In this document: positions 1-64,000 of the stretch, in pieces
Position numbering within the stretch: position 1 is the first letter of the stretch
How the letters are laid out: each line of letters opens with the position of its first letter
IMG/VR virus record: IMGVR_UViG_3300008255_000105
Strand: one strand, 5' to 3'
Length of the DNA: 64,000 nt
Source of the DNA: a virus
Taxonomy: Duplodnaviria > Heunggongvirae > Uroviricota > Caudoviricetes
Made by a program: the position numbers and the translations under genes
Notes under the pieces: generated by a model
What the model saw: the letters and a program-made list of their open reading frames with translations, nothing else
Databases searched by the model: none
Told to the model about the DNA's origin: nothing

Positions 1-1136
1 GCATAATTTTAGTAAAAGCACGATTGCCCTGGGTTTTAAGGACTGCTTTTCTTTTTTCTTTAAATTCAGGCAATTCTTCTATCCAAGGCATAGACTTTAC
101 ATTACTATAATTTATTGGTTGTTTAATCTTCATCATTAAATCTGATAAATTATTGCAAGCTTTTTCAAATTCTTCGAAAGTTTTAATTTTTCCAAAGTAA
201 GAATTGAAAACAGTAGAGACTTTAACGGAATTAACTGTAAATTTAGAAGATTTCAAAAATGTTCTGAACCCCATTAATCCAAAGATATTTTTTTCTTTTA
301 ATTCCTCTAAAAATGGTTCTATTTTATTTAAAACCTTTGTTATTCCCGTCTTATTGTCTCCTAAAACATTGTCAATGTAATATCCCTTTGAGACAAAATA
401 CTTTAATAGATTTTTGAAACTTTCTGAATCAAAATTAAATCTATATCTGATGTCATTTACCGTGTCAAAGGTAAAGTCAAAAGAGCTTGAACTATATTTC
501 TTGTTTGAGACTAAAAGTTTAGCTAGATTATTTGCTGGGAATTCTTTACCTGACACTTCAAAGTTAAAAGCTTCATTTAATTTGAGACCATAGAGCCTGT
601 CACAACTTTGCGGATCTATAATTATTGTAACTATTTCGTCGTTAACTTTTACAGATAGAATAACATCTGATTCATAAAATGGATAGCTTCTAGATGAAAA
701 CTTGCAGCCAATTGAGAACAAATCTATCTGTTCAACATCTATTGTTTCTTTTTCTCCTGAATAATCAGATGGGTTTTTTGTGATGTTGTAACTGCCATAT
801 CGTGTTTTCCCATAATTACTTGTTTCGTTAACAACAGTAAAAAACAGCGGAAAATCTTTTTTATCTCCAATTATATTGTAGTTGTTAAATGTCCCTTCGG
901 CGAGAAAAATTCGAAGAGAAATTAACTTCATTTTATCATCTGGGATTGGAAAATCTGGTAAACTAAAATCATCATCTTGTTCTACAACCAAAAATTTACA
1001 ATCCCCATACACCCGGCCAAACAAATCACGGGGTCTGTCCTCAACTGGTAATAAATTATTATAGCTATTACTTTGGGCAAGCCCAAACAATTCATCAACA
1101 GCAACGAATTTTCTATTCAGGTCTATGTTAAACATG
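1..1136 (-). CDS. hypothetical protein; ORF runs off the window start (3' end outside window)
   Basis: minus-strand ATG at 1136-1134 with an open frame to position 1 (translated by eye); no recognisable motif. Confidence 0.4.
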
Positions 1137-1544
1137 TGGGTTGGCTCCTTCTGCCTCTCTCAGTCGAAACGATAATCTGTAGCTTCAAAATAATCAACGA
1201 TTTCGTATATCCTTTGTTGTGCTCTTTTAATAATATCATCTGCTATTTTCAAAGCGCCTTTAATGCATTCGCCTTTGTTTTCATCCCTAAATCTCTCTTC
1301 TTCCGTTTTTATTCTTATCTCTGCTTCATAATGGAAATCTTGTTCGCTATTTGGCATAGAATAAGATTTTCTTTGGATAAAGATACTAACTGGCCCGATG
1401 ATAATGACTTCTCTGGTGTCATTGACTTTCAAAAGTGGACTCATTGACATTTTTGTTTCCTACCAGCAATTCTGCAACAAGATGTTGCAGAGACATTGTA
1501 ACACAGTCTACATACGCTCATGGTGGTATAGCCAAGTGGAATTT

Positions 1545-2462
1545 TTAAAAAGCCAGATCATTAAAAGATTGATCTTGATTGAATTGATCATCTTCCATTA
1601 GAATTGGGTTTTCATTTTTTGATCTTTCATACATTTCTTCTGTATCTAAAATTAATTCCTCTCTTTTTGCTAGTAGCCTATTTATTTCAAATTCTATTGA
1701 ATCTATTTCATCTATTTTAGCCTGAATGGCAGCCAAAAATCTCTTGGGGCTTTTCCATCTTGATTTTTTTACAGAGACAGATATCAATTCTGATTGCTTC
1801 TTTTGATTTATTAATTCTAAAATATCTTTTTCTTTTGAGATTTCATCTTCTTCAATAATTTCTTTTTCTTCTTTTCCTTCATCTTCTATATAATTTGATA
1901 TATCAAAATTTGCTCTTAAATAATCAGAAGCTTCTCTCAAAGTTTGGAATGTGTTTTGAGTAACAATTTCTGACCCTATATTGTAAATAATTAAGTCAAA
2001 ATTATCATTTTGAATAGTTATTTTATATCTAAAAGAATCTTCTCCTGAATATTTATTAAAATAGGTATTAACAAAATATATAGTCTCTTTGTTTATTGAT
2101 TGGATTAGTCCGAGGATATTAGATAAATTACCAAAGACACCGATTGGATAATCTGGCATATAGAAAATGGGATCAAGCCGAACGCATTTCTTTCGAATTA
2201 ATATAGATTCTACTTCTTTTAAAGCATCTCGAAATGAAAAAAATTCCTTATTATAAGAATCTCTTTGTATAAGAAAAGATTCGGGGGTGTTGTCATATAA
2301 ATCTTTAGTATATAACAAAATCTGATAAGTGTCTTCTTCAAAAGATCTATAAATTTCCACATAATAAAAGACGCTCCAATCCTTATCTTGCAACAATTCA
2401 ATAGCCATATTTTTTGGATAAAAAATATATGATTTTTGGAACGTAACTGATTGAGTTTTCAT
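1545..2462 (-). CDS. hypothetical protein (305 aa)
   Basis: long ORF on the dominant coding strand; no motif recognised. Confidence 0.55.
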   Translation of the reverse strand: MKTQSVTFQKSYIFYPKNMAIELLQDKDWSVFYYVEIYRSFEEDTYQILLYTKDLYDNTPESFLIQRDSYNKEFFSFRDALKEVESILIRKKCVRLDPIFYMPDYPIGVFGNLSNILGLIQSINKETIYFVNTYFNKYSGEDSFRYKITIQNDNFDLIIYNIGSEIVTQNTFQTLREASDYLRANFDISNYIEDEGKEEKEIIEEDEISKEKDILELINQKKQSELISVSVKKSRWKSPKRFLAAIQAKIDEIDSIEFEINRLLAKREELILDTEEMYERSKNENPILMEDDQFNQDQSFNDLAF

Positions 2463-2479
2463 TTTATTTTTCGATTAAC

Positions 2480-2857
2480 TTAAAAGATAAGATCCCCAAA
2501 ATCATCTTTTGAATCTTCTCCCTCTTGAATTTCTGCAACATAGCTATTGTCTGCTTTCAGACCTTCTAATCTCCAACTCCAATCTAAAGGTTTTGACAAA
2601 ATTTTATATCCTTTTTTTGTTTTTTCTCTTAATTTCTTTTTTGCATCTAAATAAGCTAATGTGTAAGATTTATAGTCTTTTATGTTTTTCACAGGATTAC
2701 AACCAATTCTGCCATGATAATAAATAACACTCACCAAACCATTTGATGTTGATGGACAAATTTCATATGCCCAGAATTTGAACTCATTTTTTTGATTGTT
2801 CACGCATTCCGAATAGACACGCTGTTGCTTATCGCCAGCTTCTGCAAAGCTTTCCAT
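2480..2857 (-). CDS. WGR-domain protein (125 aa)
   Basis: KFWAYEI...VIYYHGRIGCNPVKNIKDYKSYTLAYLDAKKKLREKTKKGYKI matches the WGR consensus (W/HGRIG ... KKGY). Confidence 0.5.
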   Translation of the reverse strand: MESFAEAGDKQQRVYSECVNNQKNEFKFWAYEICPSTSNGLVSVIYYHGRIGCNPVKNIKDYKSYTLAYLDAKKKLREKTKKGYKILSKPLDWSWRLEGLKADNSYVAEIQEGEDSKDDFGDLIF

Positions 2858-3260
2858 CTAATTTTCACCGTTCCTTAGTTGGTCTTCTCTAAAGATTTAG
2901 TTGCTCGAACAGACTTAATTTTTTTGTTTCTCTTTCGGTTTCATCTTCTATTTTTGACAATAAATCCTCTAACTTTTCGCTTAAATACTTCATTGCTTTA
3001 AGTATTTGTTGGATTTGGAAATCTATTGATTCTTTTGTCTCTGGCTGTTCTGTTGATTCGCTTATCATAAAAACCTCTATTCATCATCATCGTCTGAGTA
3101 ATCCCAATCGCAACCCTCTTCAAGCTCATTATCTATCAATTCAAATTTGTTATCTCCGATATAAATGATTTCAATTCCGGTCACTATTTCAAAAATTTCA
3201 GCCAAATTATCTCTATCTACTGTTCTAACTCCTTCTAATATAGAAAAAATTACACTTTCT

Positions 3261-4034
3261 CTATCTGTTATATTTCCCATGATTTTTTTTGTTTATCCTT
3301 TTTTTTCTTGGTTTGCTTTGATGTTCTGTTTTCTTAAAACTTTGATCATCAAATCCTTTCATGTCTCTCATATCTTCATCAGAAATCTTTTGAGGCACTT
3401 CTTCATTGTTGGTTAAAACACCAGAAATAAACATTCTTATTTCTTGATACGCAGAAAAAGTGTCAAATATCTTTTGAAATTCCCAATCTTCAAGTTTCGG
3501 GCAAACTGTTAAAATTACTTCAACCTCTTTTGGTTGAATCAAAAAGCACGGAGTTTTAAGCTCAAAAAATATATTCAAAAAAGATTCTGAAATTGTATCC
3601 ATTTTTGTAAACAACTCATTAGCTTTTCTTTTTCTTGAGACATGATCTGCATTTTCTCTTTTGCCTAATTTTTTATGAGATTGAAGAATTTTATTTGTTA
3701 CCTCAACAAATTCTTCAAATGAATAACAAAATTTCTTAACTACTTTATTCTCCATCTTATTCTCAACTTTGTTAAAAGTTTTTTCTGACCACCATACTAT
3801 AGTTACTTCATAGAGTTTACCACAAAATCCAATTACATTAAACATGCAACTATATGGTAAACGATAATAACTCCAAGAACGAGCCACAAATCCAAAAAGT
3901 TTTTTTAATTCACCTTCATAAGTATACTTTCGCAATTCTTCTTCAACTTGATTGCGAACAAAAACAGGTGTTCTTTCTTCATCATCCCTTTGAACAGAAT
4001 CGTAATAATCCTTGAAACCAGAGATTATACGCAT
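3261..4034 (-). CDS. hypothetical protein (257 aa)
   Basis: ORF on dominant strand. Confidence 0.5.
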   Translation of the reverse strand: MRIISGFKDYYDSVQRDDEERTPVFVRNQVEEELRKYTYEGELKKLFGFVARSWSYYRLPYSCMFNVIGFCGKLYEVTIVWWSEKTFNKVENKMENKVVKKFCYSFEEFVEVTNKILQSHKKLGKRENADHVSRKRKANELFTKMDTISESFLNIFFELKTPCFLIQPKEVEVILTVCPKLEDWEFQKIFDTFSAYQEIRMFISGVLTNNEEVPQKISDEDMRDMKGFDDQSFKKTEHQSKPRKKRINKKNHGKYNR

Positions 4035-4040
4035 CGATCT

Positions 4041-4337
4041 TCAATGCCTCCTTTTCGGTTTTTTCGGGCGGATTTTCTTATTAATCCCTTTTTTCTTCTC
4101 AATCTCTTTTTTAAGATTATCCATCAAATCCTTGACTTCATCACGTTCAGAAATACCATCCATTCTTGGAAAATTAACTTCCCAAAAAGAATAAATCTTT
4201 AGTTCTGGACTTTTTTCAAGTTTTAAACAAAAAGATGCAGCATCCTCTATCCTAACGAAAAGATGTTCATCTAATTTCCAGAATCTTTCATCTTCAGGAT
4301 CTTCAATTTCTGAATGTTCAATTAATAATGATAGCAT
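4041..4337 (-). CDS. hypothetical small protein (98 aa)
   Basis: ORF, tight spacing with neighbours. Confidence 0.4.
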   Translation of the reverse strand: MLSLLIEHSEIEDPEDERFWKLDEHLFVRIEDAASFCLKLEKSPELKIYSFWEVNFPRMDGISERDEVKDLMDNLKKEIEKKKGINKKIRPKKPKRRH

Positions 4338-4584
4338 TATTAATTTCTAGTTTTTCTAGTTTTTCTAGTTTTTCTAGTTTTTCTAGTTTTTCTAGTTTTT
4401 CTAGTTTTTCTAGTTTTTCTTGAAGCGCTGAAACAATATCTTCATGCAATATCTTCGAGCCTCTCCTTAAACACCAATCAATCCTTGCAGCATGGGATGG
4501 TTTTAATTCTTCTTCGGCTAAAACCTCTTCTGAAATATCTTTAACCAAATTATATAATAAATTTGGCAATGAACAGTTTCCCAT
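4318..4584 (-). CDS. hypothetical protein with (LEK)n repeat
   Basis: ORF containing a 9-bp tandem repeat (tttttctag x8, 4344-4418) coding LEKLEK... Confidence 0.4.
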   Translation of the reverse strand: MGNCSLPNLLYNLVKDISEEVLAEEELKPSHAARIDWCLRRGSKILHEDIVSALQEKLEKLEKLEKLEKLEKLEKLEKLEINNAIIIN

Positions 4585-4634
4585 CTCTCGCTCCTCTCGC
4601 TCCTCTCGCTGGGGCTTTTCCGTCGCAGGTCTGG

Positions 4635-5312
4635 TTAGGTCGCATCCTGTGGCTCTGTTGGGGCATCCTGTGCTTGGGTCTCGCCTTCGCTACCTTCGTC
4701 TTTTACGAAAATGTCAAAAGAATCATTTGGGTAGGCAAAGAAATCTTCGTTTTTCCCATAAAAATCATGAAGTTGTCTTTTTGCTAATTCTGAGATATCA
4801 AAAAAATCTATTTCTCTAGGATTGTTTTTGTAGTTTTTTAATTTGATCGCATCACCAAGATTTATGTTATTCAAATAAGCAAAATAAATAACTTTAAGAT
4901 ATTGTTCACAAAGTTCTTTCCCACTAGTTTTGATTGCATTGGGATGTTTTAAAAAGCCACCTTTGAGTTCGGAAACTCTGACCCATTCATTATCAAATTC
5001 TCTTAACGGTTTGACTCTTTTTATCACAAAATCCCATGTCTCTTTGTAAAAGAAGATACTTCTTAAATCTGGTCTATCGTCAAATTCATGTTTTATCTCA
5101 TAATCCAAGCCATCAATAACTCCATCCTCTAAAACTCCGACTGCAATCATTTCAATTTTGTCAAGCAACCCGAAAGGGTGAGCAAAAGTCAAGGAAAAAC
5201 AAAAAAAATAATCATCAACATCTTGTTCTGGTTTATATTTTGGCAAAACCATAACAACTTCTTCACCATTTGAAATTGGGACTTTAGTGAGCGCATCTGC
5301 CTCAAAATTCAT
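4635..5312 (-). CDS. hypothetical protein (225 aa)
   Basis: ORF on dominant strand. Confidence 0.5.
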   Translation of the reverse strand: MNFEADALTKVPISNGEEVVMVLPKYKPEQDVDDYFFCFSLTFAHPFGLLDKIEMIAVGVLEDGVIDGLDYEIKHEFDDRPDLRSIFFYKETWDFVIKRVKPLREFDNEWVRVSELKGGFLKHPNAIKTSGKELCEQYLKVIYFAYLNNINLGDAIKLKNYKNNPREIDFFDISELAKRQLHDFYGKNEDFFAYPNDSFDIFVKDEGSEGETQAQDAPTEPQDAT

Positions 5313-5500
5313 TTGATACTCCCCAACTTGACATTACCAAACAAGCTGAAATCAATCTCACAAACGAATTGTAAATTGCAAATTTCTCTCTTTTTTTGAT
5401 TTTTAAACAAACTTCGTTGTTTTCAAACAACAATTGATATTTCTGACAAATTTTATTGATAAAATCATGTTTTTCATACGGTTCGTCTTTGATTGAGATA

Positions 5501-6897
5501 CCGTTCCTTAAAATCTGCGGAAATCTAAGCATTTGACAATGCTCCAAATATTCGCAAACCTACTGGTTTAAAACCGGCACCGTAAGGTCCGGTAAAGAAT
5601 CGATTCAAAATATTCCTCCCTGCATTTGTATCTGCGTTGCCTTTATGACCACAGCCAAGGCACAGGAATATCTCTCCATTCCGATTCTTCTTATCAGCAT
5701 GACCACATTCAAGGCAAGTGATACTGGTATTATAACAGGGAACAGAACGGAAGGAAACACGGTTTTCTTCACATCCCATTTGAACCCGATTCAACCAATA
5801 TCGCCACACCCACGAGCCGATAACTCGACGCATATTTTTGGAAAGGCGTCGTCTTTCCTTTGTCTTGTGATTCAAGTTTGACAACTTTTCAACAACCACA
5901 AGATCAATCTTTTCATTAGAAACTATTTGTTTTGCAACCTCATCCATTCGTTGTTTCAATGCCCTTCTGGCTCGCTTTTGTCCTTTAGAGCCATGTTCAC
6001 AACGAACTATTCTCTGCACACATTCTTTTATGTCTCTGCCCAACTGCTCACCGTTAGAAAAAGAAGCCAAGGCGTTGATGCCAGAGTCAATTCCGATAGC
6101 ATTTTTGCCTTCCTTCTTCTCTCCTGTTTGAATCTCAAAGCAGAACTGGACATCTTTGTCTGTTATGATGTAGCTATTCAATCTCTGTCCCAAATTGTTC
6201 CATTTGTTAAAATGCTTGTGATATCTGATTGGCAAGTCAATGATAGTCTTTTCCCCAATAGAAGACAGATGTAGCCAACCATCGAATTCGTTTGTCTTAG
6301 ATGGCTGAATATCAGCGATAGTGCAAGAGACATACATCCGATTGCCCTTATGCTTTGGCTTTTCTGCTGTCAATGCTTCTGCCTTCTGCTTCAACTGATT
6401 AGCTTTGTTGGAATACTTCGCCTTTTCGGCTTTAGCTAACAATCGCTTCTTATCATTGGCTATTCGCTCTTGCGAGGCTTTAATCATATCTATTGCTTCA
6501 CGAGCACAGACTTTTCTAAGTCTCGCTGATAGCCAAGACTCTGGTTTATTGACTATATCCTTTAGCAATTCTGCTTTGGTTGGGCAATCATCCCAGAAAG
6601 AATCAATGAACAGATTGCAAAGTCTACCATATTCAGTCAGCACAGTTTTAAGTTGCTCACGCTTGGTAGCGGTAGCGAATTTCAAAGAACACTGTGTTGA
6701 CCGAATTATCTTCATTTTTCTGTCTTCGCCTCTGCTTCTTTAGCTTCCGCTTCTTTCTATTTTCACTACTTCTTTTGCCGTATATTTTGTTGGAAAATGA
6801 CGCCATTAGAGAAGCCGGGTTTGCGAATGCTCACATGTTTCCCTTTCGTTTCCCGCAGTTATCCATAGATTTTCGCAGATTTAGTGCCAACTGTTAT
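5501..6897 (-). mobile_element. tnpB-only IS (IS607/IS1341-like derivative), copy 1
   Basis: both termini are shared with the 33414-37414 element: RE side ccgttccttaaaatctgcggaaatcta... (5501-) and LE side atccatagatttYcgcagatttagtgccaactgttat (6861-6897); similarity stops at 5500/6898. Confidence 0.6.
5525..6715 (-). CDS. tnpB: TnpB (RuvC-like, OMEGA/Cas12-ancestor family), 396 aa
   Basis: RuvC motifs IGIDSGI, VVVEKLS, NADTNAGRNI plus C-terminal zinc finger CLECGH...CLGCGH; ~85% identical to the 33438-34628 copy. Confidence 0.85.
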   Translation of the reverse strand: MKIIRSTQCSLKFATATKREQLKTVLTEYGRLCNLFIDSFWDDCPTKAELLKDIVNKPESWLSARLRKVCAREAIDMIKASQERIANDKKRLLAKAEKAKYSNKANQLKQKAEALTAEKPKHKGNRMYVSCTIADIQPSKTNEFDGWLHLSSIGEKTIIDLPIRYHKHFNKWNNLGQRLNSYIITDKDVQFCFEIQTGEKKEGKNAIGIDSGINALASFSNGEQLGRDIKECVQRIVRCEHGSKGQKRARRALKQRMDEVAKQIVSNEKIDLVVVEKLSNLNHKTKERRRLSKNMRRVIGSWVWRYWLNRVQMGCEENRVSFRSVPCYNTSITCLECGHADKKNRNGEIFLCLGCGHKGNADTNAGRNILNRFFTGPYGAGFKPVGLRIFGALSNA

Positions 6898-7127
6898 TAA
6901 CCCATCAAGATAGCTATTGTCCCTTCGTCGGACAGAACAAAATAATCATCTTCAATTGAGAAAATTATTGAGACACCAGAGCCATCTGGGTAAATCAAAT
7001 CTGTTTCAACCAAAAAAGAGTTTTCACTATGATCTTGCAAAAAATATTCATTCCTTCCAATTAGATCGTAGACATCATCTAGTATTAAATGACCCATCTC
7101 TCTCACTGCCTCCGCTGCCATTGCCAC
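6897..7127 (-). CDS. hypothetical 76-aa ORF ending at the IS left-end boundary (possible 5' part of an IS-disrupted gene)
   Basis: ORF stop uses the terminal t of the IS (6897) plus ta of the flank (6898-6899); an extended -10 promoter sits directly upstream. Confidence 0.35.
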   Translation of the reverse strand: MAMAAEAVREMGHLILDDVYDLIGRNEYFLQDHSENSFLVETDLIYPDGSGVSIIFSIEDDYFVLSDEGTIAILMG

Positions 7128-7132
7128 CCTGT

Positions 7133-7142
7133 ATTATACCAC
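7133..7142 (-). promoter_or_regulatory. extended -10 promoter element GTGGTATAAT (minus strand)
   Basis: exact TGnTATAAT; one of five copies of attataccac in the window, each upstream of a minus-strand gene or RNA. Confidence 0.4.
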
Positions 7143-7162
7143 AACGCTGCCTCTGCGGCGGT

Positions 7163-7200
7163 TGGTGGAAAAAACAAACGGCCGGTGGACTCCGGCCGTT
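7163..7200 (-). terminator. intrinsic terminator (minus strand)
   Basis: 9-bp GC stem aacggccgg/ccggccgtt with loop tggact, followed on the minus strand by TTTGTTTTTTCC. Confidence 0.5.
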
Positions 7201-7399
7201 CGTGGTTCTTTATTAACTTGGTCGTCCCAGCACACAATTACATTCTGACCATTCTTGGGGACGGGTCCTTTTACAGCTATAGCCGAAGTTGCGGCCTCTG
7301 ATTTCGTCTTCAGGACGCTTTTATTCCCATAAAAGTAAGGATGCATATTTTTGTGATTTACATATGCGTCTATAACCAATTTGGTTTTTTGCTGTTAAT

Positions 7400-8470
7400 T
7401 CAATTATATGTAACAATTTCTAAATCTTCTCCGTTAATTTCTTTTTTAATTCTTTCTATCGCTATTTCACTTATTTTTACAAATTTTCCATCTGTCTTTT
7501 TAATCTTTTCATTAGATTGGATACCTATGAATCGAAGATCGTTTTTGTGCCTTGAACAAGCTATCGCAGTTGAAGCTGTCCCCGCAAAAAAATCTAGAAC
7601 AACGTCGCCATCATCTGTAAATATATCTAGAATTTTCAACAACAACCCAATTGGTTTTGGGGATTCAAAAGCACGAACATCACCTATTTCTTTTTGAAGA
7701 TTTTGAGTTGCAGAGTGATAATGCCCAACCTCTTTCCAACTCCAAACTGTGCTTGGTGGGACCTCAAAAGTTTTGCTAAAATATTGTTTAACATAAACCT
7801 CCCAATGATTATTCTTTTTCACCCATTCAAGGAATTCTTTTTCTTTTTCAACTTTTTTCTTTGACCATCTCCAATGACCTTGGGTGCCATCAGGTTTGAT
7901 GGGCCAAACCTCCGACCCATCAGGTGAAGTCAAAGGGTAGAAAAGAGTTGGGGCATTTTCTTTTAAAGAACCTTTCCCTTCTTTTCTTAATGATCGTCGT
8001 CGATATTTCCCTTTTAAATCTTCGTGATTAAATCTATTTGTATAATTTTCATCAGCTTGTCTAATTTCTTTGTTTATTTTTGAATTTTTACTTCTTTTAT
8101 AAACTAATAAATATTCATGATCTTTTGAAAAGAACGAGCAATTCATTTTGGGGCTATAATTTCTATGCCAAACTAATGTCGCTACAAAATTACTTTCTCC
8201 GAAAATTTTATCCATCATCAATTTCAAGTTGTAAATTTCATTATCATCAATAGATAAACAAATAAACCCATTGTTTTGAAGAATTCTAAAAGATTCTTTT
8301 AGGCAAGGATAAATCATTTCTTTCCATTGTTGATGTGTTTTAGAATCTTCATAACTCAAAGAGTTTTTTGTATTGTAAGGCAAATCAGAATAAATTAATT
8401 TAACAGATTTATCATCAATTCTTTTTAATGCTATTTTATTATCAGATTCTATAAATAAAAATTTTATCAA
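7400..8470 (-). CDS. DNA methyltransferase (beta-class N6A/N4C type)
   Basis: motif IV-like SDLPY precedes motif I FFAGTAST (order IV then I is typical of the beta class). Confidence 0.7.
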   Translation of the reverse strand: MIKFLFIESDNKIALKRIDDKSVKLIYSDLPYNTKNSLSYEDSKTHQQWKEMIYPCLKESFRILQNNGFICLSIDDNEIYNLKLMMDKIFGESNFVATLVWHRNYSPKMNCSFFSKDHEYLLVYKRSKNSKINKEIRQADENYTNRFNHEDLKGKYRRRSLRKEGKGSLKENAPTLFYPLTSPDGSEVWPIKPDGTQGHWRWSKKKVEKEKEFLEWVKKNNHWEVYVKQYFSKTFEVPPSTVWSWKEVGHYHSATQNLQKEIGDVRAFESPKPIGLLLKILDIFTDDGDVVLDFFAGTASTAIACSRHKNDLRFIGIQSNEKIKKTDGKFVKISEIAIERIKKEINGEDLEIVTYN

Positions 8471-8975
8471 TCATTCCCTTTCTAAATCAATTTGTTCTAA
8501 TATTATATCTATGTTAGAACAAAATATGGGTTCTAATTCTAAACGCTGTGAAATATTTTGCAAAAGTTTCATTTCCTCTTCAATGTTGTAACCTAGGGAT
8601 CCCATTAGTCCTTTTCGTGCTAATCTCAAAAAGATCGATTTTACTCTTAATCTCAAGTAATAAAGATATGCAACTTTAAACAGATTATATAATAAGACAC
8701 ATGAAATAACAAAATATGAAATGAAAAAAATATCTCAATTGTCATAGAATACTCTAACCTAATCATTTCTTTGAAGATTTTATTGCAATCTTTTAGTAAA
8801 ATGAAAAGAACCGAAACCAATAGGAAACGTGTTGTTATAAATAAATTGCATTTTCTGGTTATTAGATCTTCTCTGTTAAAAGTGTCCAAACCTCCTAATT
8901 TTAAAATTTCTGATACAGATCTAGTCTGTTGTTCTCTATAGTAGTTAATGGATTTCATCTCTTACTCTCCTTCTG

Positions 8976-9518
8976 TTAAAGAGATATGTCATCAAACACA
9001 GATCCGACTTCAGACATATTTGTTTTTTCTGGTGATTTTTTTAATAGGATGGGTAATTCAATACTAGAGATGGACGCCACAACTTTTCGGTTAGAGTATA
9101 AATATAGACCTTGATTATCTAAGATTAATTCATTTCCAAAAACACCGACAGTTGTTCCCTCTGACAATTTATCCAAATTCAGAGAAAGAACAATATCTGA
9201 TTGGGATATTTTTTGAGTATCATTTAAATTAGACAACAAGACTAAATCATTATTATAAATAATTTTGTGTATAAAATACCATACTGCAAAATACATATAA
9301 AAATACATAGATAGATTAGAAATTCCGCCAAAAATAAAATAGAATATTAACTCGGATTTATAACTATGAAAAATAATTACTCCTGCTATAATACCTGTCA
9401 CTATTGATACAAATATAGATACCAACATTGCGTTGGAAATAAAATTTTTGGTAGAATTATATTGTTCTAATATATCACCGTGGACAGATACTAAATCAAT
9501 CCGCTTATTTTGTTCCAT
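8976..9518 (-). CDS. membrane protein (180 aa)
   Basis: several hydrophobic segments. Confidence 0.45.
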   Translation of the reverse strand: MEQNKRIDLVSVHGDILEQYNSTKNFISNAMLVSIFVSIVTGIIAGVIIFHSYKSELIFYFIFGGISNLSMYFYMYFAVWYFIHKIIYNNDLVLLSNLNDTQKISQSDIVLSLNLDKLSEGTTVGVFGNELILDNQGLYLYSNRKVVASISSIELPILLKKSPEKTNMSEVGSVFDDISL

Positions 9519-9528
9519 ATCCTCACTC

Positions 9529-10494
9529 TCAAGCCGGGATTTGCATTTCAGGATATTTTTCTTCTATAATCTTATTTCTTAATTCCTCGGAAAGAATACA
9601 TTCTTCTGAAGATTTTTCTACTAATTTAAACTTTGTGATATTGAGGCACAATGAACCTGAAATTAATTGATCCTCTCCTAGAAAAGCATCGTTATTCTGA
9701 ACAGCTATCGAAAATGGGAATAGTATACTTCCTAGTCTTATTTTATTTTCTCCTTCTGTCTCACCAATCTCTAACTTTGGCTTTGAATCAGAATTATAAA
9801 TATATCTCTCAACAAAATCATAGTTTACATTTATGGCAATTGAACTAATTATTTTATCCATAAAAAATTCAGGATCAACATTAGCTACCCATTCTCTTAT
9901 GCAAACCAGTTTGTCATAAATTGAGATGTTTTTATCAAAATCTAATTGATGTCCACTTCTTAAATAGGAATATAAAATTTTAAAATTAATTAAAGATTTT
10001 TTATCTATGTAAAATTCATCAGAGAATGATGATTTTCTTTTTTTGAAATTGACTACAAATGGGAACAACTGATTAGTTGGTTCTTCAAAGAAAGTTATTT
10101 TTTGAAATGAATTTAATGAGATGCTAACTAAAAAAATGTTATTAGGTATAAAACTAACCCCATAGACTTCTGTTAACAAAGAAAACCTTTTCATAACAGC
10201 AGATGAAAAACAATCTTTACATCTTTTATCCTCAAGTTTTTGAATTTCTTGTCTATCTAATCTTTTATTTTTTAATTCTAAAAATTCATCGCTTTTTGTT
10301 ATCACGCCATTTTTGATCACTGACATAATTGGAAAACCATTTTGTTTAAATCTAACTGTTGCATCTTTAATGTTTCTTTGATTTAAAAGATCAGTTATTT
10401 CTTTAGAAATATCTTTGACAACTCTATCTTTTTCTTCTAACTTTTCAAGGATACTTATTTTTATATCCAACATTCTCTCCTGGGCATAAATCAA
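9529..10494 (-). CDS. hypothetical protein (321 aa)
   Basis: ORF; 4-nt overlap with the downstream ORF. Confidence 0.5.
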   Translation of the reverse strand: MIYAQERMLDIKISILEKLEEKDRVVKDISKEITDLLNQRNIKDATVRFKQNGFPIMSVIKNGVITKSDEFLELKNKRLDRQEIQKLEDKRCKDCFSSAVMKRFSLLTEVYGVSFIPNNIFLVSISLNSFQKITFFEEPTNQLFPFVVNFKKRKSSFSDEFYIDKKSLINFKILYSYLRSGHQLDFDKNISIYDKLVCIREWVANVDPEFFMDKIISSIAINVNYDFVERYIYNSDSKPKLEIGETEGENKIRLGSILFPFSIAVQNNDAFLGEDQLISGSLCLNITKFKLVEKSSEECILSEELRNKIIEEKYPEMQIPA

Positions 10495-10721
10495 AGAGCC
10501 AACATATCAAAGAAGTTGTTACTAGTCCCGACTTGCGTTTCTTGATTCATATTTTCATCTTTTTTTGGCAACTCTTCTTTTAATGAATCAGATAATTCTT
10601 CTAATCCTTTAAACATCCTATCTTCAAAATATTTAGAATAAAACACCACAGTGTTGACGCTATTAAATATCTGGTATGGTTGTGGATTCATCCTTTCCCT
10701 CTCTCTCTTCGTTAAAATCAA
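10491..10721 (-). CDS. hypothetical small protein (76 aa)
   Basis: ORF; overlapping (coupled) arrangement. Confidence 0.4.
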   Translation of the reverse strand: MILTKRERERMNPQPYQIFNSVNTVVFYSKYFEDRMFKGLEELSDSLKEELPKKDENMNQETQVGTSNNFFDMLAL

Positions 10722-10998
10722 GATCGTCGAAAATATTTAATTCTTCAGATTTATTTTCTTCAATGATAACATCATCTTTTTTCTTCTTTTTCTTTTTCTT
10801 CTTCTTTGTATATCCTAATTTCATCTCAACTGTTCTCCACTCCTAAAAGAATGGGTCTTGGAAAGCATTGCCCGACGCACCATTTCATCAGGATTCTATC
10901 CAAGACCCATCCTATTATACATCAGGGGGCTGCCGTCAGCCAAGGAATTTTTGGAAGTAATAGGTTATTTCATTCCCAATGTTGAATTATAAATAACG

Positions 10999-11832
10999 GT
11001 GATAAAAATGAAGAAAAAAATAAAAATTAGTGAGCTAATTAGATCGTCGATCAAGAAAGATTTAGATGGAGAACATCGTAGTTCTGATGAATTAATCAAA
11101 ATATCAGCACCGTTTTTAAGAGATATGTGGGACAAAATAAAAGGTTTTGGAGAAGAGGTCTCACATGGAATTAGCGCACAATTTTCTGCAATTGATGAAA
11201 TTGATAAAATAACAGATGAAATTGATGAATTCTTATCATCTGCAAATTTTGAAAATGAAGAGGATGGGAATCAATATGATAATCCATTTGGTAATTTCTA
11301 CAAAGGAAGCAATGAAGAATATGTCATCGAAATTCCAACTAAAAACAATCAAAAATTAAGAATAACAATTAGAGATCCATTAGACCCAATTTTAATTGAA
11401 AAATTATTTTCTTTTAGAGATGGTAGAACAGAATGGAATCCAATTGCTACAATTTCAATCTATGATTTACCTAAAACTTATGAAAAATTTATTCACCCAG
11501 AAGAATCAAGACTCTCTGCTTTAGATCGAGGAATTAGTTTAAACACCGAGCAAGATCCAACAATAGAACGTGGGATTAGTTTAGCAGATCCAAAGAATGA
11601 CTTGGAAGCAAGTGTTAAATCTAAATTTTCCAAAGTATCTTTTGTCCCGCAAGAAGTTTCTAAAACAAGAGAAAAGGCGTTACAACATTTTTATGGGAAT
11701 CCTAACCCAACACCAGAAAGATTTAAAGAAGAGTTAGCCCCACGAGAAGCAACGAATATGTTATCAATCCATGGAAAACAGGCGGTGGAGAAGCAACCTT
11801 GGATGTGGGGAATAGAAAACAAATTGAACTAG
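10999..11832 (+). CDS. hypothetical protein (277 aa), first gene of the plus-strand block
   Basis: ORF; divergent from the minus block. Confidence 0.5.
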   Translation: MIKMKKKIKISELIRSSIKKDLDGEHRSSDELIKISAPFLRDMWDKIKGFGEEVSHGISAQFSAIDEIDKITDEIDEFLSSANFENEEDGNQYDNPFGNFYKGSNEEYVIEIPTKNNQKLRITIRDPLDPILIEKLFSFRDGRTEWNPIATISIYDLPKTYEKFIHPEESRLSALDRGISLNTEQDPTIERGISLADPKNDLEASVKSKFSKVSFVPQEVSKTREKALQHFYGNPNPTPERFKEELAPREATNMLSIHGKQAVEKQPWMWGIENKLN

Positions 11833-12272
11833 ATGCTAACACTTGGATGGATGAAGCCTTTCTTCCACCAGAACACGGAAAAAGATTAACATACGAATCT
11901 AGAAGACCAGGGCAATGGGGTTACGATGTCTTTTCACCTGAAAACTTTACTTTAACAGGGGAAGAAGATTTAGACACAAGAAAAGAGAGAGAAGAAATCT
12001 TCCATCAATTTGATCCGAATAACGAAGAAATGCAAAGAATGAAAGAAAATAATGAAAAAATTGAAACAGAAAGAGAAGGAAAAGAACAAAGATCTCTTGA
12101 AACAGAAACAATTGAAAGACAAAAAAATAAACTGATCAAAGAATTAATTGCTAAATATCCTGAAAAATTCAAAAAAATCATCCTAGAGTTAAAAAGAATT
12201 GATTCATCTGAAATTTCTTTAGATGAATGGAAGAGGTTGTTTAGAAAAATAAAAAAACAAATGGGGAAATAA
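11799..12272 (+). CDS. hypothetical Lys/Glu-rich protein (157 aa)
   Basis: ORF. Confidence 0.45.
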   Translation: MDVGNRKQIELDANTWMDEAFLPPEHGKRLTYESRRPGQWGYDVFSPENFTLTGEEDLDTRKEREEIFHQFDPNNEEMQRMKENNEKIETEREGKEQRSLETETIERQKNKLIKELIAKYPEKFKKIILELKRIDSSEISLDEWKRLFRKIKKQMGK

Positions 12273-12872
12273 ATGAATAAAATATATAATTTGATTATTA
12301 ATTTAATGAAGACCGCTGATCTAGCTGATCGCAAAGATTTAAAACAGATATCTGAAAGTCTCGATAAAATAGCCTTTGAATCAGGGAAGCTGATTAAAAA
12401 GTCTTTTGGGTTTAACGTCCCACAGCAATCTAATGGTTTTCAAGGTGCTCAACAAACCCAACAACAACCTCAACAACAACCTCAACAGCCGGTAAATGAA
12501 TTCCAAAGAATTCATGCGTTTATAGAGCGTTGCGGTCAGGATATTTTTAGTCTTCAAGAACTTTTTCAAAATGACCCGCAAACAAGGGAAGCAATGATCA
12601 ATGCACTCGGTTATTTAAATGGGCTTGATCAAGCATTTACACAAATAGAGAGGGCTTACAATTATTTAGCTGAAAATCCGAATGCAAATCAAAATGTTCC
12701 CACCAATCAACAAGCGCCTAATTATTCTACTGCTCAACAACAACAGATTTATAATAGTTTGTCACCAGAACAAAAACAAATTTATGATAGATTGACACCG
12801 GATCAAAAAGCAACTGTTAACATGTATGGGCAAGAAGCACGAACCTTAAATAATCAATGGGGCGGTCAATAA
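12273..12872 (+). CDS. hypothetical Gln-rich protein (199 aa)
   Basis: ORF starts 1 nt after the previous stop; QQPQQQP coding repeat. Confidence 0.5.
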   Translation: MNKIYNLIINLMKTADLADRKDLKQISESLDKIAFESGKLIKKSFGFNVPQQSNGFQGAQQTQQQPQQQPQQPVNEFQRIHAFIERCGQDIFSLQELFQNDPQTREAMINALGYLNGLDQAFTQIERAYNYLAENPNANQNVPTNQQAPNYSTAQQQQIYNSLSPEQKQIYDRLTPDQKATVNMYGQEARTLNNQWGGQ

Positions 12873-12876
12873 TCGG

Positions 12877-13383
12877 TTAAATCATAACAATACATAAATA
12901 ATCAGTTTCCTGAAAACAATTAATTAACAAATTATCTATTTCAAATTCATCAATCCCTAACAACTCTTTGGATAAATCTGGAATTAAAAAAATCAAACTT
13001 TTTCCATAAGATTTAATTTCAGGAATAATATATGAAAAAATGGAGCTTTTTACTTTTTGTAAATTTTTAGAAATAATTTTAGGATCGCATTGTTCTGATG
13101 GTGTCTCTCTAACTTTAAAGTTAAGAAAATATTCATTAAGCAAAGATTTAAATAAATAAACCTTTTCATTTTCTATTGGGTCTGATTGATAACGATTTAA
13201 ATATCCTCTCTTCATTTGATCATTATTAATTGATATCCTTCTTGAGAAACCAGTTTGAAATGGTTTTGATGAAATTAACGGAACTGCATACGCATATCTA
13301 TATTTTTTTTCGAAATTAATCTCATTTTCTGGTCTAAAAATCAACATACAAACATTCCTCCTATTTACTTCCATAGTTGACAT
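12877..13383 (-). CDS. hypothetical protein (168 aa)
   Basis: ATG at 13383 with GGAGGGAG SD supplied by the repeated 50-bp motif. Confidence 0.5.
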   Translation of the reverse strand: MSTMEVNRRNVCMLIFRPENEINFEKKYRYAYAVPLISSKPFQTGFSRRISINNDQMKRGYLNRYQSDPIENEKVYLFKSLLNEYFLNFKVRETPSEQCDPKIISKNLQKVKSSIFSYIIPEIKSYGKSLIFLIPDLSKELLGIDEFEIDNLLINCFQETDYLCIVMI

Positions 13384-13384
13384 G

Positions 13385-13436
13385 CTGACATACTCCCTCC
13401 GCTAAAGCAGGAAGGCTTTCTAGCCGTGTTCTTTGT
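13385..13436 (-). promoter_or_regulatory. repeated 50-bp leader motif, copy A (SD sequestered in a hairpin)
   Basis: ctgacatactccctccgctaaagcaggaRggctttctagccgtgttcttt; minus-strand RNA folds CCCUCC...GGAGGG over the SD; second copy at 47627-47676. Confidence 0.4.
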
Positions 13437-13533
13437 AAATTATACCTTGTTGTGTCAACCAAAAATTTATGTTTTGCAGGGAATAAAATTTTTTGTTAGA
13501 ATTAATACTTTGATCCTTTGGAGGTTTTTCAAA

Positions 13534-14535
13534 ATGGAATTTAATAAAAAAGTAGATAGGGCTTTGTCTGATTTAACAAAATCTTCACAATGGTGTGATG
13601 ATCATTTTAATGAAGGATGGGGAAATCTTGCAAATTGTTTTGATGATACTATTTTGCTTTTATCTGCATTTTCATCTAAAGATAAAAAATTAATTAAATT
13701 AAATCAACAAAGAATTAAAATGGGAAAAATATCTGGTCTCCCTCAAATATCTCTTGATGCCATCTTGGAGAGTGGGGGTAGGAAAATTCTAGAGAATATT
13801 GTCCCCCTCGGCGAGAGGTTCTTGCAGCATCAAACTGGCGGTGGGGACCACATGAAAGACGAGAGGAAAGAAGTTCCAGGTTGGAGAGACAAAGCAGGAA
13901 GAGCTTTAGATTATGGGACTACATTTTCAAGGAACCCAGGTTTTTTGAATATGGTCGGCGCTGGTCTAGGGGAATATCTAAAAGGTGGTGATTTAAAGGG
14001 AGTTGCAGAAAAAGCTGGATTGGCAAATCTTCCATACGAAGTTAGAATCGGTCTTGAGACATTTGAGGGATTAATTCCATTGGTTGAGGAGGTTGCCCCT
14101 GTTCTTAATCAGTTCACAAATTATAATGTCTCAGAAATTATTAACAAAATGAAATCTATAATCCCACAAGTAGCTGCTGCTATCGGTTGGGGTTTGTTAC
14201 TCAGGAAAATCATGGGGCTTGGTGGGGGAGATCAAATAGACGAAAAGAATAAAGATCATAAAATAATAGATGATTCAGTCCCAGAAGCTCCAAAACCCCA
14301 AGAATCGGGAGAACCAACCAGGGTCATGCCATCAAATTCTTCAGACGGTTTTGCTAATGATGTTTCTGATTTTGGTTTAGGATCAGAAAAACAATTGGGA
14401 TTGAGAAGAGAATCTTCAAAAAAATCATCAAATCCATTAGTTTATGTTGCAATAAAAAAGAAAAACTCAAATGGGACCATTAAAAAAGAACTTGGGATTT
14501 TGCCATACTCACTTGCTAAATTGATGAATGATTAA
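13534..14535 (+). CDS. hypothetical protein (start moved to M37 of the listed ORF)
   Basis: GGAGG lies 9 nt upstream of ATG 13534; the upstream part of the listed ORF overlaps the divergent promoter region. Confidence 0.5.
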   Translation: MEFNKKVDRALSDLTKSSQWCDDHFNEGWGNLANCFDDTILLLSAFSSKDKKLIKLNQQRIKMGKISGLPQISLDAILESGGRKILENIVPLGERFLQHQTGGGDHMKDERKEVPGWRDKAGRALDYGTTFSRNPGFLNMVGAGLGEYLKGGDLKGVAEKAGLANLPYEVRIGLETFEGLIPLVEEVAPVLNQFTNYNVSEIINKMKSIIPQVAAAIGWGLLLRKIMGLGGGDQIDEKNKDHKIIDDSVPEAPKPQESGEPTRVMPSNSSDGFANDVSDFGLGSEKQLGLRRESSKKSSNPLVYVAIKKKNSNGTIKKELGILPYSLAKLMND

Positions 14536-15321
14536 TCATTCATCAATTAAAAGATCTTCTAAAATTTGTTCAATTTGTTCTTCGGTGTATCCCCACACTC
14601 TTCCAAGTTTTCTTATTTTTTTAATTATTTCCCTTTGATTGAAATTTTCCCAAAGACTTTCTGGGTCGTAGCCAACCAAGTCATGTGATTCGATAATTGC
14701 TTCAATCAATCCTGGATCAATAATTTCATTATTATAAACAATCTGTGATTCATCTTCTTCATCTGATTTCCCCCAAAACCTCCAACCAAAAGGCATCCCA
14801 TAAATTGGATTTGGGAATTCTGTAATATCTATTAAAAAACTTCCATTATCGTCTTCGGGCCACATCAAATCTTCTTCTCCAATTTTATCTTGATGCAAAT
14901 ACCATAGATAAGGATTAAAATTCATAAGGCCATTACTTTGATCTGATAAAAAGATATCATAAACATAAGAATAAGATTGGGTAGCATCCCAGGGTGAAAA
15001 ACCATAACTTGAAATCAAGTCGGTGAATTGACCTAAAAAGTTTTTTCTTTCATCAGAATTGATTTCATTCCAAAATCCTTTTATTTTAACGAAAATATCT
15101 ATATCTTTTGTGTCAGCGTCAAGTTCCTCTTCTTTGGCTAGTGCAGGTGAGCCAGTTGCATAAGCATTTTCAACAATTTCTGGGAAACTATGTTTCAAGA
15201 CTTGACATATTTCAATAGCAAAAGATAAGGCAATCCTTTTGCTAACATCAGCCATACTAATTTTCATTAGGAAATCGACTGTTGTATGTTTGCCTTTTCT
15301 TTCTAGATCACCTGAATTCAT
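14536..15321 (-). CDS. hypothetical acidic protein (261 aa)
   Basis: ORF. Confidence 0.5.
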   Translation of the reverse strand: MNSGDLERKGKHTTVDFLMKISMADVSKRIALSFAIEICQVLKHSFPEIVENAYATGSPALAKEEELDADTKDIDIFVKIKGFWNEINSDERKNFLGQFTDLISSYGFSPWDATQSYSYVYDIFLSDQSNGLMNFNPYLWYLHQDKIGEEDLMWPEDDNGSFLIDITEFPNPIYGMPFGWRFWGKSDEEDESQIVYNNEIIDPGLIEAIIESHDLVGYDPESLWENFNQREIIKKIRKLGRVWGYTEEQIEQILEDLLIDE

Positions 15322-15401
15322 AAAAGATAATTCTTTTTTTGTTTAACTAATACTTTTATTATTCTGATAAAAGTACCCAATGACAAAATTATTTTTTAAA
15401 T

Positions 15402-15887
15402 CTAAAACAAACTCCCAGAATCATCAGCCTCAAGTTTTGTCCTTGCTTTCTCGTCTTTCTGATCTTTGGTTAAAATTTCGCCATAACATTCAGAAACTGT
15501 TGAAACCAAATCTAAAATCTTTCCAAGTTGTGTCTTTTTTCCACTCGTAACTATTTTATAGCACTTCCCAATTTGAATTTTATCAGCAGAAGCCAATGTC
15601 AAAGGATAAACCTCAATTGATGAAGCAGATGGGATCGGGATGATATCCCCATCTTCATCAACGCTTACAGGGGATCCTCTAACCGTTAGATATTCATCAG
15701 AAATTTCTGTTTGGGAGATGATTAAGATAGTAGAAATTTCAAATGGTTTTGTTTTAGATTCATATGTAGATTTTAAGAAAAAAGGTGTTATAATTGATGC
15801 AAACATAGCAATTATTGAAATAACAACTAACAACTCAACTAGACTAAATCCTCTTCGTTTCCTGATCATTTCGGTCCTCTCTCTCAT
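15402..15887 (-). CDS. type IV pilin-like protein
   Basis: N-terminus KRRGFSLVELLVVISIIAM matches the class III prepilin signal (G F-x-L-x-E-L-L hydrophobic). Confidence 0.7.
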   Translation of the reverse strand: MRERTEMIRKRRGFSLVELLVVISIIAMFASIITPFFLKSTYESKTKPFEISTILIISQTEISDEYLTVRGSPVSVDEDGDIIPIPSASSIEVYPLTLASADKIQIGKCYKIVTSGKKTQLGKILDLVSTVSECYGEILTKDQKDEKARTKLEADDSGSLF

Positions 15888-15891
15888 GCTT

Positions 15892-17835
15892 TCAGATAGT
15901 TTTTAGTCTTTCTAGTTCATCAAGTTTTAAGAAATAGAACCCGAAAACAGTAGGATACTGCAAGGTTCTTTCTGTGTCAAGATCAATATCTTCCAAATGA
16001 GTTCCCTGTGGTTTTTGAACCCACTTATGAATGTTGCCAAAGAATCTAATAAAAAATTTTTTCACCCAATCAACGATTTGGTTGTGTAAATAATCTTCAA
16101 ATTTTTCAAAGAGGATCAATGCTATTTCATATGGTGATTTCCCATGAGTTACCAATAATTCATAACAAGAGTCTAAAACTTCAAATGGCATTAATTCTCT
16201 TTCATCTTCTTGGTTTTCTGCAAGTTCCGCAGAAGCAACAGTTTTGTAGATCAATCTAGCAAGAACAATCGCAAGTTGTGCGCTCTGTTCGTCGTTTTGA
16301 TTTGCAAGTGCTTTTAGATAAAAATACTCCAAAATTTTGTTAATCTTTGTTTTTCGGCAACCAGAGATTGGGGCAAAATCTCCTTGCATATCACCAAGTT
16401 TTGTCGCATACCCAACGGCTGTTTCCGACATATTGCTTGTGCAGAGCACAAGCCCTCGACAAATATTTGAAAGATTGGCAATTTTTGTTGCACGGATTCT
16501 CGCTTGTATATTTTGATCTGCAATTCTGTAATCCGCCTCTCCAAAACCAAGCCCTTCATTCAATTTACGCAAATCTACTGATTCTCTTTGAAACGGTTCA
16601 GCAATTGATTGTTCGTAAAAATTAAGACCAAGTGTTTCACATAAATCCTTTGAAATATTTCTGGTAGCATCAGAGTTATAAGATGTTGGGAAAGAGACAC
16701 AGGTAACAACATCGTGAGGATTCAAATTATTTCTGATTGCCCATTCATAAGCTAAAATTGCAACCAAGACAGAATCTCGGCCACCAGAAATAGAGATTAA
16801 CATCCTATCAAAAGTACCAACTTTTCTGAAATAATCACCCATTCCCATAATAATTGCATTAATTATTTCTTCGATTTCATCAAAAACTACAACTTTTTCT
16901 TGTTTTTTAATTCTTGATCGATCAATGTTTATTCCCTGTGGAATTTTGACTGTATAAATAGAAGGAATTAACTTTTCTCTTTCAATAAAATCTTCTGCTT
17001 GACTTTTCCAGGTTGTATCTCTTGCCCTTGATGCCCAGACTTCATCAAAATCAACATCTTGGATAACAATTCCTGGTTGGAATCGTTCCAATTCAGCTAA
17101 ACATTCACCCTCTTGAATAATATAGCCACCACCATCAAATGAAAGTTCTCCGTTCCCACCAACTTGATATGCTGCTAGAAGAATCGAATGATCATCAATT
17201 GATCTTTGTCTCAACATCATTTTTCGATTGTTTTCGACTCCTGATCTAAAAGGCGATGCGTTCAAAATAGCATGAACAACTGCGCCTTCATAACCATGGT
17301 GCCTCATTGGCCCATCTGGCACCCAAGAGGTTTCACAAATTTCACAAGAAAAAATGAAGGAACCATTAATTTCAAAAAGGAGATCGCCAAAATCTGGATT
17401 CTCTAAACCAAAACCAATTTTTGTTAAATCAAATTGTTTGCCTTCTGTGGTTGTTCTTTTTTCATAAAAAATACCATAGTTCGGAAGATGTTGTTTGGGG
17501 GTGATACCGACAACTTTACCTTTATGAATCACAAAAGCACAATTAAAAATTCCACGACTCGGGATCGGCAGGAATCCACCAATCACAAAAATTGTATCTA
17601 GATACATTGTAGCTTCACAAAATCTATAAATTTCTTCTATTTCTCGGTGAAAGAAAAATGGCAACAAAAGAAAATCGCTACAAGGATAACCTGTTACACA
17701 ACCTTCTGCATAAACCAATAGATTACAACCAAGATCATTTGCATGAGAAGCATAAGGAAGCATTAAATCTACATTGTTCTTAAAATCACCAACTTTAGGA
17801 TTCATGGAGACAACACCGAGACGTGCTTTTGACAT
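15892..17835 (-). CDS. nadE: glutamine-dependent NAD+ synthetase (nitrilase domain + PP-loop synthetase)
   Basis: 647 aa; SGGRDS PP-loop motif; N-terminal CN-hydrolase-like region. Confidence 0.8.
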   Translation of the reverse strand: MSKARLGVVSMNPKVGDFKNNVDLMLPYASHANDLGCNLLVYAEGCVTGYPCSDFLLLPFFFHREIEEIYRFCEATMYLDTIFVIGGFLPIPSRGIFNCAFVIHKGKVVGITPKQHLPNYGIFYEKRTTTEGKQFDLTKIGFGLENPDFGDLLFEINGSFIFSCEICETSWVPDGPMRHHGYEGAVVHAILNASPFRSGVENNRKMMLRQRSIDDHSILLAAYQVGGNGELSFDGGGYIIQEGECLAELERFQPGIVIQDVDFDEVWASRARDTTWKSQAEDFIEREKLIPSIYTVKIPQGINIDRSRIKKQEKVVVFDEIEEIINAIIMGMGDYFRKVGTFDRMLISISGGRDSVLVAILAYEWAIRNNLNPHDVVTCVSFPTSYNSDATRNISKDLCETLGLNFYEQSIAEPFQRESVDLRKLNEGLGFGEADYRIADQNIQARIRATKIANLSNICRGLVLCTSNMSETAVGYATKLGDMQGDFAPISGCRKTKINKILEYFYLKALANQNDEQSAQLAIVLARLIYKTVASAELAENQEDERELMPFEVLDSCYELLVTHGKSPYEIALILFEKFEDYLHNQIVDWVKKFFIRFFGNIHKWVQKPQGTHLEDIDLDTERTLQYPTVFGFYFLKLDELERLKTI

Positions 17836-17866
17836 CGCAGTTCCCTTTCGACACAGGCCCTTGGGT

Positions 17867-18511
17867 TTAGATTAACAATTCATCAAAAAGTTCTGTATCG
17901 AGATTAGTTAAGCAATTGACTTCAAATTTTGAAAGTTGTTTGCCGTTGATCCACCAACTTTTATTGCCATCAGCTAATTCAATAGCAGGCCCATCAAGGC
18001 GGTGAAGCTGGCCATTTTGCAACCAAGATTTTGAACCATTGGCAAATTCAATTGCTGGGCCATCAAGGCGATGAAGTTTGCCGTTGAGCCACCATTCTTT
18101 TGTTCCGTCAAACCTTTCAATAGCTGGCCCATCAAGGCGATGAGATTTGCCATTCAATCTCCATTCTTTTGATCCGTCGGCATTTTCAATTGCTGGCCCA
18201 TCAAGGCGGTGAGGCTGGCCATTTTGCCACCATTCTTTTGATCCATCGGCAAATTCCTTTGCTGGCCCATCAAGACGATGAGGTTTGCCGTTGATGAACC
18301 ATTCTTTTACCCCATTGGGCCAATCAACAGCAGGCCCATTAAGGCGATGAAGTTTGCCGTTGATGTACCAATGTTCTACTCCCTCGGGTGTTTGATATGC
18401 TGGCCCATCTTCTCGGTGAAGTTGGCCATTTAAAGTCCAAGTTTTTACGCCATTATTCTCGATCCTTAATTTTGGATTTTTTTTCATAGTTAACCTCAAT
18501 TCATCAATCAA
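17867..18511 (-). CDS. MORN-repeat protein
   Basis: about 8 tandem repeats of the form W..NG..HR.DGPA. Confidence 0.75.
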   Translation of the reverse strand: MIDELRLTMKKNPKLRIENNGVKTWTLNGQLHREDGPAYQTPEGVEHWYINGKLHRLNGPAVDWPNGVKEWFINGKPHRLDGPAKEFADGSKEWWQNGQPHRLDGPAIENADGSKEWRLNGKSHRLDGPAIERFDGTKEWWLNGKLHRLDGPAIEFANGSKSWLQNGQLHRLDGPAIELADGNKSWWINGKQLSKFEVNCLTNLDTELFDELLI

Positions 18512-19767
18512 TAAATAGTTTCTTCAAAGAATTCGGTTGAATTATCCCAAACACGTTGATACCTTTCGACTTCACTCTTGGGGCCTTGTGCTTTCGCAAG
18601 ATTGTTGCTAATTTTAACTGTTGAAACAGGTTCGTTGATCATCAAAGAACTTATCACTTCAACTGCTTTAACAATAATTGACAAAGGATCCGCACCAAGA
18701 TCATTCGAGCAATTTGTACCAATCCCGAATTTAACACCAATCCTTCCACTGAAAGCTTCAAATAGTTTTTTAGCAAGTGGGGGATTTAATCCATCACTGA
18801 AAAAGATGACTTTTTTGAGTGGGTCAATACCTTGCGATTGATAGAAAGAAATAACCCTTTTACCGAACTTGAAGGGGTCGCCAGAATCATGCCTAATCCC
18901 TTTGTAAAAACCAGAAAGAAATCCAGCAAAATCAGCAAAAAATGCATCATCACCAAATGTATCCCCCAAAGCTATTGATAATGGTTTCCCATAAAAAAGT
19001 TTCCAATTTCTAAGGACAAATCTTTGTGATTTCCTCAAAGATTCATCCCCACCAATTGCCCCCATTATTGCAGCTATAACCATATACAATTCGTGGGCTT
19101 GAGTCCCGCCTGGAATTTGTACGTGTTTCATAGCTAAATTAATATTTGATGTCCCTAAACAAGAAGGACAATTCTCAACAAAATCCTCATAACATTCTTC
19201 TTGCCATTCAGGACTAAAAGCCCGCCTTGTCCCAAATTCTACCCACTCAAAACCAGGAATAGAATTGAATAATTCAATTTTTTCTTTTCTGCGGCGGCGG
19301 CCTTCTTTTTTAAGTTCTTCCATTTGATTTGGATATTTATACCGATAATAAAGAGCATTGATTATTGACATAATAAAGGTCTCTGAATAACTGGATCTAG
19401 CCCAATAATCTTGAGAGTCGATCAAAAATTGTCCATCCCGAATGTCAACATTGATTTTAGGCATTTGATAATTTTTTAAGAATTCAAAATAATCAGAAAA
19501 ATCTTCTTTCTTATACCCAACCCTGAATGAATCAGCAATGAATCCAATTTCGTTTGCAGAAAACCTTAATGATCTGCAATGATCTAATTCTTCTCTAACT
19601 GCTTCAATTGGAATAACTTCAGCTAATTTATTGTCTTTTTTTCTATTGTTGAAAGCAAATCTAACAATAGGGTCTGGGAATCTTTCTTCAATGAAAGCCT
19701 GCATGGCAATTTTATACCAATCTGTATGCAAAAGAGTTTTGATAATTGGTTCTGGGTTTGTTAGCAT
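18508..19767 (-). CDS. pncB: nicotinate phosphoribosyltransferase
   Basis: HTDWYKIAMQA resembles the PncB N-terminus DTDAYKLHMQQA; start trimmed to ATG 19767, which has GGAGGA 9 nt upstream (the listed ORF begins at a TTG). Confidence 0.75.
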   Translation of the reverse strand: MLTNPEPIIKTLLHTDWYKIAMQAFIEERFPDPIVRFAFNNRKKDNKLAEVIPIEAVREELDHCRSLRFSANEIGFIADSFRVGYKKEDFSDYFEFLKNYQMPKINVDIRDGQFLIDSQDYWARSSYSETFIMSIINALYYRYKYPNQMEELKKEGRRRRKEKIELFNSIPGFEWVEFGTRRAFSPEWQEECYEDFVENCPSCLGTSNINLAMKHVQIPGGTQAHELYMVIAAIMGAIGGDESLRKSQRFVLRNWKLFYGKPLSIALGDTFGDDAFFADFAGFLSGFYKGIRHDSGDPFKFGKRVISFYQSQGIDPLKKVIFFSDGLNPPLAKKLFEAFSGRIGVKFGIGTNCSNDLGADPLSIIVKAVEVISSLMINEPVSTVKISNNLAKAQGPKSEVERYQRVWDNSTEFFEETIY

Positions 19768-19806
19768 CTCTGCTTTCCTCCTCGCCCTCTTCCCCGTTTG
19801 TAGCAA

Positions 19807-19839
19807 AGCCCTGCGGCGCTGTGAGAGCGCCGCAGGGCT
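19807..19839 (-). promoter_or_regulatory. 13-bp perfect GC-rich hairpin in the pncB 5' UTR / vWA 3' end
   Basis: agccctgcggcgc-tgtgaga-gcgccgcagggct; no U-tract on either strand. Confidence 0.35.
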
Positions 19840-19851
19840 TACGATCGGCTC

Positions 19852-20664
19852 TTACCCGAAGAGTCCGCTTGAGGCGGCCCCAGAGAAGCCCTTGGAGCTA
19901 CGACTCATCGTTTGCGTCGTGCGTGAGGCGGCTTGGAACTTGAGCCGGACTTCTCGCTTCAAGGCGTCGGGGTCGGTGACCCCGACGCCGACTTCAACAA
20001 TGTCTTTTTCGGGGATTCCCATTCTTGTGAAAATATCTTTGTAGAAATCGGGCCTTGTTCCACCAATCCCCATAGCTGAAATTGTAATCCATTCATTAGG
20101 AACAATATCGTTTGTGATCAACGGAGCCAATTCTTCGGGGTTGCGGCCGGTGGTGTCGCCACCATCAGTCACAATCACAATCGCACCCCGAGGATCAATG
20201 TTGGCTGACCGAATGACTTCATATTGTGCCAAAAAATCAGCAATAGCAGTTTCAATTGTGGGGATCAATGGGGTTCCGCCGCCGGGGAAATAATTCTGAC
20301 GACTCAATCTTGTCGCCTGCTCAACAGGCATGAAAGAATCTAGCATCCCGTTGTTGAGTGTAAATGTGAGAACCAAAATATCATCCCTGACCTTCGAGGC
20401 TTCCATGCCATCAAGGATACAATTGAATCCTTCAATGATACAATCTTCAAATCCACTCAAACTTCCGCTATCATCAAGAATAATCAACATCAAAAATGCA
20501 CTGGAACTTTCCAAATCATCAGGGTCAATTGTTACAGCATCACGAATTGAAGTTGCAATTCCAGGTTGAGCAATTAGATTGCTTGCAGCCGATGAAAGCT
20601 CCCCATTACCAAATGCTTCATTAAATGCACGCTCAATATCGGTGAGTCCTTGGTTTTCAGACAT
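19852..20664 (-). CDS. vWA-domain protein (TerY-like)
   Basis: MIDAS motifs DDSGSLS, GGTPL and VTDGGDT. Confidence 0.75.
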   Translation of the reverse strand: MSENQGLTDIERAFNEAFGNGELSSAASNLIAQPGIATSIRDAVTIDPDDLESSSAFLMLIILDDSGSLSGFEDCIIEGFNCILDGMEASKVRDDILVLTFTLNNGMLDSFMPVEQATRLSRQNYFPGGGTPLIPTIETAIADFLAQYEVIRSANIDPRGAIVIVTDGGDTTGRNPEELAPLITNDIVPNEWITISAMGIGGTRPDFYKDIFTRMGIPEKDIVEVGVGVTDPDALKREVRLKFQAASRTTQTMSRSSKGFSGAASSGLFG

Positions 20665-20709
20665 CGGGATCGTCCTTTCGCCTTCCGTAGTTTAGATACG
20701 TTCACCAGT

Positions 20710-21840
20710 TCAGAGTCGGATTCCCCACTCTTCAATCGGAACGATCCTATCGCCGTCAAACATCTTCACAAATTTCATTCCAGCATCAGCAAATTTCTTG
20801 TAAGAAACTTCAGAAATTGCATCAAATGGGACACCTTCAAATCCAACCGAAGGATTCGGTGGAATGTCGGGAACAGGAGAAGTTCCGTCACGAACGATCA
20901 GGACCTTCTGTGCCAGCGACGGATCCAATCCCATAATTCTTTCCAACAAATGATCAATGCAACATTTCACACAATGCGTTTTTGCTTCACCCTTGATGAT
21001 CAAATAATCAACAGCAAGCAATTGGTTGATGAAGGTATCATCGTCTTCACCAACTTTGTATCCACCAAATGTTTCCGTAACTTCTGGACCCAATGGAGAA
21101 AAATGTTCCGTGTTGGGCCAAGTGCCCTTGATTGAAAAATCGAATTGAGATTTTCTTGCAACTGTGTGGAAAAATGCAAGTTCATACAAGGCCGGGATAA
21201 GCGCATGGCTCGGCTCACCAATCCCGCCGTGGTAGGTCCAAACTGTATGAAGGTATTTCCCCGTGTCCTCAAGTTCTTTGGTGTAGAAAAGAGAATGTTT
21301 GACCATCATTGCATAATTACCCTTCCCGTCATCGGTCGGGAAAACATAATGTGCAATATCGGGATTCGGCATCCAAATTCTATTCTTGATATCTTCGTTT
21401 TTGATCACCGTAAATGGACCTGGGAAGTTGCCATTCCGGTCAACCCAATAGATCGGGTGAAAAATTTGCATCGGGTAGTGCGAATCAAGAGTAATGAAAA
21501 ATCTAGAAATATGATCTAAATTAGCATAGGACCAACGACAGGTTCTCTCAACATCTCCAAGAGCACCTGGGACAACCAATTCATATCCGGGGATACAGAA
21601 AGTGATCTGAAAATCGACCCAAAGGACGCCAATTTTTACTTTATCGTTGAGATGATGTTCAACATTATTTGTTTTTGCCCAATCAACAGCGTCTTGTGCT
21701 CGTTGTTCCTTGGGGGTTGGCCAAACTTCTCCGAGCCGGGGCATGGTGTCCCGCTCGAAGAAAGTTGGCAAGGGTAGCAGTCTCGCATCTGGCATGGTCA
21801 AGGCTCCTTGTTGACTGGTTAGTCGCCGAGATTCTCGCAC
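20710..21840 (-). CDS. pncA: nicotinamidase / isochorismatase-family protein with insertions
   Basis: IGVLWVDFQITFCIPGYELVVPGA vs E. coli PncA LLLVDLQNDFCAGGALAVPEG; DSHYP vs DWHP; catalytic Cys context KTHCVKCC vs ATDYCVKFT. Confidence 0.65.
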   Translation of the reverse strand: MRESRRLTSQQGALTMPDARLLPLPTFFERDTMPRLGEVWPTPKEQRAQDAVDWAKTNNVEHHLNDKVKIGVLWVDFQITFCIPGYELVVPGALGDVERTCRWSYANLDHISRFFITLDSHYPMQIFHPIYWVDRNGNFPGPFTVIKNEDIKNRIWMPNPDIAHYVFPTDDGKGNYAMMVKHSLFYTKELEDTGKYLHTVWTYHGGIGEPSHALIPALYELAFFHTVARKSQFDFSIKGTWPNTEHFSPLGPEVTETFGGYKVGEDDDTFINQLLAVDYLIIKGEAKTHCVKCCIDHLLERIMGLDPSLAQKVLIVRDGTSPVPDIPPNPSVGFEGVPFDAISEVSYKKFADAGMKFVKMFDGDRIVPIEEWGIRL

Positions 21841-21841
21841 G

Positions 21842-23743
21842 TCACACAGAGAATGTCAAGCGGCGCAGACTCTTTCCTGCGAACGAGAACACAGTCCCGT
21901 CGCTAGAGACCCAAACAACATCTCCATCTGAAATAAATTTTGAGGTATCAGGGAATTCTCGTGTCAAAGCAAACTCTCCACGATCTACTTCAAATCTTTT
22001 CAATCCTTCATCCGTAGCAACAAACAAATATCTACTGATGGCTGATTTACTTCCCATAGATTTCATTAATTCTTTATTCTTTTCTTCGTCGTCTGAAAAT
22101 GCTAAAATATCTCCAGCAGAATTAACAACCAAACATTTGTTTTTAAGCTTCGGGCCATCTTTATGTGAGATGAAAATCCAAGCATAATCTTTTGAGAAAC
22201 AGACATTCATATCAATCAATTGTCCAGTGATTCTCGGGAAATCATTAATTATACTTTTGCCTTGACCTTCAACGGGAAAGGTAAAAGCAGAATAAAACGC
22301 TCCAACTCTAAACCAACCAAAACCGAAATTTTCACCAACCCAAATCTTTGTTCTTCTCTGAAGAGCAGAACATATTTTTTTACTAGAAATCCCATCCCCA
22401 TTCTTATAAACATTCCCGTTTTCCAACCAAAAATAAGCATTTGAATTTGCATCAATCATGGGGATGTTATCAACAACATCTAATTGTCCTTTATAACAAA
22501 CCTCTCCATTTTTGATAACTGAAAACTGGCTATTTTCCGCAAAAACTGTTAATTTACCACAAACCCTAATTCTTGATTTTGATGATTTCGGAAGATATTC
22601 GGTTGAGATAACTTCTCCATTTTCACGCAAAATAATCCTATCTTCTAATCTCACCAAAAGCATTTTGTTATTTTGTAACTGTGCAAATAAAATTCTTTTT
22701 GTTCTTTCCATTGGAGAAGATAGAACAATCTCACTTTTGACATTCCCCATAATTTGAATCGTTTGAGTCACAACCCCCCCAGCCCCACCACAAGAGGGAC
22801 ATGAGTTTCTCATGTGGACAGATCCACAAGTTGAACAAGTTGTAAATCTTAATGATTCTAATAGCCTTTTTGGAATAGGTTCTCTTCTATCTTGAACAAA
22901 ACAATTATAGAAAATCTGTAAAAGATCATCATTGATGTATCCAAATGGCATTGCATTTTTGGGGAATCCAACTTGTTTTTCATCGAAGACGGTTATCCTA
23001 TTCCTTCTTCGATAAACCCAAGTTTCATCTCTTGTCATTTTACTCGGGGGTGTAAACTTGCCACCATAAGGGCCTTCAAAAGTTAGACCAGTGAAAAGAA
23101 GACAGAGATATCCATACCAGTCAGATTGAACACTATGTCTATTTGAGAATTTTATTTCATTAGCATCTAAATCACAATTTAATGGATCAACATAATCAAC
23201 AGAAAAAACACGGCAAGGCCAAGAATCATATTGCATACTATCTGCGTCAATAAAATATGGAGTCAAATCTGCATTAGAAACCATTAAGTTAAATTCACTC
23301 ACATCTCCAACAACAACCTTTTGTGAGTGAATTTCTTGCATCGTGTTAGCAAAACCAAGAAAAATATTCAAGATATCATTTATATCTTTTGACCCTCTAA
23401 ATTTTTTATTAAACCATCTTGAAAGCAGAACATGATCTGACAAAAGTTGCATGGTGTAACCAATAACCATTTTGTTATTCAGAATCAAATCAGTTGGGCT
23501 TACAACATTAGATGGTAAATTTCTTGGAAATGCTGGCAGTTTTGATTGATATTCGTCAATTCTATCTTTGACTGCTTTTTGTCTCCAAGGTTCTGTGAAA
23601 TCTGGGTGATTCGGTGGTTTATAAATCTTAAAAAGGATATTCCCCAATTTGTAAATAGTTGCTTCGCCACCCTCTGAAAAGTAGTTGTTTACATCATCAA
23701 TTTTCTCTGTCCGACCGTTAACCTGGATGTTGAAGTTACCCAT
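21842..23743 (-). CDS. Ser/Thr protein kinase-like protein with Zn-ribbon and C-terminal beta-repeat region
   Basis: GGEATIYKL (Gly loop), FKIYK (Lys), HSQKVVVGDVSEFN (catalytic-loop-like), IDADS; CSTCG...CPSCGG. Confidence 0.6.
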   Translation of the reverse strand: MGNFNIQVNGRTEKIDDVNNYFSEGGEATIYKLGNILFKIYKPPNHPDFTEPWRQKAVKDRIDEYQSKLPAFPRNLPSNVVSPTDLILNNKMVIGYTMQLLSDHVLLSRWFNKKFRGSKDINDILNIFLGFANTMQEIHSQKVVVGDVSEFNLMVSNADLTPYFIDADSMQYDSWPCRVFSVDYVDPLNCDLDANEIKFSNRHSVQSDWYGYLCLLFTGLTFEGPYGGKFTPPSKMTRDETWVYRRRNRITVFDEKQVGFPKNAMPFGYINDDLLQIFYNCFVQDRREPIPKRLLESLRFTTCSTCGSVHMRNSCPSCGGAGGVVTQTIQIMGNVKSEIVLSSPMERTKRILFAQLQNNKMLLVRLEDRIILRENGEVISTEYLPKSSKSRIRVCGKLTVFAENSQFSVIKNGEVCYKGQLDVVDNIPMIDANSNAYFWLENGNVYKNGDGISSKKICSALQRRTKIWVGENFGFGWFRVGAFYSAFTFPVEGQGKSIINDFPRITGQLIDMNVCFSKDYAWIFISHKDGPKLKNKCLVVNSAGDILAFSDDEEKNKELMKSMGSKSAISRYLFVATDEGLKRFEVDRGEFALTREFPDTSKFISDGDVVWVSSDGTVFSFAGKSLRRLTFSV

Positions 23744-24659
23744 TCTTCCTTCTCCTGATTGCGATCAATGAGGTATCATCAATCAGGAGTGAATTCTCTG
23801 TCCGAACTTTTCTATTGTCCCAATCAACAACAGTCCTATTGGCTTGCATCATGCCAAATAAACGTTGCAAAGTTTGCGGGTTTCTGAAAAAAACATCAGT
23901 TGAAATTATTTCATCAATAGAAGGGACTACCTTGTCGGTTCTGCCAGGAAGAAGTTCCCCTTGAGCTTCTTCCAAGAACATGACCCCATCTGATCCTACA
24001 ACAAGACTTTCAACATCTTCTGTCGCAAGCTCTTCATGGAATGAAAATTCGAAACAAAGTGGTTGAGTTTCATGGAAACTTGAATATTTACTTGCAATAA
24101 TCTCTTCGTGTGTTTCTCTGAACCCTTCAATTGCACTATAGACAATATAAGGCGGGGCATTATTTTCAAATGGACCTATTTGAGTCCTTTGACCATTAAG
24201 ATAATAAACCCCATCACCAATTGAAAAAATAGTTGTTTTATCTTCTGTTACAACAAACCCAATCAATGTTGCAGCAAAAGTATCAATCATATCTTTAATA
24301 GTTTCTAATAAACAAAAATTCTTATTAGATTGATAGATTCCAAAACTTGTTCTTTTGATTAAAGAGACCAAAGATAAATGTAGACTACTATAAATAAATT
24401 CGTTTATAGTATCCCAATATCCAGTCCTGATTTGAGTCGCAATTGAATTAGCTAAATAATTAGCAAGGATACTTGATCCAATTTGGGCGTTATCGGTGCT
24501 CCCACACCCGTCTGAAACAACTCCAATAAGAAAAAGTTTATGATGATTAAGAGCAATGGAATCTTGATTCGGCAATCCTTTCAAGCCTATTTCATTGCCT
24601 AAGTGTTCTCTACCAATGATTGAAGCACTGGTAGTTTCGAACCTCTCCATCAGATCCAT
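23736..24659 (-). CDS. PP2C-family Ser/Thr phosphatase
   Basis: VVSDGCGS and VVGSDGV metal-binding motifs; overlaps the kinase gene by 8 nt. Confidence 0.75.
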   Translation of the reverse strand: MDLMERFETTSASIIGREHLGNEIGLKGLPNQDSIALNHHKLFLIGVVSDGCGSTDNAQIGSSILANYLANSIATQIRTGYWDTINEFIYSSLHLSLVSLIKRTSFGIYQSNKNFCLLETIKDMIDTFAATLIGFVVTEDKTTIFSIGDGVYYLNGQRTQIGPFENNAPPYIVYSAIEGFRETHEEIIASKYSSFHETQPLCFEFSFHEELATEDVESLVVGSDGVMFLEEAQGELLPGRTDKVVPSIDEIISTDVFFRNPQTLQRLFGMMQANRTVVDWDNRKVRTENSLLIDDTSLIAIRRRKNG

Positions 24660-24678
24660 TTACTGCTCCATCCTTCGG

Positions 24679-25272
24679 TCAGGTGGTTGAATTTCGGCAA
24701 TTAAAGCACAAACTATCTAGGTTATCTAATGGGTATGGGGAAAGAGATTTACATTTTTTGCAAACACAAAGTTCTTTTAATTCTTCAATAGCATCTTGCA
24801 TTAATCCTAAATTTAATTCATAAGCATCAAACAAAAGATCTTGACCAGAAACAGATTTAATTAATGGGAGATTATTCAGTGCCAAGTAGAACAGAAATTT
24901 ATCAATCATTCCTATTTCCTCGACGGTTAATGTCCAGTCTTCTTTTCTTTTAGAGACATAATCAATCAAATCAGAGTCAAACGAATATTCGGAGATACTC
25001 GTCCTCAATTTAGCTTTTTGAATTTTGTCCCAAGCTTTTTGTTTTATAAGAACTAGAAGTCTTTTATCACATTCAATATCTTTAATTCCACCACAATCAT
25101 CATAGATACCAATGAAAATTTGTGAAAAAACATTTACTGATTGAAAAGGTCCTGAATATTGTTCCATATAATTAGATAAAAATTGTTTTTCATTAGCTAA
25201 TAAACCAACTACTTTTTCATCTTCTATAATTGGAATTCTAGTTGCAGCGCACAAAGAATTGTAATATCCCAT
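24679..25272 (-). CDS. hypothetical protein with C-terminal CxxC...CxxC (197 aa)
   Basis: ORF in operon. Confidence 0.45.
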   Translation of the reverse strand: MGYYNSLCAATRIPIIEDEKVVGLLANEKQFLSNYMEQYSGPFQSVNVFSQIFIGIYDDCGGIKDIECDKRLLVLIKQKAWDKIQKAKLRTSISEYSFDSDLIDYVSKRKEDWTLTVEEIGMIDKFLFYLALNNLPLIKSVSGQDLLFDAYELNLGLMQDAIEELKELCVCKKCKSLSPYPLDNLDSLCFNCRNSTT

Positions 25273-25718
25273 TAGGGAGCCCCTTCTTTTGTTTTAGTTG
25301 TTATTTCTACATATTCTTTATCTTCAATCATTTCCTTAATCATAGCAATAATATCAGATTCTGAAACAAAATCACCAATTTCCCTATCAACGCCCTTTAT
25401 TGCTGATTTTCTGCTGACATTATTTAAAGAGGTGCTATTTTTTTGAACACCAACCACCCAAGCACCACTATCTATATCATCAAGTAATTCACAAAAAACT
25501 TTTGCTTTAAAATCATTGGTCTTCGATGAATTATTAGAATTAAAATTAACAAAAACAATATCAATTTTTTCTAGCAAAGTTTTTAAAGAATTTTTCCCAT
25601 CAGATAGATCTGGAAGTTTTAAACTTATAATATAAAACATATTTATCAATTTTACAGCCCAAGCAGATGATCTTTCTTCACTAAAACCAACCAATAGAGC
25701 ATTATTCTTGTCATCCAT
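25272..25718 (-). CDS. hypothetical receiver/STAS-like small protein (148 aa)
   Basis: ALLVGF...; paralogous to the next gene; overlapping ends. Confidence 0.4.
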   Translation of the reverse strand: MDDKNNALLVGFSEERSSAWAVKLINMFYIISLKLPDLSDGKNSLKTLLEKIDIVFVNFNSNNSSKTNDFKAKVFCELLDDIDSGAWVVGVQKNSTSLNNVSRKSAIKGVDREIGDFVSESDIIAMIKEMIEDKEYVEITTKTKEGAP

Positions 25719-26262
25719 CTTTTTTATCTTCCGTTTCTTCGGTTGCTTCCGTTTCTTTGACTTCTTCCGTTTCTTCGGTTGCTTCGGCTTCTTCAGCGCT
25801 GGTAATAGCTTCTAGAATGTTTTGGATAATTATTTTTGATGCTGCAAATTTGTAAAGTTTTACTCCACCAGCTTCTTCTATTTTGACTCTTATTGGTTCA
25901 CTAATTATTTGTGTTAAACCAAAAACAACAAGACTTGGGAAATTCTGGACTAATGATTTTATAACAGTCAGATTTTTTGAAGCAACGCTTTCCACAGGGA
26001 CAATGATTGAACAGTAATCTTTATCTTGAATTAACTTCGCTAAACTTTTTCCACCATTTTCTAAATCTTTTTTGACAATTGAGTTCACCTCAAAAGCATC
26101 TAATAGTTTTTCAACAAAACTATTTACGAAGTTATCGGGGGCGAGACCAACGATCAAGATGCTCTGCTTCTCGGATGACATATTCGTTCTACCTTTCGGT
26201 GGTTTTTGTGATTCGATCAAATTGTTCTTTGAGAGCAGGAAATTCTTGCATCCTTTGTTCAA
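25711..26262 (-). CDS. hypothetical receiver/STAS-like protein with acidic tail (start possibly at M28, 26181)
   Basis: SILIVGLAPD...; C-terminal EETEE repeats. Confidence 0.4.
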   Translation of the reverse strand: MNKGCKNFLLSKNNLIESQKPPKGRTNMSSEKQSILIVGLAPDNFVNSFVEKLLDAFEVNSIVKKDLENGGKSLAKLIQDKDYCSIIVPVESVASKNLTVIKSLVQNFPSLVVFGLTQIISEPIRVKIEEAGGVKLYKFAASKIIIQNILEAITSAEEAEATEETEEVKETEATEETEDKKDG

Positions 26263-26528
26263 GATATGCCTTCGTCTCTTCTATCCCTTTTGTGGCCATC
26301 ATAAAAACTAAAAACTGGATATCTGAAAGTTTTTTTTCAAGTAATTCAATTTCTTTTTTAATCCTCGCTCTTTCATAGCCTTCTCGATCATCTCTTAAAA
26401 CTTTCGAAACAATAGCATTAACTATACTTGAAAATAATACTACACCGAATTCTTTCCACTCTCCAAAACCTTGTTTCCTTGTTCTCATGCTCTTCCCTTC
26501 TCCAAACATTCTACCACATCCGATCAAA

Positions 26529-27473
26529 TCAGCCGGTGGGTGGAACAAAATCTTCCCTTAATCTCTCAGGTGTCACTAAGCAAGGATCTAAATAGTTGCC
26601 CTTTTTTGAATTACATAAGCAACACATTGTTTGAATGTTGACCGGATTATCATTCCCACCTTTTGACTTTGGAACAATATGATCATGAGTCATCAAATAA
26701 TTCTCACCATCATAAAGATTGAAGTGTGGTCTATTTTGATTGACAGGAAGTTCTAAAACAAATTTAACACCAACTCGCCCACATTCAGAACAAACAAGTG
26801 AATCTTTAAACGCCATCAAACGAACAGAATTTAATCTTGATTTATAAAAACAACCATCTATTTCTATTTCTAGATCATGCGTAGATCCAAGTAATGGAAC
26901 TATTTCATCAACTGAAAACTCTTTCAAATTAATCAAATTTGTGTTCCCAAGTTTTGTCCCAACATTCCCTTGGTTTTTCTTTTTTCTCTTCTTCTTTTTG
27001 CCCTGCCGTTCCACAAAAGGTAGGGTTTTGCTTATTCTAGAAGAACTTATGGAATTCATTACTTTAATAAACTCAAAATATTCAAGATCTATTTTTGAAA
27101 ATAAATCTAATTTGGTTATATCCGCAAACATATTTATTTTCAAAATAGCAGGGACAAATCTTGTGTCAATTCTTTCTGTGTCGAAAGAATAACTTTCAAA
27201 ATCTTCTTCGTCCATTTCTAAATCAATAAGTGCATCAATTCTATCAAAAACATCTAAACAAAAAAACAACAATTTCTCTTCATCTTTTAATTCCACACCA
27301 CTAATTAATTCTATCAATCCCATAGAAAGAGAGGTTATCTTAGATAATGGAATTTGATCTTCTAATTCAAAAAAGTCAATTTCACCTAACCCTAAAATGA
27401 CACAGATAGCTTTTTCACCTGGAAAAATAGGCATTTTAGAGATTGCACAGACCGGATGTTTTAATTCAGACAT
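26529..27473 (-). CDS. HNH endonuclease-domain protein (314 aa)
   Basis: C-terminal THDHIVPKSKGG...NIQTMCCLCNSKKG (HNH motif). Confidence 0.65.
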   Translation of the reverse strand: MSELKHPVCAISKMPIFPGEKAICVILGLGEIDFFELEDQIPLSKITSLSMGLIELISGVELKDEEKLLFFCLDVFDRIDALIDLEMDEEDFESYSFDTERIDTRFVPAILKINMFADITKLDLFSKIDLEYFEFIKVMNSISSSRISKTLPFVERQGKKKKRKKKNQGNVGTKLGNTNLINLKEFSVDEIVPLLGSTHDLEIEIDGCFYKSRLNSVRLMAFKDSLVCSECGRVGVKFVLELPVNQNRPHFNLYDGENYLMTHDHIVPKSKGGNDNPVNIQTMCCLCNSKKGNYLDPCLVTPERLREDFVPPTG

Positions 27474-27766
27474 CGAAGCTATCGCCTTTCCTTCCCCAAA
27501 TTATCTATTTGATTTAATTTTTGCAATTTTTTCTATTTCTTTTAGTCTTTCTTGTGTATCAATATCTTCATCTAACAAAATCGCAGATAAAAGATCAATA
27601 ATTTTTATTTCATTATTCTTAAGTTCTTCAAAATCTAGATTCAATTTAGAGAATTCTTTGGAAAGTTCTGAAAACTTCTTTTCTTTATTTTGTTTAGATA
27701 GTTCAAACAAATTATCAATTATATAAAACAACACCCCTCCGACAATAATAATAATGATTAGGTCGT

Positions 27767-28204
27767 TCATTTTTTATCTCCGAAGATTAAGCTTGAAGAA
27801 CTTGAAAAAACTAAATCATCCTTAAAAAGAGGATTTTCGGTTTTTTTGAAAGGACAGGGGATCTGATCATAAAATTGATTGATATTTCTTCCGAATATTG
27901 AATAGCCTTCTTTTTGTTTAATGACTTGAATTCTCTTGGTAGAAAGGCCACGAGTATTCCTTGAATAAGTTGGTGCATTAAGATTAATAATCAAGATATC
28001 TTTGTTCTTAGGGCGCCAAATATCATATACAGAAAGCCATCTTAAATCATTTTCTTGCAAATCTTTCACAAGAATTATTTTTGGCTCTTCTTTTTCTTTA
28101 TAAACTATCTTTTCTTTTTGGGGTGGAATAACAAATGGTTTTACTGCAAATATAAACAAAGCCATTGATAGGATAAAATAGATCAACTTCGGTCTGTTTT
28201 TCAT
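27767..28204 (-). CDS. hypothetical secreted/membrane-anchored protein (145 aa)
   Basis: N-terminal hydrophobic segment. Confidence 0.4.
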   Translation of the reverse strand: MKNRPKLIYFILSMALFIFAVKPFVIPPQKEKIVYKEKEEPKIILVKDLQENDLRWLSVYDIWRPKNKDILIINLNAPTYSRNTRGLSTKRIQVIKQKEGYSIFGRNINQFYDQIPCPFKKTENPLFKDDLVFSSSSSLIFGDKK

Positions 28205-28825
28205 GGCTGTTCCCTTCCCAAAATGGGCGCATTGCCTACGATAACCGTTTCTTCTCCTGCTTGGACTTCAAATTCTTTTTGGGTTAAATCAAAACAGCCG
28301 CTTGCTAAACCAATTTTTATATCCTTTTGATGAAGTGGACAGGTTAAACAACCAAGTAATTTCAAATATTGAGTTGAGTTTGGGTTGATCACCATCCCAC
28401 TTGCCTGCCTTTCAGGATGAGTGCCCGACCAGTCCATACTTAATGCACACTTCGCCCACAATGTTTGATTTTAAAAAGGAGATCAAATCAGAATATTCTA
28501 ATTCCATCAATTCAATTTGCCTTTCCCTTTCAGAATCTGAAGGGATTTCAAAAAGCAATCCTTCTTGAAACATTTTCTCTTCATTCCACCAAAAACTTTC
28601 AACCTTAACCTTTGATGAATTAGTCATTAGAACAACACGGTTTGATTCGTTAAAAGTCCCACGATCACAAAGACGATCATAGAAATCTTCCGGGAAATTT
28701 TTGGTATCATATCCTAATTTAATCAAAGCTGTCGAAACACCATCACCAACAATTTCGATGTATGGCCCCATGTAGTGTCTGATTGAAAATGACATCTCCA
28801 GCCCCTCTGGCAGTCCAGCCGCCAC
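28201..28825 (-). pseudogene. two overlapping minus-strand ORFs in different frames (possible frameshifted gene)
   Basis: 28412-28825 and 28201-28461 overlap by 50 nt; 28201-28461 also overlaps the upstream stop. Confidence 0.25.
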
Positions 28826-28901
28826 ACCTTAGTATACCCCAACGGAGGCCATCCGAGTAAGCTTCGCCGTTGGGGCGCAAAAATATCAAAAAATTGATTA
28901 G

Positions 28902-29498
28902 TTATTTAGATTTAATCAAATAGCTAATTGCTTGTTCTATTGTTTCAAAAGTAGCCTCTGTCTCATAAAAAGATGTAACAAGAGCTACACCTTTTTTATA
29001 AATAAATAAAGTGCTATTTTCATCCAATATTGATACACAAGAAAGACTAAAAGAAAATGAAATTCTTAATACTTTTGCACTAATCATACTATGTTTTTTG
29101 TTGATGCCATGTTCATCACAATCATAATAATCAATTTCAAAGTTTTTTCTAATAAACGGAAGAATACAATTTAATTCTTCCATATATTCTTCTATTGGAG
29201 TATTTCCAAAAACCATTAAATAAAAATCACACTGTTCTTTTTCTTTATTAAAACAATTTTGATAAATATGCTTAAATTTAGCATCCATTGCAGCGGTATA
29301 AGCTGCAATTTCCCAGATGTTTGAATTTGTTTTATATTTATATGAGAACCAATCTAGAATTTCCTCTCGTGTCAGACTCATAATTCTTTCTAATTCATTT
29401 TCTTCTGTTGGATCCCTAATTTCAGTTAAAATATCACCTTTTTTTAATTTAAATGTCTCAACTTGTGCTTTTTCAGATGAAAAGAATGTTATATCCAT
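28902..29498 (-). CDS. hypothetical protein (198 aa)
   Basis: ORF. Confidence 0.45.
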   Translation of the reverse strand: MDITFFSSEKAQVETFKLKKGDILTEIRDPTEENELERIMSLTREEILDWFSYKYKTNSNIWEIAAYTAAMDAKFKHIYQNCFNKEKEQCDFYLMVFGNTPIEEYMEELNCILPFIRKNFEIDYYDCDEHGINKKHSMISAKVLRISFSFSLSCVSILDENSTLFIYKKGVALVTSFYETEATFETIEQAISYLIKSK

Positions 29499-29515
29499 AA
29501 GTTTTTTCTACTACA

Positions 29516-29941
29516 TCAATACAGACTTAGAACACCAGTTATTTCGTCGATGTCCTCTGATTTGTTTGGGCCAATTCCAACTGCTGTGTTAGTAGGAATC
29601 CCCTTGAATTCAGTTAAACCTGCATCTGTGATTAATTCACAGGTTAATCCTGCTTCTTTTGCTCTGTTGAAAATATATAAAAGTTCTTCTTCACTTCCAA
29701 CTTGCAGACAGACTTTTGTGAATTTCCCATTAATCCAAATAATTTCTTCTTCTGTTAATTCAATTGTTACTTGGTTTGATGAGGGTTTCAATTCTTTTCT
29801 GATTTTGTTTGTCAAAAAAGCTTGTGCGGCATGGCTACCTTGTGCAATTTCTTTCCCTCTTCGAACTTTTAAATCTTTCCTCATAATTATTACCTGCTTC
29901 ACATTCATCATCCCCACCTCCATTCTAGTGTGTTTAGCCAT
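29516..29941 (-). CDS. pth2: peptidyl-tRNA hydrolase, PTH2 family
   Basis: KQVIIMRKDLKVRRGKEIAQGSHAA matches the PTH2 core ([25 protein letters not shown]). Confidence 0.7.
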   Translation of the reverse strand: MAKHTRMEVGMMNVKQVIIMRKDLKVRRGKEIAQGSHAAQAFLTNKIRKELKPSSNQVTIELTEEEIIWINGKFTKVCLQVGSEEELLYIFNRAKEAGLTCELITDAGLTEFKGIPTNTAVGIGPNKSEDIDEITGVLSLY

Positions 29942-30024
29942 TGCTCAGAACCGTCTTCATAAACAAGAACTTGCCTTGTTCTTAATTTTTTAATTTTACC
30001 ATTATAAAAAACATATTTGTAATA

Positions 30025-30378
30025 TCATCCATTCTCCTTTTCTAATTGTTTTAACAATTCAATTAGTTCAATTGGGATTTCAATTCGGTATGAAATATCC
30101 CAAGCCATAATTCTAGAAAACCATTTGTCCTTTTTGGCTAATAAAATCAAACTGCTTCTATTTAATCTTTCATAAAAATCAGGATTTAAAGAAGAACTTT
30201 TGTTAATCCTCTCTCCCCATTCATAGTACCATTCTAAATCTTTTAATGGGCAATTCTTTTCAACACTTATCCCAGATCTAAGTCTTGTATCAATTTCTAA
30301 AACCTCTAAAGGATGTCTTTTAATTGCACGATTAATATCTATTTTTATCTTTCCATCTTCAAGTAGCATATTCATCAA
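30025..30378 (-). CDS. hypothetical protein (117 aa)
   Basis: ORF. Confidence 0.45.
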   Translation of the reverse strand: MMNMLLEDGKIKIDINRAIKRHPLEVLEIDTRLRSGISVEKNCPLKDLEWYYEWGERINKSSSLNPDFYERLNRSSLILLAKKDKWFSRIMAWDISYRIEIPIELIELLKQLEKENG

Positions 30379-30613
30379 GAATCTCCTCGTTGATTAACCT
30401 ATAATTCCTTTGAATGACTTGACAGCATTTCTTTAATCGTTTTTCACGCTGAAAGAGATTGGTGATAACAGCCTTATTCTCAAATTCTCTTGGCTCGTCT
30501 CCCCAAGAATTCCCAGCATATCCACCAGCAAAATATTTCCCTGTCTCAGTGTTCTTTATCACAAACACCGTTTTTGTCTCTGTTAGTTTGAATCCCATTG
30601 CTCCGACCTCCAT
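30359..30613 (-). CDS. hypothetical protein (start moved to M18 downstream of the promoter)
   Basis: the GTGGTATAAT promoter at 30636-30645 lies inside the listed ORF's N-terminus; the next ATG is at 30613. Confidence 0.4.
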   Translation of the reverse strand: MEVGAMGFKLTETKTVFVIKNTETGKYFAGGYAGNSWGDEPREFENKAVITNLFQREKRLKKCCQVIQRNYRLINEEILDEYAT

Positions 30614-30635
30614 CCTCTCGGGTTGAGAGCATCTC

Positions 30636-30645
30636 ATTATACCAC
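30636..30645 (-). promoter_or_regulatory. extended -10 promoter GTGGTATAAT
   Basis: motif copy 2. Confidence 0.4.
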
Positions 30646-30736
30646 AGAGACAAGGACGAAACACACCGGAAAGAAGGAACTTTTTAGAAGGATATTTAAG
30701 AAAGCTTGAGAATTAGGAATAATCAGGAGAATAAAA

Positions 30737-31477
30737 ATGCCTAATATTGACAAAAATTTTATTGTGGAAATTCTTAAATATGCAGAAAAATATGAGAAAG
30801 ATGGGAATGTAATATTTTCTGACATACTTGATTCTGTAGCTGAAACTCTAGCAACTATTTCTAATCCATCAAAAATTAAACGTTTTTCACAAACTGACCA
30901 ACAAGTAATTCCTAATCAAAAACTTGAAATATCAGAACCAATTTCTTTTAATGGAAGAGAGAATTCTGATTTTGATCAAGCTTTTAATCTTCTAGAAAAA
31001 GCAATAGAAATAGTTCTTCCATATAAAGGCATTCCACAACTTCAACAACCTATTGCTAATTTGTTCAATTCTGTTCAAATGATGGGATGGGCTATTGGTG
31101 GGAATCCTTTAATGAAACAAGATTCAAAATGGGCTCAAGAAATGATTGCAGCGGGACGTGGCCCAGAAGTTTTCCAATTTATCAGTCAATTAGATAACCC
31201 CGACGAACAAACAAGGAATGAAATTGTTGAAAACGGATATATCCCTGGGAAAAGTCTTTCAGATATTATTGATGATACTACCCAACAAAATGTCCCCGAA
31301 AAAGAAAAACCATTAGCACCAAAAGAAGCAGAGAATAAAACTATTAAAAAACTTGCAGAAGCGAACCCAAAATTTGAAGATCTTGATGGTAAAACAAAAG
31401 TAGCATTTATTTCAAATTATGGTTTAATGATTTTAAACAAAAATCTGTATCTGAAACTACAAGATTTTTGCAACTAG
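30737..31477 (+). CDS. hypothetical protein (246 aa)
   Basis: ORF with AGGAG upstream. Confidence 0.5.
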   Translation: MPNIDKNFIVEILKYAEKYEKDGNVIFSDILDSVAETLATISNPSKIKRFSQTDQQVIPNQKLEISEPISFNGRENSDFDQAFNLLEKAIEIVLPYKGIPQLQQPIANLFNSVQMMGWAIGGNPLMKQDSKWAQEMIAAGRGPEVFQFISQLDNPDEQTRNEIVENGYIPGKSLSDIIDDTTQQNVPEKEKPLAPKEAENKTIKKLAEANPKFEDLDGKTKVAFISNYGLMILNKNLYLKLQDFCN

Positions 31478-31543
31478 ATTGGAAAGCAACACACAGGCAA
31501 AATTGCTTTGCCTGTGTGTTGCTTTCCAATTCTTTTCAGTCTC

Positions 31544-32455
31544 TTATTTTTCTGCTTTTTTCGACTTGCTGCTGGTTTCTTCTGCGGCCGGAAGATTGAG
31601 AATCATCCCGTTCCCAGAGCCAACGACCAAGGGTTGTGCCCCATCCCAAGCATCAATCGTAAGATACTTCAAAAGACTTGGAGTCAAAGATTCGTTGATA
31701 ATTCTATTCGATTCTGCTTGTGCTCGGGCGATTTCCAGCTTCGATTCGGCCTCGCCCTTTGCTTTCGCAATTGCCTGATCAGCTTGTGCCTTAATCTCCT
31801 TGACCTTTTGCTCCGCTTTACTGGCCTCCTGGCTGGCTTCGATCACAGCGTTGATCGAGTTTACAACCCTTTCGTCAGGCCGAGGAGCGGTCATAAAGCT
31901 AACGTTGTTGAAAATAAATCCACTTGGGCCAAGTTCCGATTCCAAATATTCCTTAACTTCATCAAGCAATGCACCCTTCTTTTCACCGAAAATTTCAATC
32001 GCTGAATACTTCGAGGCACAACGATTGAATCCATCCCTGACTCTGTCACGGACAGTGTTGTCAGAAAGTTCTTCAATCGTCGTCCAACGATATTTGCTGT
32101 AAATATCAGGGGCTTTTGCCGGATCAATTTGATATTCAATACTCACATCAGCATTGAAATTTGCACCTTCGCTGGACGAAAAATCGAAAGAATCATCGTT
32201 CTTGCTACCCTCTGTGGGGTTTTTCGTCCATTTCTCTGATTGACGATAAATTGGGAAAACAATAATTTCTGTTGTGGGCATGAAATAGAAATGGTATCCA
32301 ACGCCCAACGGAGTCGGGTGGACGCCAGCAGAGCTACCTGTTTTTTTGACTTCAACCCCGACATGTTGCGGTGGGACCTTCGCACACCCCGAAGCAAAAA
32401 TTGACACAAAAATCATAATCGAAACTGCCACTGCGGTTCTTTTGGAGAACATCAT
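31544..32455 (-). CDS. SPFH/band-7 (prohibitin/HflK-like) lipoprotein
   Basis: signal peptide plus lipobox FASGC; SPFH-like core; coiled-coil Ala/Lys/Glu tail. Confidence 0.7.
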   Translation of the reverse strand: MMFSKRTAVAVSIMIFVSIFASGCAKVPPQHVGVEVKKTGSSAGVHPTPLGVGYHFYFMPTTEIIVFPIYRQSEKWTKNPTEGSKNDDSFDFSSSEGANFNADVSIEYQIDPAKAPDIYSKYRWTTIEELSDNTVRDRVRDGFNRCASKYSAIEIFGEKKGALLDEVKEYLESELGPSGFIFNNVSFMTAPRPDERVVNSINAVIEASQEASKAEQKVKEIKAQADQAIAKAKGEAESKLEIARAQAESNRIINESLTPSLLKYLTIDAWDGAQPLVVGSGNGMILNLPAAEETSSKSKKAEK

Positions 32456-32727
32456 TCACCTTCTTTCGGTTCGGTTGCCGCTTTGATTTCAGCAGGAGGT
32501 TGTTCGGCTTCAACGGTTGGTTTCCAAATTCCAGCGATTTTATTAACACCAATAAGCACAAGGATCAAATCTATACCGAGGACAAGGATCCCATTAATTA
32601 CATATAAATCATTTCTTTTGTTCAAGAGAAAAATTCCAATAATTGCAATAATTGAGACAGCAATTAACCCTAAAATTGAATAGAAAATTGTTTTCGAAAT
32701 TTTCATCAGCATCTCGTCACTCATCAT
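32452..32727 (-). CDS. small membrane protein (NfeD-like partner of the SPFH protein?), start at ATG 32727
   Basis: two TM helices; 4-nt overlap with the SPFH gene; AAGGA SD 9 nt upstream of 32727. Confidence 0.45.
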   Translation of the reverse strand: MMSDEMLMKISKTIFYSILGLIAVSIIAIIGIFLLNKRNDLYVINGILVLGIDLILVLIGVNKIAGIWKPTVEAEQPPAEIKAATEPKEGE

Positions 32728-32745
32728 CGCTTTCTGTCCTTTCCC

Positions 32746-32802
32746 CAAACAAAAAAACGAGAGGCTGAACCAACCAGGGCCATTGGTCGATTCAGCCTCT
32801 CG
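32746..32802 (-). terminator. strong intrinsic terminator (minus strand)
   Basis: 12-bp stem cgagaggctgaa/ttcagcctctcg followed on the minus strand by UUUUUUUGUUU. Confidence 0.55.
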
Positions 32803-33134
32803 TATCTTGCTTTTTGGCGCTTGTTAGCACCTTTTCGGCCAACCCAAGCCGGTTCCATAATCCGCAAGAGATCATGGCTCATTGTGCCACCCAGGCCGAA
32901 ATGGAGATCACCGATTGCCGGTTTCTTCGAAATGATCATCAACAGCTTTTCAGCCGGATAGGCCCATTTCGACTTCACCAAGAATCTCCCTCACAAATCG
33001 GCTTACCTTTTTGTGGCACCTTCCACGATACCTCGAACCGGAGAGGCGGATGGTCCTCTCCGGCCCGAGGCACTCTGCGTCAACACACCTAGAGTATATC
33101 ACCCCAGCGACCAGTGTCAAACTAGGTGGCCTCT
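32803..33134 (-). ncRNA. GC-rich structured RNA candidate (~330 nt), unclassified
   Basis: ~52% GC island with no convincing ORF; many GC hairpins; TAGAAT -10 near 33142-33147; ends at the terminator above. Confidence 0.3.
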
Positions 33135-33413
33135 GGAAGAAATTCTATCTTTTCTAATAAATCGTTATTGGGAAGCCACTCATCAAACCAATTAAGATAT
33201 TCATCTAATCGTTCTTTTGAAAGATTCAATCTCATACCATGATCACGATCAAGAGAGATTAAGCAACATAACAATTTTTCTAAAAAATCTATGGAAATAG
33301 ACAACCACCATTTTCTACCGAATGAAGAAAAAAGAATCGAGCCGCTGCTGGCCCTATAAAAATAACCACATTGAGTAGGATAATCTTCTCCAATCGGGAC
33401 AAAAAGAATCAAA
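33122..33413 (-). pseudogene. 3' fragment of a host gene interrupted by the IS607-like element
   Basis: an ORF continues in-frame from the IS right-end boundary (codon at 33412-33410) for ~96 aa. Confidence 0.35.
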
Positions 33414-33437
33414 CCGTTCCTTAAAATCTGCGGAAAT

Positions 33438-34628
33438 CTAAGCATTTGACAATGCTCCAAATATCCGCAAACTCACTGGTTTGAAACCGGCACCGTAAGG
33501 TCCGGTGAAAAATCGATTCAAAATATTCCTCCCTGCATTTGTATCTGCGTTGCCTTTATGACCACAACCAAGGCACAGGAATATCTCTCCATTCCGATTC
33601 TTCTTATCAGCATGACCACATTCAGGGCAAGTGATACTGGTATTATAACACGGAACGGTTCGGAAGGAAACACGGTTTTCTTCACACCCCATTTGAACCC
33701 GGTTCAACCAATATCGCCACACCCACGAGCCAATAACTCGACGCATATTTTTGGAAAGGCGTCGTCTTTCCTTTGTCTTGTGATTCAAATTGCTAAGCTT
33801 CTCCACAACCACAAGATCAATCTTTTCATTAGAAACTATTTGCTTCGCAACCTCATCCATTTGTTGCTTCAATGCCCTTCTGGCTCGCTTTTGTCCTTTA
33901 GAACCATGTTGGCAACGATTGATGCGATTAACGCAACCTTTTATATCTCTGCCCAACTGCTCGCCGTTGGAAAAAGAAGCTAAAGCATTGATACCAGAAT
34001 CAATCCCTATGGCATTTTTGCCTTGCTTCTTTTCACCAGTTTCAATTTCAAAGCAAAATTGAACAGAATCTTTTGTTATGATATAGGAATTAAGTCTTTT
34101 TCCCAAGTTGTCCCATTTATTGAAATGCTTATGGAAACGAATTGGCAGGTTCATCACGATCTTATTTCCTATTGAAGCTAGATGAAGCCAAGCATCGAAT
34201 TCATTAGTTTTAGACATTTGAAGATCAGCAATAGTGCAACTGACATTCATTCTATTGCCTTTGTGCTTTGGCTTCACGGCTATCAATGACTCTGCTTTCT
34301 GTCTCAATTGGTTCGCCTTTGTTGCGCTTTTAGCTTTTTCTGCTTTGGCAAGAAGCCTCTTCTTTTCGTTGTTGGTTTTTTCTTGGGAAGCCTTGATCAT
34401 GTCAATTGCTTCTCTGGCACAAACCTTTCTAAGTCTAGCTGAAAGCCAAGAATCAGGAGCGTTCACGATGTCTTTTAACAATTCTGCTTTGGTTGGGCAT
34501 TGCTCCCAGAAGGAATCGATGAACAGGTTGCAAACTCTTCCGTATTCGGTCAACACAGCACCAAGCTCCAGCCTCTTTGCGGAGGTTGAAAACTTGAGGC
34601 TGCACTGTGCTGACCGAATAATTTTCAT
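33438..34628 (-). CDS. tnpB: TnpB (RuvC-like nuclease), 396 aa
   Basis: same motifs as copy 1; C-terminal third nearly identical. Confidence 0.85.
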   Translation of the reverse strand: MKIIRSAQCSLKFSTSAKRLELGAVLTEYGRVCNLFIDSFWEQCPTKAELLKDIVNAPDSWLSARLRKVCAREAIDMIKASQEKTNNEKKRLLAKAEKAKSATKANQLRQKAESLIAVKPKHKGNRMNVSCTIADLQMSKTNEFDAWLHLASIGNKIVMNLPIRFHKHFNKWDNLGKRLNSYIITKDSVQFCFEIETGEKKQGKNAIGIDSGINALASFSNGEQLGRDIKGCVNRINRCQHGSKGQKRARRALKQQMDEVAKQIVSNEKIDLVVVEKLSNLNHKTKERRRLSKNMRRVIGSWVWRYWLNRVQMGCEENRVSFRTVPCYNTSITCPECGHADKKNRNGEIFLCLGCGHKGNADTNAGRNILNRFFTGPYGAGFKPVSLRIFGALSNA

Positions 34629-34629
34629 A

Positions 34630-34917
34630 TCAGTGGACCATCCCTTGCGTATCTATGGTAATTTTCTTTTCTCTCACACTATCTAATATAATAGGATATG
34701 GCCTTGATTCAGTAAAAACCTCTTCTCCAATAAGACCGGCTGTATATTCTCCAGATTCCAATGCTAATTGTTTATCATCTTTAACCCACCAATCCATTAC
34801 TTGCTGTTCTTCACCTTCACCAGAAGAAGCAACCTCTGATAATTCGAATTCTATATTCAATTCATAGTCATGTCCATCAATGTTTAGTTTGTGTTCAGTT
34901 TCATATTTAGTTGTCAT
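34630..34917 (-). CDS. small acidic protein (95 aa) between the helicase and tnpB
   Basis: ORF abutting tnpB. Confidence 0.45.
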   Translation of the reverse strand: MTTKYETEHKLNIDGHDYELNIEFELSEVASSGEGEEQQVMDWWVKDDKQLALESGEYTAGLIGEEVFTESRPYPIILDSVREKKITIDTQGMVH

Positions 34918-34929
34918 AATTTTTCTCCT

Positions 34930-36447
34930 TTACAGGTACATAACAGTTTTCTTGAGCTTGCCTAGTTCAATAACATTCTCTATAGGTTCGAACCAAAAAT
35001 ACTTTCCCTCCCAATCCGGCTGCCTTTGAATAAGTGAATTCCAACTATCAATGTGATTTGAATTTGGGCCGTCACAAAAAGTAAGTCTTTCTTTTCCAGC
35101 GAAGGCGCTTTCTCTCGGATTCCTATCCAATAGGGCCTTTGCCCTATCAATCCCCTTTTCACCAGATACCGTATTCGTAGCAACGCTCTTCTTTATTATT
35201 TCCTCTGGAATATCCTCATACTTATCAAACACAATCATCTTGTATTGTCTTTTAATTTTGCTTTGAGAATTCCATCTCCCACCAGGGATTATGGTGAATT
35301 CTCCATCAAAGAATCCGATGATATTATCCACCAATTTAGTGCTTGAGATATAAATCGGGAACACGTCGTCTTGTTTCCTGTGTCCTGATTTACAAGGAAA
35401 GCCTAAATATCTACCGATGGACTGATATAAAGAATCATCGGTTTTATAAGCATCAATATGCATACGAATATGCATAGTCTCATTTAGTGTCTTTCCTGCT
35501 CTCATTGCGCCTTTGATTATAATAATAGAAGGCTTTTTGGGTTGCTCTGATAAAGCACCATCTAACTGACTAATTTCGTAATCTCCATCAATAGAGTATT
35601 CCCTAAACCAAATATTGGGATAGTTTTGCCCCAAATATCTTTCTATAACGAAGGGGGCTTGCCCCTGTGTCCTAATCACAAGATGACCGTTTCCATTCTT
35701 GTTGCAAAGACCAATGAATTCGTCTAGTCTTTCTTTAAAGAATGGAGTGACACAAGACTTCCTATCATCGGCCACTTTTGTTTCATGAACGACTACAAAT
35801 CTCCCATCATTCTTTGCGTCTTCGATTGAATAATAATTATCACTCAATTCCAATTGGATACAAGAAAATGAATTCTCTCTTATTTTTGACTGAAGGACAG
35901 ATGCAAATGGGGTAGCTGACAGAGAAAGAACATAGTTATGACCATTATTCCAATCAGAAATAGGCATACCATATTCTATGCCCAATTTATCAAACAGCAC
36001 ATTAAGTGGACGACTATTGCCTAGAGCCTGATGGCATTCGTCAAGGAAGATTAGCCTTCTATCTACCGTTAGATCTATTTTATCGGGGATCGCATATTCT
36101 GCCCCGCTTTTCTTAGTAAAATCTGCGAGATGGAAAACTTTAACCCGACAAGAAGCATTAGGCTCGTAGATACCAGCGTTCTGTAACCTTCGTTGCTGTT
36201 GTATTTTGAGTTCATTATCGGAAATATGAAGGATAAACAATATTTCGTAAGTTAGTCCTTCTTTCTCCCATTCATCTTTCATCATTTTAGCGACAAAGGT
36301 AGCCACTCCAGTTTTCCCCTGTTGGGTTTGAGCAATTAGCAATGGCGGGCCTTCATGCTTGGCAAATTCTTCTATAACCTCTTCTCCTGCTTTAATTTGT
36401 TCATAGTAAATAACTTCATCTCCAATTTTCATTTCAGATAGGCTCAT
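34930..36447 (-). CDS. SF2 DExH (DECH-box) helicase-like protein, 505 aa, IS cargo
   Basis: Walker A AQTQQGKTG, motif II LIFLDECHQA, motif III SLSATP, motif VI-like QSIGRYLG. Confidence 0.65.
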   Translation of the reverse strand: MSLSEMKIGDEVIYYEQIKAGEEVIEEFAKHEGPPLLIAQTQQGKTGVATFVAKMMKDEWEKEGLTYEILFILHISDNELKIQQQRRLQNAGIYEPNASCRVKVFHLADFTKKSGAEYAIPDKIDLTVDRRLIFLDECHQALGNSRPLNVLFDKLGIEYGMPISDWNNGHNYVLSLSATPFASVLQSKIRENSFSCIQLELSDNYYSIEDAKNDGRFVVVHETKVADDRKSCVTPFFKERLDEFIGLCNKNGNGHLVIRTQGQAPFVIERYLGQNYPNIWFREYSIDGDYEISQLDGALSEQPKKPSIIIIKGAMRAGKTLNETMHIRMHIDAYKTDDSLYQSIGRYLGFPCKSGHRKQDDVFPIYISSTKLVDNIIGFFDGEFTIIPGGRWNSQSKIKRQYKMIVFDKYEDIPEEIIKKSVATNTVSGEKGIDRAKALLDRNPRESAFAGKERLTFCDGPNSNHIDSWNSLIQRQPDWEGKYFWFEPIENVIELGKLKKTVMYL

Positions 36448-37084
36448 TGTTTTCTTCCTTTTCTTTTTCAGCTTTACGCTTTTTCCTATTATCAGCAGAC
36501 CGTTTTCCGTAAATTTTATTTGAAAAAGATGCCATCAGCGAAAGAATGTCTTCCACTAACTCTTCTTCATAACTCTTTCCAAGTATTTCTTCAACCCATT
36601 CAATCTCGACACCGTGGCTTCGGAAGAATTTCACAAGAAACTCAAACATAAATCGGCACAACCGATCACGATGTTCAATGATAACCTTGTCAATCTCACC
36701 TTCTTCAGCCAGTTTGAGAAGCCGGTTCAATTTTGGGCGATCATCCGACATTCCAGAAGCAACCTCTTCAAAAGTTGCCACGACGAAATATTTTTTATCA
36801 ACACAATATTTTGACAATCTTCCCGATTGTCTCCCTAAGTCGCCTTTTGTTTTTTGTTCTTGCGATGATACTCTAGCATATACCGCTACTCTGATAGTAT
36901 CTCTAGTTTTCTCTGCCTCTTCGCCAATAAAAGCCTGAATATCTGATATTTTGTATCGCCTGTGACCACCGGGGGTTTTCATCGGGACAAGAGTTCCTGA
37001 CTTGTCCCATTGGCGCAAGGTATCTATATTGACTCCAAGGATTTGTGAGGCTTCTCCTATGCTAACTAACTTCTGTTGCGCCAT
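36434..37084 (-). CDS. tnpA: IS607-type TnpA: MerR-like HTH + serine recombinase
   Basis: N-terminal VSIGEASQILGVNIDTLRQWDKSG (MerR HTH); catalytic VAVYARVSSQEQ; 14-nt overlap with the helicase gene. Confidence 0.8.
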   Translation of the reverse strand: MAQQKLVSIGEASQILGVNIDTLRQWDKSGTLVPMKTPGGHRRYKISDIQAFIGEEAEKTRDTIRVAVYARVSSQEQKTKGDLGRQSGRLSKYCVDKKYFVVATFEEVASGMSDDRPKLNRLLKLAEEGEIDKVIIEHRDRLCRFMFEFLVKFFRSHGVEIEWVEEILGKSYEEELVEDILSLMASFSNKIYGKRSADNRKKRKAEKEKEENNEPI

Positions 37085-37414
37085 CTATAAGTTCTTTCTC
37101 CTTGAAGGTGTAATACCATTGATCATAGATTCTTTGGAATTCTTCAATCTCAGGAAGTTCATCTTCGGCAAATGGCAACGGATGCGGAAAGACCGATCCG
37201 TTATCAAGTTCGAATTCAGTTGTTGTAAGTCTAACAACAGTATGCTTTGTAATCATTTTGTCCATACCTTCCTATTCGCAGTTTTCTAACAGATTCCTGC
37301 ATATTTTTAAGATTTCCTGAGATTTATTTTGAGGACAGATTTTGCAATGCTCGTTAGAGCATCTTATTTACCCATATATCCATAGATTTCCGCAGATTTA
37401 GTGCCAACTGTTAT

Positions 37415-37674
37415 CTACCCTTTTGGAGCGCAATCAAAGATCCTGCTATTTCTTCATAAACAACACCCAATCTTGTGTTTCCTAAAAGAAACTTTTGGGA
37501 TAAAACCATAGCCATATGTTTATCGTCGATATTAAGACCTTTTGCTTTAAGTAATTCTTGGAATTTTACCCTAATTTGATACAAATCATGCCTATTTTCA
37601 GATAAAAACTTCAAAACATCTTTCACCCCCTGGCCCTCTTCCTCTGACATGGCTCTAGACCTTCCTGAAATCAA
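37415..37674 (-). pseudogene. 5' fragment of a host gene interrupted by the IS607-like element
   Basis: the ORF stop codon is created by the IS terminal sequence (ctgttat gives TAA on the minus strand). Confidence 0.35.
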
Positions 37675-37786
37675 TTCACAATTGAAATTTCAGAATTCGA
37701 GTACCCAGACCAAAAAGATCTAGATTGAAGAGTTTGAATAGCCCTTGCTGAAAGTAAAGAAATGATCAAGATCAAAATTACCTTTT

Positions 37787-38053
37787 TCATTTCTTTTTCT
37801 CCGATTCAATCTTTTCTTTCAATGAACCTAATGCCAATGGGATTGTGCCTCTTTTTTCAGAGTTAAAATCTACACCAAAAATAGTATGTTTGAAAGCTTC
37901 AAAACTATCACCATCTTTAGTGATTTCAATTAAATATCCTTCGGATCTTGTTGGTCTGCAAATAAAAGAGTTTCCATCATCTGATGACGAAACATTAAAT
38001 TCTTCACCTAAAAACCCCCTGACTAATTCACTGATCTGTTCACATTGTCCCAT
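37787..38053 (-). CDS. hypothetical small protein (88 aa)
   Basis: ORF. Confidence 0.4.
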   Translation of the reverse strand: MGQCEQISELVRGFLGEEFNVSSSDDGNSFICRPTRSEGYLIEITKDGDSFEAFKHTIFGVDFNSEKRGTIPLALGSLKEKIESEKKK

Positions 38054-38085
38054 GTCTTAACTCCTTTTGTGGTTTTTTCGAAACA

Positions 38086-38159
38086 TAGCCAAGGAGAGAC
38101 TCGAACTCTCAATAACACGGTTCTTGGCCATGCTCCTCTACCAATTGGGATACTTGGCC
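38086..38159 (-). tRNA. tRNA with atypical anticodon loop CCAAGAA (apparent anticodon AAG, C33); identity uncertain
   Basis: 7-bp acceptor GGCCAAG/CTTGGCT; canonical T-arm GAGAG-TTCGAGT-CTCTC; anticodon stem CATGG/CCGTG; no encoded CCA. Confidence 0.55.
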
Positions 38160-38167
38160 ATCAGACA

Positions 38168-38686
38168 TTATTCAACTATCCTTAAAAAGTAAATCACATG
38201 CATCTCATCAAAATTTTCACTTTTGAAACCAATCACTTCAAAACCATCATCAACAACATTTTGAATTGCTTCTTGTAATGAAAAATCTGAATATCTAAAA
38301 GTCTTTGTTGCAACTTCTTTTTTGATTCCAGCTAATTTTTCGAATTCTTTAACCGTTTTGAAAATTAGACCCATTCGTTTTTTCAAATTTTTAAACAATT
38401 CTTCAGGGTCTCTTTTCGGTGGATAGGTTTTGATGGGCGGCAATGTTTCACAACAAAGACAAGCAATGTATCCACTCCATTCTTCGTGACTCTCCCATTC
38501 ATCGGAAACAACAATCGCAAAATCTTTCTTTTCTGCGGGTTGAAATTCAACCCTAAATCTTCCAGAACTTTCCAAAAAACTCTCAACAAAATCTTTTGGC
38601 TTAACTACAACCCAAGAATAACCTGGGAAAACTTTGGAAATAGCAGCTAAAAGTTCTTCTATCGCTTTCTCCTTTAGCGACATCAT
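38168..38686 (-). CDS. hypothetical protein (172 aa)
   Basis: ORF. Confidence 0.5.
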   Translation of the reverse strand: MMSLKEKAIEELLAAISKVFPGYSWVVVKPKDFVESFLESSGRFRVEFQPAEKKDFAIVVSDEWESHEEWSGYIACLCCETLPPIKTYPPKRDPEELFKNLKKRMGLIFKTVKEFEKLAGIKKEVATKTFRYSDFSLQEAIQNVVDDGFEVIGFKSENFDEMHVIYFLRIVE

Positions 38687-38815
38687 TGCGCCTCCTTTAG
38701 ATCACTTTTTATTTCATCATTCTCCCGTGAATCTTTAAGTTCCCATTCCATCCCAGGAAATTCTTTTTTGATAGCTTCCATTATTTCTTTTTGTTCATCC
38801 GTCAAAGTTTGGTTC

Positions 38816-39250
38816 TCACTCATAAATCACCTCCGAAACATCGGTCGTGATTTTGATTTCTTCATTAGGAATTACCATAAAACGAAATTGTTTCAGACGA
38901 TTTGCCCATTCTTCAGGAACCTTTGAATATTTGTTAAAAACGGTTTCATCAACATCAGAGACACGAACAATTTCATTGTTTCCAAACAAAGTATCTAATT
39001 GGGCACGGATTTCTTTAAGAGATTTATCAGACAAGATGTATTTGTACAAACTCCCATCCGGCCAAGAATAGCAAGGGAGATGTTCAATTCCTGCTTCTTC
39101 TAAAACTGTTCTTACGATTTCTTTTGCGTCTGAAAGTGCCTTCTGTTCTTTTTCGCTTGGTTCTATCCCACCATGAGGCTCTTGATAATAAAAAGCAATA
39201 GTAAACGAAAGATATTTTTTCCCACAGACATCCGGTGTTGCTTGGCCCAT
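38816..39250 (-). CDS. hypothetical protein (144 aa)
   Basis: ORF. Confidence 0.5.
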   Translation of the reverse strand: MGQATPDVCGKKYLSFTIAFYYQEPHGGIEPSEKEQKALSDAKEIVRTVLEEAGIEHLPCYSWPDGSLYKYILSDKSLKEIRAQLDTLFGNNEIVRVSDVDETVFNKYSKVPEEWANRLKQFRFMVIPNEEIKITTDVSEVIYE

Positions 39251-39252
39251 TT

Positions 39253-39561
39253 TCAGTCCTTTCTCTCAATCCCAAGAAGTTTTAGATCTTCTGGGGACAA
39301 ACCTGCAAGCAATTTCTTTTTTTTGAAATCATCTAAAGAATAACTTGTTTGCGCCAAAATTGATTGAGAAATTTCAGGTGGGGTTATATCTGCTTCCCAA
39401 TCCATAATCTCTTTCCCTGCGAACCAAGCTTTTCTCCAAACACCACCATATTCACTCAGACCATCAAGAACAATAACCACACCAGGAAGTTTTTCTGAAA
39501 CCTTCGCAATATTCTCATAATCCCATGATTTTGTGTTCCCAACTCCGGGGCAATCTGTCAT
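39253..39561 (-). CDS. hypothetical protein (trimmed; the listed N-terminus overlaps tRNA-Glu)
   Basis: internal ATG at 39561; the upstream part of ORF 39253-39864 reads through the tRNA and the GC-rich RNA. Confidence 0.4.
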   Translation of the reverse strand: MTDCPGVGNTKSWDYENIAKVSEKLPGVVIVLDGLSEYGGVWRKAWFAGKEIMDWEADITPPEISQSILAQTSYSLDDFKKKKLLAGLSPEDLKLLGIERKD

Positions 39562-39656
39562 TTTGAAAAACAATTCCTCAACTTCTTTTGTTGCTTCTGT
39601 CGGGACAACAGTTAAGGTGTGCTTAGTGTAATCGCCCACGGGTTTTCTCCTGCTCA

Positions 39657-39728
39657 TAGCCCTGGGGGGAATTGAACCCCTCGTTTTAGCCTTGAAAGGG
39701 CTGCGTTCTACCATTGAACTACAGGGCC
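39657..39728 (-). tRNA. tRNA-Glu (UUC)
   Basis: acceptor GGCCCTG/CAGGGCT; D-arm GTTC-AATGGTA-GAAC; anticodon loop CTTTCAA; T-loop TTCAATT. Confidence 0.8.
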
Positions 39729-39929
39729 TAACCGGGGAGCACCTCACCCCACTGTGTAACAGGCGCATCGCCCAACTCATGCATGGGGGAGTTTCCCCTC
39801 GGCCCGATCTGGTGCCTGCCCGTGGCGGGGCTGAGACAACCCCAGCCCCGCCACGGAGGCTCAACAGGTATGGTAGACCAACCCGGCCGCCAAGTCAACA
39901 ACGAGCCCTCGGGCTCGTTGGGTGTCTTT
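39729..39929 (-). ncRNA. GC-rich structured leader/ncRNA candidate co-transcribed upstream of tRNA-Glu
   Basis: ~65% GC island; 14-bp perfect hairpin ccgtggcggggctg...cagccccgccacgg; GNRA-like hairpins; promoter at 39930-39939. Confidence 0.3.
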
Positions 39930-39939
39930 ATTATACCAC
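39930..39939 (-). promoter_or_regulatory. extended -10 promoter GTGGTATAAT
   Basis: motif copy 3, directly upstream of the GC-rich island and tRNA-Glu. Confidence 0.4.
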
Positions 39940-40117
39940 GAGTTTTTTGCTCAATTCCAAGAATTCAAAAGTAGAGTCTTAATTTAACGCTGCGGATTAA
40001 ATCTTTTCCCCAAATTCTGTAATCCTCCATTTCTTTTCCCCTACTTTCCCTTTCGGATAAATCATCTTTTTCCTTGACATATTAGCAATGACCTGATTCT
40101 TTTGTGATTTTGTTAAT

Positions 40118-40432
40118 TTAAAAATAAGATATTTTGTGGGAATCCTCTTCGCCAATCATTCTTTCGGCAAGAAATACAGCTTCTTCTATTTCATCTTCAT
40201 CACTTCTGTAACCGTTCATCTCCCCTATTGTTTTTTGAATATAAACATCTTTTTCAGATTTAATATTCTTGATTCTAGAATAAAAACCTAAAAGTCTTAA
40301 TGTCTCAAAGAAACAAAAAATAATCTTCATCCCCACATCAAAATATGAAAAGGCTGTAATTAAAATAACAAAAGTTGAAATAAACAAAACTTTGTTCATT
40401 TTTATTTGTTTATCTTTTGCTTTTAAATTCAT
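40118..40432 (-). CDS. small membrane protein (104 aa)
   Basis: hydrophobic N-terminus. Confidence 0.4.
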   Translation of the reverse strand: MNLKAKDKQIKMNKVLFISTFVILITAFSYFDVGMKIIFCFFETLRLLGFYSRIKNIKSEKDVYIQKTIGEMNGYRSDEDEIEEAVFLAERMIGEEDSHKISYF

Positions 40433-40560
40433 TCATTTTGATTTTAATTCTTTTATTTCTCTGAAGTATTTTAGTTCAATAAAAGCTAAAAAGAAATAAA
40501 TTGCAGAAATTATCCACCAAGCGAATGGAATCATATCTTTTTCTCCTGGGTTTGATTAGT

Positions 40561-41436
40561 TCAAGTGTTCACAATCTCGAACCAAAACTGTTCTCTATCA
40601 AGGTCAGCGAGAACGAAATTGTTTTCATTTTCGTTGGGAATTGATGTAAATCCGTTTTTCATTCTGGTTGGTGTTGCTTTGACCCAAACGCCAAACTCAG
40701 GGTAAAGCGAAAGAACAGCAGATAATGGATCGTGAAATGCTTTTTGGTCTCTTTGATCTAGATAAATTGACATTCCTTCCCGAATCAATTCTCCCCCTAT
40801 ACTTTTTGTATTTGAGGCTAAAACTCGTTCATGAATTTGTTTGTTGTAAACAACTGTATGACAAATATTCTTCCCTACAAATCTTCTTTCAGAGAAATTG
40901 GATAGCAACAACATTTCAAGTCCAGAGGGGCACCCCATCATGTTGAAGGTTGGGAAAAACTCATGCCCCTCAAATTTTTCTAATCTTTGTTTTGGAGAAA
41001 ACTTTGAGTAGGGCAGAAATCCACCCTGCATCAAAAGCTTCCCAAGTTGATGTGTTTGATTGAGGGCTATTTCACCAGAAGCAATAGCCGGACCAATGAC
41101 GAACCAATTATCTTCTTCAGAAATTTCTATTTTATCTTCGTCAGCTTCCAACTCAAAAGGAGCATTATGTCTGGTCAAAACTTTCTGATGAAAACCATGG
41201 GAATAATCTTTTCGATCACTTGATTTCCCTGGTTTGCTTGAAAAGATTGGGAAGTCTTGTTCAAACTTGTCCCTCAAAAATTTAGCAATGGCTATTTGTG
41301 TTGAGTATCCCGGCGTGATAAACCAAGCTTTGAATTTAATCCCCTTTGATTGAAGATAGCACAAAGCAAAAAAATCATCTGGGTCTCCACCAAGATCAGT
41401 CTCAATTATCATTTTTAATCCTTCGACCATTGCCAT
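40561..41436 (-). CDS. ribonucleoside hydrolase (IU-NH family)
   Basis: N-terminal IIETDLGGDPDDFFAL matches the DxDxxxDD nucleoside hydrolase signature. Confidence 0.7.
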   Translation of the reverse strand: MAMVEGLKMIIETDLGGDPDDFFALCYLQSKGIKFKAWFITPGYSTQIAIAKFLRDKFEQDFPIFSSKPGKSSDRKDYSHGFHQKVLTRHNAPFELEADEDKIEISEEDNWFVIGPAIASGEIALNQTHQLGKLLMQGGFLPYSKFSPKQRLEKFEGHEFFPTFNMMGCPSGLEMLLLSNFSERRFVGKNICHTVVYNKQIHERVLASNTKSIGGELIREGMSIYLDQRDQKAFHDPLSAVLSLYPEFGVWVKATPTRMKNGFTSIPNENENNFVLADLDREQFWFEIVNT

Positions 41437-41483
41437 TCTTCTTCATCATCTTCATCACGGCCCGCCTTCCTCAACAAAAACAA

Positions 41484-41568
41484 CGGAGAGCAGAGGACTC
41501 GAACCTCAACCACTTCCATGATCCAACCGATTAGCAATCGGTGCCCAAACCTCTTGGGTTTACTCTCC
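41484..41568 (-). tRNA. tRNA-Ser (GCU)
   Basis: acceptor GGAGAGT/GCTCTCC; anticodon stem-loop ACCGA-TTGCTAA-TCGGT; long variable arm; T-loop TTCGAGT. Confidence 0.75.
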
Positions 41569-41582
41569 TCATTTTCCTAAAA

Positions 41583-42104
41583 TCAATCCCCGATAATTTC
41601 ACGAGCAAATTTGGCGAACCAATCTCTTCGTTCGAAAAGACCTTTAAGTTGACCACCGACAACCGAAATCTCCCTCGAAATGATTTTACGAACAATTTCT
41701 GAAGGTTCTCCTGACGCCAAATTCTTTTTGGGAATTTTGAATTGGAATTTGATGGGACGTTCTATTTCCTTCTTCTTGCCCTTCTTTCCATTCTTCTTCT
41801 TCTTTTTGATCTTCTTCTTTTTATTTTCAGCAAGAAGTCGCTGAATTGCAATTGACGCCCCGTCCTTTGTGTCAAATTCATCCAAATCAGCACAAATCGC
41901 AAATCCAACTCTGAAATAATCCCCACAATCAAGAATTGCGGCCGTTAAACCGCCAGTTTCTTCGAACTCACCCCGAGGGGTTGAACGAAGAAGAGTGAGA
42001 AGCTTAACCTTTGCTGGGTCAGCTTCTACATTTGAAGCAGCCTTCGTTTTCATCTCGCTCATGTCGATCCCTTCTTTTGTCTCGGATTGGTTTAGTCGGT
42101 TCAA
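41583..42104 (-). CDS. hypothetical Lys-rich protein (173 aa)
   Basis: ORF. Confidence 0.45.
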   Translation of the reverse strand: MNRLNQSETKEGIDMSEMKTKAASNVEADPAKVKLLTLLRSTPRGEFEETGGLTAAILDCGDYFRVGFAICADLDEFDTKDGASIAIQRLLAENKKKKIKKKKKNGKKGKKKEIERPIKFQFKIPKKNLASGEPSEIVRKIISREISVVGGQLKGLFERRDWFAKFAREIIGD

Positions 42105-42460
42105 TTTGTTCTAAAATTAGCAAACGGATCAGTCTCTTTTTTCCATTCAATTCCACGAAATCCTCTGCCGTCAGCATACCAATCAATTCCACCAAATTCA
42201 AAAGAAATACTTCCATAATATTCACACAAACAATCTACAATTGAAGCCAAAAAACGACAAAGGCTTGAGGCTTTCGAAGCTGCTTTTTTGAATTCCTTTT
42301 TCAATTGTCCAACTGTTGTAAACCAAACTTTAGATCCCTCTCCTGGGAAACTACAACCAGTGACTCTTATCTTGTAATCATCTGGCAAACAAAATTCTGT
42401 CGGCAAACGCTCTCCTGATTTGTAATAGCTCCTCAAAACGATTGGCCCTTTCGTTCCCAC
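42101..42460 (-). CDS. hypothetical protein (119 aa)
   Basis: ORF; 4-nt overlap. Confidence 0.45.
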   Translation of the reverse strand: MGTKGPIVLRSYYKSGERLPTEFCLPDDYKIRVTGCSFPGEGSKVWFTTVGQLKKEFKKAASKASSLCRFLASIVDCLCEYYGSISFEFGGIDWYADGRGFRGIEWKKETDPFANFRTN

Positions 42461-42490
42461 GACAGACTCCTTTCGTTAGCCGCCAACCCT

Positions 42491-42919
42491 TCAAAACTCA
42501 TTCAAAAAATCAAGAGGTTCAATATCAATTGGATTTCTTCTAAAAGTCATACCTTTGTTTTCTAGATCTAAATTAATTCCAGTAAATTCCACCAATTCAA
42601 AACGAAGTCTATGTTTCGGATCTGGGACAAAACATGAAGAAACAGCTTTTTTAGGGGATCCATCTCCTTCTTCAAAAAAAGAAGTAACCAACCATCCATT
42701 TGGCATTGGAATAAATTCATAACTTGGATCCCCATTAAAAACAACTCTATCAAAAATAACTGTTTGAGCATTTTGATTGTTTTTCAAATGTCGAAGAGGA
42801 AAAACACCACCTAACTTTTTCTTCTTTCTAATCCAATATTGAATCGAAAACTTCAAATCACGAAAGCAGTTCCAATCCCACGGCCATTTCCATCGAATTT
42901 TCATCGACCCACTCCCCAC
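42491..42919 (-). CDS. hypothetical protein (142 aa)
   Basis: ORF. Confidence 0.45.
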   Translation of the reverse strand: MGSGSMKIRWKWPWDWNCFRDLKFSIQYWIRKKKKLGGVFPLRHLKNNQNAQTVIFDRVVFNGDPSYEFIPMPNGWLVTSFFEEGDGSPKKAVSSCFVPDPKHRLRFELVEFTGINLDLENKGMTFRRNPIDIEPLDFLNEF

Positions 42920-43191
42920 TCTTCTTCTAATATCTTATTGGAATAATCTATTGTTTTTTGATCTAAATCTGCAAGGGTTTTGTTCCTTTGAACCCGATCT
43001 TCTTCTGATTTAGAAATTAAATAAGCTAAAGATAATTCATCTTCGTGATAAATAAATTCGTTTTTAGCAAATTTATCTCTGGCCTTTTGAGTTAAATCGG
43101 AAGTTTCTTGTTTCTTATGCCCAAAAATCTCTACTAGAAACCTTTCGGTGATAGACCAAAAGGTTTCTTCCATCTGATCTATTCCCCTCAT
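42901..43191 (-). CDS. hypothetical protein (trimmed to M76; the listed N-terminus overlaps a tRNA)
   Basis: ORF. Confidence 0.4.
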   Translation of the reverse strand: MRGIDQMEETFWSITERFLVEIFGHKKQETSDLTQKARDKFAKNEFIYHEDELSLAYLISKSEEDRVQRNKTLADLDQKTIDYSNKILEEEWGVGR

Positions 43192-43322
43192 CTCAATTCC
43201 TTCCTTGCTGCCACACAGGCCGCACAAACACAGTATACCACAAGGCCGACAGAGCCCGCAATAGCAGACCTGTGGCGTTGCTGTGGCAAGGTGTGAGGGC
43301 TCGGAGTGTGGGGGGGCGAGAA

Positions 43323-43407
43323 CGGAAGGGGTGAGACTCGAACTCACAAGGGCTTTGCCACCCCACTTGTTTTCGAAACAAACTCCTGATCCAGCCGGAT
43401 CCCTTCC
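43323..43407 (-). tRNA. tRNA-Ser (CGA)
   Basis: acceptor GGAAGGG/CCCTTCC; anticodon TTTGT-TTCGAAA-ACAAG; long variable arm; T-arm GTGAG-TTCGAGT-CTCAC. Confidence 0.7.
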
Positions 43408-43526
43408 TGGGAGCAAACTTTCAATCTTTAATCATTCATAGATTACTTTTAATTTAGCCATTAAATGCGGATCATTTTGATCTTCTATATCCATTCGGAG
43501 TCTCACTTTCCTGGGTTTTCAAAACA

Positions 43527-43599
43527 AGCCGGTGATTGGGGTTGAACCAACGACCTGCGGGTTACAAATCCGCTGCTCTACCAACTGAGCTACACCGGC
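43527..43599 (-). tRNA. tRNA-Thr (UGU)
   Basis: acceptor GCCGGTG/CACCGGC; D-arm GCTC-AGTTGGTA-GAGC; loop TTTGTAA; T-loop TTCAACC. Confidence 0.75.
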
Positions 43600-43641
43600 A
43601 TTTTCGACACACTTTCATTTTTTCTAAACTAAATCCTACAA

Positions 43642-43947
43642 TTATCTGAAATCTAAAAAATCAAACAAAGATAAAATTTCATCTTTTCTATAAAACTTTT
43701 CTGCCGAACTAACAATATCTTGAATTATTTTATCCCCAAACCTTGGATAACTAGGTCTAATTTCTTCCGCATCCCAAAATAAATCTGTGCTTAAAGAAAT
43801 CATTAAATAAACAACTTGTTCGTCTCTCTCATCAAAGCAAATGTTCAAATGAATCTCACTGTTTAGTTTTGAAATCAAAACATTATTTTTTCTATTCCAA
43901 ATAAGTTCTGACATTTTTTTATTTTCAAAATTTTTAAGATTGATCAA
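43642..43947 (-). CDS. hypothetical protein (101 aa)
   Basis: ORF. Confidence 0.4.
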   Translation of the reverse strand: MINLKNFENKKMSELIWNRKNNVLISKLNSEIHLNICFDERDEQVVYLMISLSTDLFWDAEEIRPSYPRFGDKIIQDIVSSAEKFYRKDEILSLFDFLDFR

Positions 43948-44199
43948 TTTTCATGCCCAACTCAAACCTGGGCCATCATGCAAAGAGTTATACAAATTGT
44001 CAATTAACAGTTCCCACTCCGCCCCACTATAACCGCAATGTGTATGCAAATTTCCAATCCTTATCGTCAAACTATTACCGCCAAGATCTTCTTCAATTGA
44101 AACAATCGCACCATTTTCGTTAATTATCTCAACAATCTTTTTGAGGCACTCTTCGCATTTCTCTGCGGTTGTCATTGCTTCCTCACTTTTAAATCAAAA

Positions 44200-44283
44200 C
44201 GGTAGACCTGGGACTCGAACCCAGAAGGGCTATTAACCCCACCGCTTTTCAAGAGCGGCCCCTGATCCAGCCGGTTGCCTACC
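44200..44283 (-). tRNA. tRNA-Ser (UGA)
   Basis: acceptor GGTAGGC/GTCTACC; anticodon CCGCT-CTTGAAA-AGCGG; long variable arm; T-arm CTGGG-TTCGAGT-CCCAG. Confidence 0.75.
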
Positions 44284-44404
44284 AAGAACAGACCAATCAA
44301 TCTTTAATTTTTCTCTTTGTCGTCCCTCTCATTTAGCAATCTAACAAGAGCCTGTGCTGCTTTTTTCCCGCCAAAGGTTTTGCCCTCCATGTTTTACTCC
44401 TCTT

Positions 44405-44812
44405 TCAAAGCACAACCATCGGGAAACCGACTCCACACCAATGAGCGATCCACAAGAACGGGGCAACCAAAATAACACTTTCCAAAGTTAGAACCCCACC
44501 AACACAATCTACAAAAAATGGAATGTTCTTCCCGACTATCACATTCAAACAATAATTAAATGAAGCACCCCCTAAAATAAAAATAAAAAGAAGAAGCAAA
44601 GAGCAACAACAGCAACAAAACGCTAATGATTTATCGCTCTCCTGTTTTTCTTTTATTTCTCTTTCCTCCCTCTTTTTGTTCATCTCCTCAATAATTTCTT
44701 TTCCACTTCTTTTCTTTTTTTTGGGCATTTTGTCGGTGTCAAAAAGATTAAGATTTAGTTTCCCATCCCTTGGTGTGAGCCCCATCACTCTCTCCTTGTC
44801 CTCACAAATCAA
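44405..44812 (-). CDS. small membrane protein, paralogue of 46024-46359
   Basis: shared C-terminal ...VGKxIPFFxDCVGGxLTxExVxxVAPFLWIxHxCGxxFPMVVL. Confidence 0.5.
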   Translation of the reverse strand: MICEDKERVMGLTPRDGKLNLNLFDTDKMPKKKKRSGKEIIEEMNKKREEREIKEKQESDKSLAFCCCCCSLLLLFIFILGGASFNYCLNVIVGKNIPFFVDCVGGVLTLESVILVAPFLWIAHWCGVGFPMVVL

Positions 44813-45143
44813 GGACTTGTCCTAATTCTTTGATTGCTTTGTTTTTTAATTCTGTCCTTAAATCTTCTCCTTGTTCTAAAAATTCAGTTAAACTCTTTGT
44901 TGCTGAATTGATATATTCTTGAACAACAGGATTATTCCATTCAATATCAGATGTAGTTATTTCGCAGTTAATAATAATTGTTTTATAGCCATTCTCTTGT
45001 CGAAACTTTTTCAATTGAATTGAATATGGATCGGTTTCTTTAAATGAAACTAAGATTTCTCTATTTTCTTTTTCGATATAAGCTCTATATACGATAAGTT
45101 TCAAAGAGTCCTTATAAACATACCATTTACCGTGTTTGCTCAT
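44802..45143 (-). CDS. hypothetical protein (113 aa)
   Basis: ORF. Confidence 0.45.
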   Translation of the reverse strand: MSKHGKWYVYKDSLKLIVYRAYIEKENREILVSFKETDPYSIQLKKFRQENGYKTIIINCEITTSDIEWNNPVVQEYINSATKSLTEFLEQGEDLRTELKNKAIKELGQVLDL

Positions 45144-45170
45144 TTTGTCCCTTCTTTCGGTTTCAGGGTT

Positions 45171-45911
45171 TTACCTAAGAAAGTAATGCCATTCTTCAGT
45201 TGTTTTGTTGATCCCATCAGATTCAACAGTTGGTCCTTTATCATTTTCGATTGAAATTCCTAGATAATCTTCATAAATAGAAAAGATATTTGCATCAAAT
45301 TTTCTGCAAAGCTTATGAAGTCCTTGAAGGAATTTTTTCATTTTCTTTGACATTTTCGGCGGTTCCACAAAATTCTCGGCAACTTCACTTAAATAATCAT
45401 TTGTTTCTTGATAATGAGCTTTTGCAAAAATTCTCAATTCATCAACTGTTGGGATAGACCCACCTTCAATTGCAACAACTCTTCCAGAAGTCAAACCTGC
45501 AATTTGATTGGTTTTAAGAGCGTGATTAATTCTTGTTTTTTGAATTGCATGACCATAATTCCTATAAAAAAATACTTTTTCTCTTTCTTGAAATGCACGG
45601 TAAGAAGGATCAGTTAAAGACATAAAAGATCCAGCCTCAAGATCGATATCAAACTCTTCCCAATGAAGAACTCCACCATCTAATTGAATCTCAAATTTTT
45701 TGATTTGATCTTCGGTTAAATCTTTAAGTGCCGGAATTTCTAAAACGTGGACATTAAATGTTTTTCCGCTTTTCATAATAACCGTCAGAAATCCATCCTT
45801 AAAACAAGCATCCTGAATGATGAAGTCTTTCCTCGACATGATGGCTATCTCTCCCTTTCTTTCCTGACTCAAACCTTCAAATTTGTCAAATACTCCTGAA
45901 TTAAATAACAA
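45171..45911 (-). CDS. hypothetical protein (246 aa)
   Basis: ORF. Confidence 0.5.
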   Translation of the reverse strand: MLFNSGVFDKFEGLSQERKGEIAIMSRKDFIIQDACFKDGFLTVIMKSGKTFNVHVLEIPALKDLTEDQIKKFEIQLDGGVLHWEEFDIDLEAGSFMSLTDPSYRAFQEREKVFFYRNYGHAIQKTRINHALKTNQIAGLTSGRVVAIEGGSIPTVDELRIFAKAHYQETNDYLSEVAENFVEPPKMSKKMKKFLQGLHKLCRKFDANIFSIYEDYLGISIENDKGPTVESDGINKTTEEWHYFLR

Positions 45912-46023
45912 TAAGTCTCAATATCCCCCGACGCACAACCAACACTTTTTGGATTCTCCATACCAACTGATCTTCGAAGGAAAACAACTTCTTCCATTGT
46001 GGTTCAACATTCCTCTAACACAA

Positions 46024-46359
46024 TCATAGCACAACCATTGGAAAATTCATGCCACATAAATGACAAATCCATAAAAAGGGTGCAACAACAAGCACACATT
46101 CAGCAGTCAAAAGGCCGCCAACACAATCAGCAAAAAATGGGATTTCTTTTCCAACCATCGCATTCAAACTATAATCAAAAGTCCAACCGCCCAAAAGAAA
46201 AATAATAACCATAGCTAACAAACAACAATAACAAGAATATACCAATGAATCTGTGTTACCACTCTTTTGTTTTCTTGTTTTTTTAATTTGATCTAGTTCT
46301 GCAATTGATCTTTTAATTGGCTGACCAAAATAAAGATCCGTCTCAGATTCGTCTGGCAT
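46024..46359 (-). CDS. small membrane protein, paralogue of 44405-44812
   Basis: see paralogue. Confidence 0.5.
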   Translation of the reverse strand: MPDESETDLYFGQPIKRSIAELDQIKKTRKQKSGNTDSLVYSCYCCLLAMVIIFLLGGWTFDYSLNAMVGKEIPFFADCVGGLLTAECVLVVAPFLWICHLCGMNFPMVVL

Positions 46360-46373
46360 TCTCCGGCCCCTTT

Positions 46374-46721
46374 TCAGCTTGGCATACCATTAACAATTTG
46401 CCAAGGTTCAACGCCAACAGATTCAATGTATTTGCATCTTTTCCAAATTTCTTCGACATTTGCCGCAGCCAACGACAATTCGTCTTTATGGAAATAAAAA
46501 ACGACAGGATCACCGCCTCCGCAACTTTGACCGTGCATATCTCTATTAAATTCCATAAATACCTTATCTAGAAGGTCTTGCGCCTCAACTTCCATTTCGT
46601 CTGTCATCCAATCATATTCGTATGGACTGAAAATTAAGACTTTTAATTTCCAATAGATATCATCATGATTTTCAAAAGGATTAACAAGAGATTGTGGCTC
46701 AGAAAGTTCTTCATTGCTCAT
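46374..46721 (-). CDS. hypothetical protein (115 aa)
   Basis: ORF. Confidence 0.45.
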   Translation of the reverse strand: MSNEELSEPQSLVNPFENHDDIYWKLKVLIFSPYEYDWMTDEMEVEAQDLLDKVFMEFNRDMHGQSCGGGDPVVFYFHKDELSLAAANVEEIWKRCKYIESVGVEPWQIVNGMPS

Positions 46722-46760
46722 TCCATCTCTCCTTCATTGGTTTTTTTTCGAACCTAACAA

Positions 46761-46832
46761 TACCCCCGGCAGGAATCGAACCTGCATTAATGGCTTAGAA
46801 GGCCACTGCTCTATCCATTGAGCTACGGAGGC
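46761..46832 (-). tRNA. tRNA-Arg (UCU)
   Basis: acceptor GCCTCCG/CGGGGGT; D-arm GCTC-AATGGATA-GAGC; anticodon GTGGC-CTTCTAA-GCCAT; T-arm CAGG-TTCGATT-CCTG. Confidence 0.75.
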
Positions 46833-46878
46833 AAACTACGAACCGTCAGTCTAGCCAACCATTCAATTATACTTCAAT

Positions 46879-47412
46879 TCATTCTTTAACTGCTGTTTTC
46901 TTTTCGTTCATTTTGGTCTCAACAATTTTCGGGACATAATTTGAAACATCAAGGTTCAAATCGAACAATTGTTTAACCATTGAAGAACTGAGATGACTCA
47001 AGTCCTGGTCTCCAGTCAAAAATACTGTTTGAACTCCAGATATTTCTTGATTGATCTTTGCTATTTCAATTTCAAACAAAAAATCAGTTACACTTCGGAG
47101 GCCCCGCACGATTGAGACGTTGGCGTTCCCAAGCCTTTCCATTATTTCTTTTGCTGTGACTGCTGTTGATCCTTCATAACAAACAACACTCCACATCCCG
47201 TCAAAATCATCAAGTGTTTCTTTTAGAGCTTGATTGACAAGTTCTTCTCGTTCTTTGATATCAAAAAATTCACTTCCTACCTTTGCCGGGTTGATGCCAA
47301 TCCCAACAATCACATGATTAAAGACATTTGTTGCTTCTTTGATCACAGAGATATGGCCGAATGTAATTGGATCAAAGCTTCCTGGGTAAAAACCTGCCGA
47401 AATTTTATTCAT
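46879..47412 (-). CDS. coaD: phosphopantetheine adenylyltransferase
   Basis: GSFDPITFGH; VRGLRSVTDFLFEIEIA vs E. coli CoaD IRGLRAVADFEYEMQLA; SSSMVKQL vs SSSLVKEV; start trimmed to ATG 47412 with AAGGGA SD. Confidence 0.75.
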   Translation of the reverse strand: MNKISAGFYPGSFDPITFGHISVIKEATNVFNHVIVGIGINPAKVGSEFFDIKEREELVNQALKETLDDFDGMWSVVCYEGSTAVTAKEIMERLGNANVSIVRGLRSVTDFLFEIEIAKINQEISGVQTVFLTGDQDLSHLSSSMVKQLFDLNLDVSNYVPKIVETKMNEKKTAVKE

Positions 47413-47599
47413 AATCCCTTGATCGCTTTCTTCCGGCGGCCCGGCGCTTCCTGGCCGCCTCCTGCTTCGTGCCACCATGATACCCCGAAGCACCGCTCTT
47501 AGCAATACGCCAGAGGCTTTCTTCGACGGCCCGCCTTTGGGCAACAGCGTCGGGCATATCGGTGGACTCGATTCTATTTGTTTTTTTCTCCCTTTTCAT
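47405..47599 (-). CDS. small basic protein (64 aa), GC-rich, translationally coupled to coaD
   Basis: stop TAA overlaps the coaD start (UAUGAAUAA); Arg/Lys-rich C-terminus; GC-rich codons unlike the neighbourhood. Confidence 0.4.
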   Translation of the reverse strand: MKREKKTNRIESTDMPDAVAQRRAVEESLWRIAKSGASGYHGGTKQEAARKRRAAGRKRSRDYE

Positions 47600-47626
47600 T
47601 TTCTTCCTCTATCCATCCAAATCCAG

Positions 47627-47676
47627 ACTGACATACTCCCTCCGCTAAAGCAGGAGGGCTTTCTAGCCGTGTTCTT
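47627..47676 (-). promoter_or_regulatory. repeated 50-bp leader motif, copy B
   Basis: near-identical to 13385-13436 (1 mismatch across the core). Confidence 0.4.
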
Positions 47677-48210
47677 TATAATGAGCGATGACATCATTAA
47701 AAAAGTTCCAAACAAAGGGAACTATTTCCTTTTTTCCCCATAACTTCTTCATGTGTCAACCACAAAAGTTCCGAACATTTATCAGGTTCTTTAATTTCAT
47801 GTATTCCACTCCAAATTGCTGTTTCCCAAAAAAGGTCCAGATATTCGCCTTTATCGCCCATCCGATGGCAAACATGGCAAAGATTCATATTTTCAGTTTA
47901 AACACCAACACCAACTTTCAGTCTGAAACGCTCGTCGCCCGTGTCGCTCATATCACTCATTCTACACCCCTAAACTTAAAACAAAAATCAAAAATCTTTG
48001 CAGTTTATTCATTTTCTTTTCTCCCTAAAATTGGGCTTGTTGCTCCAAAAAATAAACATTAAGTTCTTGATAATCTACTAAATCATCACCATATTGCTCG
48101 TTATATTCATAGATATAAAATCCAAGAATTTGTTTTCCTTGATCAACAAGTTGTTGAAGGATTTCTTCGATTATAAACGGTTGTTTAAAAACTTCACATT
48201 TGACCATAAT

Positions 48211-48537
48211 TTACTCCTGTTCTTCAAATTCTCCGATGTCCTCCGGTTCCAACCCATTCATCCATTCCTGATAAAATAGTCCTCTGACAGTATACTCTTC
48301 AATTTGAAGCCCTCGCCGTCTGGTTCTTTGGAAACGTTCTTTATCTGTTTCTTTAGCCATTAATTCTGCTTCTGCTTTGACTAAAGGAATTATTCCACAG
48401 GAAGAGATTGAACAATATCTACCAAGACAATAAAGTTCAAGTTCTGGTAGAATTTTTTTGAATTGAGTCCAATCAACCGGCAATTCTGGTAAATTCAACC
48501 CATCTGTTTTACCTGTTGCAGCAAACCATTTAATCAA
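48211..48537 (-). CDS. hypothetical protein (108 aa)
   Basis: ORF. Confidence 0.4.
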   Translation of the reverse strand: MIKWFAATGKTDGLNLPELPVDWTQFKKILPELELYCLGRYCSISSCGIIPLVKAEAELMAKETDKERFQRTRRRGLQIEEYTVRGLFYQEWMNGLEPEDIGEFEEQE

Positions 48538-48669
48538 GCTGATCCCAACAATTTCATCTTCTTCATCATCTCTAAAGATTCACAACTGAGGTTCAAAAAA
48601 ACAATCTTCATAAAAGGTTCCTGGTTGAATTTCAGGTCTTATATGCGCTTCAGATATTGAATTCCCCTT

Positions 48670-49797
48670 TCATAAATTAATCTTTTCTGGAAAATCTCTT
48701 GGAATTAGAGAAATTTGGTCAAAGAAATCAAGTTCTTGCGACAGTGCTACAAAACCATGACCTTTTAAATTGATTACCATTTCAGTTGTTTCAGCATCTG
48801 GAAAAACATCCATAATTTCATCAGCTTCTTCAATGGCCCCGCAAGGCACAATCATCGGAATCCCATCAATTTCTTTTGTCAACATGGGGGCACCTTCAAC
48901 ATAAAAATGCCCATGAATAATATATCTAATGTTGGGATAAAAATCATAAAGACAAAGTTGAACTGGTGCATCTACTGAAGGTTTATGTGGGCCAAAAAAT
49001 TCAACAGGAAGAACACCTGGATTCAAAGCGACAAAACCATCTTTGGAAATCATTGATTTATTTAGATTTCTTTTAGACATATAAATATAATTTTCATCTT
49101 TGAATGATGTGAATCCGTTCAAACAACGATCAACAATTTTATTTCTAAAAGAGGCATTCCCTAAATATCTAACTTGTTCGACACCTGGAAATTTGCTTTC
49201 AAAAAGACAATTAAAATCATCAGAAAATCTTCGAACTATTGTAAAAAAGGCTTCATCCTCGGGAATTTCAACAGCTTCCCCGGCTTGAAAACTACTGATT
49301 CTTGTAACATAGAGACTAAGTTGACTTGCTCTTTCAGCAACAACCCTGCACAATTCCTGAATTTCTGTTGAATAATCTAAAAAGAGATTACCAAAGGGGT
49401 CAAGAACACGGGCTTGGAATTTATCATTTGCTCTTGAAAACTCTATTACAATATTTGATCTTGTTCTAAGAGAGTGTTGAACCACATCAAAAGATGTGTA
49501 ATTCCCATTTTCAACTCGTTTTGATGAAATAAAAATACTTGTTTTGTATTTTGATTTCATTTTGTCAATAAGCTTTTCAAGTTCATTGGGGATATTTGGC
49601 ATCCAAAGAACTATATCAAAATCGTTTTCTTCTGAGAGAACAGCTTGTAAATTTTGATAATAGCCTCCGTTACGAAGTTCTATTTCAAGACCTATTTTTT
49701 GGAATTCTTCTGACATTTGTTGAACTATGCCAGAAGATTTGCCTCCATTTAAATCAAAATTCCCACCAACAAAAAGAAGTTTCATGGGATTCTTCAT
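48670..49797 (-). CDS. hypothetical protein (375 aa)
   Basis: ORF; an internal 63-bp segment is duplicated at 50587-50649. Confidence 0.5.
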   Translation of the reverse strand: MKNPMKLLFVGGNFDLNGGKSSGIVQQMSEEFQKIGLEIELRNGGYYQNLQAVLSEENDFDIVLWMPNIPNELEKLIDKMKSKYKTSIFISSKRVENGNYTSFDVVQHSLRTRSNIVIEFSRANDKFQARVLDPFGNLFLDYSTEIQELCRVVAERASQLSLYVTRISSFQAGEAVEIPEDEAFFTIVRRFSDDFNCLFESKFPGVEQVRYLGNASFRNKIVDRCLNGFTSFKDENYIYMSKRNLNKSMISKDGFVALNPGVLPVEFFGPHKPSVDAPVQLCLYDFYPNIRYIIHGHFYVEGAPMLTKEIDGIPMIVPCGAIEEADEIMDVFPDAETTEMVINLKGHGFVALSQELDFFDQISLIPRDFPEKINL

Positions 49798-49798
49798 T

Positions 49799-50212
49799 TT
49801 ATAACAATCCTAAATCTTCTTCAATTGTTAAATTATCTTCAACCGTTAGAACGGTTGGCCCGGTTTGACGATCAAGCTTCCCAATTAAAAGATAATCATC
49901 TTCTTGCCTTTCATTTTGTTCTTCAAGATCTAATAGAATTTCTTCAATTTCTAGATATGGGAATTTCTCGGAAAGATATTCAGAAATCTGAGAGAATCTG
50001 TTCTGAATTTCATCGCATGTTGAAAGATATAACTTTGCTGAATTTGCATTGTTGGCCTTTAAGCATTTAGAAGCCTCCCCCGAAAGGTAAGCCAATAACC
50101 CCATTTGACCTGTTCTCAGAGCCCCCAGGGCTTCGAGCAAATCGGCTGAGGTCTCTTCGGGGGGAGAGAGGGCTTGCTGCACCTCTCGGGGCGTCTCGGA
50201 GCTTTGTCGCAT
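49799..50212 (-). CDS. hypothetical acidic protein (137 aa)
   Basis: ORF abutting the previous gene. Confidence 0.45.
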   Translation of the reverse strand: MRQSSETPREVQQALSPPEETSADLLEALGALRTGQMGLLAYLSGEASKCLKANNANSAKLYLSTCDEIQNRFSQISEYLSEKFPYLEIEEILLDLEEQNERQEDDYLLIGKLDRQTGPTVLTVEDNLTIEEDLGLL

Positions 50213-50278
50213 CAGTTGGGCACCTCCATCGTGTCTATTATGCCCGACCTGGACACCCGTGTCAATTCACCACATAAA

Positions 50279-50530
50279 CTATTTTTCCCCAAGTTTTTTA
50301 AGCAATTCAACTACTTTTCCATAAATATCTCCATCATCATTCCAATAAATATCTAATTCTTTATCTGAAGCTTCACAATTAGGATTGGTGCAAACCCATG
50401 TTTGTCTCAATGGAAAATTTTCTATGTTAGGATTTTCAACATGTTCAATTCGTGTCTCAAATTCTCGTTTTTCACCCATCAATAATTTTTCTTCGCAAAA
50501 TGGACAATATTTTTCTGTTGACCGAGACAT
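50279..50530 (-). CDS. Zn-ribbon small protein (83 aa)
   Basis: CPFC...CTNPNC. Confidence 0.45.
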   Translation of the reverse strand: MSRSTEKYCPFCEEKLLMGEKREFETRIEHVENPNIENFPLRQTWVCTNPNCEASDKELDIYWNDDGDIYGKVVELLKKLGEK

Positions 50531-50586
50531 GTTTTATCTCCTCTCAGACAGGTAAAATTGTTTTTGAAATTGAAATGATTATTATG

Positions 50587-50649
50587 TTTAGATTTCTTTT
50601 AGACATATAAATATAATTTTCATCTTTGAGTGATGCGAATCCGTTCAAA
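50587..50649 (-). pseudogene. 63-bp duplicated fragment of gene 48670-49797 (copy of 49061-49123)
   Basis: 61/63 identity; supplies the 3' end and stop of ORF 50620-50877 in a different frame. Confidence 0.5.
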
Positions 50650-50877
50650 ATTTGATGAAAATTCATAAGCAACATCAGATGGTGTTGGAGTTTCGTCGTA
50701 TTGTCCCTGGAAGGTGATTTCCAACAACAACTCTTTTTCACCTTCAATTAAAAACAAAGAGGCATCCCAAATAAAATGTTCATTGTTAAATTCATCAATT
50801 GCAGATGAATTGCTTGAAATTTCGGCTCTCCACCCATATCTTTCAGCATCTTTGAATTCGAGATGAAACTTTTTCAT
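50620..50877 (-). CDS. hypothetical protein (85 aa)
   Basis: ORF. Confidence 0.4.
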   Translation of the reverse strand: MKKFHLEFKDAERYGWRAEISSNSSAIDEFNNEHFIWDASLFLIEGEKELLLEITFQGQYDETPTPSDVAYEFSSNFERIRITQR

Positions 50878-51341
50878 GATTCTTCGCCCAATTGAATCGT
50901 GTGAAGAACTTTTTCATTATTTGCATCTTCAATGCGAATTTCATTTGAATTTCGTTCAATAACCAAATTGAAATCAACCCGATTTCCCAAGTCCTTGATA
51001 AAAGAAGTGAAAACCATCTTAGCAATAGATCCAAAGCTCTGAACTGATGTTATTTCATTTAATTTTTCCAAAATTTCTTCACACATTTTTTGGTCTTTGT
51101 AATTCAACAAATTTAATTTGTTGAATAGACAGATAACCTCTTCAACATATTCTTCGTCTTGATTGTCAATATAGCAATAATCATTAGATGAATCATCAAT
51201 GGTCACATAAATTTGGAATCGTTTAATTTTGGGAAATTTCTCCATCAATTTCTGACAAATATCATAAAGCTGTTGATGAACGGGGCGAAAATGTTGCTCC
51301 AAACCTAGAATGGTTTGGGTGATTGGATTTCCAGTGCTCAT
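50874..51341 (-). CDS. hypothetical protein (start at ATG 51341 with GGAGGG SD)
   Basis: the 14-bp perfect hairpin at 51354-51387 precedes the SD. Confidence 0.45.
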   Translation of the reverse strand: MSTGNPITQTILGLEQHFRPVHQQLYDICQKLMEKFPKIKRFQIYVTIDDSSNDYCYIDNQDEEYVEEVICLFNKLNLLNYKDQKMCEEILEKLNEITSVQSFGSIAKMVFTSFIKDLGNRVDFNLVIERNSNEIRIEDANNEKVLHTIQLGEES

Positions 51342-51409
51342 AATCCCTCCTAAACCCAGAGCCCACTGTTTTTCCAGTGGGCTCTGGGTTGTATCGGACC
51401 TTGGACTTG

Positions 51410-51586
51410 TTAGTTTGACCCGAGGAATTTCTTCCACCCCGGCCACCCCTTCGACCCCTTCGAGGGCAGGCAGCCGATCTTCTTGGCCTTCTTGGCCTCC
51501 TTGGTCGTCGGGACGGACGTGCAGGGGCGAACAAGCTTCTTGGCCTCTTCGAAGGTCAGGTGCTTGGTCTCAGGATTCGTGCTCAT
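51410..51586 (-). CDS. GC-rich small basic protein (58 aa), compositionally foreign
   Basis: MSTNPETKHLTFEEAKKLVRP...KEAKKAKK; GC3-rich codons (ACC, AAG, CTG, GCC) in an AT-rich genome; AAGGA SD 9 nt upstream. Confidence 0.45.
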   Translation of the reverse strand: MSTNPETKHLTFEEAKKLVRPCTSVPTTKEAKKAKKIGCLPSKGSKGWPGWKKFLGSN

Positions 51587-51711
51587 GGTGTTTGTCCTTA
51601 GCTGTGGTGAGCCTATGGGGCCACCTGGGTTCTCATAGATAACGGGAACAAGCGGCTGGCAGCCTTGACGCACGGGGGCTTCCAGATTAGCACGGATTCA
51701 GCAGCCAAAAA

Positions 51712-52257
51712 TTATGTATTTTTTCTAGGGGAGATTGATCTTTTGTCAGGCACAGAAATCTTTTTAGCCAAAGAAATCTCTCTGTCCTTTTTCCTAATTC
51801 TTGCCTTTTCTTTTCTCTGATTCGAGAAATCTTCAATTTTAGCTGGGACAACAACAGAAACTGGTTCAACCTTTTGGCAATCAAAAATCCCTGAAACAAC
51901 CCATCTCAAAACCCACCTCACCCCAATGGATGACCAATAAAACAAACAAATTAAAAAGACACATAAAAAGACACAACCAAGAACAATTAAAACAAATTCA
52001 AAAAGTTTACCAATTTTAATTGGTAAATTAAACACAATAGAAAACAAAGAAATGAACAACAAGGTTGAAATTATTTGTTTTCTTGGTGTTCGTTCTTCAT
52101 GGTTGTAGAAACACCAACAAGCAAAAAAACCCATTTCTAGAATAAGACAGAATATTACTGAATAACAAGCATAGCTGAATACTTCCATTGATCCAAAAAA
52201 AGCATAATTAGGATTAATAAAACAGTTGTAGAACAACGCAAAAAGCGAATGGTCCAT
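51712..52257 (-). CDS. polytopic membrane protein (181 aa)
   Basis: multiple hydrophobic helices. Confidence 0.5.
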   Translation of the reverse strand: MDHSLFALFYNCFINPNYAFFGSMEVFSYACYSVIFCLILEMGFFACWCFYNHEERTPRKQIISTLLFISLFSIVFNLPIKIGKLFEFVLIVLGCVFLCVFLICLFYWSSIGVRWVLRWVVSGIFDCQKVEPVSVVVPAKIEDFSNQRKEKARIRKKDREISLAKKISVPDKRSISPRKNT

Positions 52258-52326
52258 TTCTCTTCATCCTTATCACATCACATCCACAGTTGAACAAATT
52301 TTGTTGTTTTGTTGATTCTATTGGTT

Positions 52327-52866
52327 CTATTGGTTACCATTTGGCGTAAACAAATTGTTGAATTGATTTGCCAAAAAATCTTCAAATTGAGATGCTGCTT
52401 GTTGCTGTTTCCGCATGTTGTCAACAGCCGATTGAATTGCAGCAATATCATTATCAAATTCAGGATTGGCAGCAAATCTATCTTTGGCATCATTAATTGT
52501 TTGTTGTGCAAGGATAACATCCCCTGAATTCAATTCAGCAGAAACCTTTTGGTAAAAAAGCAAAAAATCTCTTTTATCTAATTCATTAACCACCTGCAAC
52601 CCCAAAGGTGTAATTTGATCGTCTTTTTCGGGGAAATCATTATCAAGCTCAAGAAGTCGCAACAATGCTTCATCAGGATCCCCTTGTCGAAATAATTGCC
52701 GGGCTTGAGCTAAACCTTCTTGAAATCTTTTTTCACGAGCATTAGAATAAATGAAAAAACCAGAAACAGACAAAATAATTAGGATTGAAATCAAAACAAC
52801 AATTGTGAATAAAGTCTTTTTGCGTGGCTTGCCGGGGTTGGCAGGAGTGGCGGGTTTGGTGCTCAT
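52327..52866 (-). CDS. membrane-anchored TPR-like protein (179 aa)
   Basis: N-terminal TM segment then helical repeats. Confidence 0.5.
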   Translation of the reverse strand: MSTKPATPANPGKPRKKTLFTIVVLISILIILSVSGFFIYSNAREKRFQEGLAQARQLFRQGDPDEALLRLLELDNDFPEKDDQITPLGLQVVNELDKRDFLLFYQKVSAELNSGDVILAQQTINDAKDRFAANPEFDNDIAAIQSAVDNMRKQQQAASQFEDFLANQFNNLFTPNGNQ

Positions 52867-52959
52867 GGTTTTATTCCTTGGATGCTGGCCGTTGCTGGCT
52901 CAACACAGGTTATAGAGGTAACACGCCCTCCGCTCCCGTAACACACGGGGGCTTCCAAG

Positions 52960-53040
52960 CTCTCGGGGAGAGATTCGAACTCTCATAAGTCTTTCGACAC
53001 GCATTAACAGTGCGTTGCATTGCCAGTCTGCCACCCGAGA
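52960..53040 (-). tRNA. tRNA with GUU (Asn) anticodon and an unusually long variable arm (81 nt)
   Basis: perfect acceptor TCTCGGG/CCCGAGA; anticodon ACGCA-CTGTTAA-TGCGT; 14-nt variable region with GTC-GAAA-GAC hairpin; T-arm GAGAG-TTCGAAT-CTCTC. Confidence 0.6.
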
Positions 53041-53136
53041 ATGAGCTATCATTCACACATCAATCTTTTTTTGTTAATTGTTTTTATTAGTTCGGGTTAC
53101 CAGTTAGTGTACCCAGGAAAACAGTCTACAGGCTTC

Positions 53137-53146
53137 ATTATACCAC
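53137..53146 (-). promoter_or_regulatory. extended -10 promoter GTGGTATAAT with TTGAAT -35 (18-nt spacer)
   Basis: motif copy 4, ~90 nt upstream of the Asn-like tRNA. Confidence 0.45.
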
Positions 53147-53162
53147 AACTACACTCCTAAAT

Positions 53163-53525
53163 TCAAATTACATAATCAAATAAAAAGTTCCTATAATTTG
53201 ATTCATTTTTCTGTTTTCTACGTTCTTCTAAAAGCCCATCAACAATACTCATCTTTTTTTCTTTATCTGGGTATACTTCATCAATCAATTTTAAATTAAG
53301 AACAACATATTCTTTTTCTTCTCTTATACTGTTATAAAAGATATTCAACATATGTTTAAGATCGTAATTGTTTTTATTTTCAACCAAAATACAATAATTA
53401 CCATTTTGAAGTTGTTTAATACGATACCAAGATTTTGTAAATTGGGCTGACAAATTTGCTTTTTCTAAAACTCTTTTTAAATCAAGACTTGTTTTAAAAG
53501 TAAAACCCACAGGATGTCGTTCCAT
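53163..53525 (-). CDS. hypothetical protein (120 aa)
   Basis: ORF. Confidence 0.45.
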   Translation of the reverse strand: MERHPVGFTFKTSLDLKRVLEKANLSAQFTKSWYRIKQLQNGNYCILVENKNNYDLKHMLNIFYNSIREEKEYVVLNLKLIDEVYPDKEKKMSIVDGLLEERRKQKNESNYRNFLFDYVI

Positions 53526-53723
53526 TTTTTAAATCACTTTCAATCTTCTTCTTGCAATCTCCTAATTGCTTCGTTGTTGAAGCCTCTGCTTCTTAATTCT
53601 CTTTCAATGTCGTTTGCGTCATCATTAGCCATTTTAGCTTTTCTTGGGTTTGAAAAACCATAGTCTAAATTTTTCAATTCTTTGATCAAACTGCCTGTCG
53701 ATTTGTTCTCATAGAATGACATT

Positions 53724-54068
53724 TCACATCTCCAAATCTTTTTCTTTTACGCCGACTGATTTACACAATTGCATTAGTGCTTGCCATCTACCGATTGCAA
53801 AGAAGTTTCCCAATTCCATAGCTTCGATTCCCAATGTTGCGACTTTGTTCCTGCCATATTTAAATGTTCTGTCAGAAATAGCTTCAAGGCTAACATTTTT
53901 TCTATTATTTGCTATTTTTTTGCCAATTCTTGCAGCATAAGCACGATCCATTTTTCCACGAAGATATGCTAATTCATAAATGCTTTTTTCTTTGACCTCT
54001 TTGACCTCTTTGACTTCTTTGACTTCTTTGACTTCTTTGACTTCTTTGACTTCTTTGACTTCTTCCAT
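53724..54068 (-). CDS. hypothetical protein with N-terminal (VKE)n repeat
   Basis: 9-bp tandem repeat x8 at 53990-54063. Confidence 0.45.
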   Translation of the reverse strand: MEEVKEVKEVKEVKEVKEVKEVKEVKEKSIYELAYLRGKMDRAYAARIGKKIANNRKNVSLEAISDRTFKYGRNKVATLGIEAMELGNFFAIGRWQALMQLCKSVGVKEKDLEM

Positions 54069-54229
54069 TGGGTTCGTTCTTCCTTTTAGTTTCGTTCCCA
54101 GGGGGCACGAGCCAAGGAGCTTGGTTTGTCCCTGACTCGTGCCCTGTTTTTAGTATACTCTCGTCGGTCGTTGTTCCGGTTTTGGAATTTTGGGCAACAA
54201 CTTTTTAATTTTTATTATCCTGAAAAGAA

Positions 54230-54463
54230 TTATTCTCCAAGGAATTCTGGTGTTCCTTGAAATTTTTCGGAAATCTCACAAGCATAGATAGTATTCCCAG
54301 ATTTCGCTTTCAATGCTCGCACAACACGTCCAATGCGATCCCTTGATGTTTTGATCAAGCCGATTTCTTCTTGGTCTCCCCATAATTCTTCGCCGCAACG
54401 ACATTCGAGGATACGATACCAGTGGATAATGTGTTGTTCCACCAGTTCTTGCTTGTTTCTCAT
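54230..54463 (-). CDS. hypothetical small protein (77 aa)
   Basis: ORF. Confidence 0.4.
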   Translation of the reverse strand: MRNKQELVEQHIIHWYRILECRCGEELWGDQEEIGLIKTSRDRIGRVVRALKAKSGNTIYACEISEKFQGTPEFLGE

Positions 54464-54582
54464 TGTCCGTCCCTTTCATTGAACGGCCTTTAACTCGCTG
54501 GCACTAGCAAGTTTAGGCATTTCAATGATGGGTTTTTCGCACCTCGATCATGTCGCCTTCATACCCTTTCGTTTTCAGTCTA

Positions 54583-54655
54583 TACCGGAGGCCGGACTTG
54601 AACCGGCGACTTGTTGCTCATGGGGCAACCGTTCTACCAACTGAACTACTCCGGT
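54583..54655 (-). tRNA. tRNA-Met/Ile2 (CAU), anticodon loop CCCATGA (C33)
   Basis: acceptor ACCGGAG/CTCCGGT; D-arm GTTC-AGTTGGTA-GAAC; anticodon stem GTTGC/GCAAC; T-loop TTCAAGT. Confidence 0.7.
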
Positions 54656-54689
54656 AAAATTTCTTTTCAACTCCACCCGTTTGATCTAC

Positions 54690-55130
54690 CTAATCAGTTG
54701 TTTCCATGGCTTGAAGCCATTCTTCTGCTTCCTTTTCTTTATTATACACATATTTTAGGACAAGATACTTTATTGGTTTAGAATAATCTTCCATTGGGAA
54801 TTCCACAACTTCCACACCTTCTCTAAGGATAAAACAAGATCTAACAATATTGCTTGGATCAGCAGCAATTAACCTAACCAAATTAATCTTTTCAGATTCT
54901 ATGAATTTATCAAAAACCCTACTTTCGGCTTGTTGTCCTAATTTTCTAGATTCTATAATTGATGTGTGAAAAAATGCAACTTCTTGACAGGTCCAAGCTT
55001 TTGTTCCATTCCACAAAGTATAAACAGGGACTTTAGCTGTTTCATATTTCGAAAAATCTCCATAGCACACATTTAACCATTCAAAATCAGCAGCACATAG
55101 CAAGGAGACACCTTTTTTTTGATTTATCAT
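54690..55130 (-). CDS. hypothetical protein (146 aa)
   Basis: ORF. Confidence 0.45.
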   Translation of the reverse strand: MINQKKGVSLLCAADFEWLNVCYGDFSKYETAKVPVYTLWNGTKAWTCQEVAFFHTSIIESRKLGQQAESRVFDKFIESEKINLVRLIAADPSNIVRSCFILREGVEVVEFPMEDYSKPIKYLVLKYVYNKEKEAEEWLQAMETTD

Positions 55131-55133
55131 ATT

Positions 55134-55412
55134 TTATTTTAACTTCCTATCAAAGAATATTGATAATAATGTAAACAAATAAACACCCACAAAAAGAAGA
55201 GTCAAAATCAATTTAGCATTTATTTTAGAGTCTGGAAAGATAAAACAAAAATTAAGAAATAAGATTGAACCGAAAGCTGACATTGACGGAAGAGTCAATA
55301 AACTTATCGTTCTTTTGTTCATCCCCGTCACACAGCACCTCTCTTCTGGGCGAGGCCCACCCGGCACATGGCCGCTCCGCAGAGCATAACAAACCGGGCA
55401 GAGCGTTGTCAA
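55134..55412 (-). CDS. small membrane protein (92 aa)
   Basis: hydrophobic. Confidence 0.35.
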   Translation of the reverse strand: MTTLCPVCYALRSGHVPGGPRPEERCCVTGMNKRTISLLTLPSMSAFGSILFLNFCFIFPDSKINAKLILTLLFVGVYLFTLLSIFFDRKLK

Positions 55413-55520
55413 GCCGTTGGGGCACTATTTTTGGGTGTTTCTAGGTGCTCCCCCCGGAGGCTTGCAAGGGCTCCCCTGGAGGCTTGCAAGGGCTCCCCCC
55501 GGAGGTTTGCAAAGGATTCT

Positions 55521-56255
55521 TTAGCCATCAGTAGGTGGATCTTGAGATTCTTGAGCGGCCAAAGCGGCCAAAGAATCTCTAATATCCTTCCCATCAATTT
55601 CGTTCCCGATGCTTATCCATCCTGGTGTTTCTTCTCTTGCGAACATTTCAAGTCTTGGTAAATCCCCCATTAATTCAATAATTCTATTTTTGATCTCTGG
55701 TGGTTTTTGACTATGTTCTTGAATTGGTCTAACAATTGATTCTGTTAAAGCCTCCCATGGAATTTCGATATTCACATCAGTTTTTTCACCTAAATCAAGA
55801 GGCTCTTCATATAAATTAATCAAATCAATCAAATCAAACAAACCAAAATCTTCTTCATGTTCCCAGAGGACTTGATGAACAGATTTACTAACCCTTTTTG
55901 GTTTTCCTCTAGTTGCAAGCAAACACAATTCTGAATTGGCACGAGACCAATATCCGAGTCCCCAGAAGAGCTTTTCAGTTTGTTTTTTATTTGTTTTACA
56001 CCAATTAAATCCAATTGTTTTATATTCAAAGCCCCAAGCATCTAAAACCTCAAAAGCTTCTTTCAAATTTGGGCATGTTGCCCAAAGGAAAAGGACACAG
56101 TTATCTGAAGCTACAGAATCCACATCTAATGACTTGAGGTCTTCTAAAGTCATTGTTGGGTAATAGCTTTCAGCCGATCTTCCGCTGCCAGTTGGTTTAC
56201 TCCAAACCCGGAAACTCCAGGGACAGTCTGCCAGGATTATATCAAACTTTTGCAC
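55521..56255 (-). CDS. MT-A70-family DNA adenine methyltransferase
   Basis: IILADCPWSF (DPPW-like catalytic motif). Confidence 0.65.
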   Translation of the reverse strand: MQKFDIILADCPWSFRVWSKPTGSGRSAESYYPTMTLEDLKSLDVDSVASDNCVLFLWATCPNLKEAFEVLDAWGFEYKTIGFNWCKTNKKQTEKLFWGLGYWSRANSELCLLATRGKPKRVSKSVHQVLWEHEEDFGLFDLIDLINLYEEPLDLGEKTDVNIEIPWEALTESIVRPIQEHSQKPPEIKNRIIELMGDLPRLEMFAREETPGWISIGNEIDGKDIRDSLAALAAQESQDPPTDG

Positions 56256-56404
56256 AAACTCACCTTCTTTCTTTTTTACAAATCTAATAAATCAAAGAAA
56301 TAAATATAGTTTTCTGATGTATTTTATCCATATTTTAATTCAACGGCAGGTACATCTTCACGGTAGCGAATTCCATTCAAAAACAATTTTTTCTCCTAAT
56401 CAAA

Positions 56405-56791
56405 TCAAAACGCAGATGCTAAAATAAACAGAATTAAGCCAATTAAAAAGAGATAAAATGATGAATTACATCTAGCTGCTGCCTGCCTCCACCATCTATT
56501 TTTTTCTTCTATTGAATATTCATAATTAAAGACTCTCATACAATCCCCTGGGACATGAAATAAAATTTCCATTGCCAAAACAGCACAAATGACACTAATT
56601 ATCCCATATGGATTCAACAAACAATTGAATCCAATCAAACCTAAAATTACACCAAAAGACAACATCATCGTTAACAAAGAAGAGATTGTTATAGGAATAA
56701 ATGATAATTCAATATTTCTTTCCTTGCTCGCCCACTCTTCATAAGTTCCAGCCCATTTGTTTTTCATCGGGTTCCCTTTGCTTGCGTTCAT
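56405..56791 (-). CDS. membrane protein (128 aa)
   Basis: ORF; overlaps the MORN gene end. Confidence 0.45.
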   Translation of the reverse strand: MNASKGNPMKNKWAGTYEEWASKERNIELSFIPITISSLLTMMLSFGVILGLIGFNCLLNPYGIISVICAVLAMEILFHVPGDCMRVFNYEYSIEEKNRWWRQAAARCNSSFYLFLIGLILFILASAF

Positions 56792-57714
56792 AGAATTAAT
56801 TCATTAAATGAATTAAAATTATTTTCATTGCTTGAAGATTCAGAATATGAGTCGAATTTTGAAAATAGTTCAAAATCATCTTCATCCACTCGTTTCCCAC
56901 ATAAAAACCATTCTTTTGTTCCGTTGGATTTTTCAACAGCAGGTCCATCAAGGCGATGACGTTGGCCGTTGATGAACCATTCTTTTGTTCCGTCGGATTT
57001 TTCTTTTGCTGGCCCATCAAGGCGGTGACGTTTGCCGTTTACCCACCATTCTTTTATTCCATCTGCCATCTTAACGGCTGGGCCATTAAGGCGGTGAAGC
57101 TGGCCGTTGACCCACCATTCTTTTAAGCCATCAGCATTTTCAACGGCTGGGCCATCAAGACGATGAAGCTGGCCATTTTGAAGCCAATCTTTTGATCCAT
57201 CAGCAAATTCTCTCGCTGGGCCATCTGTTCGGTGGCAGAAACCGTTTTGGAACCATTCTTTTGATCCATCGGCTCGTTCAATTGCTGGCCCATCTTCACG
57301 GTTAAATATTCCAAAGGAGTACCAAAATGTTGCCCCATCTGCGGTTGAAACAGCCGGGCCATTTATGCGATGACAAACACCATATTGATACCATTCTTCT
57401 GATCCGTTGGCTCTTTTTATCGCTGGGGCTCTATCTCTATGAAATTGTTTCCTTTTGAACCAAAATTTATCTCCATTTGGTTCTACTATTCTTTTTAGAT
57501 CACCGTCTATCCACCATTCTTTTTTACCATTTTTGAAAATCTTCGCTGGTCCTTTTTCTCGATGAGGTTTTCCATTAACCCACCATTCTTTTGTCCCATT
57601 CTTTCTTTCAACTGCTGGCCCATCAAAGCGATGTTTTTTCCCATTAAGTTTGTAAACAGTGTCGCCGTTCTTGTTAACAGAAAGGATTGGCAACATTAAA
57701 AGACTTTCAGACAT
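56788..57714 (-). CDS. MORN-repeat protein (start at ATG 57714)
   Basis: ~12 repeats of W..NG..HR.DGPA; the listed N-terminal extension reads the (CT)n repeat as ERERER. Confidence 0.7.
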   Translation of the reverse strand: MSESLLMLPILSVNKNGDTVYKLNGKKHRFDGPAVERKNGTKEWWVNGKPHREKGPAKIFKNGKKEWWIDGDLKRIVEPNGDKFWFKRKQFHRDRAPAIKRANGSEEWYQYGVCHRINGPAVSTADGATFWYSFGIFNREDGPAIERADGSKEWFQNGFCHRTDGPAREFADGSKDWLQNGQLHRLDGPAVENADGLKEWWVNGQLHRLNGPAVKMADGIKEWWVNGKRHRLDGPAKEKSDGTKEWFINGQRHRLDGPAVEKSNGTKEWFLCGKRVDEDDFELFSKFDSYSESSSNENNFNSFNELIL

Positions 57715-57718
57715 GATT

Positions 57719-58510
<792 letters not shown>

Positions 58511-58525
58511 TTCTTCTCTCTTCTT

Positions 58526-58798
58526 TCATTCAGACATTGCTTTTTGAACTATCTCAAAGACTTCTTCTTTTGTGAGATATCTATGATTTAAATCTTCAAT
58601 AAATTCTTTTAATCTCAAAGGATCAGAACCATCTTCTAACCAAGCATCAAAATCTATAGTTAAACTAAAAAGGGTTCCGTTAGATATCTTTAATTCTCCT
58701 TCATTTGATAATTCTGTGTTTATCATATCACCAGAATCGTTGATCAAAACACACTTCTCTCCACGTTCTACAATTGCCATTTTTTTCCACTCTTTCAA
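58526..58798 (-). CDS. hypothetical small protein (90 aa)
   Basis: ORF. Confidence 0.4.
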   Translation of the reverse strand: MKEWKKMAIVERGEKCVLINDSGDMINTELSNEGELKISNGTLFSLTIDFDAWLEDGSDPLRLKEFIEDLNHRYLTKEEVFEIVQKAMSE

Positions 58799-58856
58799 GG
58801 CACACCGACCAATAGGATCCTATCACACAACCGGGGGCAACCCACCAATGGAAAAG

Positions 58857-60215
58857 TTAATTTCCATCTAAGATAGATAAGAATTGTTCAAACTTATCAA
58901 TCTCAGATTCCATCTGGTTACCATTTCTCATATCTTTAAAGATAAATATTCCATCTTTTATTTTATCATCAAACAAAATAATTACTGATGTTATTCCTAA
59001 ATTGTTAGCTCTTCTCATTTGACCTTTCAAGCTTTTGTTCTCAAAATCCATTTCAGCCATAAACAACCCAGAGCTTCTTATTGTCCTAACCAATTCCAAT
59101 GCTTTGGCTCTTTCTGTTTCAGATACAGCAGCTATAAAGAGAGATTCTTTTGAAGGGATTGTTCTATTCATTTGTTTAAGATTAATCAAAATTTCACGGA
59201 CTAAAATCAGTCTTTCGAGACCAATCCCAAATCCTGTTGCTCCAATATCTGGTCCATCTAATTCTGGCAACAAACAATCATATCTTCCACCACCGGACAA
59301 TGTCACAGGTGGGAATTCTATTTTTTGTGGGTTGAATTCAACCTCAAAAACAAACCCATTATAATAATCTAATCCACGGATAAGTTCATCACAAAATTCG
59401 AAGTCAATTTTTAATTGGACCAAAGTGTTTAAAATTTTATCTCTATTTTTTACTTCTGGTTGTGACAGAACGTTCCCTATAGTCAAATCATCTTCTAATA
59501 AAAGGACTATATCTTCTGGTTCACCTTTGTCTAAAATTCTCAAAGGATTTGATAATATTCTTTTTTGCCCATCTTCTGAAAACTTGTCAAAATTTTCTTT
59601 ACAAAATCTTTTTAAGAAAAATGAATATTTATCAATGTCTTCTCTTTGGCCTAAATAATTAACTTTTATTTTGAAATATTTTTTGAATAAATCTTCTGTA
59701 ATCCCGAATTTTTCTAAAACAGAGAGAAAAACAACTAGACTTTCAATATCTGAAAGATAGTTTTTTGATCCAATTATTTCGACTCCGACTTGGGTATGCT
59801 GTCTAAATCTTCCTCTTTGTGGCCTTTCCCATCTAAAGGCTGGAGAAAGATAGCCAAGTTTTACTAATCTAGAACTTCCATTTTCTCCAAAAAAGAGTTT
59901 GTTTTCTATTGCTGATCTAATTGTTGGGGCCGTCCCTTCTGGCCTCAATGTTAATTCAGAATCGTCGGGGGCAAGAAAAGAAAACATTTCTTTTGAAACT
60001 ATATCTGATGTTTCCCCAGCAGATCTAACAAACAAATTTGTTGTTTCAACCATAGGTGTTGAGATTAGATTAATGTTTGAGTCTACACAAGCTTTTGAGA
60101 AAGAATTTTGAACATCAAAAAAATTCTGCATAAAAAAGACAGAGTCCTCTGGGGACAAATCATCACTTGGGAACCCTGGCAAAAAATCATGCATACCAGT
60201 CGGGATTTTAAACAT
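58857..60215 (-). CDS. hisS: histidyl-tRNA synthetase
   Basis: N-terminal GMHDFLP, motif-3 GGGRYD, C-terminal anticodon-binding domain. Confidence 0.8.
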   Translation of the reverse strand: MFKIPTGMHDFLPGFPSDDLSPEDSVFFMQNFFDVQNSFSKACVDSNINLISTPMVETTNLFVRSAGETSDIVSKEMFSFLAPDDSELTLRPEGTAPTIRSAIENKLFFGENGSSRLVKLGYLSPAFRWERPQRGRFRQHTQVGVEIIGSKNYLSDIESLVVFLSVLEKFGITEDLFKKYFKIKVNYLGQREDIDKYSFFLKRFCKENFDKFSEDGQKRILSNPLRILDKGEPEDIVLLLEDDLTIGNVLSQPEVKNRDKILNTLVQLKIDFEFCDELIRGLDYYNGFVFEVEFNPQKIEFPPVTLSGGGRYDCLLPELDGPDIGATGFGIGLERLILVREILINLKQMNRTIPSKESLFIAAVSETERAKALELVRTIRSSGLFMAEMDFENKSLKGQMRRANNLGITSVIILFDDKIKDGIFIFKDMRNGNQMESEIDKFEQFLSILDGN

Positions 60216-60309
60216 TGTCTCTTCTCCAGTCGTCTAGAATTAAATCATCAAATAAATATAATTCTGTTGATTTTTCTCAAAGATCTAAATTTTCAAAATA
60301 ATTCTTTTT

Positions 60310-61698
60310 TCATATTGTGTTCAAACCTTCTAAAGATTCAAATTTTTTATTTTCATCAAAAATTGGGACTGGTTGTTTACCATCAAAACAAGCTGTGCAT
60401 AGGCTATTTTTTGGTCTACCGATTGCATCACAAACATCATCAATTGAAACAAAAGAGACAGAATCAACACCAAGTTCTTCTGCTATTTCTTCGTTTGTTT
60501 TTCCTTTTGCAAAAAATTCATCATTAGTTTTTAAATCAACCCCTAGATAGCACGGGAAAACAACTTTTGGTGTTGCGAATCCAAGGTGGATTTCTTTTGC
60601 TCCATGATTTTTTAACATTTCAACTATTTGTTTTGAGGTATGTCCTCTAACCATAGAATCGTCTATCACACCCAATCTGTATCCTGAAATATATTCTGGG
60701 ACAGTTTTTAATTTCATTCTGACAAGATTTCTTCTCATTTCTTCATCTGGATCAATAAAAGTTCTAATTGAATATCTATTTTTTATGATTGCATTTCTAA
60801 ATGGAACGTTTAATGCTTCTGCGACCCCATTGGCTGCAATAATCCCTGTTTCTGGGACGCCTGTTATCAAATCAACTTCTGGCATATATTTAGCAAGTTT
60901 ATATCCCATGTTATATCTTGCTTTTGAAACATGAACTTCATCAAAAATTCCAGTGCTATCTTGAAGATATCCATATTCAAATTCGCAAGAAGCTGTTCCA
61001 GTTGAATTCATATATTCTGATCTAATTCCATTTTCATCAATAATTACAACTTCACCGGGGGAGATATCACGAATAAACTTTGCCCCAATAATTGAAAATG
61101 AATAAAATTCACTTGCTAAAATATAGTTGTTGTCAAGTTTCCCGAGCAACAAAGGTCTAATTCCTCTTGGATCCCTAACACCAATTAATTTCCCATCTAA
61201 AAGCATGACTAATGAATAACTTCCAAAAAAAGTTTCTTCTGCTAGACAAACTGTTTGAAAAATATCTCCATTATAATTCTCTGCTAGAAATTTTGTTAAA
61301 ACTTCGGTGTCAGATGATGCTTCGAAATTTGTCCCATTTAAAGCCATAATTTCTTTAACCAAATGTGAATTAGTTAAATTCCCGTTATGTGCTAAAAAAA
61401 GAACCTCTCCACCTTCGGTTTTTGCGACCATAGGTTGAGCATTATTTAATGTACTTGATCCTGTTGTAGCATATCTTACTTGAGAAATAGCAGCATATCC
61501 ACCAATTGAATTAATAACATCTGTTGTTAAAACCTGAAGAACTAATCCCTCTCCTTTTTTAGTATGATATTTTTCTCCATCAAAAACCGTTAAACCACAA
61601 GCCTCCTGACCTCGTGAGTTAATTGCAAAGATTGACAGCCTAACTTTAGGGGCTATGTTTTCAAAGTCCCTATTAAAAAAACCAACTATTCCACACAT
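60310..61698 (-). CDS. purF: amidophosphoribosyltransferase
   Basis: N-terminal MCGIVG (Ntn Cys), PRTase motif VIDDSMVRGHTS, C-terminal Cys cluster. Confidence 0.8.
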   Translation of the reverse strand: MCGIVGFFNRDFENIAPKVRLSIFAINSRGQEACGLTVFDGEKYHTKKGEGLVLQVLTTDVINSIGGYAAISQVRYATTGSSTLNNAQPMVAKTEGGEVLFLAHNGNLTNSHLVKEIMALNGTNFEASSDTEVLTKFLAENYNGDIFQTVCLAEETFFGSYSLVMLLDGKLIGVRDPRGIRPLLLGKLDNNYILASEFYSFSIIGAKFIRDISPGEVVIIDENGIRSEYMNSTGTASCEFEYGYLQDSTGIFDEVHVSKARYNMGYKLAKYMPEVDLITGVPETGIIAANGVAEALNVPFRNAIIKNRYSIRTFIDPDEEMRRNLVRMKLKTVPEYISGYRLGVIDDSMVRGHTSKQIVEMLKNHGAKEIHLGFATPKVVFPCYLGVDLKTNDEFFAKGKTNEEIAEELGVDSVSFVSIDDVCDAIGRPKNSLCTACFDGKQPVPIFDENKKFESLEGLNTI

Positions 61699-61747
61699 AA
61701 ATTGGTAACCTCTTCATAACTATTCTATTTACTAGACTCAAATAACT

Positions 61748-62092
61748 TTATTTTTCAGACATTCTTTTGATTGATTTGATAGCTAATTCCATTTTAATTC
61801 TAGCGGAAGAATTGGCTGTATGAATTCTAATCTCGGGGACTTTAAAATTTGGATCTAAAAAAACTCTTTCCTCAATCCAAAGTAAAACAAAATATCCAGT
61901 CTGCTCTGTTTCACCATCAATCAACCCAAGATCATGATCAAGACTGACAACCTCAAAAGGATCGCCACGAGAGAGGGCCAGGATGGCTTCAGAGGCCGTT
62001 CTAACCCACTCCCACCCTTCGGGGGGCAGGCGGCGGTCATCAAGCCATAGGGAGCGGCCTGTGGCTTTATCGTCTTGCTTTACAGTCCCCAT
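61748..62092 (-). CDS. hypothetical protein (114 aa)
   Basis: ORF; promoter motif and GAGAGG SD upstream. Confidence 0.5.
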   Translation of the reverse strand: MGTVKQDDKATGRSLWLDDRRLPPEGWEWVRTASEAILALSRGDPFEVVSLDHDLGLIDGETEQTGYFVLLWIEERVFLDPNFKVPEIRIHTANSSARIKMELAIKSIKRMSEK

Positions 62093-62112
62093 CGGGCACC
62101 TCTCACTCGCTG

Positions 62113-62122
62113 ATTATACCAC
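62113..62122 (-). promoter_or_regulatory. extended -10 promoter GTGGTATAAT
   Basis: motif copy 5. Confidence 0.4.
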
Positions 62123-62196
62123 TATTTTGATAAATTCCAGATGGGAAAAGGGAAACCATTTAACATTTGAGAAAAATAGTTTTAAGGATCAAATAA

Positions 62197-64000
62197 ATGG
62201 AAAAAATATCTATAATTTATGTTGTAAAAGATGGTGCAGATCTTCTTCCAGTTGAAGAAGAAAAAACATATCTAATGATGAAAGCATCTTCTCAAAAAAT
62301 AATAAAAAAATCAGCATGGAGTAGAATACCCTTAAATAAATCAAAAGGAGATTATTCTTTAAATAGTCAAATACCTCAAAGTAATCAAAGATTAGCTCCA
62401 TTGCCAGATCGAGACAGCTTAGGAACTGGTGCCCAACAAAGAGATAAAGCTCTTCAACAACAGCAAAATTTTAGGACTTTACAATTATATTTACGAGATT
62501 TGGAAAGAACAAAAAAAGCAGTTTCATTATTAAATCCTCAACAAAATCCTCAACAAAATCCTCAACAAAATCCTCAAATTAATTTACTTTTTCTTAAAAA
62601 ATATCAAAATCATCAAGCAATTATAGATCTGATAGATTCTTTGCCCCCAGGTCAAATAAATGAATTAATTTCAGGTGGAAAAAATCAAGCGATAAAGGAT
62701 CTTTCTTGGACTGTTGCTTCTGCAAGATCTTATATTGAAGAAACTAATCCAACAGATCTTCCTTCTTTTGATGATAATTTAATTCATCTCGGTGGTTTAA
62801 AAAAGAATTATCAAGATATGTACATCCAACAAAAATTAGCAAAAGAGGTAATTCCTAAAATTCAAAATGCACAAACCCCACAAGAAGTTAAACAAATAGT
62901 TCAAACGATTGACGAAACATCTTTGTCTTCTATTTCAGATGCTGTTTCCGAAGCGGTTGGGGATGCACAAGAGAGATTTTCTGAAAAATGGAAGGAACTT
63001 TATCCAGTAGGCCAACAAATAAGAACCAAAGAACAAACTAAAGCTATCCAAAACTCGGGTTTTGATCCTAACGCTTTTCAGGGAGCTTTCCAAGCTATAT
63101 CAACTATTCTAGCTCAAAATCCATTTAATCCTAATCAAGCATTAGAATCTGCAAAACGACAAGGGATTGTACAAGAAAGTCCAATTTCAGGAGGTAGAGG
63201 ACGAACTGTTATAACTATTGGTGGAACAACTGCGAACATAAATCAATTAAATCAATTAAATCAATTAAATAATTTTGATAAATCAGAAATAACAAAGGGC
63301 AAACAATATAATGCAAAAAATGCACCCGAAACAACTCCGGCAACTCCGGCAACTCCGGCAACTCCGGCAACTCCGGCAACTCCGGCAACCCCGGCAACCC
63401 CAGCAACGCCAAAAGCACCGACACGGGATCAATTAAGACATCAACAAAAGCAGCAACAACAGCAGCAACAACAAGAATGGGATAAATATATTATGGGTTT
63501 AAGTGAAAGTCAAATTAGGAATATCCCCACCGAAGAATTAGCAGAAATTTTTCCACAGGAATCACAAGACAGAAGAATGAGTCCAGATAGATTGCGACAA
63601 ATTTTAGTAAATGATCGCCAACAAGCACAGCGAAGAAATAGACCAAGTGTTAATGATGTGGCTAGACAAAACAGATCTAATCAACAAATATATGATCCAG
63701 ATTTAAAGAATTTAAAAAATGTTAATGTTTATTCTGGTGAAGCAGGGGGAAACACCAAATTATTAATGCCACAAACAGCAGATGAATGGCAACAATCTGA
63801 TCAATATACACAAGAACACTATGTTAATCAAATGGCTCAATCTTTGGGTATGGAAGGAGAACCAGAAAAGGTTAAAAAAATAATGGAAGCTCTTTATAAA
63901 CCGCCGCAAAATCCAAGTATAAATAGCCAACCAGTTCAAGTATCAGAAGGACAAAGCAGTCCAAGTATATCAATACCAGAAACAACCCCTAGACCAGTAA
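62197..64000 (+). CDS. large low-complexity Gln/Asn-rich protein with several short tandem repeats; 3' end outside the window
   Basis: ATG 62197 follows an in-frame TAA; open frame to the window end (translated by eye); repeats NPQQ x3, NQL x3, (TPA)x8 at 63333-63404. Confidence 0.45.
   Translation, partial: MEKISIIYVVKDGADLLPVEEEKTYLMMKASSQKIIKKSAWSRIPLNKSKGDYSLNSQIPQSNQRLAPLPDRDSLGTGAQQRDKALQQQQNFRTLQLYLRDLERTKKAVSLLNPQQNPQQNPQQNPQINLLFLKKYQNHQAIIDLIDSLPPGQINELISGGKNQAIKDLSWTVASARSYIEETNPTDLPSFDDNLIHLGGLKKNYQDMYIQQKLAKEVIPKIQNAQTPQEVKQIVQTIDETSLSSISDAVSEAVGDAQERFSEKWKELYPVGQQIRTKEQTKAIQNSGFDPNAFQGAFQAISTILAQNPFNPNQALESAKRQGIVQESPISGGRGRTVITIGGTTANINQLNQLNQLNNFDKSEITKGKQYNAKNAPETTPATPATPATPATPATPATPATPATPKAPTRDQLRHQQKQQQQQQQQEWDKYIMGLSESQIRNIPTEELAEIFPQESQDRRMSPDRLRQILVNDRQQAQRRNRPSVNDVARQNRSNQQIYDPDLKNLKNVNVYSGEAGGNTKLLMPQTADEWQQSDQYTQEHYVNQMAQSLGMEGEPEKVKKIMEALYKPPQNPSINSQPVQVSEGQSSPSISIPETTPRPV

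Follow-up and report, generated by a model that had tools for sequence, protein, structure and literature searches.

A tnpB-only IS607-family derivative with a predicted omega-RNA scaffold in an apparent large phage genome

Here, we characterized a tnpB element in a 64,000-nt stretch of Caudoviricetes DNA (IMG/VR record IMGVR_UViG_3300008255_000105; hereafter the window). The interval 5500-6899 on the minus strand (copy A) is very probably a non-autonomous, tnpB-only derivative of an IS607-family element, which ends in an omega-RNA scaffold, takes its guide from the adjacent flank and resides in an apparent large phage genome. Copy A retains a left end, a tnpA remnant, an apparently intact tnpB and a right end. 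As its left end is kept but only 16 residues of tnpA survive, copy A is regarded as a deletion derivative incapable of autonomous movement. A full element (copy B) lies in the same window (Table 1), and the genome around both copies looks like that of a large phage. The element belongs to a divergent clade, and the TnpB/omega-RNA mechanism is already established for IS607.

Table 1. Features of copies A and B and of their flanks (window coordinates).
Feature	Position	Strand	Basis or remark
tnpB, copy A (396 aa, apparently intact)	5525..6715	-	PF07282, guided_TnpB, invariant residues
tnpA 3′-end remnant, copy A	6663..6806	-	first 16 codons homologous to the TnpA C-terminus; remaining tnpA deleted
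Left end, copy A, containing inverted motif AAATCTGCGAAAATCTA (6866-6882)	6860..6899	-	38 bp match to copy B
GGGT directly outside copy A left end	6900..6903	-	predicted target-adjacent motif / insertion-site core
Right-end inverted motif TAGATTTCCGCAGATTT, copy A	5511..5527	-	spans tnpB stop; 3′ arm of terminal stem-loop
Predicted omega-RNA scaffold, copy A (191 nt)	5500..5690	-	family covariation, MFE fold
Helix H1, copy A	5690-5682/5602-5594	-	
Helix H3, copy A	5669-5665/5616-5612	-	
Helix H4, copy A	5662-5657/5643-5638	-	
Helix H6, copy A	5593-5587/5578-5573	-	
Closing helix H7, copy A	5566-5565/5507-5506	-	
Terminal stem-loop, copy A	about 5510-5562	-	between H7 arms
Single-stranded tail AACGGT, copy A	5505-5500	-	
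Predicted guide, copy A, 5′-AUCUCAAUCAAAGACGAACC	5480..5499	-	first 20 nt beyond family-wide boundary, right flank
Downstream half of host ORF split by copy A	5302..5499	-	upstream half 6900-7127
Copy B, full element (4004 bp)	33413..37416	-	gene content, ends, profile matches
Left end, copy B	37377-37416	-	
orf67, copy B	37062-37265	-	
tnpA, copy B	36434-37084	-	NF033518 match
ResIII-like ORF, copy B	34930-36447	-	
orf95, copy B	34630-34917	-	
tnpB, copy B (396 aa)	33438-34628	-	
Predicted omega-RNA scaffold, copy B	33413-33603	-	
GGGT outside copy B left end	37417-37420	-	
Predicted guide, copy B, 5′-UUGAUUCUUUUUGUCCCGAU	33393..33412	-	flank beyond boundary

Gene content of the two copies

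The TnpB of copy A matches the Cas12f1-like_TNB profile (PF07282) above its cutoff, at 44.8 bits. Scores of the TnpBs against the guided_TnpB profile (NF040570) are 74-82 bits (E=1e-20 for copy A to 6e-23) and fall below the curated cutoff of 100 bits, and those against IS607_TnpB (NF038280) are 23-24 bits, which indicates a divergent clade. A TnpB profile also matches solved Cas12f and TnpB structures, with 8exa and 8h1j at E=4e-7. Residues D210, E276 and D362, together with the zinc-finger cysteines C334, C337, C352 and C355 (CxxC...CxxC), are invariant across 31 homologues, and the three acidic residues are assigned to the RuvC catalytic triad by motif position (GIDxG, VVE, NAD). At E≤1e-3 the clade numbers 1070 proteins, and it occupies at least 374 metagenome loci; its members are compact (about 370-400 aa), and the closest annotated phage and plasmid TnpBs are 22-29% identical to those studied here. 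No BLASTN match to the element was found in GenBank phages, and a protein scan of viral_contigs returned no relatives. Close relatives occur in four contexts (copies A and B and loci L001 and L009), compared with 77 contexts family-wide. The two TnpBs share 346 of 396 residues (87.4%), close to the ~85% of the preliminary description, which had also noted a nearly identical C-terminal third; indeed, DNA identity between the tnpB genes rises from 68-75% over the first 600 nt to 91-98% over the last 400 nt.

The TnpA of copy B scores 191.5 bits against transpos_IS607 (NF033518; cutoff 110), contains Resolvase (PF00239) and MerR (PF00376) domains, and possesses the YARVSS catalytic-serine motif. 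The remnant in copy A aligns by BLASTP with residues 184-199 of this protein (14/16 identities, E=2e-8); it adjoins tnpB, whose ATG lies inside the tnpA reading frame. Among 61 evaluable family loci, a full serine-recombinase gene was found directly upstream of tnpB in at least 23, and a partial one in 6. Because the ends of the two copies are nearly identical, the copy B TnpA can probably mobilise both. Copy B carries three extra ORFs as cargo, of which one encodes a ResIII-like helicase and two are small; 1.8 kb of additional ORFs lie between its tnpA and tnpB, an arrangement atypical for IS607. Searches of this cargo against PADLOC and PHROG gave no match, and a role for it as a defence system was rejected on these grounds.

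Element ends and insertion sites

The right end was fixed by comparison with about 100 related metagenomic loci. DNA identity between copies A and B runs 25 nt past the TAG stop (ATTTCCGCAGATTTTAAGGAACGGT) and stops at 5500 and 33413. Family-wide, the right end reads ...GGAACGGT, and 77 independent flanks are unrelated past that point. In nearly all of 105 loci, the terminal ...AACGGT lies no more than 80 nt from the tnpB stop. From position +1 onward, the 77 independent junctions have random base composition; these were anchored on AACGGT/AACGAT, so that the invariance at -6 to -1 is partly by construction. Within a single Thermoplasmata MAG, the divergence of two copies begins directly behind GGAACGGT. 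At the opposite terminus, 38 bp of left end are common to both window copies at 97% identity (6860-6897 and 37377-37414). The 17-mer TAGATTTCCGCAGATTT recurs at the right end of copy B (33424-33440, minus strand) and is found inverted near both left ends (6866-6882, plus strand, 1 mismatch; 37383-37399, plus strand, 0 mismatches), with a weaker copy at 37309-37325 (3 mismatches) in the copy-B left end. These five matches at ≤3 mismatches compare with 0.42 expected, and none of 100 shuffles reached five. The inverted repeat is limited to this 17-nt subterminal motif, and there are no long terminal inverted repeats. By analogy with the TnpA repeats in stem-loop 3 of the ISXfa1 RNA, the right-end motif is a probable TnpA-binding repeat. 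A third exact copy of AAGGAACGGT, at 2867-2876, has no homology to the right end and resembles a ribosome-binding site.

Elements of the IS607 family produce no target-site duplication beyond the crossover dinucleotide and insert at GG-containing sites. Directly outside the left end, GGGT is present at both window copies and at about 27 of the 29 related loci in which a left end was located. GGT occurs at both junctions (GGGT|left end and CGGT|flank), in the window and in the family, and GG and GT crossovers fit alike. By analogy with ISXfa1, GGGT would act as the target-adjacent motif (TAM) here.

Taken together, these data bear on several claims of the preliminary description. Its report that the second copy is tnpB-only and shares both termini agrees with the common left end and the matching right end, and its inverted match between the ends corresponds to the 17-nt motif in each copy. 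The interval that it gave for the element, 5501-6897, was essentially right, and the boundaries, which it allowed might lie elsewhere, hold, given an AACGGT end past which the 77 flanks diverge immediately and a left-end motif and GGGT that recur in related loci. It correctly stated that identity extends ~25 bp past the stop codon, but its endpoints of 5501 and 33414 were off by 1 nt. It overlooked the copy A tnpA remnant, the 4-kb copy B with its three ORFs, the split host ORFs and the probable recombination considered below.

Each of the two insertions splits an ORF read from the tnpB strand. Joining 6900 to 5499 yields one uninterrupted 142-codon ORF, and removal of copy B yields a continuous ORF of about 175 codons; the predicted junctions of the uninterrupted alleles are GGGT|ATCTCAATC and GGGT|TTGATTC. 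Empty sites A and B were sought with exact 24-25-mers over the predicted donor joints (TCTTGATGGGTATCTCAATC and CTCCAAAAGGGTTTGATTC) and with GGGT plus the guide 20-mers, and none was detected in metagenome_contigs or viral_contigs. Similarly, all contigs with the neighbouring methylase carried the insertion, with no empty allele among them. No homologue of the restored ORF at site A was found, and that at site B matched only an already-split C-terminal fragment. Since no homologue spans either restored ORF, we infer the insertions rather than observe them. Flanks across the family fall in the three frames at 9, 8, and 10 loci, and 38 are outside any long ORF. The possibility of an in-frame insertion preference, or of translation restart at a right-end ATG, was rejected in view of this absence of frame preference.

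The predicted omega RNA and competing explanations

The preliminary description had envisaged an omega-RNA layout with the scaffold overlapping the 3′ end of tnpB and ending at the right boundary, and had suggested folding this region in both copies as a check; the layout is supported, and the structure is conserved. The last 191 nt of the element are predicted to encode the scaffold on the tnpB strand, with about 166 nt contributed by the tnpB coding sequence and 25 nt by the right end. Across 73 family sequences, pairing holds in 97.2% of cells at the 29 consensus pairs, vs. 39-50% with the partner slid. Compensatory changes on both sides were counted in 261 cells, involving 15 pairs, vs. 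9-39 in the slid controls, and 0 of 500 shuffles reached the observed values of pairing or covariation. Helix H7 covaries between CG and AU. G-U pairs are abundant (e.g., 45/73 and 44/73 at two H1 pairs), indicating that the structure forms on the tnpB sense strand. Unconstrained MFE folds of the two window copies are alike and reproduce all consensus helices; the z-score of the copy A fold is -2.8, and none of the eight differences found between them within the last 215 nt disrupts a helix. The terminal stem-loop is predicted in almost every member, with varying sequence, and its support comes from per-sequence folds and H7, as MAFFT misregisters the 5′ arms and RNAalifold predicts nothing. 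Rfam searches over both elements gave no family at the gathering threshold or at E≤5-10, the matches being noise-level miRNA and snoRNA hits, and RAGATH-18 gave no hit at that threshold or at E≤10. For the 3′ tail GGAACGGU, pairing in a pseudoknot or over long range was also considered. In copies A and B and in L009, the tail is complementary over 7-8 nt to a segment about 50 nt upstream of H1; family-wide, the best runs average 6.1 nt vs. 5.6 nt in shuffled sequences at scattered positions, and the pairing is unsupported.

The variable flank beyond the scaffold would be transcribed and used as the guide, whose length of ~20 nt is assumed. The guides proposed earlier were correctly located in this flank, but their coordinates were off by one and, by the family-wide boundary, become 5499 to 5480 and 33412 to 33393. 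A search of the window with the flanking 20-mers, also proposed earlier as a way to find targets, returned nothing beyond the local flanks: guide A is unique in the window at ≤3 mismatches, and guide B is likewise unique there.

The very high 3′ identity of copies A and B probably derives in part from recombination, and not from RNA constraint alone, because near-identity spans about 500 nt, longer than the RNA. Over this distance, which exceeds the 191-nt scaffold, identity increases progressively from about 70% to 98%. In a candidate hybrid contig (L035), the upstream context and the 5′ two-thirds correspond to copy A and the 3′ third and flank to copy B, the switch lying between sites 840 and 897. 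Taken with the loss of tnpA from copy A, it is conceivable that the 3′ likeness reflects nothing other than recombination or gene conversion in the recent past, with both tnpB copies decaying and no functional guide RNA arising from them. We consider this very unlikely, since both tnpB ORFs are intact and keep every catalytic residue, the covariation is seen in about 73 distant members independently of A and B, and the differences between the two copies spare the helices; moreover, recombination and RNA function are compatible with each other. Conservation of the right end could also stem from a DNA-level TnpA recombinase site with subterminal repeats instead of an RNA. An inverted form of the 17-nt motif does occur at the left end, which in copy B holds a second, degenerate copy, and IS607 ends carry TnpA-binding repeats, which in ISXfa1 overlap stem-loop 3 (bioRxiv 10.1101/2023.08.09.552727). 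A DNA site is nevertheless a very unlikely sole cause, as the covarying helices H1-H6 are set 70-190 nt into tnpB, well away from the terminus, the many G-U pairs would read as A-C mismatches if the structure formed in DNA or from the opposite strand, and the terminal stem-loop varies in sequence yet retains its shape. The TAGATTTCCGCAGATTT motif probably serves both as TnpA repeat and as RNA stem.

Two further explanations concern the element as a whole. The phage might have domesticated TnpB, turning it into an RNA-guided nuclease or repressor directed against the host or rival elements, with loss of its transposon role, in keeping with the phage-like setting, a copy without tnpA and the domestication documented elsewhere for TldR. 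TldR is a nuclease-dead, TnpB-derived repressor without RuvC catalytic residues and transposon ends. Identity with TldR was rejected, given the catalytic residues and both ends found here, and domestication in general appears highly improbable: both ends are intact, an intact TnpA is encoded in the same genome, the nuclease residues are kept, unlike in TldR, and the guides are local flanks with no other match in the window or in viral contigs. Splitting of ORFs on the tnpB strand by both insertions, together with the existence of IS607-family IStrons (bioRxiv 10.1101/2023.11.20.567912), raises the possibility that the element is itself an IStron, with a group I intron splicing it from host mRNA and thus explaining same-orientation insertions inside ORFs. 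The likelihood of this is close to nil: neither whole element matches the group I intron model (Intron_gpI) at E≤5, the 184 nt from the copy A left end to tnpB, partly tnpA remnant, are too short for a ribozyme, and the family flanks show no preference for frame or ORF.

Proposed mechanism and relation to known systems

The gene content, the boundaries, the conserved RNA structure, the variable flank and the GGGT/CGGT asymmetry are shown directly by the data. Regarding copy A as a tnpB-only IS607 derivative, and by analogy with characterized IS607 systems, we infer RNA expression, TnpB loading, TAM use, cleavage and homing. Transcription would cross the right end, so that about 20 nt of flanking DNA would become the guide. 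TnpA would excise the element scarlessly, as in published IS607 work, recreating GGGT plus the flank. TnpB with its omega RNA would then recognize the GGG(T) TAM and the guide match and cut the empty site, and recombination with an element-bearing copy would reinstate the insertion. The occupied site would be spared because its right end reads CGGT instead of GGGT. As a tentative and rather doubtful extension, copy B may be a 4-kb cargo IS607 transposon whose TnpA also moves copy A, and the TnpB-omega RNAs could constitute a gene drive during phage co-infection, cutting and converting uninterrupted GGGT-plus-guide alleles of related phages and thereby spreading the cargo, with L035 as a trace of exchange between the copies.

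ISDra2 (IS200/IS605; PDB 8EXA, 8H1J) has a TnpA of the Y1 (HUH) type, moves by single-stranded "peel and paste" transposition and recognizes TTGAT as its TAM. It shares with the present element the TnpB superfamily, a scaffold over the tnpB 3′ end, a guide from the right flank and a homing role, the last by extrapolation here, but the present element has a serine recombinase and GGG(T) instead. A close parallel is ISXfa1 of Xylella fastidiosa, an IS607 element with a GGG TAM and CGG at its right end (Yoon et al., bioRxiv 10.1101/2023.08.09.552727). Its 144-nt reRNA contains the TnpA repeats in stem-loop 3 and forms a pseudoknot (bioRxiv 10.1101/2023.08.09.552727). Common to both are a serine-recombinase TnpA partner, a guide RNA that shares sequence with the 3′ end of tnpB and continues past the right end, GGG beside the left end and CGG before the guide, which would spare the occupied site, TnpA repeats (putative here) in the last RNA stem-loop, and frequent tnpB-only copies. 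In contrast to ISXfa1, the predicted scaffold here has 191 nt, a conserved extra T follows GG at both junctions (GGGT/CGGT), the pseudoknot was not identified and the setting is a phage-like genome; no close sequence relationship is detectable, as the 22-29% identity to the nearest annotated TnpBs illustrates. The IS607 TnpB of ISFba1 uses a RAGATH-18-derived reRNA located wholly downstream of the coding sequence and an AGGAG TAM (Cell Res 2024, PMC11061315). It resembles the present system in being an IS607-associated TnpB of about 390 aa with often degraded tnpA genes, whereas here only 25 nt of the element follow the stop, RAGATH-18 is not matched and the motif is GGGT. CboIStron combines IS607 TnpA, TnpB and omega RNA, with TnpB-driven retention demonstrated (bioRxiv 10.1101/2023.11.20.567912); it likewise lies inside protein-coding genes and has tnpA-less copies alongside an autonomous one, but its group I intron has no detectable counterpart here.

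As the mechanism is already known for IS607, the conceptual gain is small; in practical terms, the element offers a candidate small nuclease whose guide scaffold is defined. It also provides a well-delimited example of a large uncultured clade of compact IS607-type TnpBs that lacks an Rfam family and is 22-29% identical to annotated relatives, and it comes with an RNA model backed by covariation and with a predicted GGG(T) motif. Within this clade, the ISXfa1 rule of a GGG insertion site, a CGG right end and predicted self-sparing holds far from Xylella.

Ends and anatomy of the two elements

The TnpB proteins of copy A (the tnpB-only element) and copy B (the full IS607 element) share 346/396 residues, in line with the ~85% identity given in the preliminary description. 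Both contain PF07282 (Cas12f1-like TNB, 45-47 bits) and match NCBIfam guided_TnpB with E=1e-20 to 6e-23, under the model's curated cutoff. Protein searches returned 1070 homologues, and related loci were gathered from metagenomes and MAGs. An alignment of the window copies and 29 homologues showed no variation at D210, E276 and D362 (RuvC-type residues) or at the four zinc-finger cysteines, and its profile matched solved Cas12f and TnpB structures.

DNA identity between the copies extends 25 nt beyond the TAG stop and ends abruptly at 5500 and 33413 (5501 and 33414 in the preliminary description). The 17-mer TAGATTTCCGCAGATTT straddles the tnpB stop codon in both copies. In the opposite orientation it appears with 1 mismatch at 6866-6882 and without any at 37383-37399, in agreement with the inverted match reported at the ends; its 5 matches compare with 0.42 expected and were equalled in 0/100 shuffles. 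Of 105 loci in which the tnpB 3′ end is complete, nearly all carry a right-end motif, [AG]GGAACGGT (or TGAACGGT or TAACGGT), 2-55 nt past the stop and followed by unrelated sequence. Composition was random from +1 onward at 77 independent right-end junctions; these were anchored on AACGGT/AACGAT, so that the invariance of the six bases is partly by construction, but the contrast between the conserved -12 to -7 region and random sequence from +1 is not. The two copies L016 and L024, from a single Thermoplasmata MAG, lose their similarity exactly past GGAACGGT. Left ends were located through the inverted motif in 29 loci, and in about 27/29 GGGT directly precedes the left end (consensus TCGAACAGTTG...), with variable sequence before it. 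The window copies are alike in this respect, GGGT being followed by TAATAACAGTTGG in one and AGATAACAGTTGG in the other. GGGT outside the left end vs. CGGT at the right end is an asymmetry seen across the family.

In-silico removal of 5500-6899 or 33413-37416 leaves one uninterrupted ORF of 142 or about 175 codons, respectively, which fits precise insertion of both copies into putative host genes. No uninterrupted homologue of either ORF was found, nor any empty site in metagenome or viral contigs. Four relatives (L056, L065, L080, and L084) have right flanks that show insertion beside or within tRNA genes; in L080, the right-end GGT leads into TCGATTCCCACGGGGTCCACCA, the 3′ portion of a tRNA. 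Both window copies also have a right-end ATG (5531-5533 and 33444-33446, minus strand) in frame with the part of the interrupted host ORF that lies downstream; gene callers take this ATG as the start of a product consisting of MLRFPQILRNG plus flank. This is probably coincidence, as flanks across the family show no frame preference.

Copy B runs from a left end at 37416 to a right end at 33413 (4004 bp), with both ends like those of copy A and no end-like sequences detected in its interior. The product of 36434-37084 is an IS607-family serine transposase (NF033518, 191.5 bits vs. a cutoff of 110) with MerR HTH and Resolvase domains. Upstream of copy A tnpB, ATGGCGTCATTTTCCAAC... translates to MASFSNKIYGKRSSEN, which is identical at 14/16 positions to residues 184-199 of this transposase, and the 38-bp left end of copy A is 97% identical to 37377-37414. 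Given this tnpA remnant and the left end in common with copy B, copy A consists of a left end, a deleted tnpA, tnpB, and a right end. In relatives L001-L009 (75-83% identical, phage-like contigs), tnpA upstream of tnpB is cut down to its MerR HTH part (58-146 aa). Since these retain the opposite end of tnpA from the copy A remnant, tnpA decayed independently several times. The same noise-level, hairpin-type Rfam match (E about 1), obtained for both copies on both strands of the tnpB 5′ end (6625-6714 and 34537-34627), suggests a palindromic hairpin over the tnpB start.

One feature alone is unusual: in copy B, extra ORFs amounting to 1.8 kb separate tnpA from tnpB. Three of its ORFs are normally absent from IS607 elements, and none had a PADLOC or PHROG match. 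The sequence ATGAAAATT is present both where tnpB starts and 15 nt inside the ResIII-like ORF, and may be microhomology remaining from cargo insertion.

Features of the window
Feature	Coordinates	Strand	Details
Copy A	5500-6899	-	tnpB-only element
tnpB, copy A	5525-6715	-	ORF, 396 aa
Predicted omega-RNA scaffold, copy A	5500-5690
Copy B	33413-37416	-	orf67, tnpA, 505-aa ResIII-like ORF, orf95, tnpB
tnpB, copy B	33438-34628	-	ORF, 396 aa
Predicted omega-RNA scaffold, copy B	33413-33603
Extra ORFs, copy B	34630-36447; 37062-37265		three ORFs
ResIII-like ORF, copy B			505 aa; PF04851, 28.6 bits
Small ORFs, copy B			95 aa and 67 aa
NAD synthetase / nicotinamide phosphoribosyltransferase (NAMPT) homologues	15892-17835; 18508-19806		phage-family matches
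tRNA genes	38085-54656	-	seven genes
Tandem arrays, about 69 nt	17884-18459; 56838-57645		38.6 kb apart, 63-82% identical to each other
54-nt repeat pair	13385-13438; 47628-47681		96% identical, GC-rich hairpin
78-nt repeat pair	49046-49123; 50572-50649		91% identical
Tandem units, about 22 nt	55432-55515		three, GGCTCCCCGGAGGCTTGCAAGGG-like
Perfect 24-nt inverted repeat	31478-31530		5-nt loop
9-nt tandem repeat runs	4335-4433; 25709-25798; 53979-54077; 63305-63430		within ORFs

Conserved RNA structure at the tnpB 3′ end

For 73 family members of non-identical sequence, the final 230 nt were aligned with MAFFT, and RNAalifold gave a consensus of 29 pairs. In this consensus 97.2% of cells are paired and 261 are changed on both sides, vs. 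39-50% and 9-39, respectively, when the partner is slid by 1-3 columns; the observed pairing values were reached in 0/500 shuffles. Compensatory changes occur at 15 pairs, such as 97/154 (AU in 34 sequences, GC in 29), 101/150 (CG 40, UA 19, AU 13), and 175/191 (GC 37, AU 19, CG 14, UA 3). Some cross amino-acid replacements, as in the TG.YG motif, where the stem is kept by ACC...GGT, ACG...CGT or ACA...TGT. G-U pairs are abundant (45/73 and 44/73 at two positions of helix H1), which puts the RNA structure on the sense strand of tnpB. A terminal stem-loop, closed by the further helix H7 (CC...GG, with covariation to AA...UU), is highly variable in sequence among members, yet is predicted in almost all, and the AACGGU 3′ of it is predicted to be single-stranded.

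Unconstrained minimum-energy folds of 191 nt from copies A and B recovered all consensus helices (z-scores -2.8 and -4.05), and this agreement sets the limits of the modeled scaffold in each copy. About 166 nt of it is coding, and the tnpB stop codon lies in the terminal stem-loop, on its 3′ arm. Rfam gave no matching family; neither RAGATH-18 nor the group I intron was detected. A potential partner of 7-9 complementary nt for the 3′ tail GGAACGGU(U) is located about 50 nt 5′ of H1 at 5739-5745 and 33652-33660 (minus strand), and also in the relative L009; the position of this pairing is not conserved across the family.

Identity between copies and phage context

Identity between the copies rises from 68-75% in the first 600 nt of tnpB to 91-98% in the final 400 nt, consistent with the nearly identical C-terminal third noted previously. 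Near-identity covers a stretch of about 500 nt as well as the left end of 38 bp, the middle being about 70% identical. RNA constraint by itself does not explain such a length; the likely source is copy exchange, or selection keeping both sets of ends recognizable by one TnpA, neither of which conflicts with the RNA interpretation. A locus from another sample (L035; ENA ERZ27293358 k141_905362, 3756-5160) has the upstream context and first 840 nt of tnpB of copy A, followed by the last 320 nt and right flank of copy B. The switch, between sites 840 and 897, falls within a 56-nt stretch without A/B-distinguishing sites. Such a locus could be a true A/B recombinant or else a chimera of the assembly.

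Large phages typically carry tRNA genes and NAD synthetase/nicotinamide phosphoribosyltransferase. The tRNAs of the window (Leu, Glu, Thr, Ser, Arg, Asn, Met), its N6/N4 methylase and NAD genes, and its origin in a contig no shorter than 114 kb suggest a large phage as the probable source. The ~69-nt arrays are probably repeated 23-residue units of two paralogous proteins, and the 9-nt repeats code for low-complexity protein repeats, e.g., (EKL)n at 4318-4584. The TnpB and transposase proteins match TnpB-like and IS607-transposase PHROGs families and have distant homologues in GenBank phages, so phage-borne IS607/TnpB elements were already known. The element belongs to a divergent, uncultured clade whose RNA is absent from Rfam.

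Predicted guides and proposed retention of the element

The covarying structure at the tnpB 3′ end, with random flank from +1, agrees with the OMEGA-RNA layout proposed in the preliminary description. Every part of the sequence observation given there was confirmed, with coordinates good to 1-2 nt. We model it as an omega (right-end) RNA. The predicted guides, AUCUCAAUCAAAGACGAACC for copy A and UUGAUUCUUUUUGUCCCGAU for copy B, had no other match in the window or viral contigs when these flanking 20-mers were searched for targets, as expected of a homing guide.

The closest described case is ISXfa1, whose RNA of ~150 nt reaches ~17 nt past the boundary (144-nt scaffold and 17-nt guide). Its TnpB recognizes a GGG TAM and does not cut CGG; most copies lie in GGG sites, and the right end is CGG, rendering the occupied site immune (Yoon et al., bioRxiv 10.1101/2023.08.09.552727). 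The GGGT left and CGGT right of the present family match this asymmetry. In CboIStron, TnpB-dependent retention of IS607 elements following scarless TnpA excision has been demonstrated (bioRxiv 10.1101/2023.11.20.567912). Unlike IStrons of that type, the window element yielded no group I intron, nor was the RAGATH-18 motif found that marks another IS607 TnpB clade (PMC11061315). All features tested agree with the established IS607 TnpB pattern. From the ISXfa1 and CboIStron results and the GGGT/CGGT asymmetry, we infer that TnpA of copy B could excise either copy, that TnpB, if expressed and loaded with its guide, would cut the regenerated GGGT-plus-flank site, and that the element would be restored by recombination with an occupied genome copy.

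Follow-up and report, generated by a model that had tools for sequence, protein, structure and literature searches.

A kinase, phosphatase, vWA and nicotinamidase-like gene cassette with a predicted role in NAD+ salvage in a putative huge phage

Introduction

The TerY-P triad combines a vWA protein with a MIDAS motif, a PP2C phosphatase and a Ser/Thr kinase of the eukaryotic type whose C-terminus bears a zinc ribbon, and a phosphorylation-dependent switch has been proposed for it (Anantharaman, Iyer & Aravind 2012, in the summary given in PMC11090510). A TerY-P-like defence system was described by Gao et al. 2020. Phages have also been linked to the synthesis of NAD+. The 'NAD-jumbo phages' encode pncB, nadD and nadE, and some of them pncA, and they were proposed to produce NAD+ without relying on the host, and possibly to counter its depletion (PMC11662467); Preiss-Handler clusters have already been reported from jumbo phages. 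NARP1, NARP2 and NARP3 are phage pathways which, once an NADase defence has acted, reconstitute NAD+ from the remaining products or precursors (PMC13464706; Osterman et al. 2024 as cited there). In cells, the NrtR operator is a 21-bp palindrome with a GT-N7-AC core, released by ADP-ribose, and the published regulon examples are nrtR-pncA-pncB operons (PMC2330246). Lastly, Iyer et al. 2022 predicted ARG-centred anti-ADP-ribosylation systems, presumably induced by ADP-ribose, in whose neighbourhoods a Nudix-HTH regulator and a vWA 'chaperone' accompany an ADP-ribosylglycohydrolase and a phosphatase (PMC9503650, section 3.8). In this work we have analysed a 64-kb stretch of DNA, here called the window, for which it had been predicted that one operon joins NAD+ salvage genes to a TerY-P-like triad.

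Results

The minus-strand ORFs of the predicted row were all recovered at the positions originally given for them:

15402-15887, minus strand: type IV pilin-like protein with a prepilin N-terminal motif (Pfam N_methyl, 2.8e-8)
15892-17835, minus strand: NadE, glutamine-dependent NAD+ synthetase, 647 aa (Pfam CN_hydrolase, 1.9e-13; NAD_synthase, 1.2e-33)
17867-18511, minus strand: MORN-like repeat protein of 23-aa 'NGxxHRLDGPA' units (69-nt tandem repeat, about 5.6 copies)
18508-19806, minus strand: PncB, nicotinate phosphoribosyltransferase, 432-aa ORF (Pfam NAPRTase, 5.4e-41; NAPRTase_N, 1.4e-15)
19852-20664, minus strand: vWA-domain protein of 270 aa; MIDAS motif complete, C-terminal tail conserved and rich in Ser/Gln
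20710-21840, minus strand: PncA-L, long nicotinamidase-like cysteine hydrolase (isochorismatase-like fold and residue conservation)
21842-23743, minus strand: Hanks-type Ser/Thr kinase (residues about 1-290), followed by a zinc ribbon and, at the C-terminus, a beta-rich domain (about 330-633)
23736-24659, minus strand: PP2C-type Ser/Thr phosphatase of 307 aa, with which the cassette begins (Pfam PP2C_2, 1.1e-15)
24679-25272, 25272-25718, 25711-26262 and 26189-26548, minus strand: four small ORFs of 197, 148, 183 or 162, and 119 or 106 aa
26529-27473, minus strand: HNH endonuclease, 314 aa (Pfam HNH_5, 2.2e-10; HNH, 1.1e-8; many PHROG HNH families)

The genes are tightly packed, with overlaps of 8 nt between kinase and PP2C, 1 nt between the 197-aa and 148-aa ORFs, 8 nt between the 148-aa and 183-aa ORFs and 4 nt between PncB and the repeat protein; the remaining gaps in the row do not exceed 84 nt. 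This packing on the same strand is the part of the proposed operon which stood, while a single transcription unit found no backing, a scan for promoters and terminators giving matches at chance level. Tight packing on one strand is moreover the rule throughout the window, and because nearly all its genes are arranged in this way, gene adjacency alone is weak evidence here.

Profile matches in Pfam or NCBIfam bore out the pilin, NadE, PncB, PP2C and HNH calls. NadE also matches NCBIfam PRK13981 (NAD+ synthase, 4e-88), and its translation shows the motifs KQHLPNYG, CEICE and SGGRDS. PncB, for which gene callers place the start at 19767 (419 aa), matches PRK05321 (4e-103) and TIGR01514 (2e-79), both slightly below the curated cut-offs. 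The metal-binding motifs DGCG, SDG and DDT of PP2C are visible in the translation. Other calls needed correction: four small ORFs rather than three lie between the HNH and PP2C genes, and the receiver-like or STAS-like nature ascribed to two of them was not borne out, the small ORFs having no match in Pfam, PHROGs, NCBIfam or PADLOC. The supposed MORN protein is the 23-aa tandem-repeat protein, with no Pfam MORN match and a sub-threshold match to DUF6745 only.

The vWA, PncA-like and kinase proteins, taken as single sequences, had no significant match in Pfam, NCBIfam, PHROG functions or PADLOC; these three assignments are upheld by evidence other than single-sequence profiles. The zinc ribbon of the kinase has the form CxxC...CPxC (C303, C306, C315 and C318). 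In the vWA protein the MIDAS residues D64-x-S66-x-S68, T131 and D167 are invariant among its relatives, as are S247 and S254 of the tail. Its profile matched exclusively integrin I-domains in the PDB, weakly (best E 0.015), and Pfam VWA was matched by three of 21 relatives (best 5.9e-5); the vWA assignment is thus supported by motifs and by weak profile matches.

PncA-L, whose ORF opens at GTG 21840 (gene callers use ATG 21795, giving 361 aa), could be assigned to the isochorismatase-like fold, although Pfam Isochorismatase did not match the window protein and matched seven of its 20 relatives weakly (best 0.0032). The Asp-Lys-Cys catalytic triad (D61, K223 and C275) and the cis-Ala of the oxyanion hole (A271) are invariant in 20 sequences, the window protein included, with a spacing that matches their M. 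tuberculosis PncA counterparts D8, K96, C138 and A134; around the Asp and the Cys the sequence can be aligned with 3pl1. Nicotinamidases are distinguished from other isochorismatase-like hydrolases by an Asp-His-His(-His) metal site. In PncA-L, D104-x-H106, H113 and W186-x-x-H189 are likewise invariant and, by motif order and spacing, collinear with D49/H51/H57 and W68/H71 of PncA. For each of the ten catalytic, metal and substrate residues of PncA there is an invariant residue in PncA-L, in collinear order and with local spacing preserved.

Is this set of genes a peculiarity of the window? We compared the neighbourhoods of kinase relatives in 22 non-redundant viral and 79 cellular loci. PP2C, the kinase with its zinc ribbon, a PncA-L of about 350 aa and a MIDAS vWA protein form a cassette which is complete in 21 of the 22 huge-phage loci and in 65 of the 79 cellular ones, most incomplete loci being truncated by contig ends. 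A PP2C homologue adjoins the kinase in 96 of 101 loci (22/22 viral, 74/79 cellular), and the long nicotinamidase-like gene adjoins it in almost every locus. Since they occur together in about 100 independent loci, the association of the four genes is far beyond chance. The cassette occurs in two gene orders, the permuted one (PncA-L-vWA-PP2C-kinase) being found in six divergent phage loci (L108, L109, L113, L117, L120 and L122). Its cellular carriers are candidate-phyla-radiation (CPR) bacteria, cyanobacteria and Archangium, and the chromosomes of Pseudanabaena minima and Archangium gephyra, both complete, carry it. By best match the phage copies are interspersed with the cellular ones, which suggests frequent transfer; some of the 'cellular' contigs from metagenome-assembled genomes (MAGs) may be mis-binned phages.

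The conserved unit is thus narrower than the original prediction, which had counted the whole row: its PP2C, kinase, PncA-like and vWA genes belong together, PncB and NadE are frequent but optional neighbours, and the HNH, small, repeat and pilin proteins are not conserved partners. Among the approximately 100 related loci the small ORFs had no homologues except in near-identical copies of this contig; no homologue of the pilin was found in the other cassette loci, HNH did not recur beside the cassette in the loci compared, and the repeat protein accompanies it in one other locus only (L022).

The tie of the triad to NAD+ metabolism is no accident of the window, with PncB, NadE or NMNAT lying within 10 kb in nine of 22 viral and 28 of 79 cellular loci. 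Near the cellular cassettes we counted NrtR in 55 loci, PncB in 23, ADP-ribosylglycohydrolase (ARH) in 20, NMNAT in 16, NadE in eight and Prs in five; for the viral loci the figures were seven for PncB, six for NadE and one for ARH. PncB is the most frequent biosynthetic neighbour in cells and phages alike. In one Paceibacterota genome the cassette stands together with ARH, NadE, PncB, NMNAT-Nudix and NrtR. Most loci have neither PncB nor NadE within 10 kb, so that the core cassette may serve a function which is independent of them. As predicted, NadD is missing from the row, and also from the window, where the sole cytidylyltransferase-like ORF is CoaD/PPAT. A NadD gene was found elsewhere on the same contig, about 2 kb past the end of the window and about 38 kb upstream of the row (L123:5325-5882), and all 17 of its best PDB matches are NadD (E about 1e-19). 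The contig therefore encodes the whole Preiss-Handler route from nicotinamide to NAD+ (PncA-L, PncB, NadD and NadE).

In cells the cassette usually follows a gene for NrtR, the ADP-ribose-sensing NAD regulator, and NrtR-type operators lie upstream of PP2C. The 1.88 Mb of loci hold 104 copies of the 21-bp palindrome TAGTGT-N7-ACACTA, which fits the published operator form, compared with 4.4 in shuffles. Seventy of the 104 fall in the 400 nt upstream of PP2C, and 62 of the 79 cellular loci have a site. Such boxes also precede PncB, canonical PncA and an NMNAT-NAD kinase gene in the same loci. The cellular cassette is a predicted member of the ADP-ribose-responsive NrtR regulon. No NrtR homologue and no operator above chance were found in the window, and the other viral cassette loci likewise lack both.

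Discussion

The resemblance to TerY-P, which was part of the original prediction, holds for the architecture: here too PP2C is encoded beside the vWA and kinase genes, overlapping the latter by the 8 nt given above, and the kinase domain is followed by a zinc ribbon. No membership in the TerY or TerY-P families was found at sequence level. The vWA protein had no TerY match in PADLOC or, by tblastn, in 72,556 plasmids, and the TerY-P defence models (Gao 2020/PADLOC) left vWA, PP2C and PncA-L unmatched, the kinase giving only a marginal MkoA match (E 6e-4). Unlike TerY-P, the cassette has the long nicotinamidase as an obligate fourth partner, its kinase has an extra beta-rich domain of about 300 aa beyond the zinc ribbon, and its neighbourhood consists of NAD+ salvage genes and NrtR instead of ter genes, restriction systems and secretion genes. 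With the 'NAD-jumbo phages' the contig shares pncB, nadD and nadE in what is probably a large phage, but its entry enzyme is a divergent nicotinamidase of about 350 aa locked to the kinase/PP2C/vWA triad; PMC11662467 mentions no phosphatase or vWA component, and the word kinase does not occur in it. Like the NARP pathways, the cluster would rebuild NAD+, starting from nicotinamide, but by the deamidated route PncA-L/PncB/NadD/NadE instead of ADPR-PP/Namat, Nampt/NMNAT or PnuC/NadR, and with a putative regulatory triad. As in the published NrtR regulons, in the cellular relatives a Nudix and winged-helix NrtR gene and GT-N7-AC palindromes precede the cassette, pncB and pncA, whereas those regulons list no kinase, PP2C or vWA (PMC2330246). 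Cyanobacterial versions of the cassette hold one or two ARH genes, which recalls the ARG-centred systems; these use rhodanese, calcineurin, HD or HAD phosphatases, with no protein kinase or nicotinamidase described (PMC9503650), and ARH is found in a minority of our loci and not in the window. We found no literature linking Preiss-Handler clusters to the four-gene cassette, which is widely conserved and apparently not described before.

Our preferred explanation, to which we give a probability of about 0.55, is that a huge phage carries a regulated NAD+ salvage pathway, in which the cassette is joined to PncB and NadE, with NadD, and a phospho-switch acts on the nicotinamidase. Nicotinamide is the product of NAD+-cleaving enzymes. 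PncA-L would convert it to nicotinate, PncB this to NaMN, NadD to NaAD and NadE to NAD+. The kinase/PP2C pair, with the vWA protein as adaptor, would most likely control the entry enzyme, the nicotinamidase, as a reversible phospho-switch or a scaffold, plausibly by way of the conserved Ser-rich vWA tail or of inserts specific to the PncA-L family. The cellular cassette would switch on, via the NrtR regulon, when NAD+ is cleaved. Huge phages seem to have taken it without NrtR and probably rely on it to maintain NAD+ levels while they infect, also in the face of NAD+-depleting defences; a role against such immunity would be plausible. What the sequences show is the gene content, the folds, the catalytic residues, the conserved gene neighbourhood and the operator motifs, and we infer the enzyme activity, the phosphorylation target and the biological role. 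A fuller version is more tentative, and we lean towards doubting it: ADP-ribose may lift NrtR repression, the kinase, PP2C and vWA proteins may govern how active a dedicated nicotinamidase is or how it assembles, and phages may repeatedly have captured switch and enzyme without NrtR as a regulated deamidating reconstitution of NAD+ against NAD+-depleting immunity. If true, this would be the first case in prokaryotes in which NAD+ salvage is gated by Ser/Thr phosphorylation. The failure of single-sequence HMM searches for three of the four core proteins weighs against the preferred explanation, as do the weak profile matches behind the vWA call, the loci with no PncB or NadE nearby and the short PncA-L relatives which stand alone in smaller phage contigs.

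Could the cassette instead be a conflict system of the TerY-P type, for defence or counter-defence, with the isochorismatase-like protein as effector or sensor and not as a salvage enzyme? Its target would then be a signal containing ADP-ribose or nicotinamide, or a modified macromolecule, and PncB and NadE, as auxiliary metabolic genes in their own right, would tend to share its variable regions. TerY-P-like triads are stand-alone anti-phage systems and accompany restriction systems (PMC11090510), and Nudix-type transcription factors, ADP-ribosylglycohydrolases and vWA 'chaperones' mark the predicted anti-ADP-ribosylation systems (PMC9503650). The ARH genes within 20 cellular cassettes fit this, as does the apparent frequent transfer between phages and cells, and a canonical 226-aa PncA in five cellular loci is odd if PncA-L is simply the nicotinamidase of the pathway. 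We nevertheless consider such a system unlikely: the complete nicotinamidase-specific residue set, metal site included, is invariant in PncA-L, PncB, the commonest biosynthetic neighbour, uses the product of a nicotinamidase, and the NrtR boxes extend to PncB, canonical PncA and the NMNAT-NAD kinase gene, while the cassette has no conserved nuclease or other toxic effector and no PADLOC match. Still less probable is that the kinase, phosphatase and vWA proteins are takeover factors phosphorylating host proteins beside an unregulated salvage cluster of the 'NAD-jumbo phage' type. The published pncB-nadD-nadE clusters without mention of kinases (PMC11662467), the weak value of adjacency in this window and the chance-level promoter and terminator scan would agree with it, but the four genes stay together in cellular genomes in two gene orders, which is unexpected for a phage takeover kinase, and in cells NrtR operators precede them.

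The nature of the element bears on the preferred salvage explanation as well. It is quite improbable, in our opinion, that the window is from a reduced, CPR-like symbiont genome or a large extrachromosomal element, where the genes would serve ordinary NAD+ homeostasis in a cell without de novo NAD+ synthesis, even though the kinase has its closest relatives in MAGs of Parcubacteria and Uhrbacteria, the Paceibacterota cassette is surrounded by NAD+ genes and the contig itself was not found in IMG/VR. In 84 kb of the 131,852-bp contig (the window and its 10-kb flanks) we saw no capsid, portal or terminase gene, and because of this the assignment as phage is drawn from gene style and IMG/VR relatives. 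Several features speak against a symbiont or extrachromosomal element: about 110 ORFs in 64 kb, 93 of them on one strand and most without a family match, seven tRNA genes scattered among short ORFs, PHROG matches such as phrog_26846 (2e-109), Apyc1, DNA methyltransferases, HNH and TnpB copies, no ribosomal or other housekeeping operons, and NrtR and its operator absent as in other viral loci. Further conflict-type genes of the window, Apyc1 anti-Pycsar, cREC and WGR, agree with the preferred salvage explanation. The window is most likely part of a huge phage.

Results

Nearly all genes between 14.5 and 30 kb of the window are encoded by the minus strand and are separated by at most 84 nt or overlap slightly, and the observation of the following gene row is confirmed. 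In order of transcription it reads:

26529-27473, minus, HNH endonuclease (Pfam/NCBIfam), first in the row
26189-26548, minus, small ORF
25711-26262, minus, small ORF
25272-25718, minus, small ORF
24679-25272, minus, small ORF
23736-24659, minus, PP2C phosphatase (PP2C_2, Pfam/NCBIfam)
21842-23743, minus, kinase-like protein
20710-21840, minus, PncA-like protein (PncA-L)
19852-20664, minus, vWA-like protein
18508-19806, minus, PncB (NAPRTase_N and NAPRTase, Pfam/NCBIfam)
17867-18511, minus, repeat protein of 23-residue tandem units
15892-17835, minus, NadE (CN_hydrolase and NAD_synthase, Pfam/NCBIfam)
15402-15887, minus, pilin-like protein (prepilin N-methylation motif, Pfam/NCBIfam), last in the row

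Profile searches with Pfam and NCBIfam bore out the HNH, PP2C, PncB, NadE and pilin assignments of the original prediction. It had counted three small proteins where we find four small ORFs, and since these had no match in any of four libraries (Pfam, PHROG, NCBIfam, PADLOC), the description of two of them as receiver/STAS-like is unsupported. A 197-aa ORF showed marginal N-terminal similarity to the HNH protein (E 0.025) and nothing more, and no relatedness was detectable between the 148-aa and 162-aa ORFs. The supposed MORN protein consists of the 23-residue repeats and matched no MORN model. A second repeat protein (56788-57795, minus) gives a weak DUF6745-type signal like that of the first, which points to a small MORN-like repeat family in this element. 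At about 25.7-26.5 kb, between the genes for the HNH protein and the 148-aa ORF, the window and the ENA copy of the contig differ by an indel of 18 nt, which shifts the copy's coordinates downstream by 18 and probably falls in the acidic, repetitive tail of the 162/183-aa ORF. A scan for sigma-70 promoters and terminators gave hits at chance expectation and was uninformative on operon structure.

The vWA, PncA-L and kinase-like proteins had no usable match in the Pfam, NCBIfam, PHROG and PADLOC scans, and phmmer found none for them among PDB sequences. Because these proteins are invisible to Pfam, the cassette is missed by current annotation pipelines. The vWA assignment, which a single-sequence HMM search did not confirm, is favoured by the MIDAS residues of the 270-aa protein (D64-x-S66-x-S68, T131 and D167, all invariant); the family profile matched integrin I-domains only, and weakly, and Pfam VWA was matched by 3 of 21 relatives. 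Its Ser/Gln-rich tail is also conserved. Inserts specific to its family lengthen PncA-L at both ends, by about 50 aa at the N-terminus and about 85 aa at the C-terminus, and a third of about 70 aa lies between H113 and W186. In some loci (L026:11912-13648, L011, L030, L037, L041, L102) the PncA-like protein reaches about 580 aa, and the additional N-terminal domain (about 240 aa) has no PDB sequence match.

Relatives of the kinase were collected from IMG/VR contigs and from species-representative genomes. They occur on 14 IMG/VR contigs of 42-545 kb and on 457 stretches among 185,579 species genomes, and the family comprises 1,097 clusters at 50% identity (E<=1e-30). We fetched 80 of the 457 stretches, from CPR/Patescibacteria, cyanobacteria (notably Pseudanabaena), MAGs labelled Gammaproteobacteria, DPANN (small-celled archaea) and others; among them, the chromosomes of Pseudanabaena minima and Archangium gephyra are complete. 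Searching with the PncA-like family brought in further phage contigs. The kinase is present in more than 20 huge-phage contigs. When the window proteins and family HMMs were mapped to every ORF of these loci, the full cassette of PP2C, kinase, PncA-L and vWA was found in 21 of 22 non-redundant viral loci and 65 of 79 cellular loci, and most of the remaining loci are truncated by contig ends. The genes usually run PP2C-kinase-PncA-L-vWA, but PncA-L-vWA-PP2C-kinase in six divergent phage loci, so the set has been held together despite rearrangement. The HNH, small-ORF and pilin genes did not recur near the cassette in the mapped loci, and the repeat protein did so in just one other locus. In ten cyanobacterial (Pseudanabaena-type) loci, among them L046 (11850-12446), a conserved protein of about 199 aa without a Pfam match lies between the kinase and PncA-L genes and may be a lineage-specific fifth component.

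Clustering of neighbouring genes, with Pfam scans of representatives, showed that the cassette in cells keeps company with NAD+ metabolism. Bona fide NrtR, the ADP-ribose-sensing NAD regulator (NUDIX plus NrtR winged helix), was found in 55 of 79 cellular loci and 1 of 22 viral loci, PncB in 23 cellular and 7 viral loci, and NadE in 8 and 6, respectively. ADP-ribosylglycohydrolase (ARH) occurs in 20 cellular loci, mainly cyanobacterial, between PP2C and kinase, and NMNAT in 16 cellular loci, frequently fused to NAD kinase; PRPP synthetase, a canonical 226-aa PncA and Nudix proteins also recur. A 460-aa protein downstream of the cassette in ten CPR/MAG loci (L026:14722-16104 and nine others) has cytidylyltransferase-like (NMNAT-type) and NAD-kinase domains and would be such a fusion. 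The 742-kb Paceibacterota contig of locus L006 has the row PP2C-kinase-PncA-L-vWA-ARH-NadE-PncB, with NMNAT-Nudix and NrtR opposite. This block of about 13 kb (7.2-20.3 kb of the locus) is inserted in the ribosomal-protein S10 operon, between rplB and rpsS.

The nrtR-PP2C intergenic regions share a recurrent 21-bp palindrome, TAGTGT-N7-ACACTA. With up to one mismatch allowed, the loci (1.88 Mb in all) hold 104 sites, where shuffled sequence gives 4.4; sites are present in 62 of 79 cellular loci and 1 of 22 viral loci. Of these sites, 70 fall in the 400 nt that precede PP2C, 20 precede nrtR, and PncB, canonical PncA and NMNAT-NAD kinase have a few in front of them. Published NrtR operators have this form, 21 bp long and palindromic around a GT-N7-AC core, and ADP-ribose releases NrtR from them (PMC2330246); on this match the cellular cassette is predicted to be a member of an ADP-ribose-responsive NAD regulon. 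The same work places unknown genes, nrtX-nrtY, under NrtR regulation. The window has neither NrtR nor an NrtR-type box, and an HMM search of it found no NMNAT/NadM, NrtR, ARH, Prs, canonical PncA or Nudix protein.

NadD, said originally to be missing from the row, is absent from the whole window. A homologue of 185 aa does lie just past the window end on the same contig (L123:5325-5882, plus strand; about 65,817-66,374), and every PDB match that it has is to a nicotinate-nucleotide adenylyltransferase (E 1e-19 to 1e-12). The contig therefore encodes each step of the Preiss-Handler route from nicotinamide to NAD+. The window's sole cytidylyltransferase-like ORF (46879-47544, minus; CTP_transf_like) was rejected as NadD, as all 34 of its PDB matches are phosphopantetheine adenylyltransferases of the CoaD type. 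This enzyme, an unusual phage gene, has an N-terminal extension of about 50 aa and adjoins tRNA-Arg.

Discussion

The interpretation of this row as a phosphorylation-regulated NAD+ module is partly supported and can be sharpened. Of the NAD+ genes described as interleaved with the triad, PncA-L is its conserved partner, whereas PncB and NadE accompany it in fewer loci. In the proposed pathway PncA-L would deamidate nicotinamide, PncB would make NaMN and NadD NaAD, and NadE would produce NAD+ using its own glutaminase domain. On what would the switch act? Since kinase, PP2C and vWA travel with PncA-L, and with PncB and NadE just sometimes, its likely object is the nicotinamidase or its complex with the vWA protein. 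In such a scheme, candidate sites of phosphorylation would be the invariant serines in the tail of the vWA protein, and also the inserts peculiar to the PncA-L family. In cells, NAD+ cleavage would induce the system; in the phage, the cassette would follow the phage's own programme, keeping NAD+ available in infection. NAD+ depletion is a central bacterial immune tactic and NAD+ rebuilding a proven phage counter-tactic, and the phage cassette possibly counters NADase defences.

How does this compare with known systems? By the description of TerY-P in PMC11090510, the window triad has the same architecture (a vWA-like protein, PP2C and a kinase with a C-terminal zinc ribbon), but it differs in its obligate fourth gene and an extra domain on the kinase, and no sequence tie to PADLOC defence models or plasmid TerY was detectable. 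The NAD+-salvage part of the locus is a further member of an already known kind. Complete Preiss-Handler clusters have been published for jumbo phages (PMC11662467). The phage routes of NAD+ rebuilding that have been shown by experiment, NARP1-3 (PMC13464706), are plain enzyme pairs. Only NadV, NadM and NadR appear as phage enzymes of NAD+ synthesis in a 2022 survey of viral NAD+/ADPr systems, whose ARG-centred Nudix-TF/vWA system differs from our cassette (PMC9503650). In the full texts searched, no single paper dealt with both NrtR and PP2C, nor with TerY alongside nicotinamidase, isochorismatase or PncA. An obligate link between a TerY-P-like triad and a dedicated nicotinamidase, associated with NrtR in cellular genomes and acquired by huge phages, appears not to have been described before. 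Members of this large family physically tie the opening step of nicotinamide recycling to a predicted eukaryote-like kinase/phosphatase/vWA switch and, in cells, also to NrtR. If our reading is true, a function and a testable substrate can be assigned to one branch of the TerY-P-type triads, which are poorly understood, bacterial NAD+ salvage gains post-translational control, and CPR bacteria, cyanobacteria and their large phages have a regulated NAD+-rebuilding module in common.

No capsid, portal or terminase gene was seen in the window and its 10-kb flanks, nor did PHROG scans of ten large unknown proteins find structural genes, so we call the element a putative huge phage from its gene style and relatives. 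Deposited phages include no close relative of the window, a 17-kb megablast query having drawn no match from 50,697 phage records; tblastn of the kinase gave only weak kinase-domain matches in two huge uncultured phages, and plasmids had no match for the kinase or a vWA relative. The window's sequence also occurs on contigs of up to 131,852 bp. Among its other genes are:

2480-2857, minus, stand-alone WGR-domain protein
5525-6715 and 33438-34628, minus, two TnpB (Cas12f-like TNB) paralogues, 87% identical in protein and 28 kb apart
36434-37084, minus, MerR-HTH and serine-recombinase (IS607-type) gene, about 1.8 kb upstream of the second TnpB
57749-58510, minus, Apyc1 anti-Pycsar homologue with a metallo-beta-lactamase fold (Pfam Anti-Pycsar_Apyc1, 9.5e-21)
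58857-60215, minus, histidyl-tRNA synthetase
60310-61698, minus, PurF-like glutamine amidotransferase/phosphoribosyltransferase (phrog_26846, 2e-109)
61748-62092, minus, cREC_REC (cyclic-phosphate-processing receiver) protein, beside the PurF-like gene

Apyc1 is a phage counter-defence enzyme that breaks down cyclic-nucleotide signals, and the literature ties cREC and WGR domains to NAD+/ADP-ribose or RNA-end biology. DNA methyltransferases are encoded as well, the majority of ORFs have no family match, and seven tRNA genes (Leu, Glu, Thr, Ser, Arg, Asn, Met) stand singly among short ORFs at 38085-54656.
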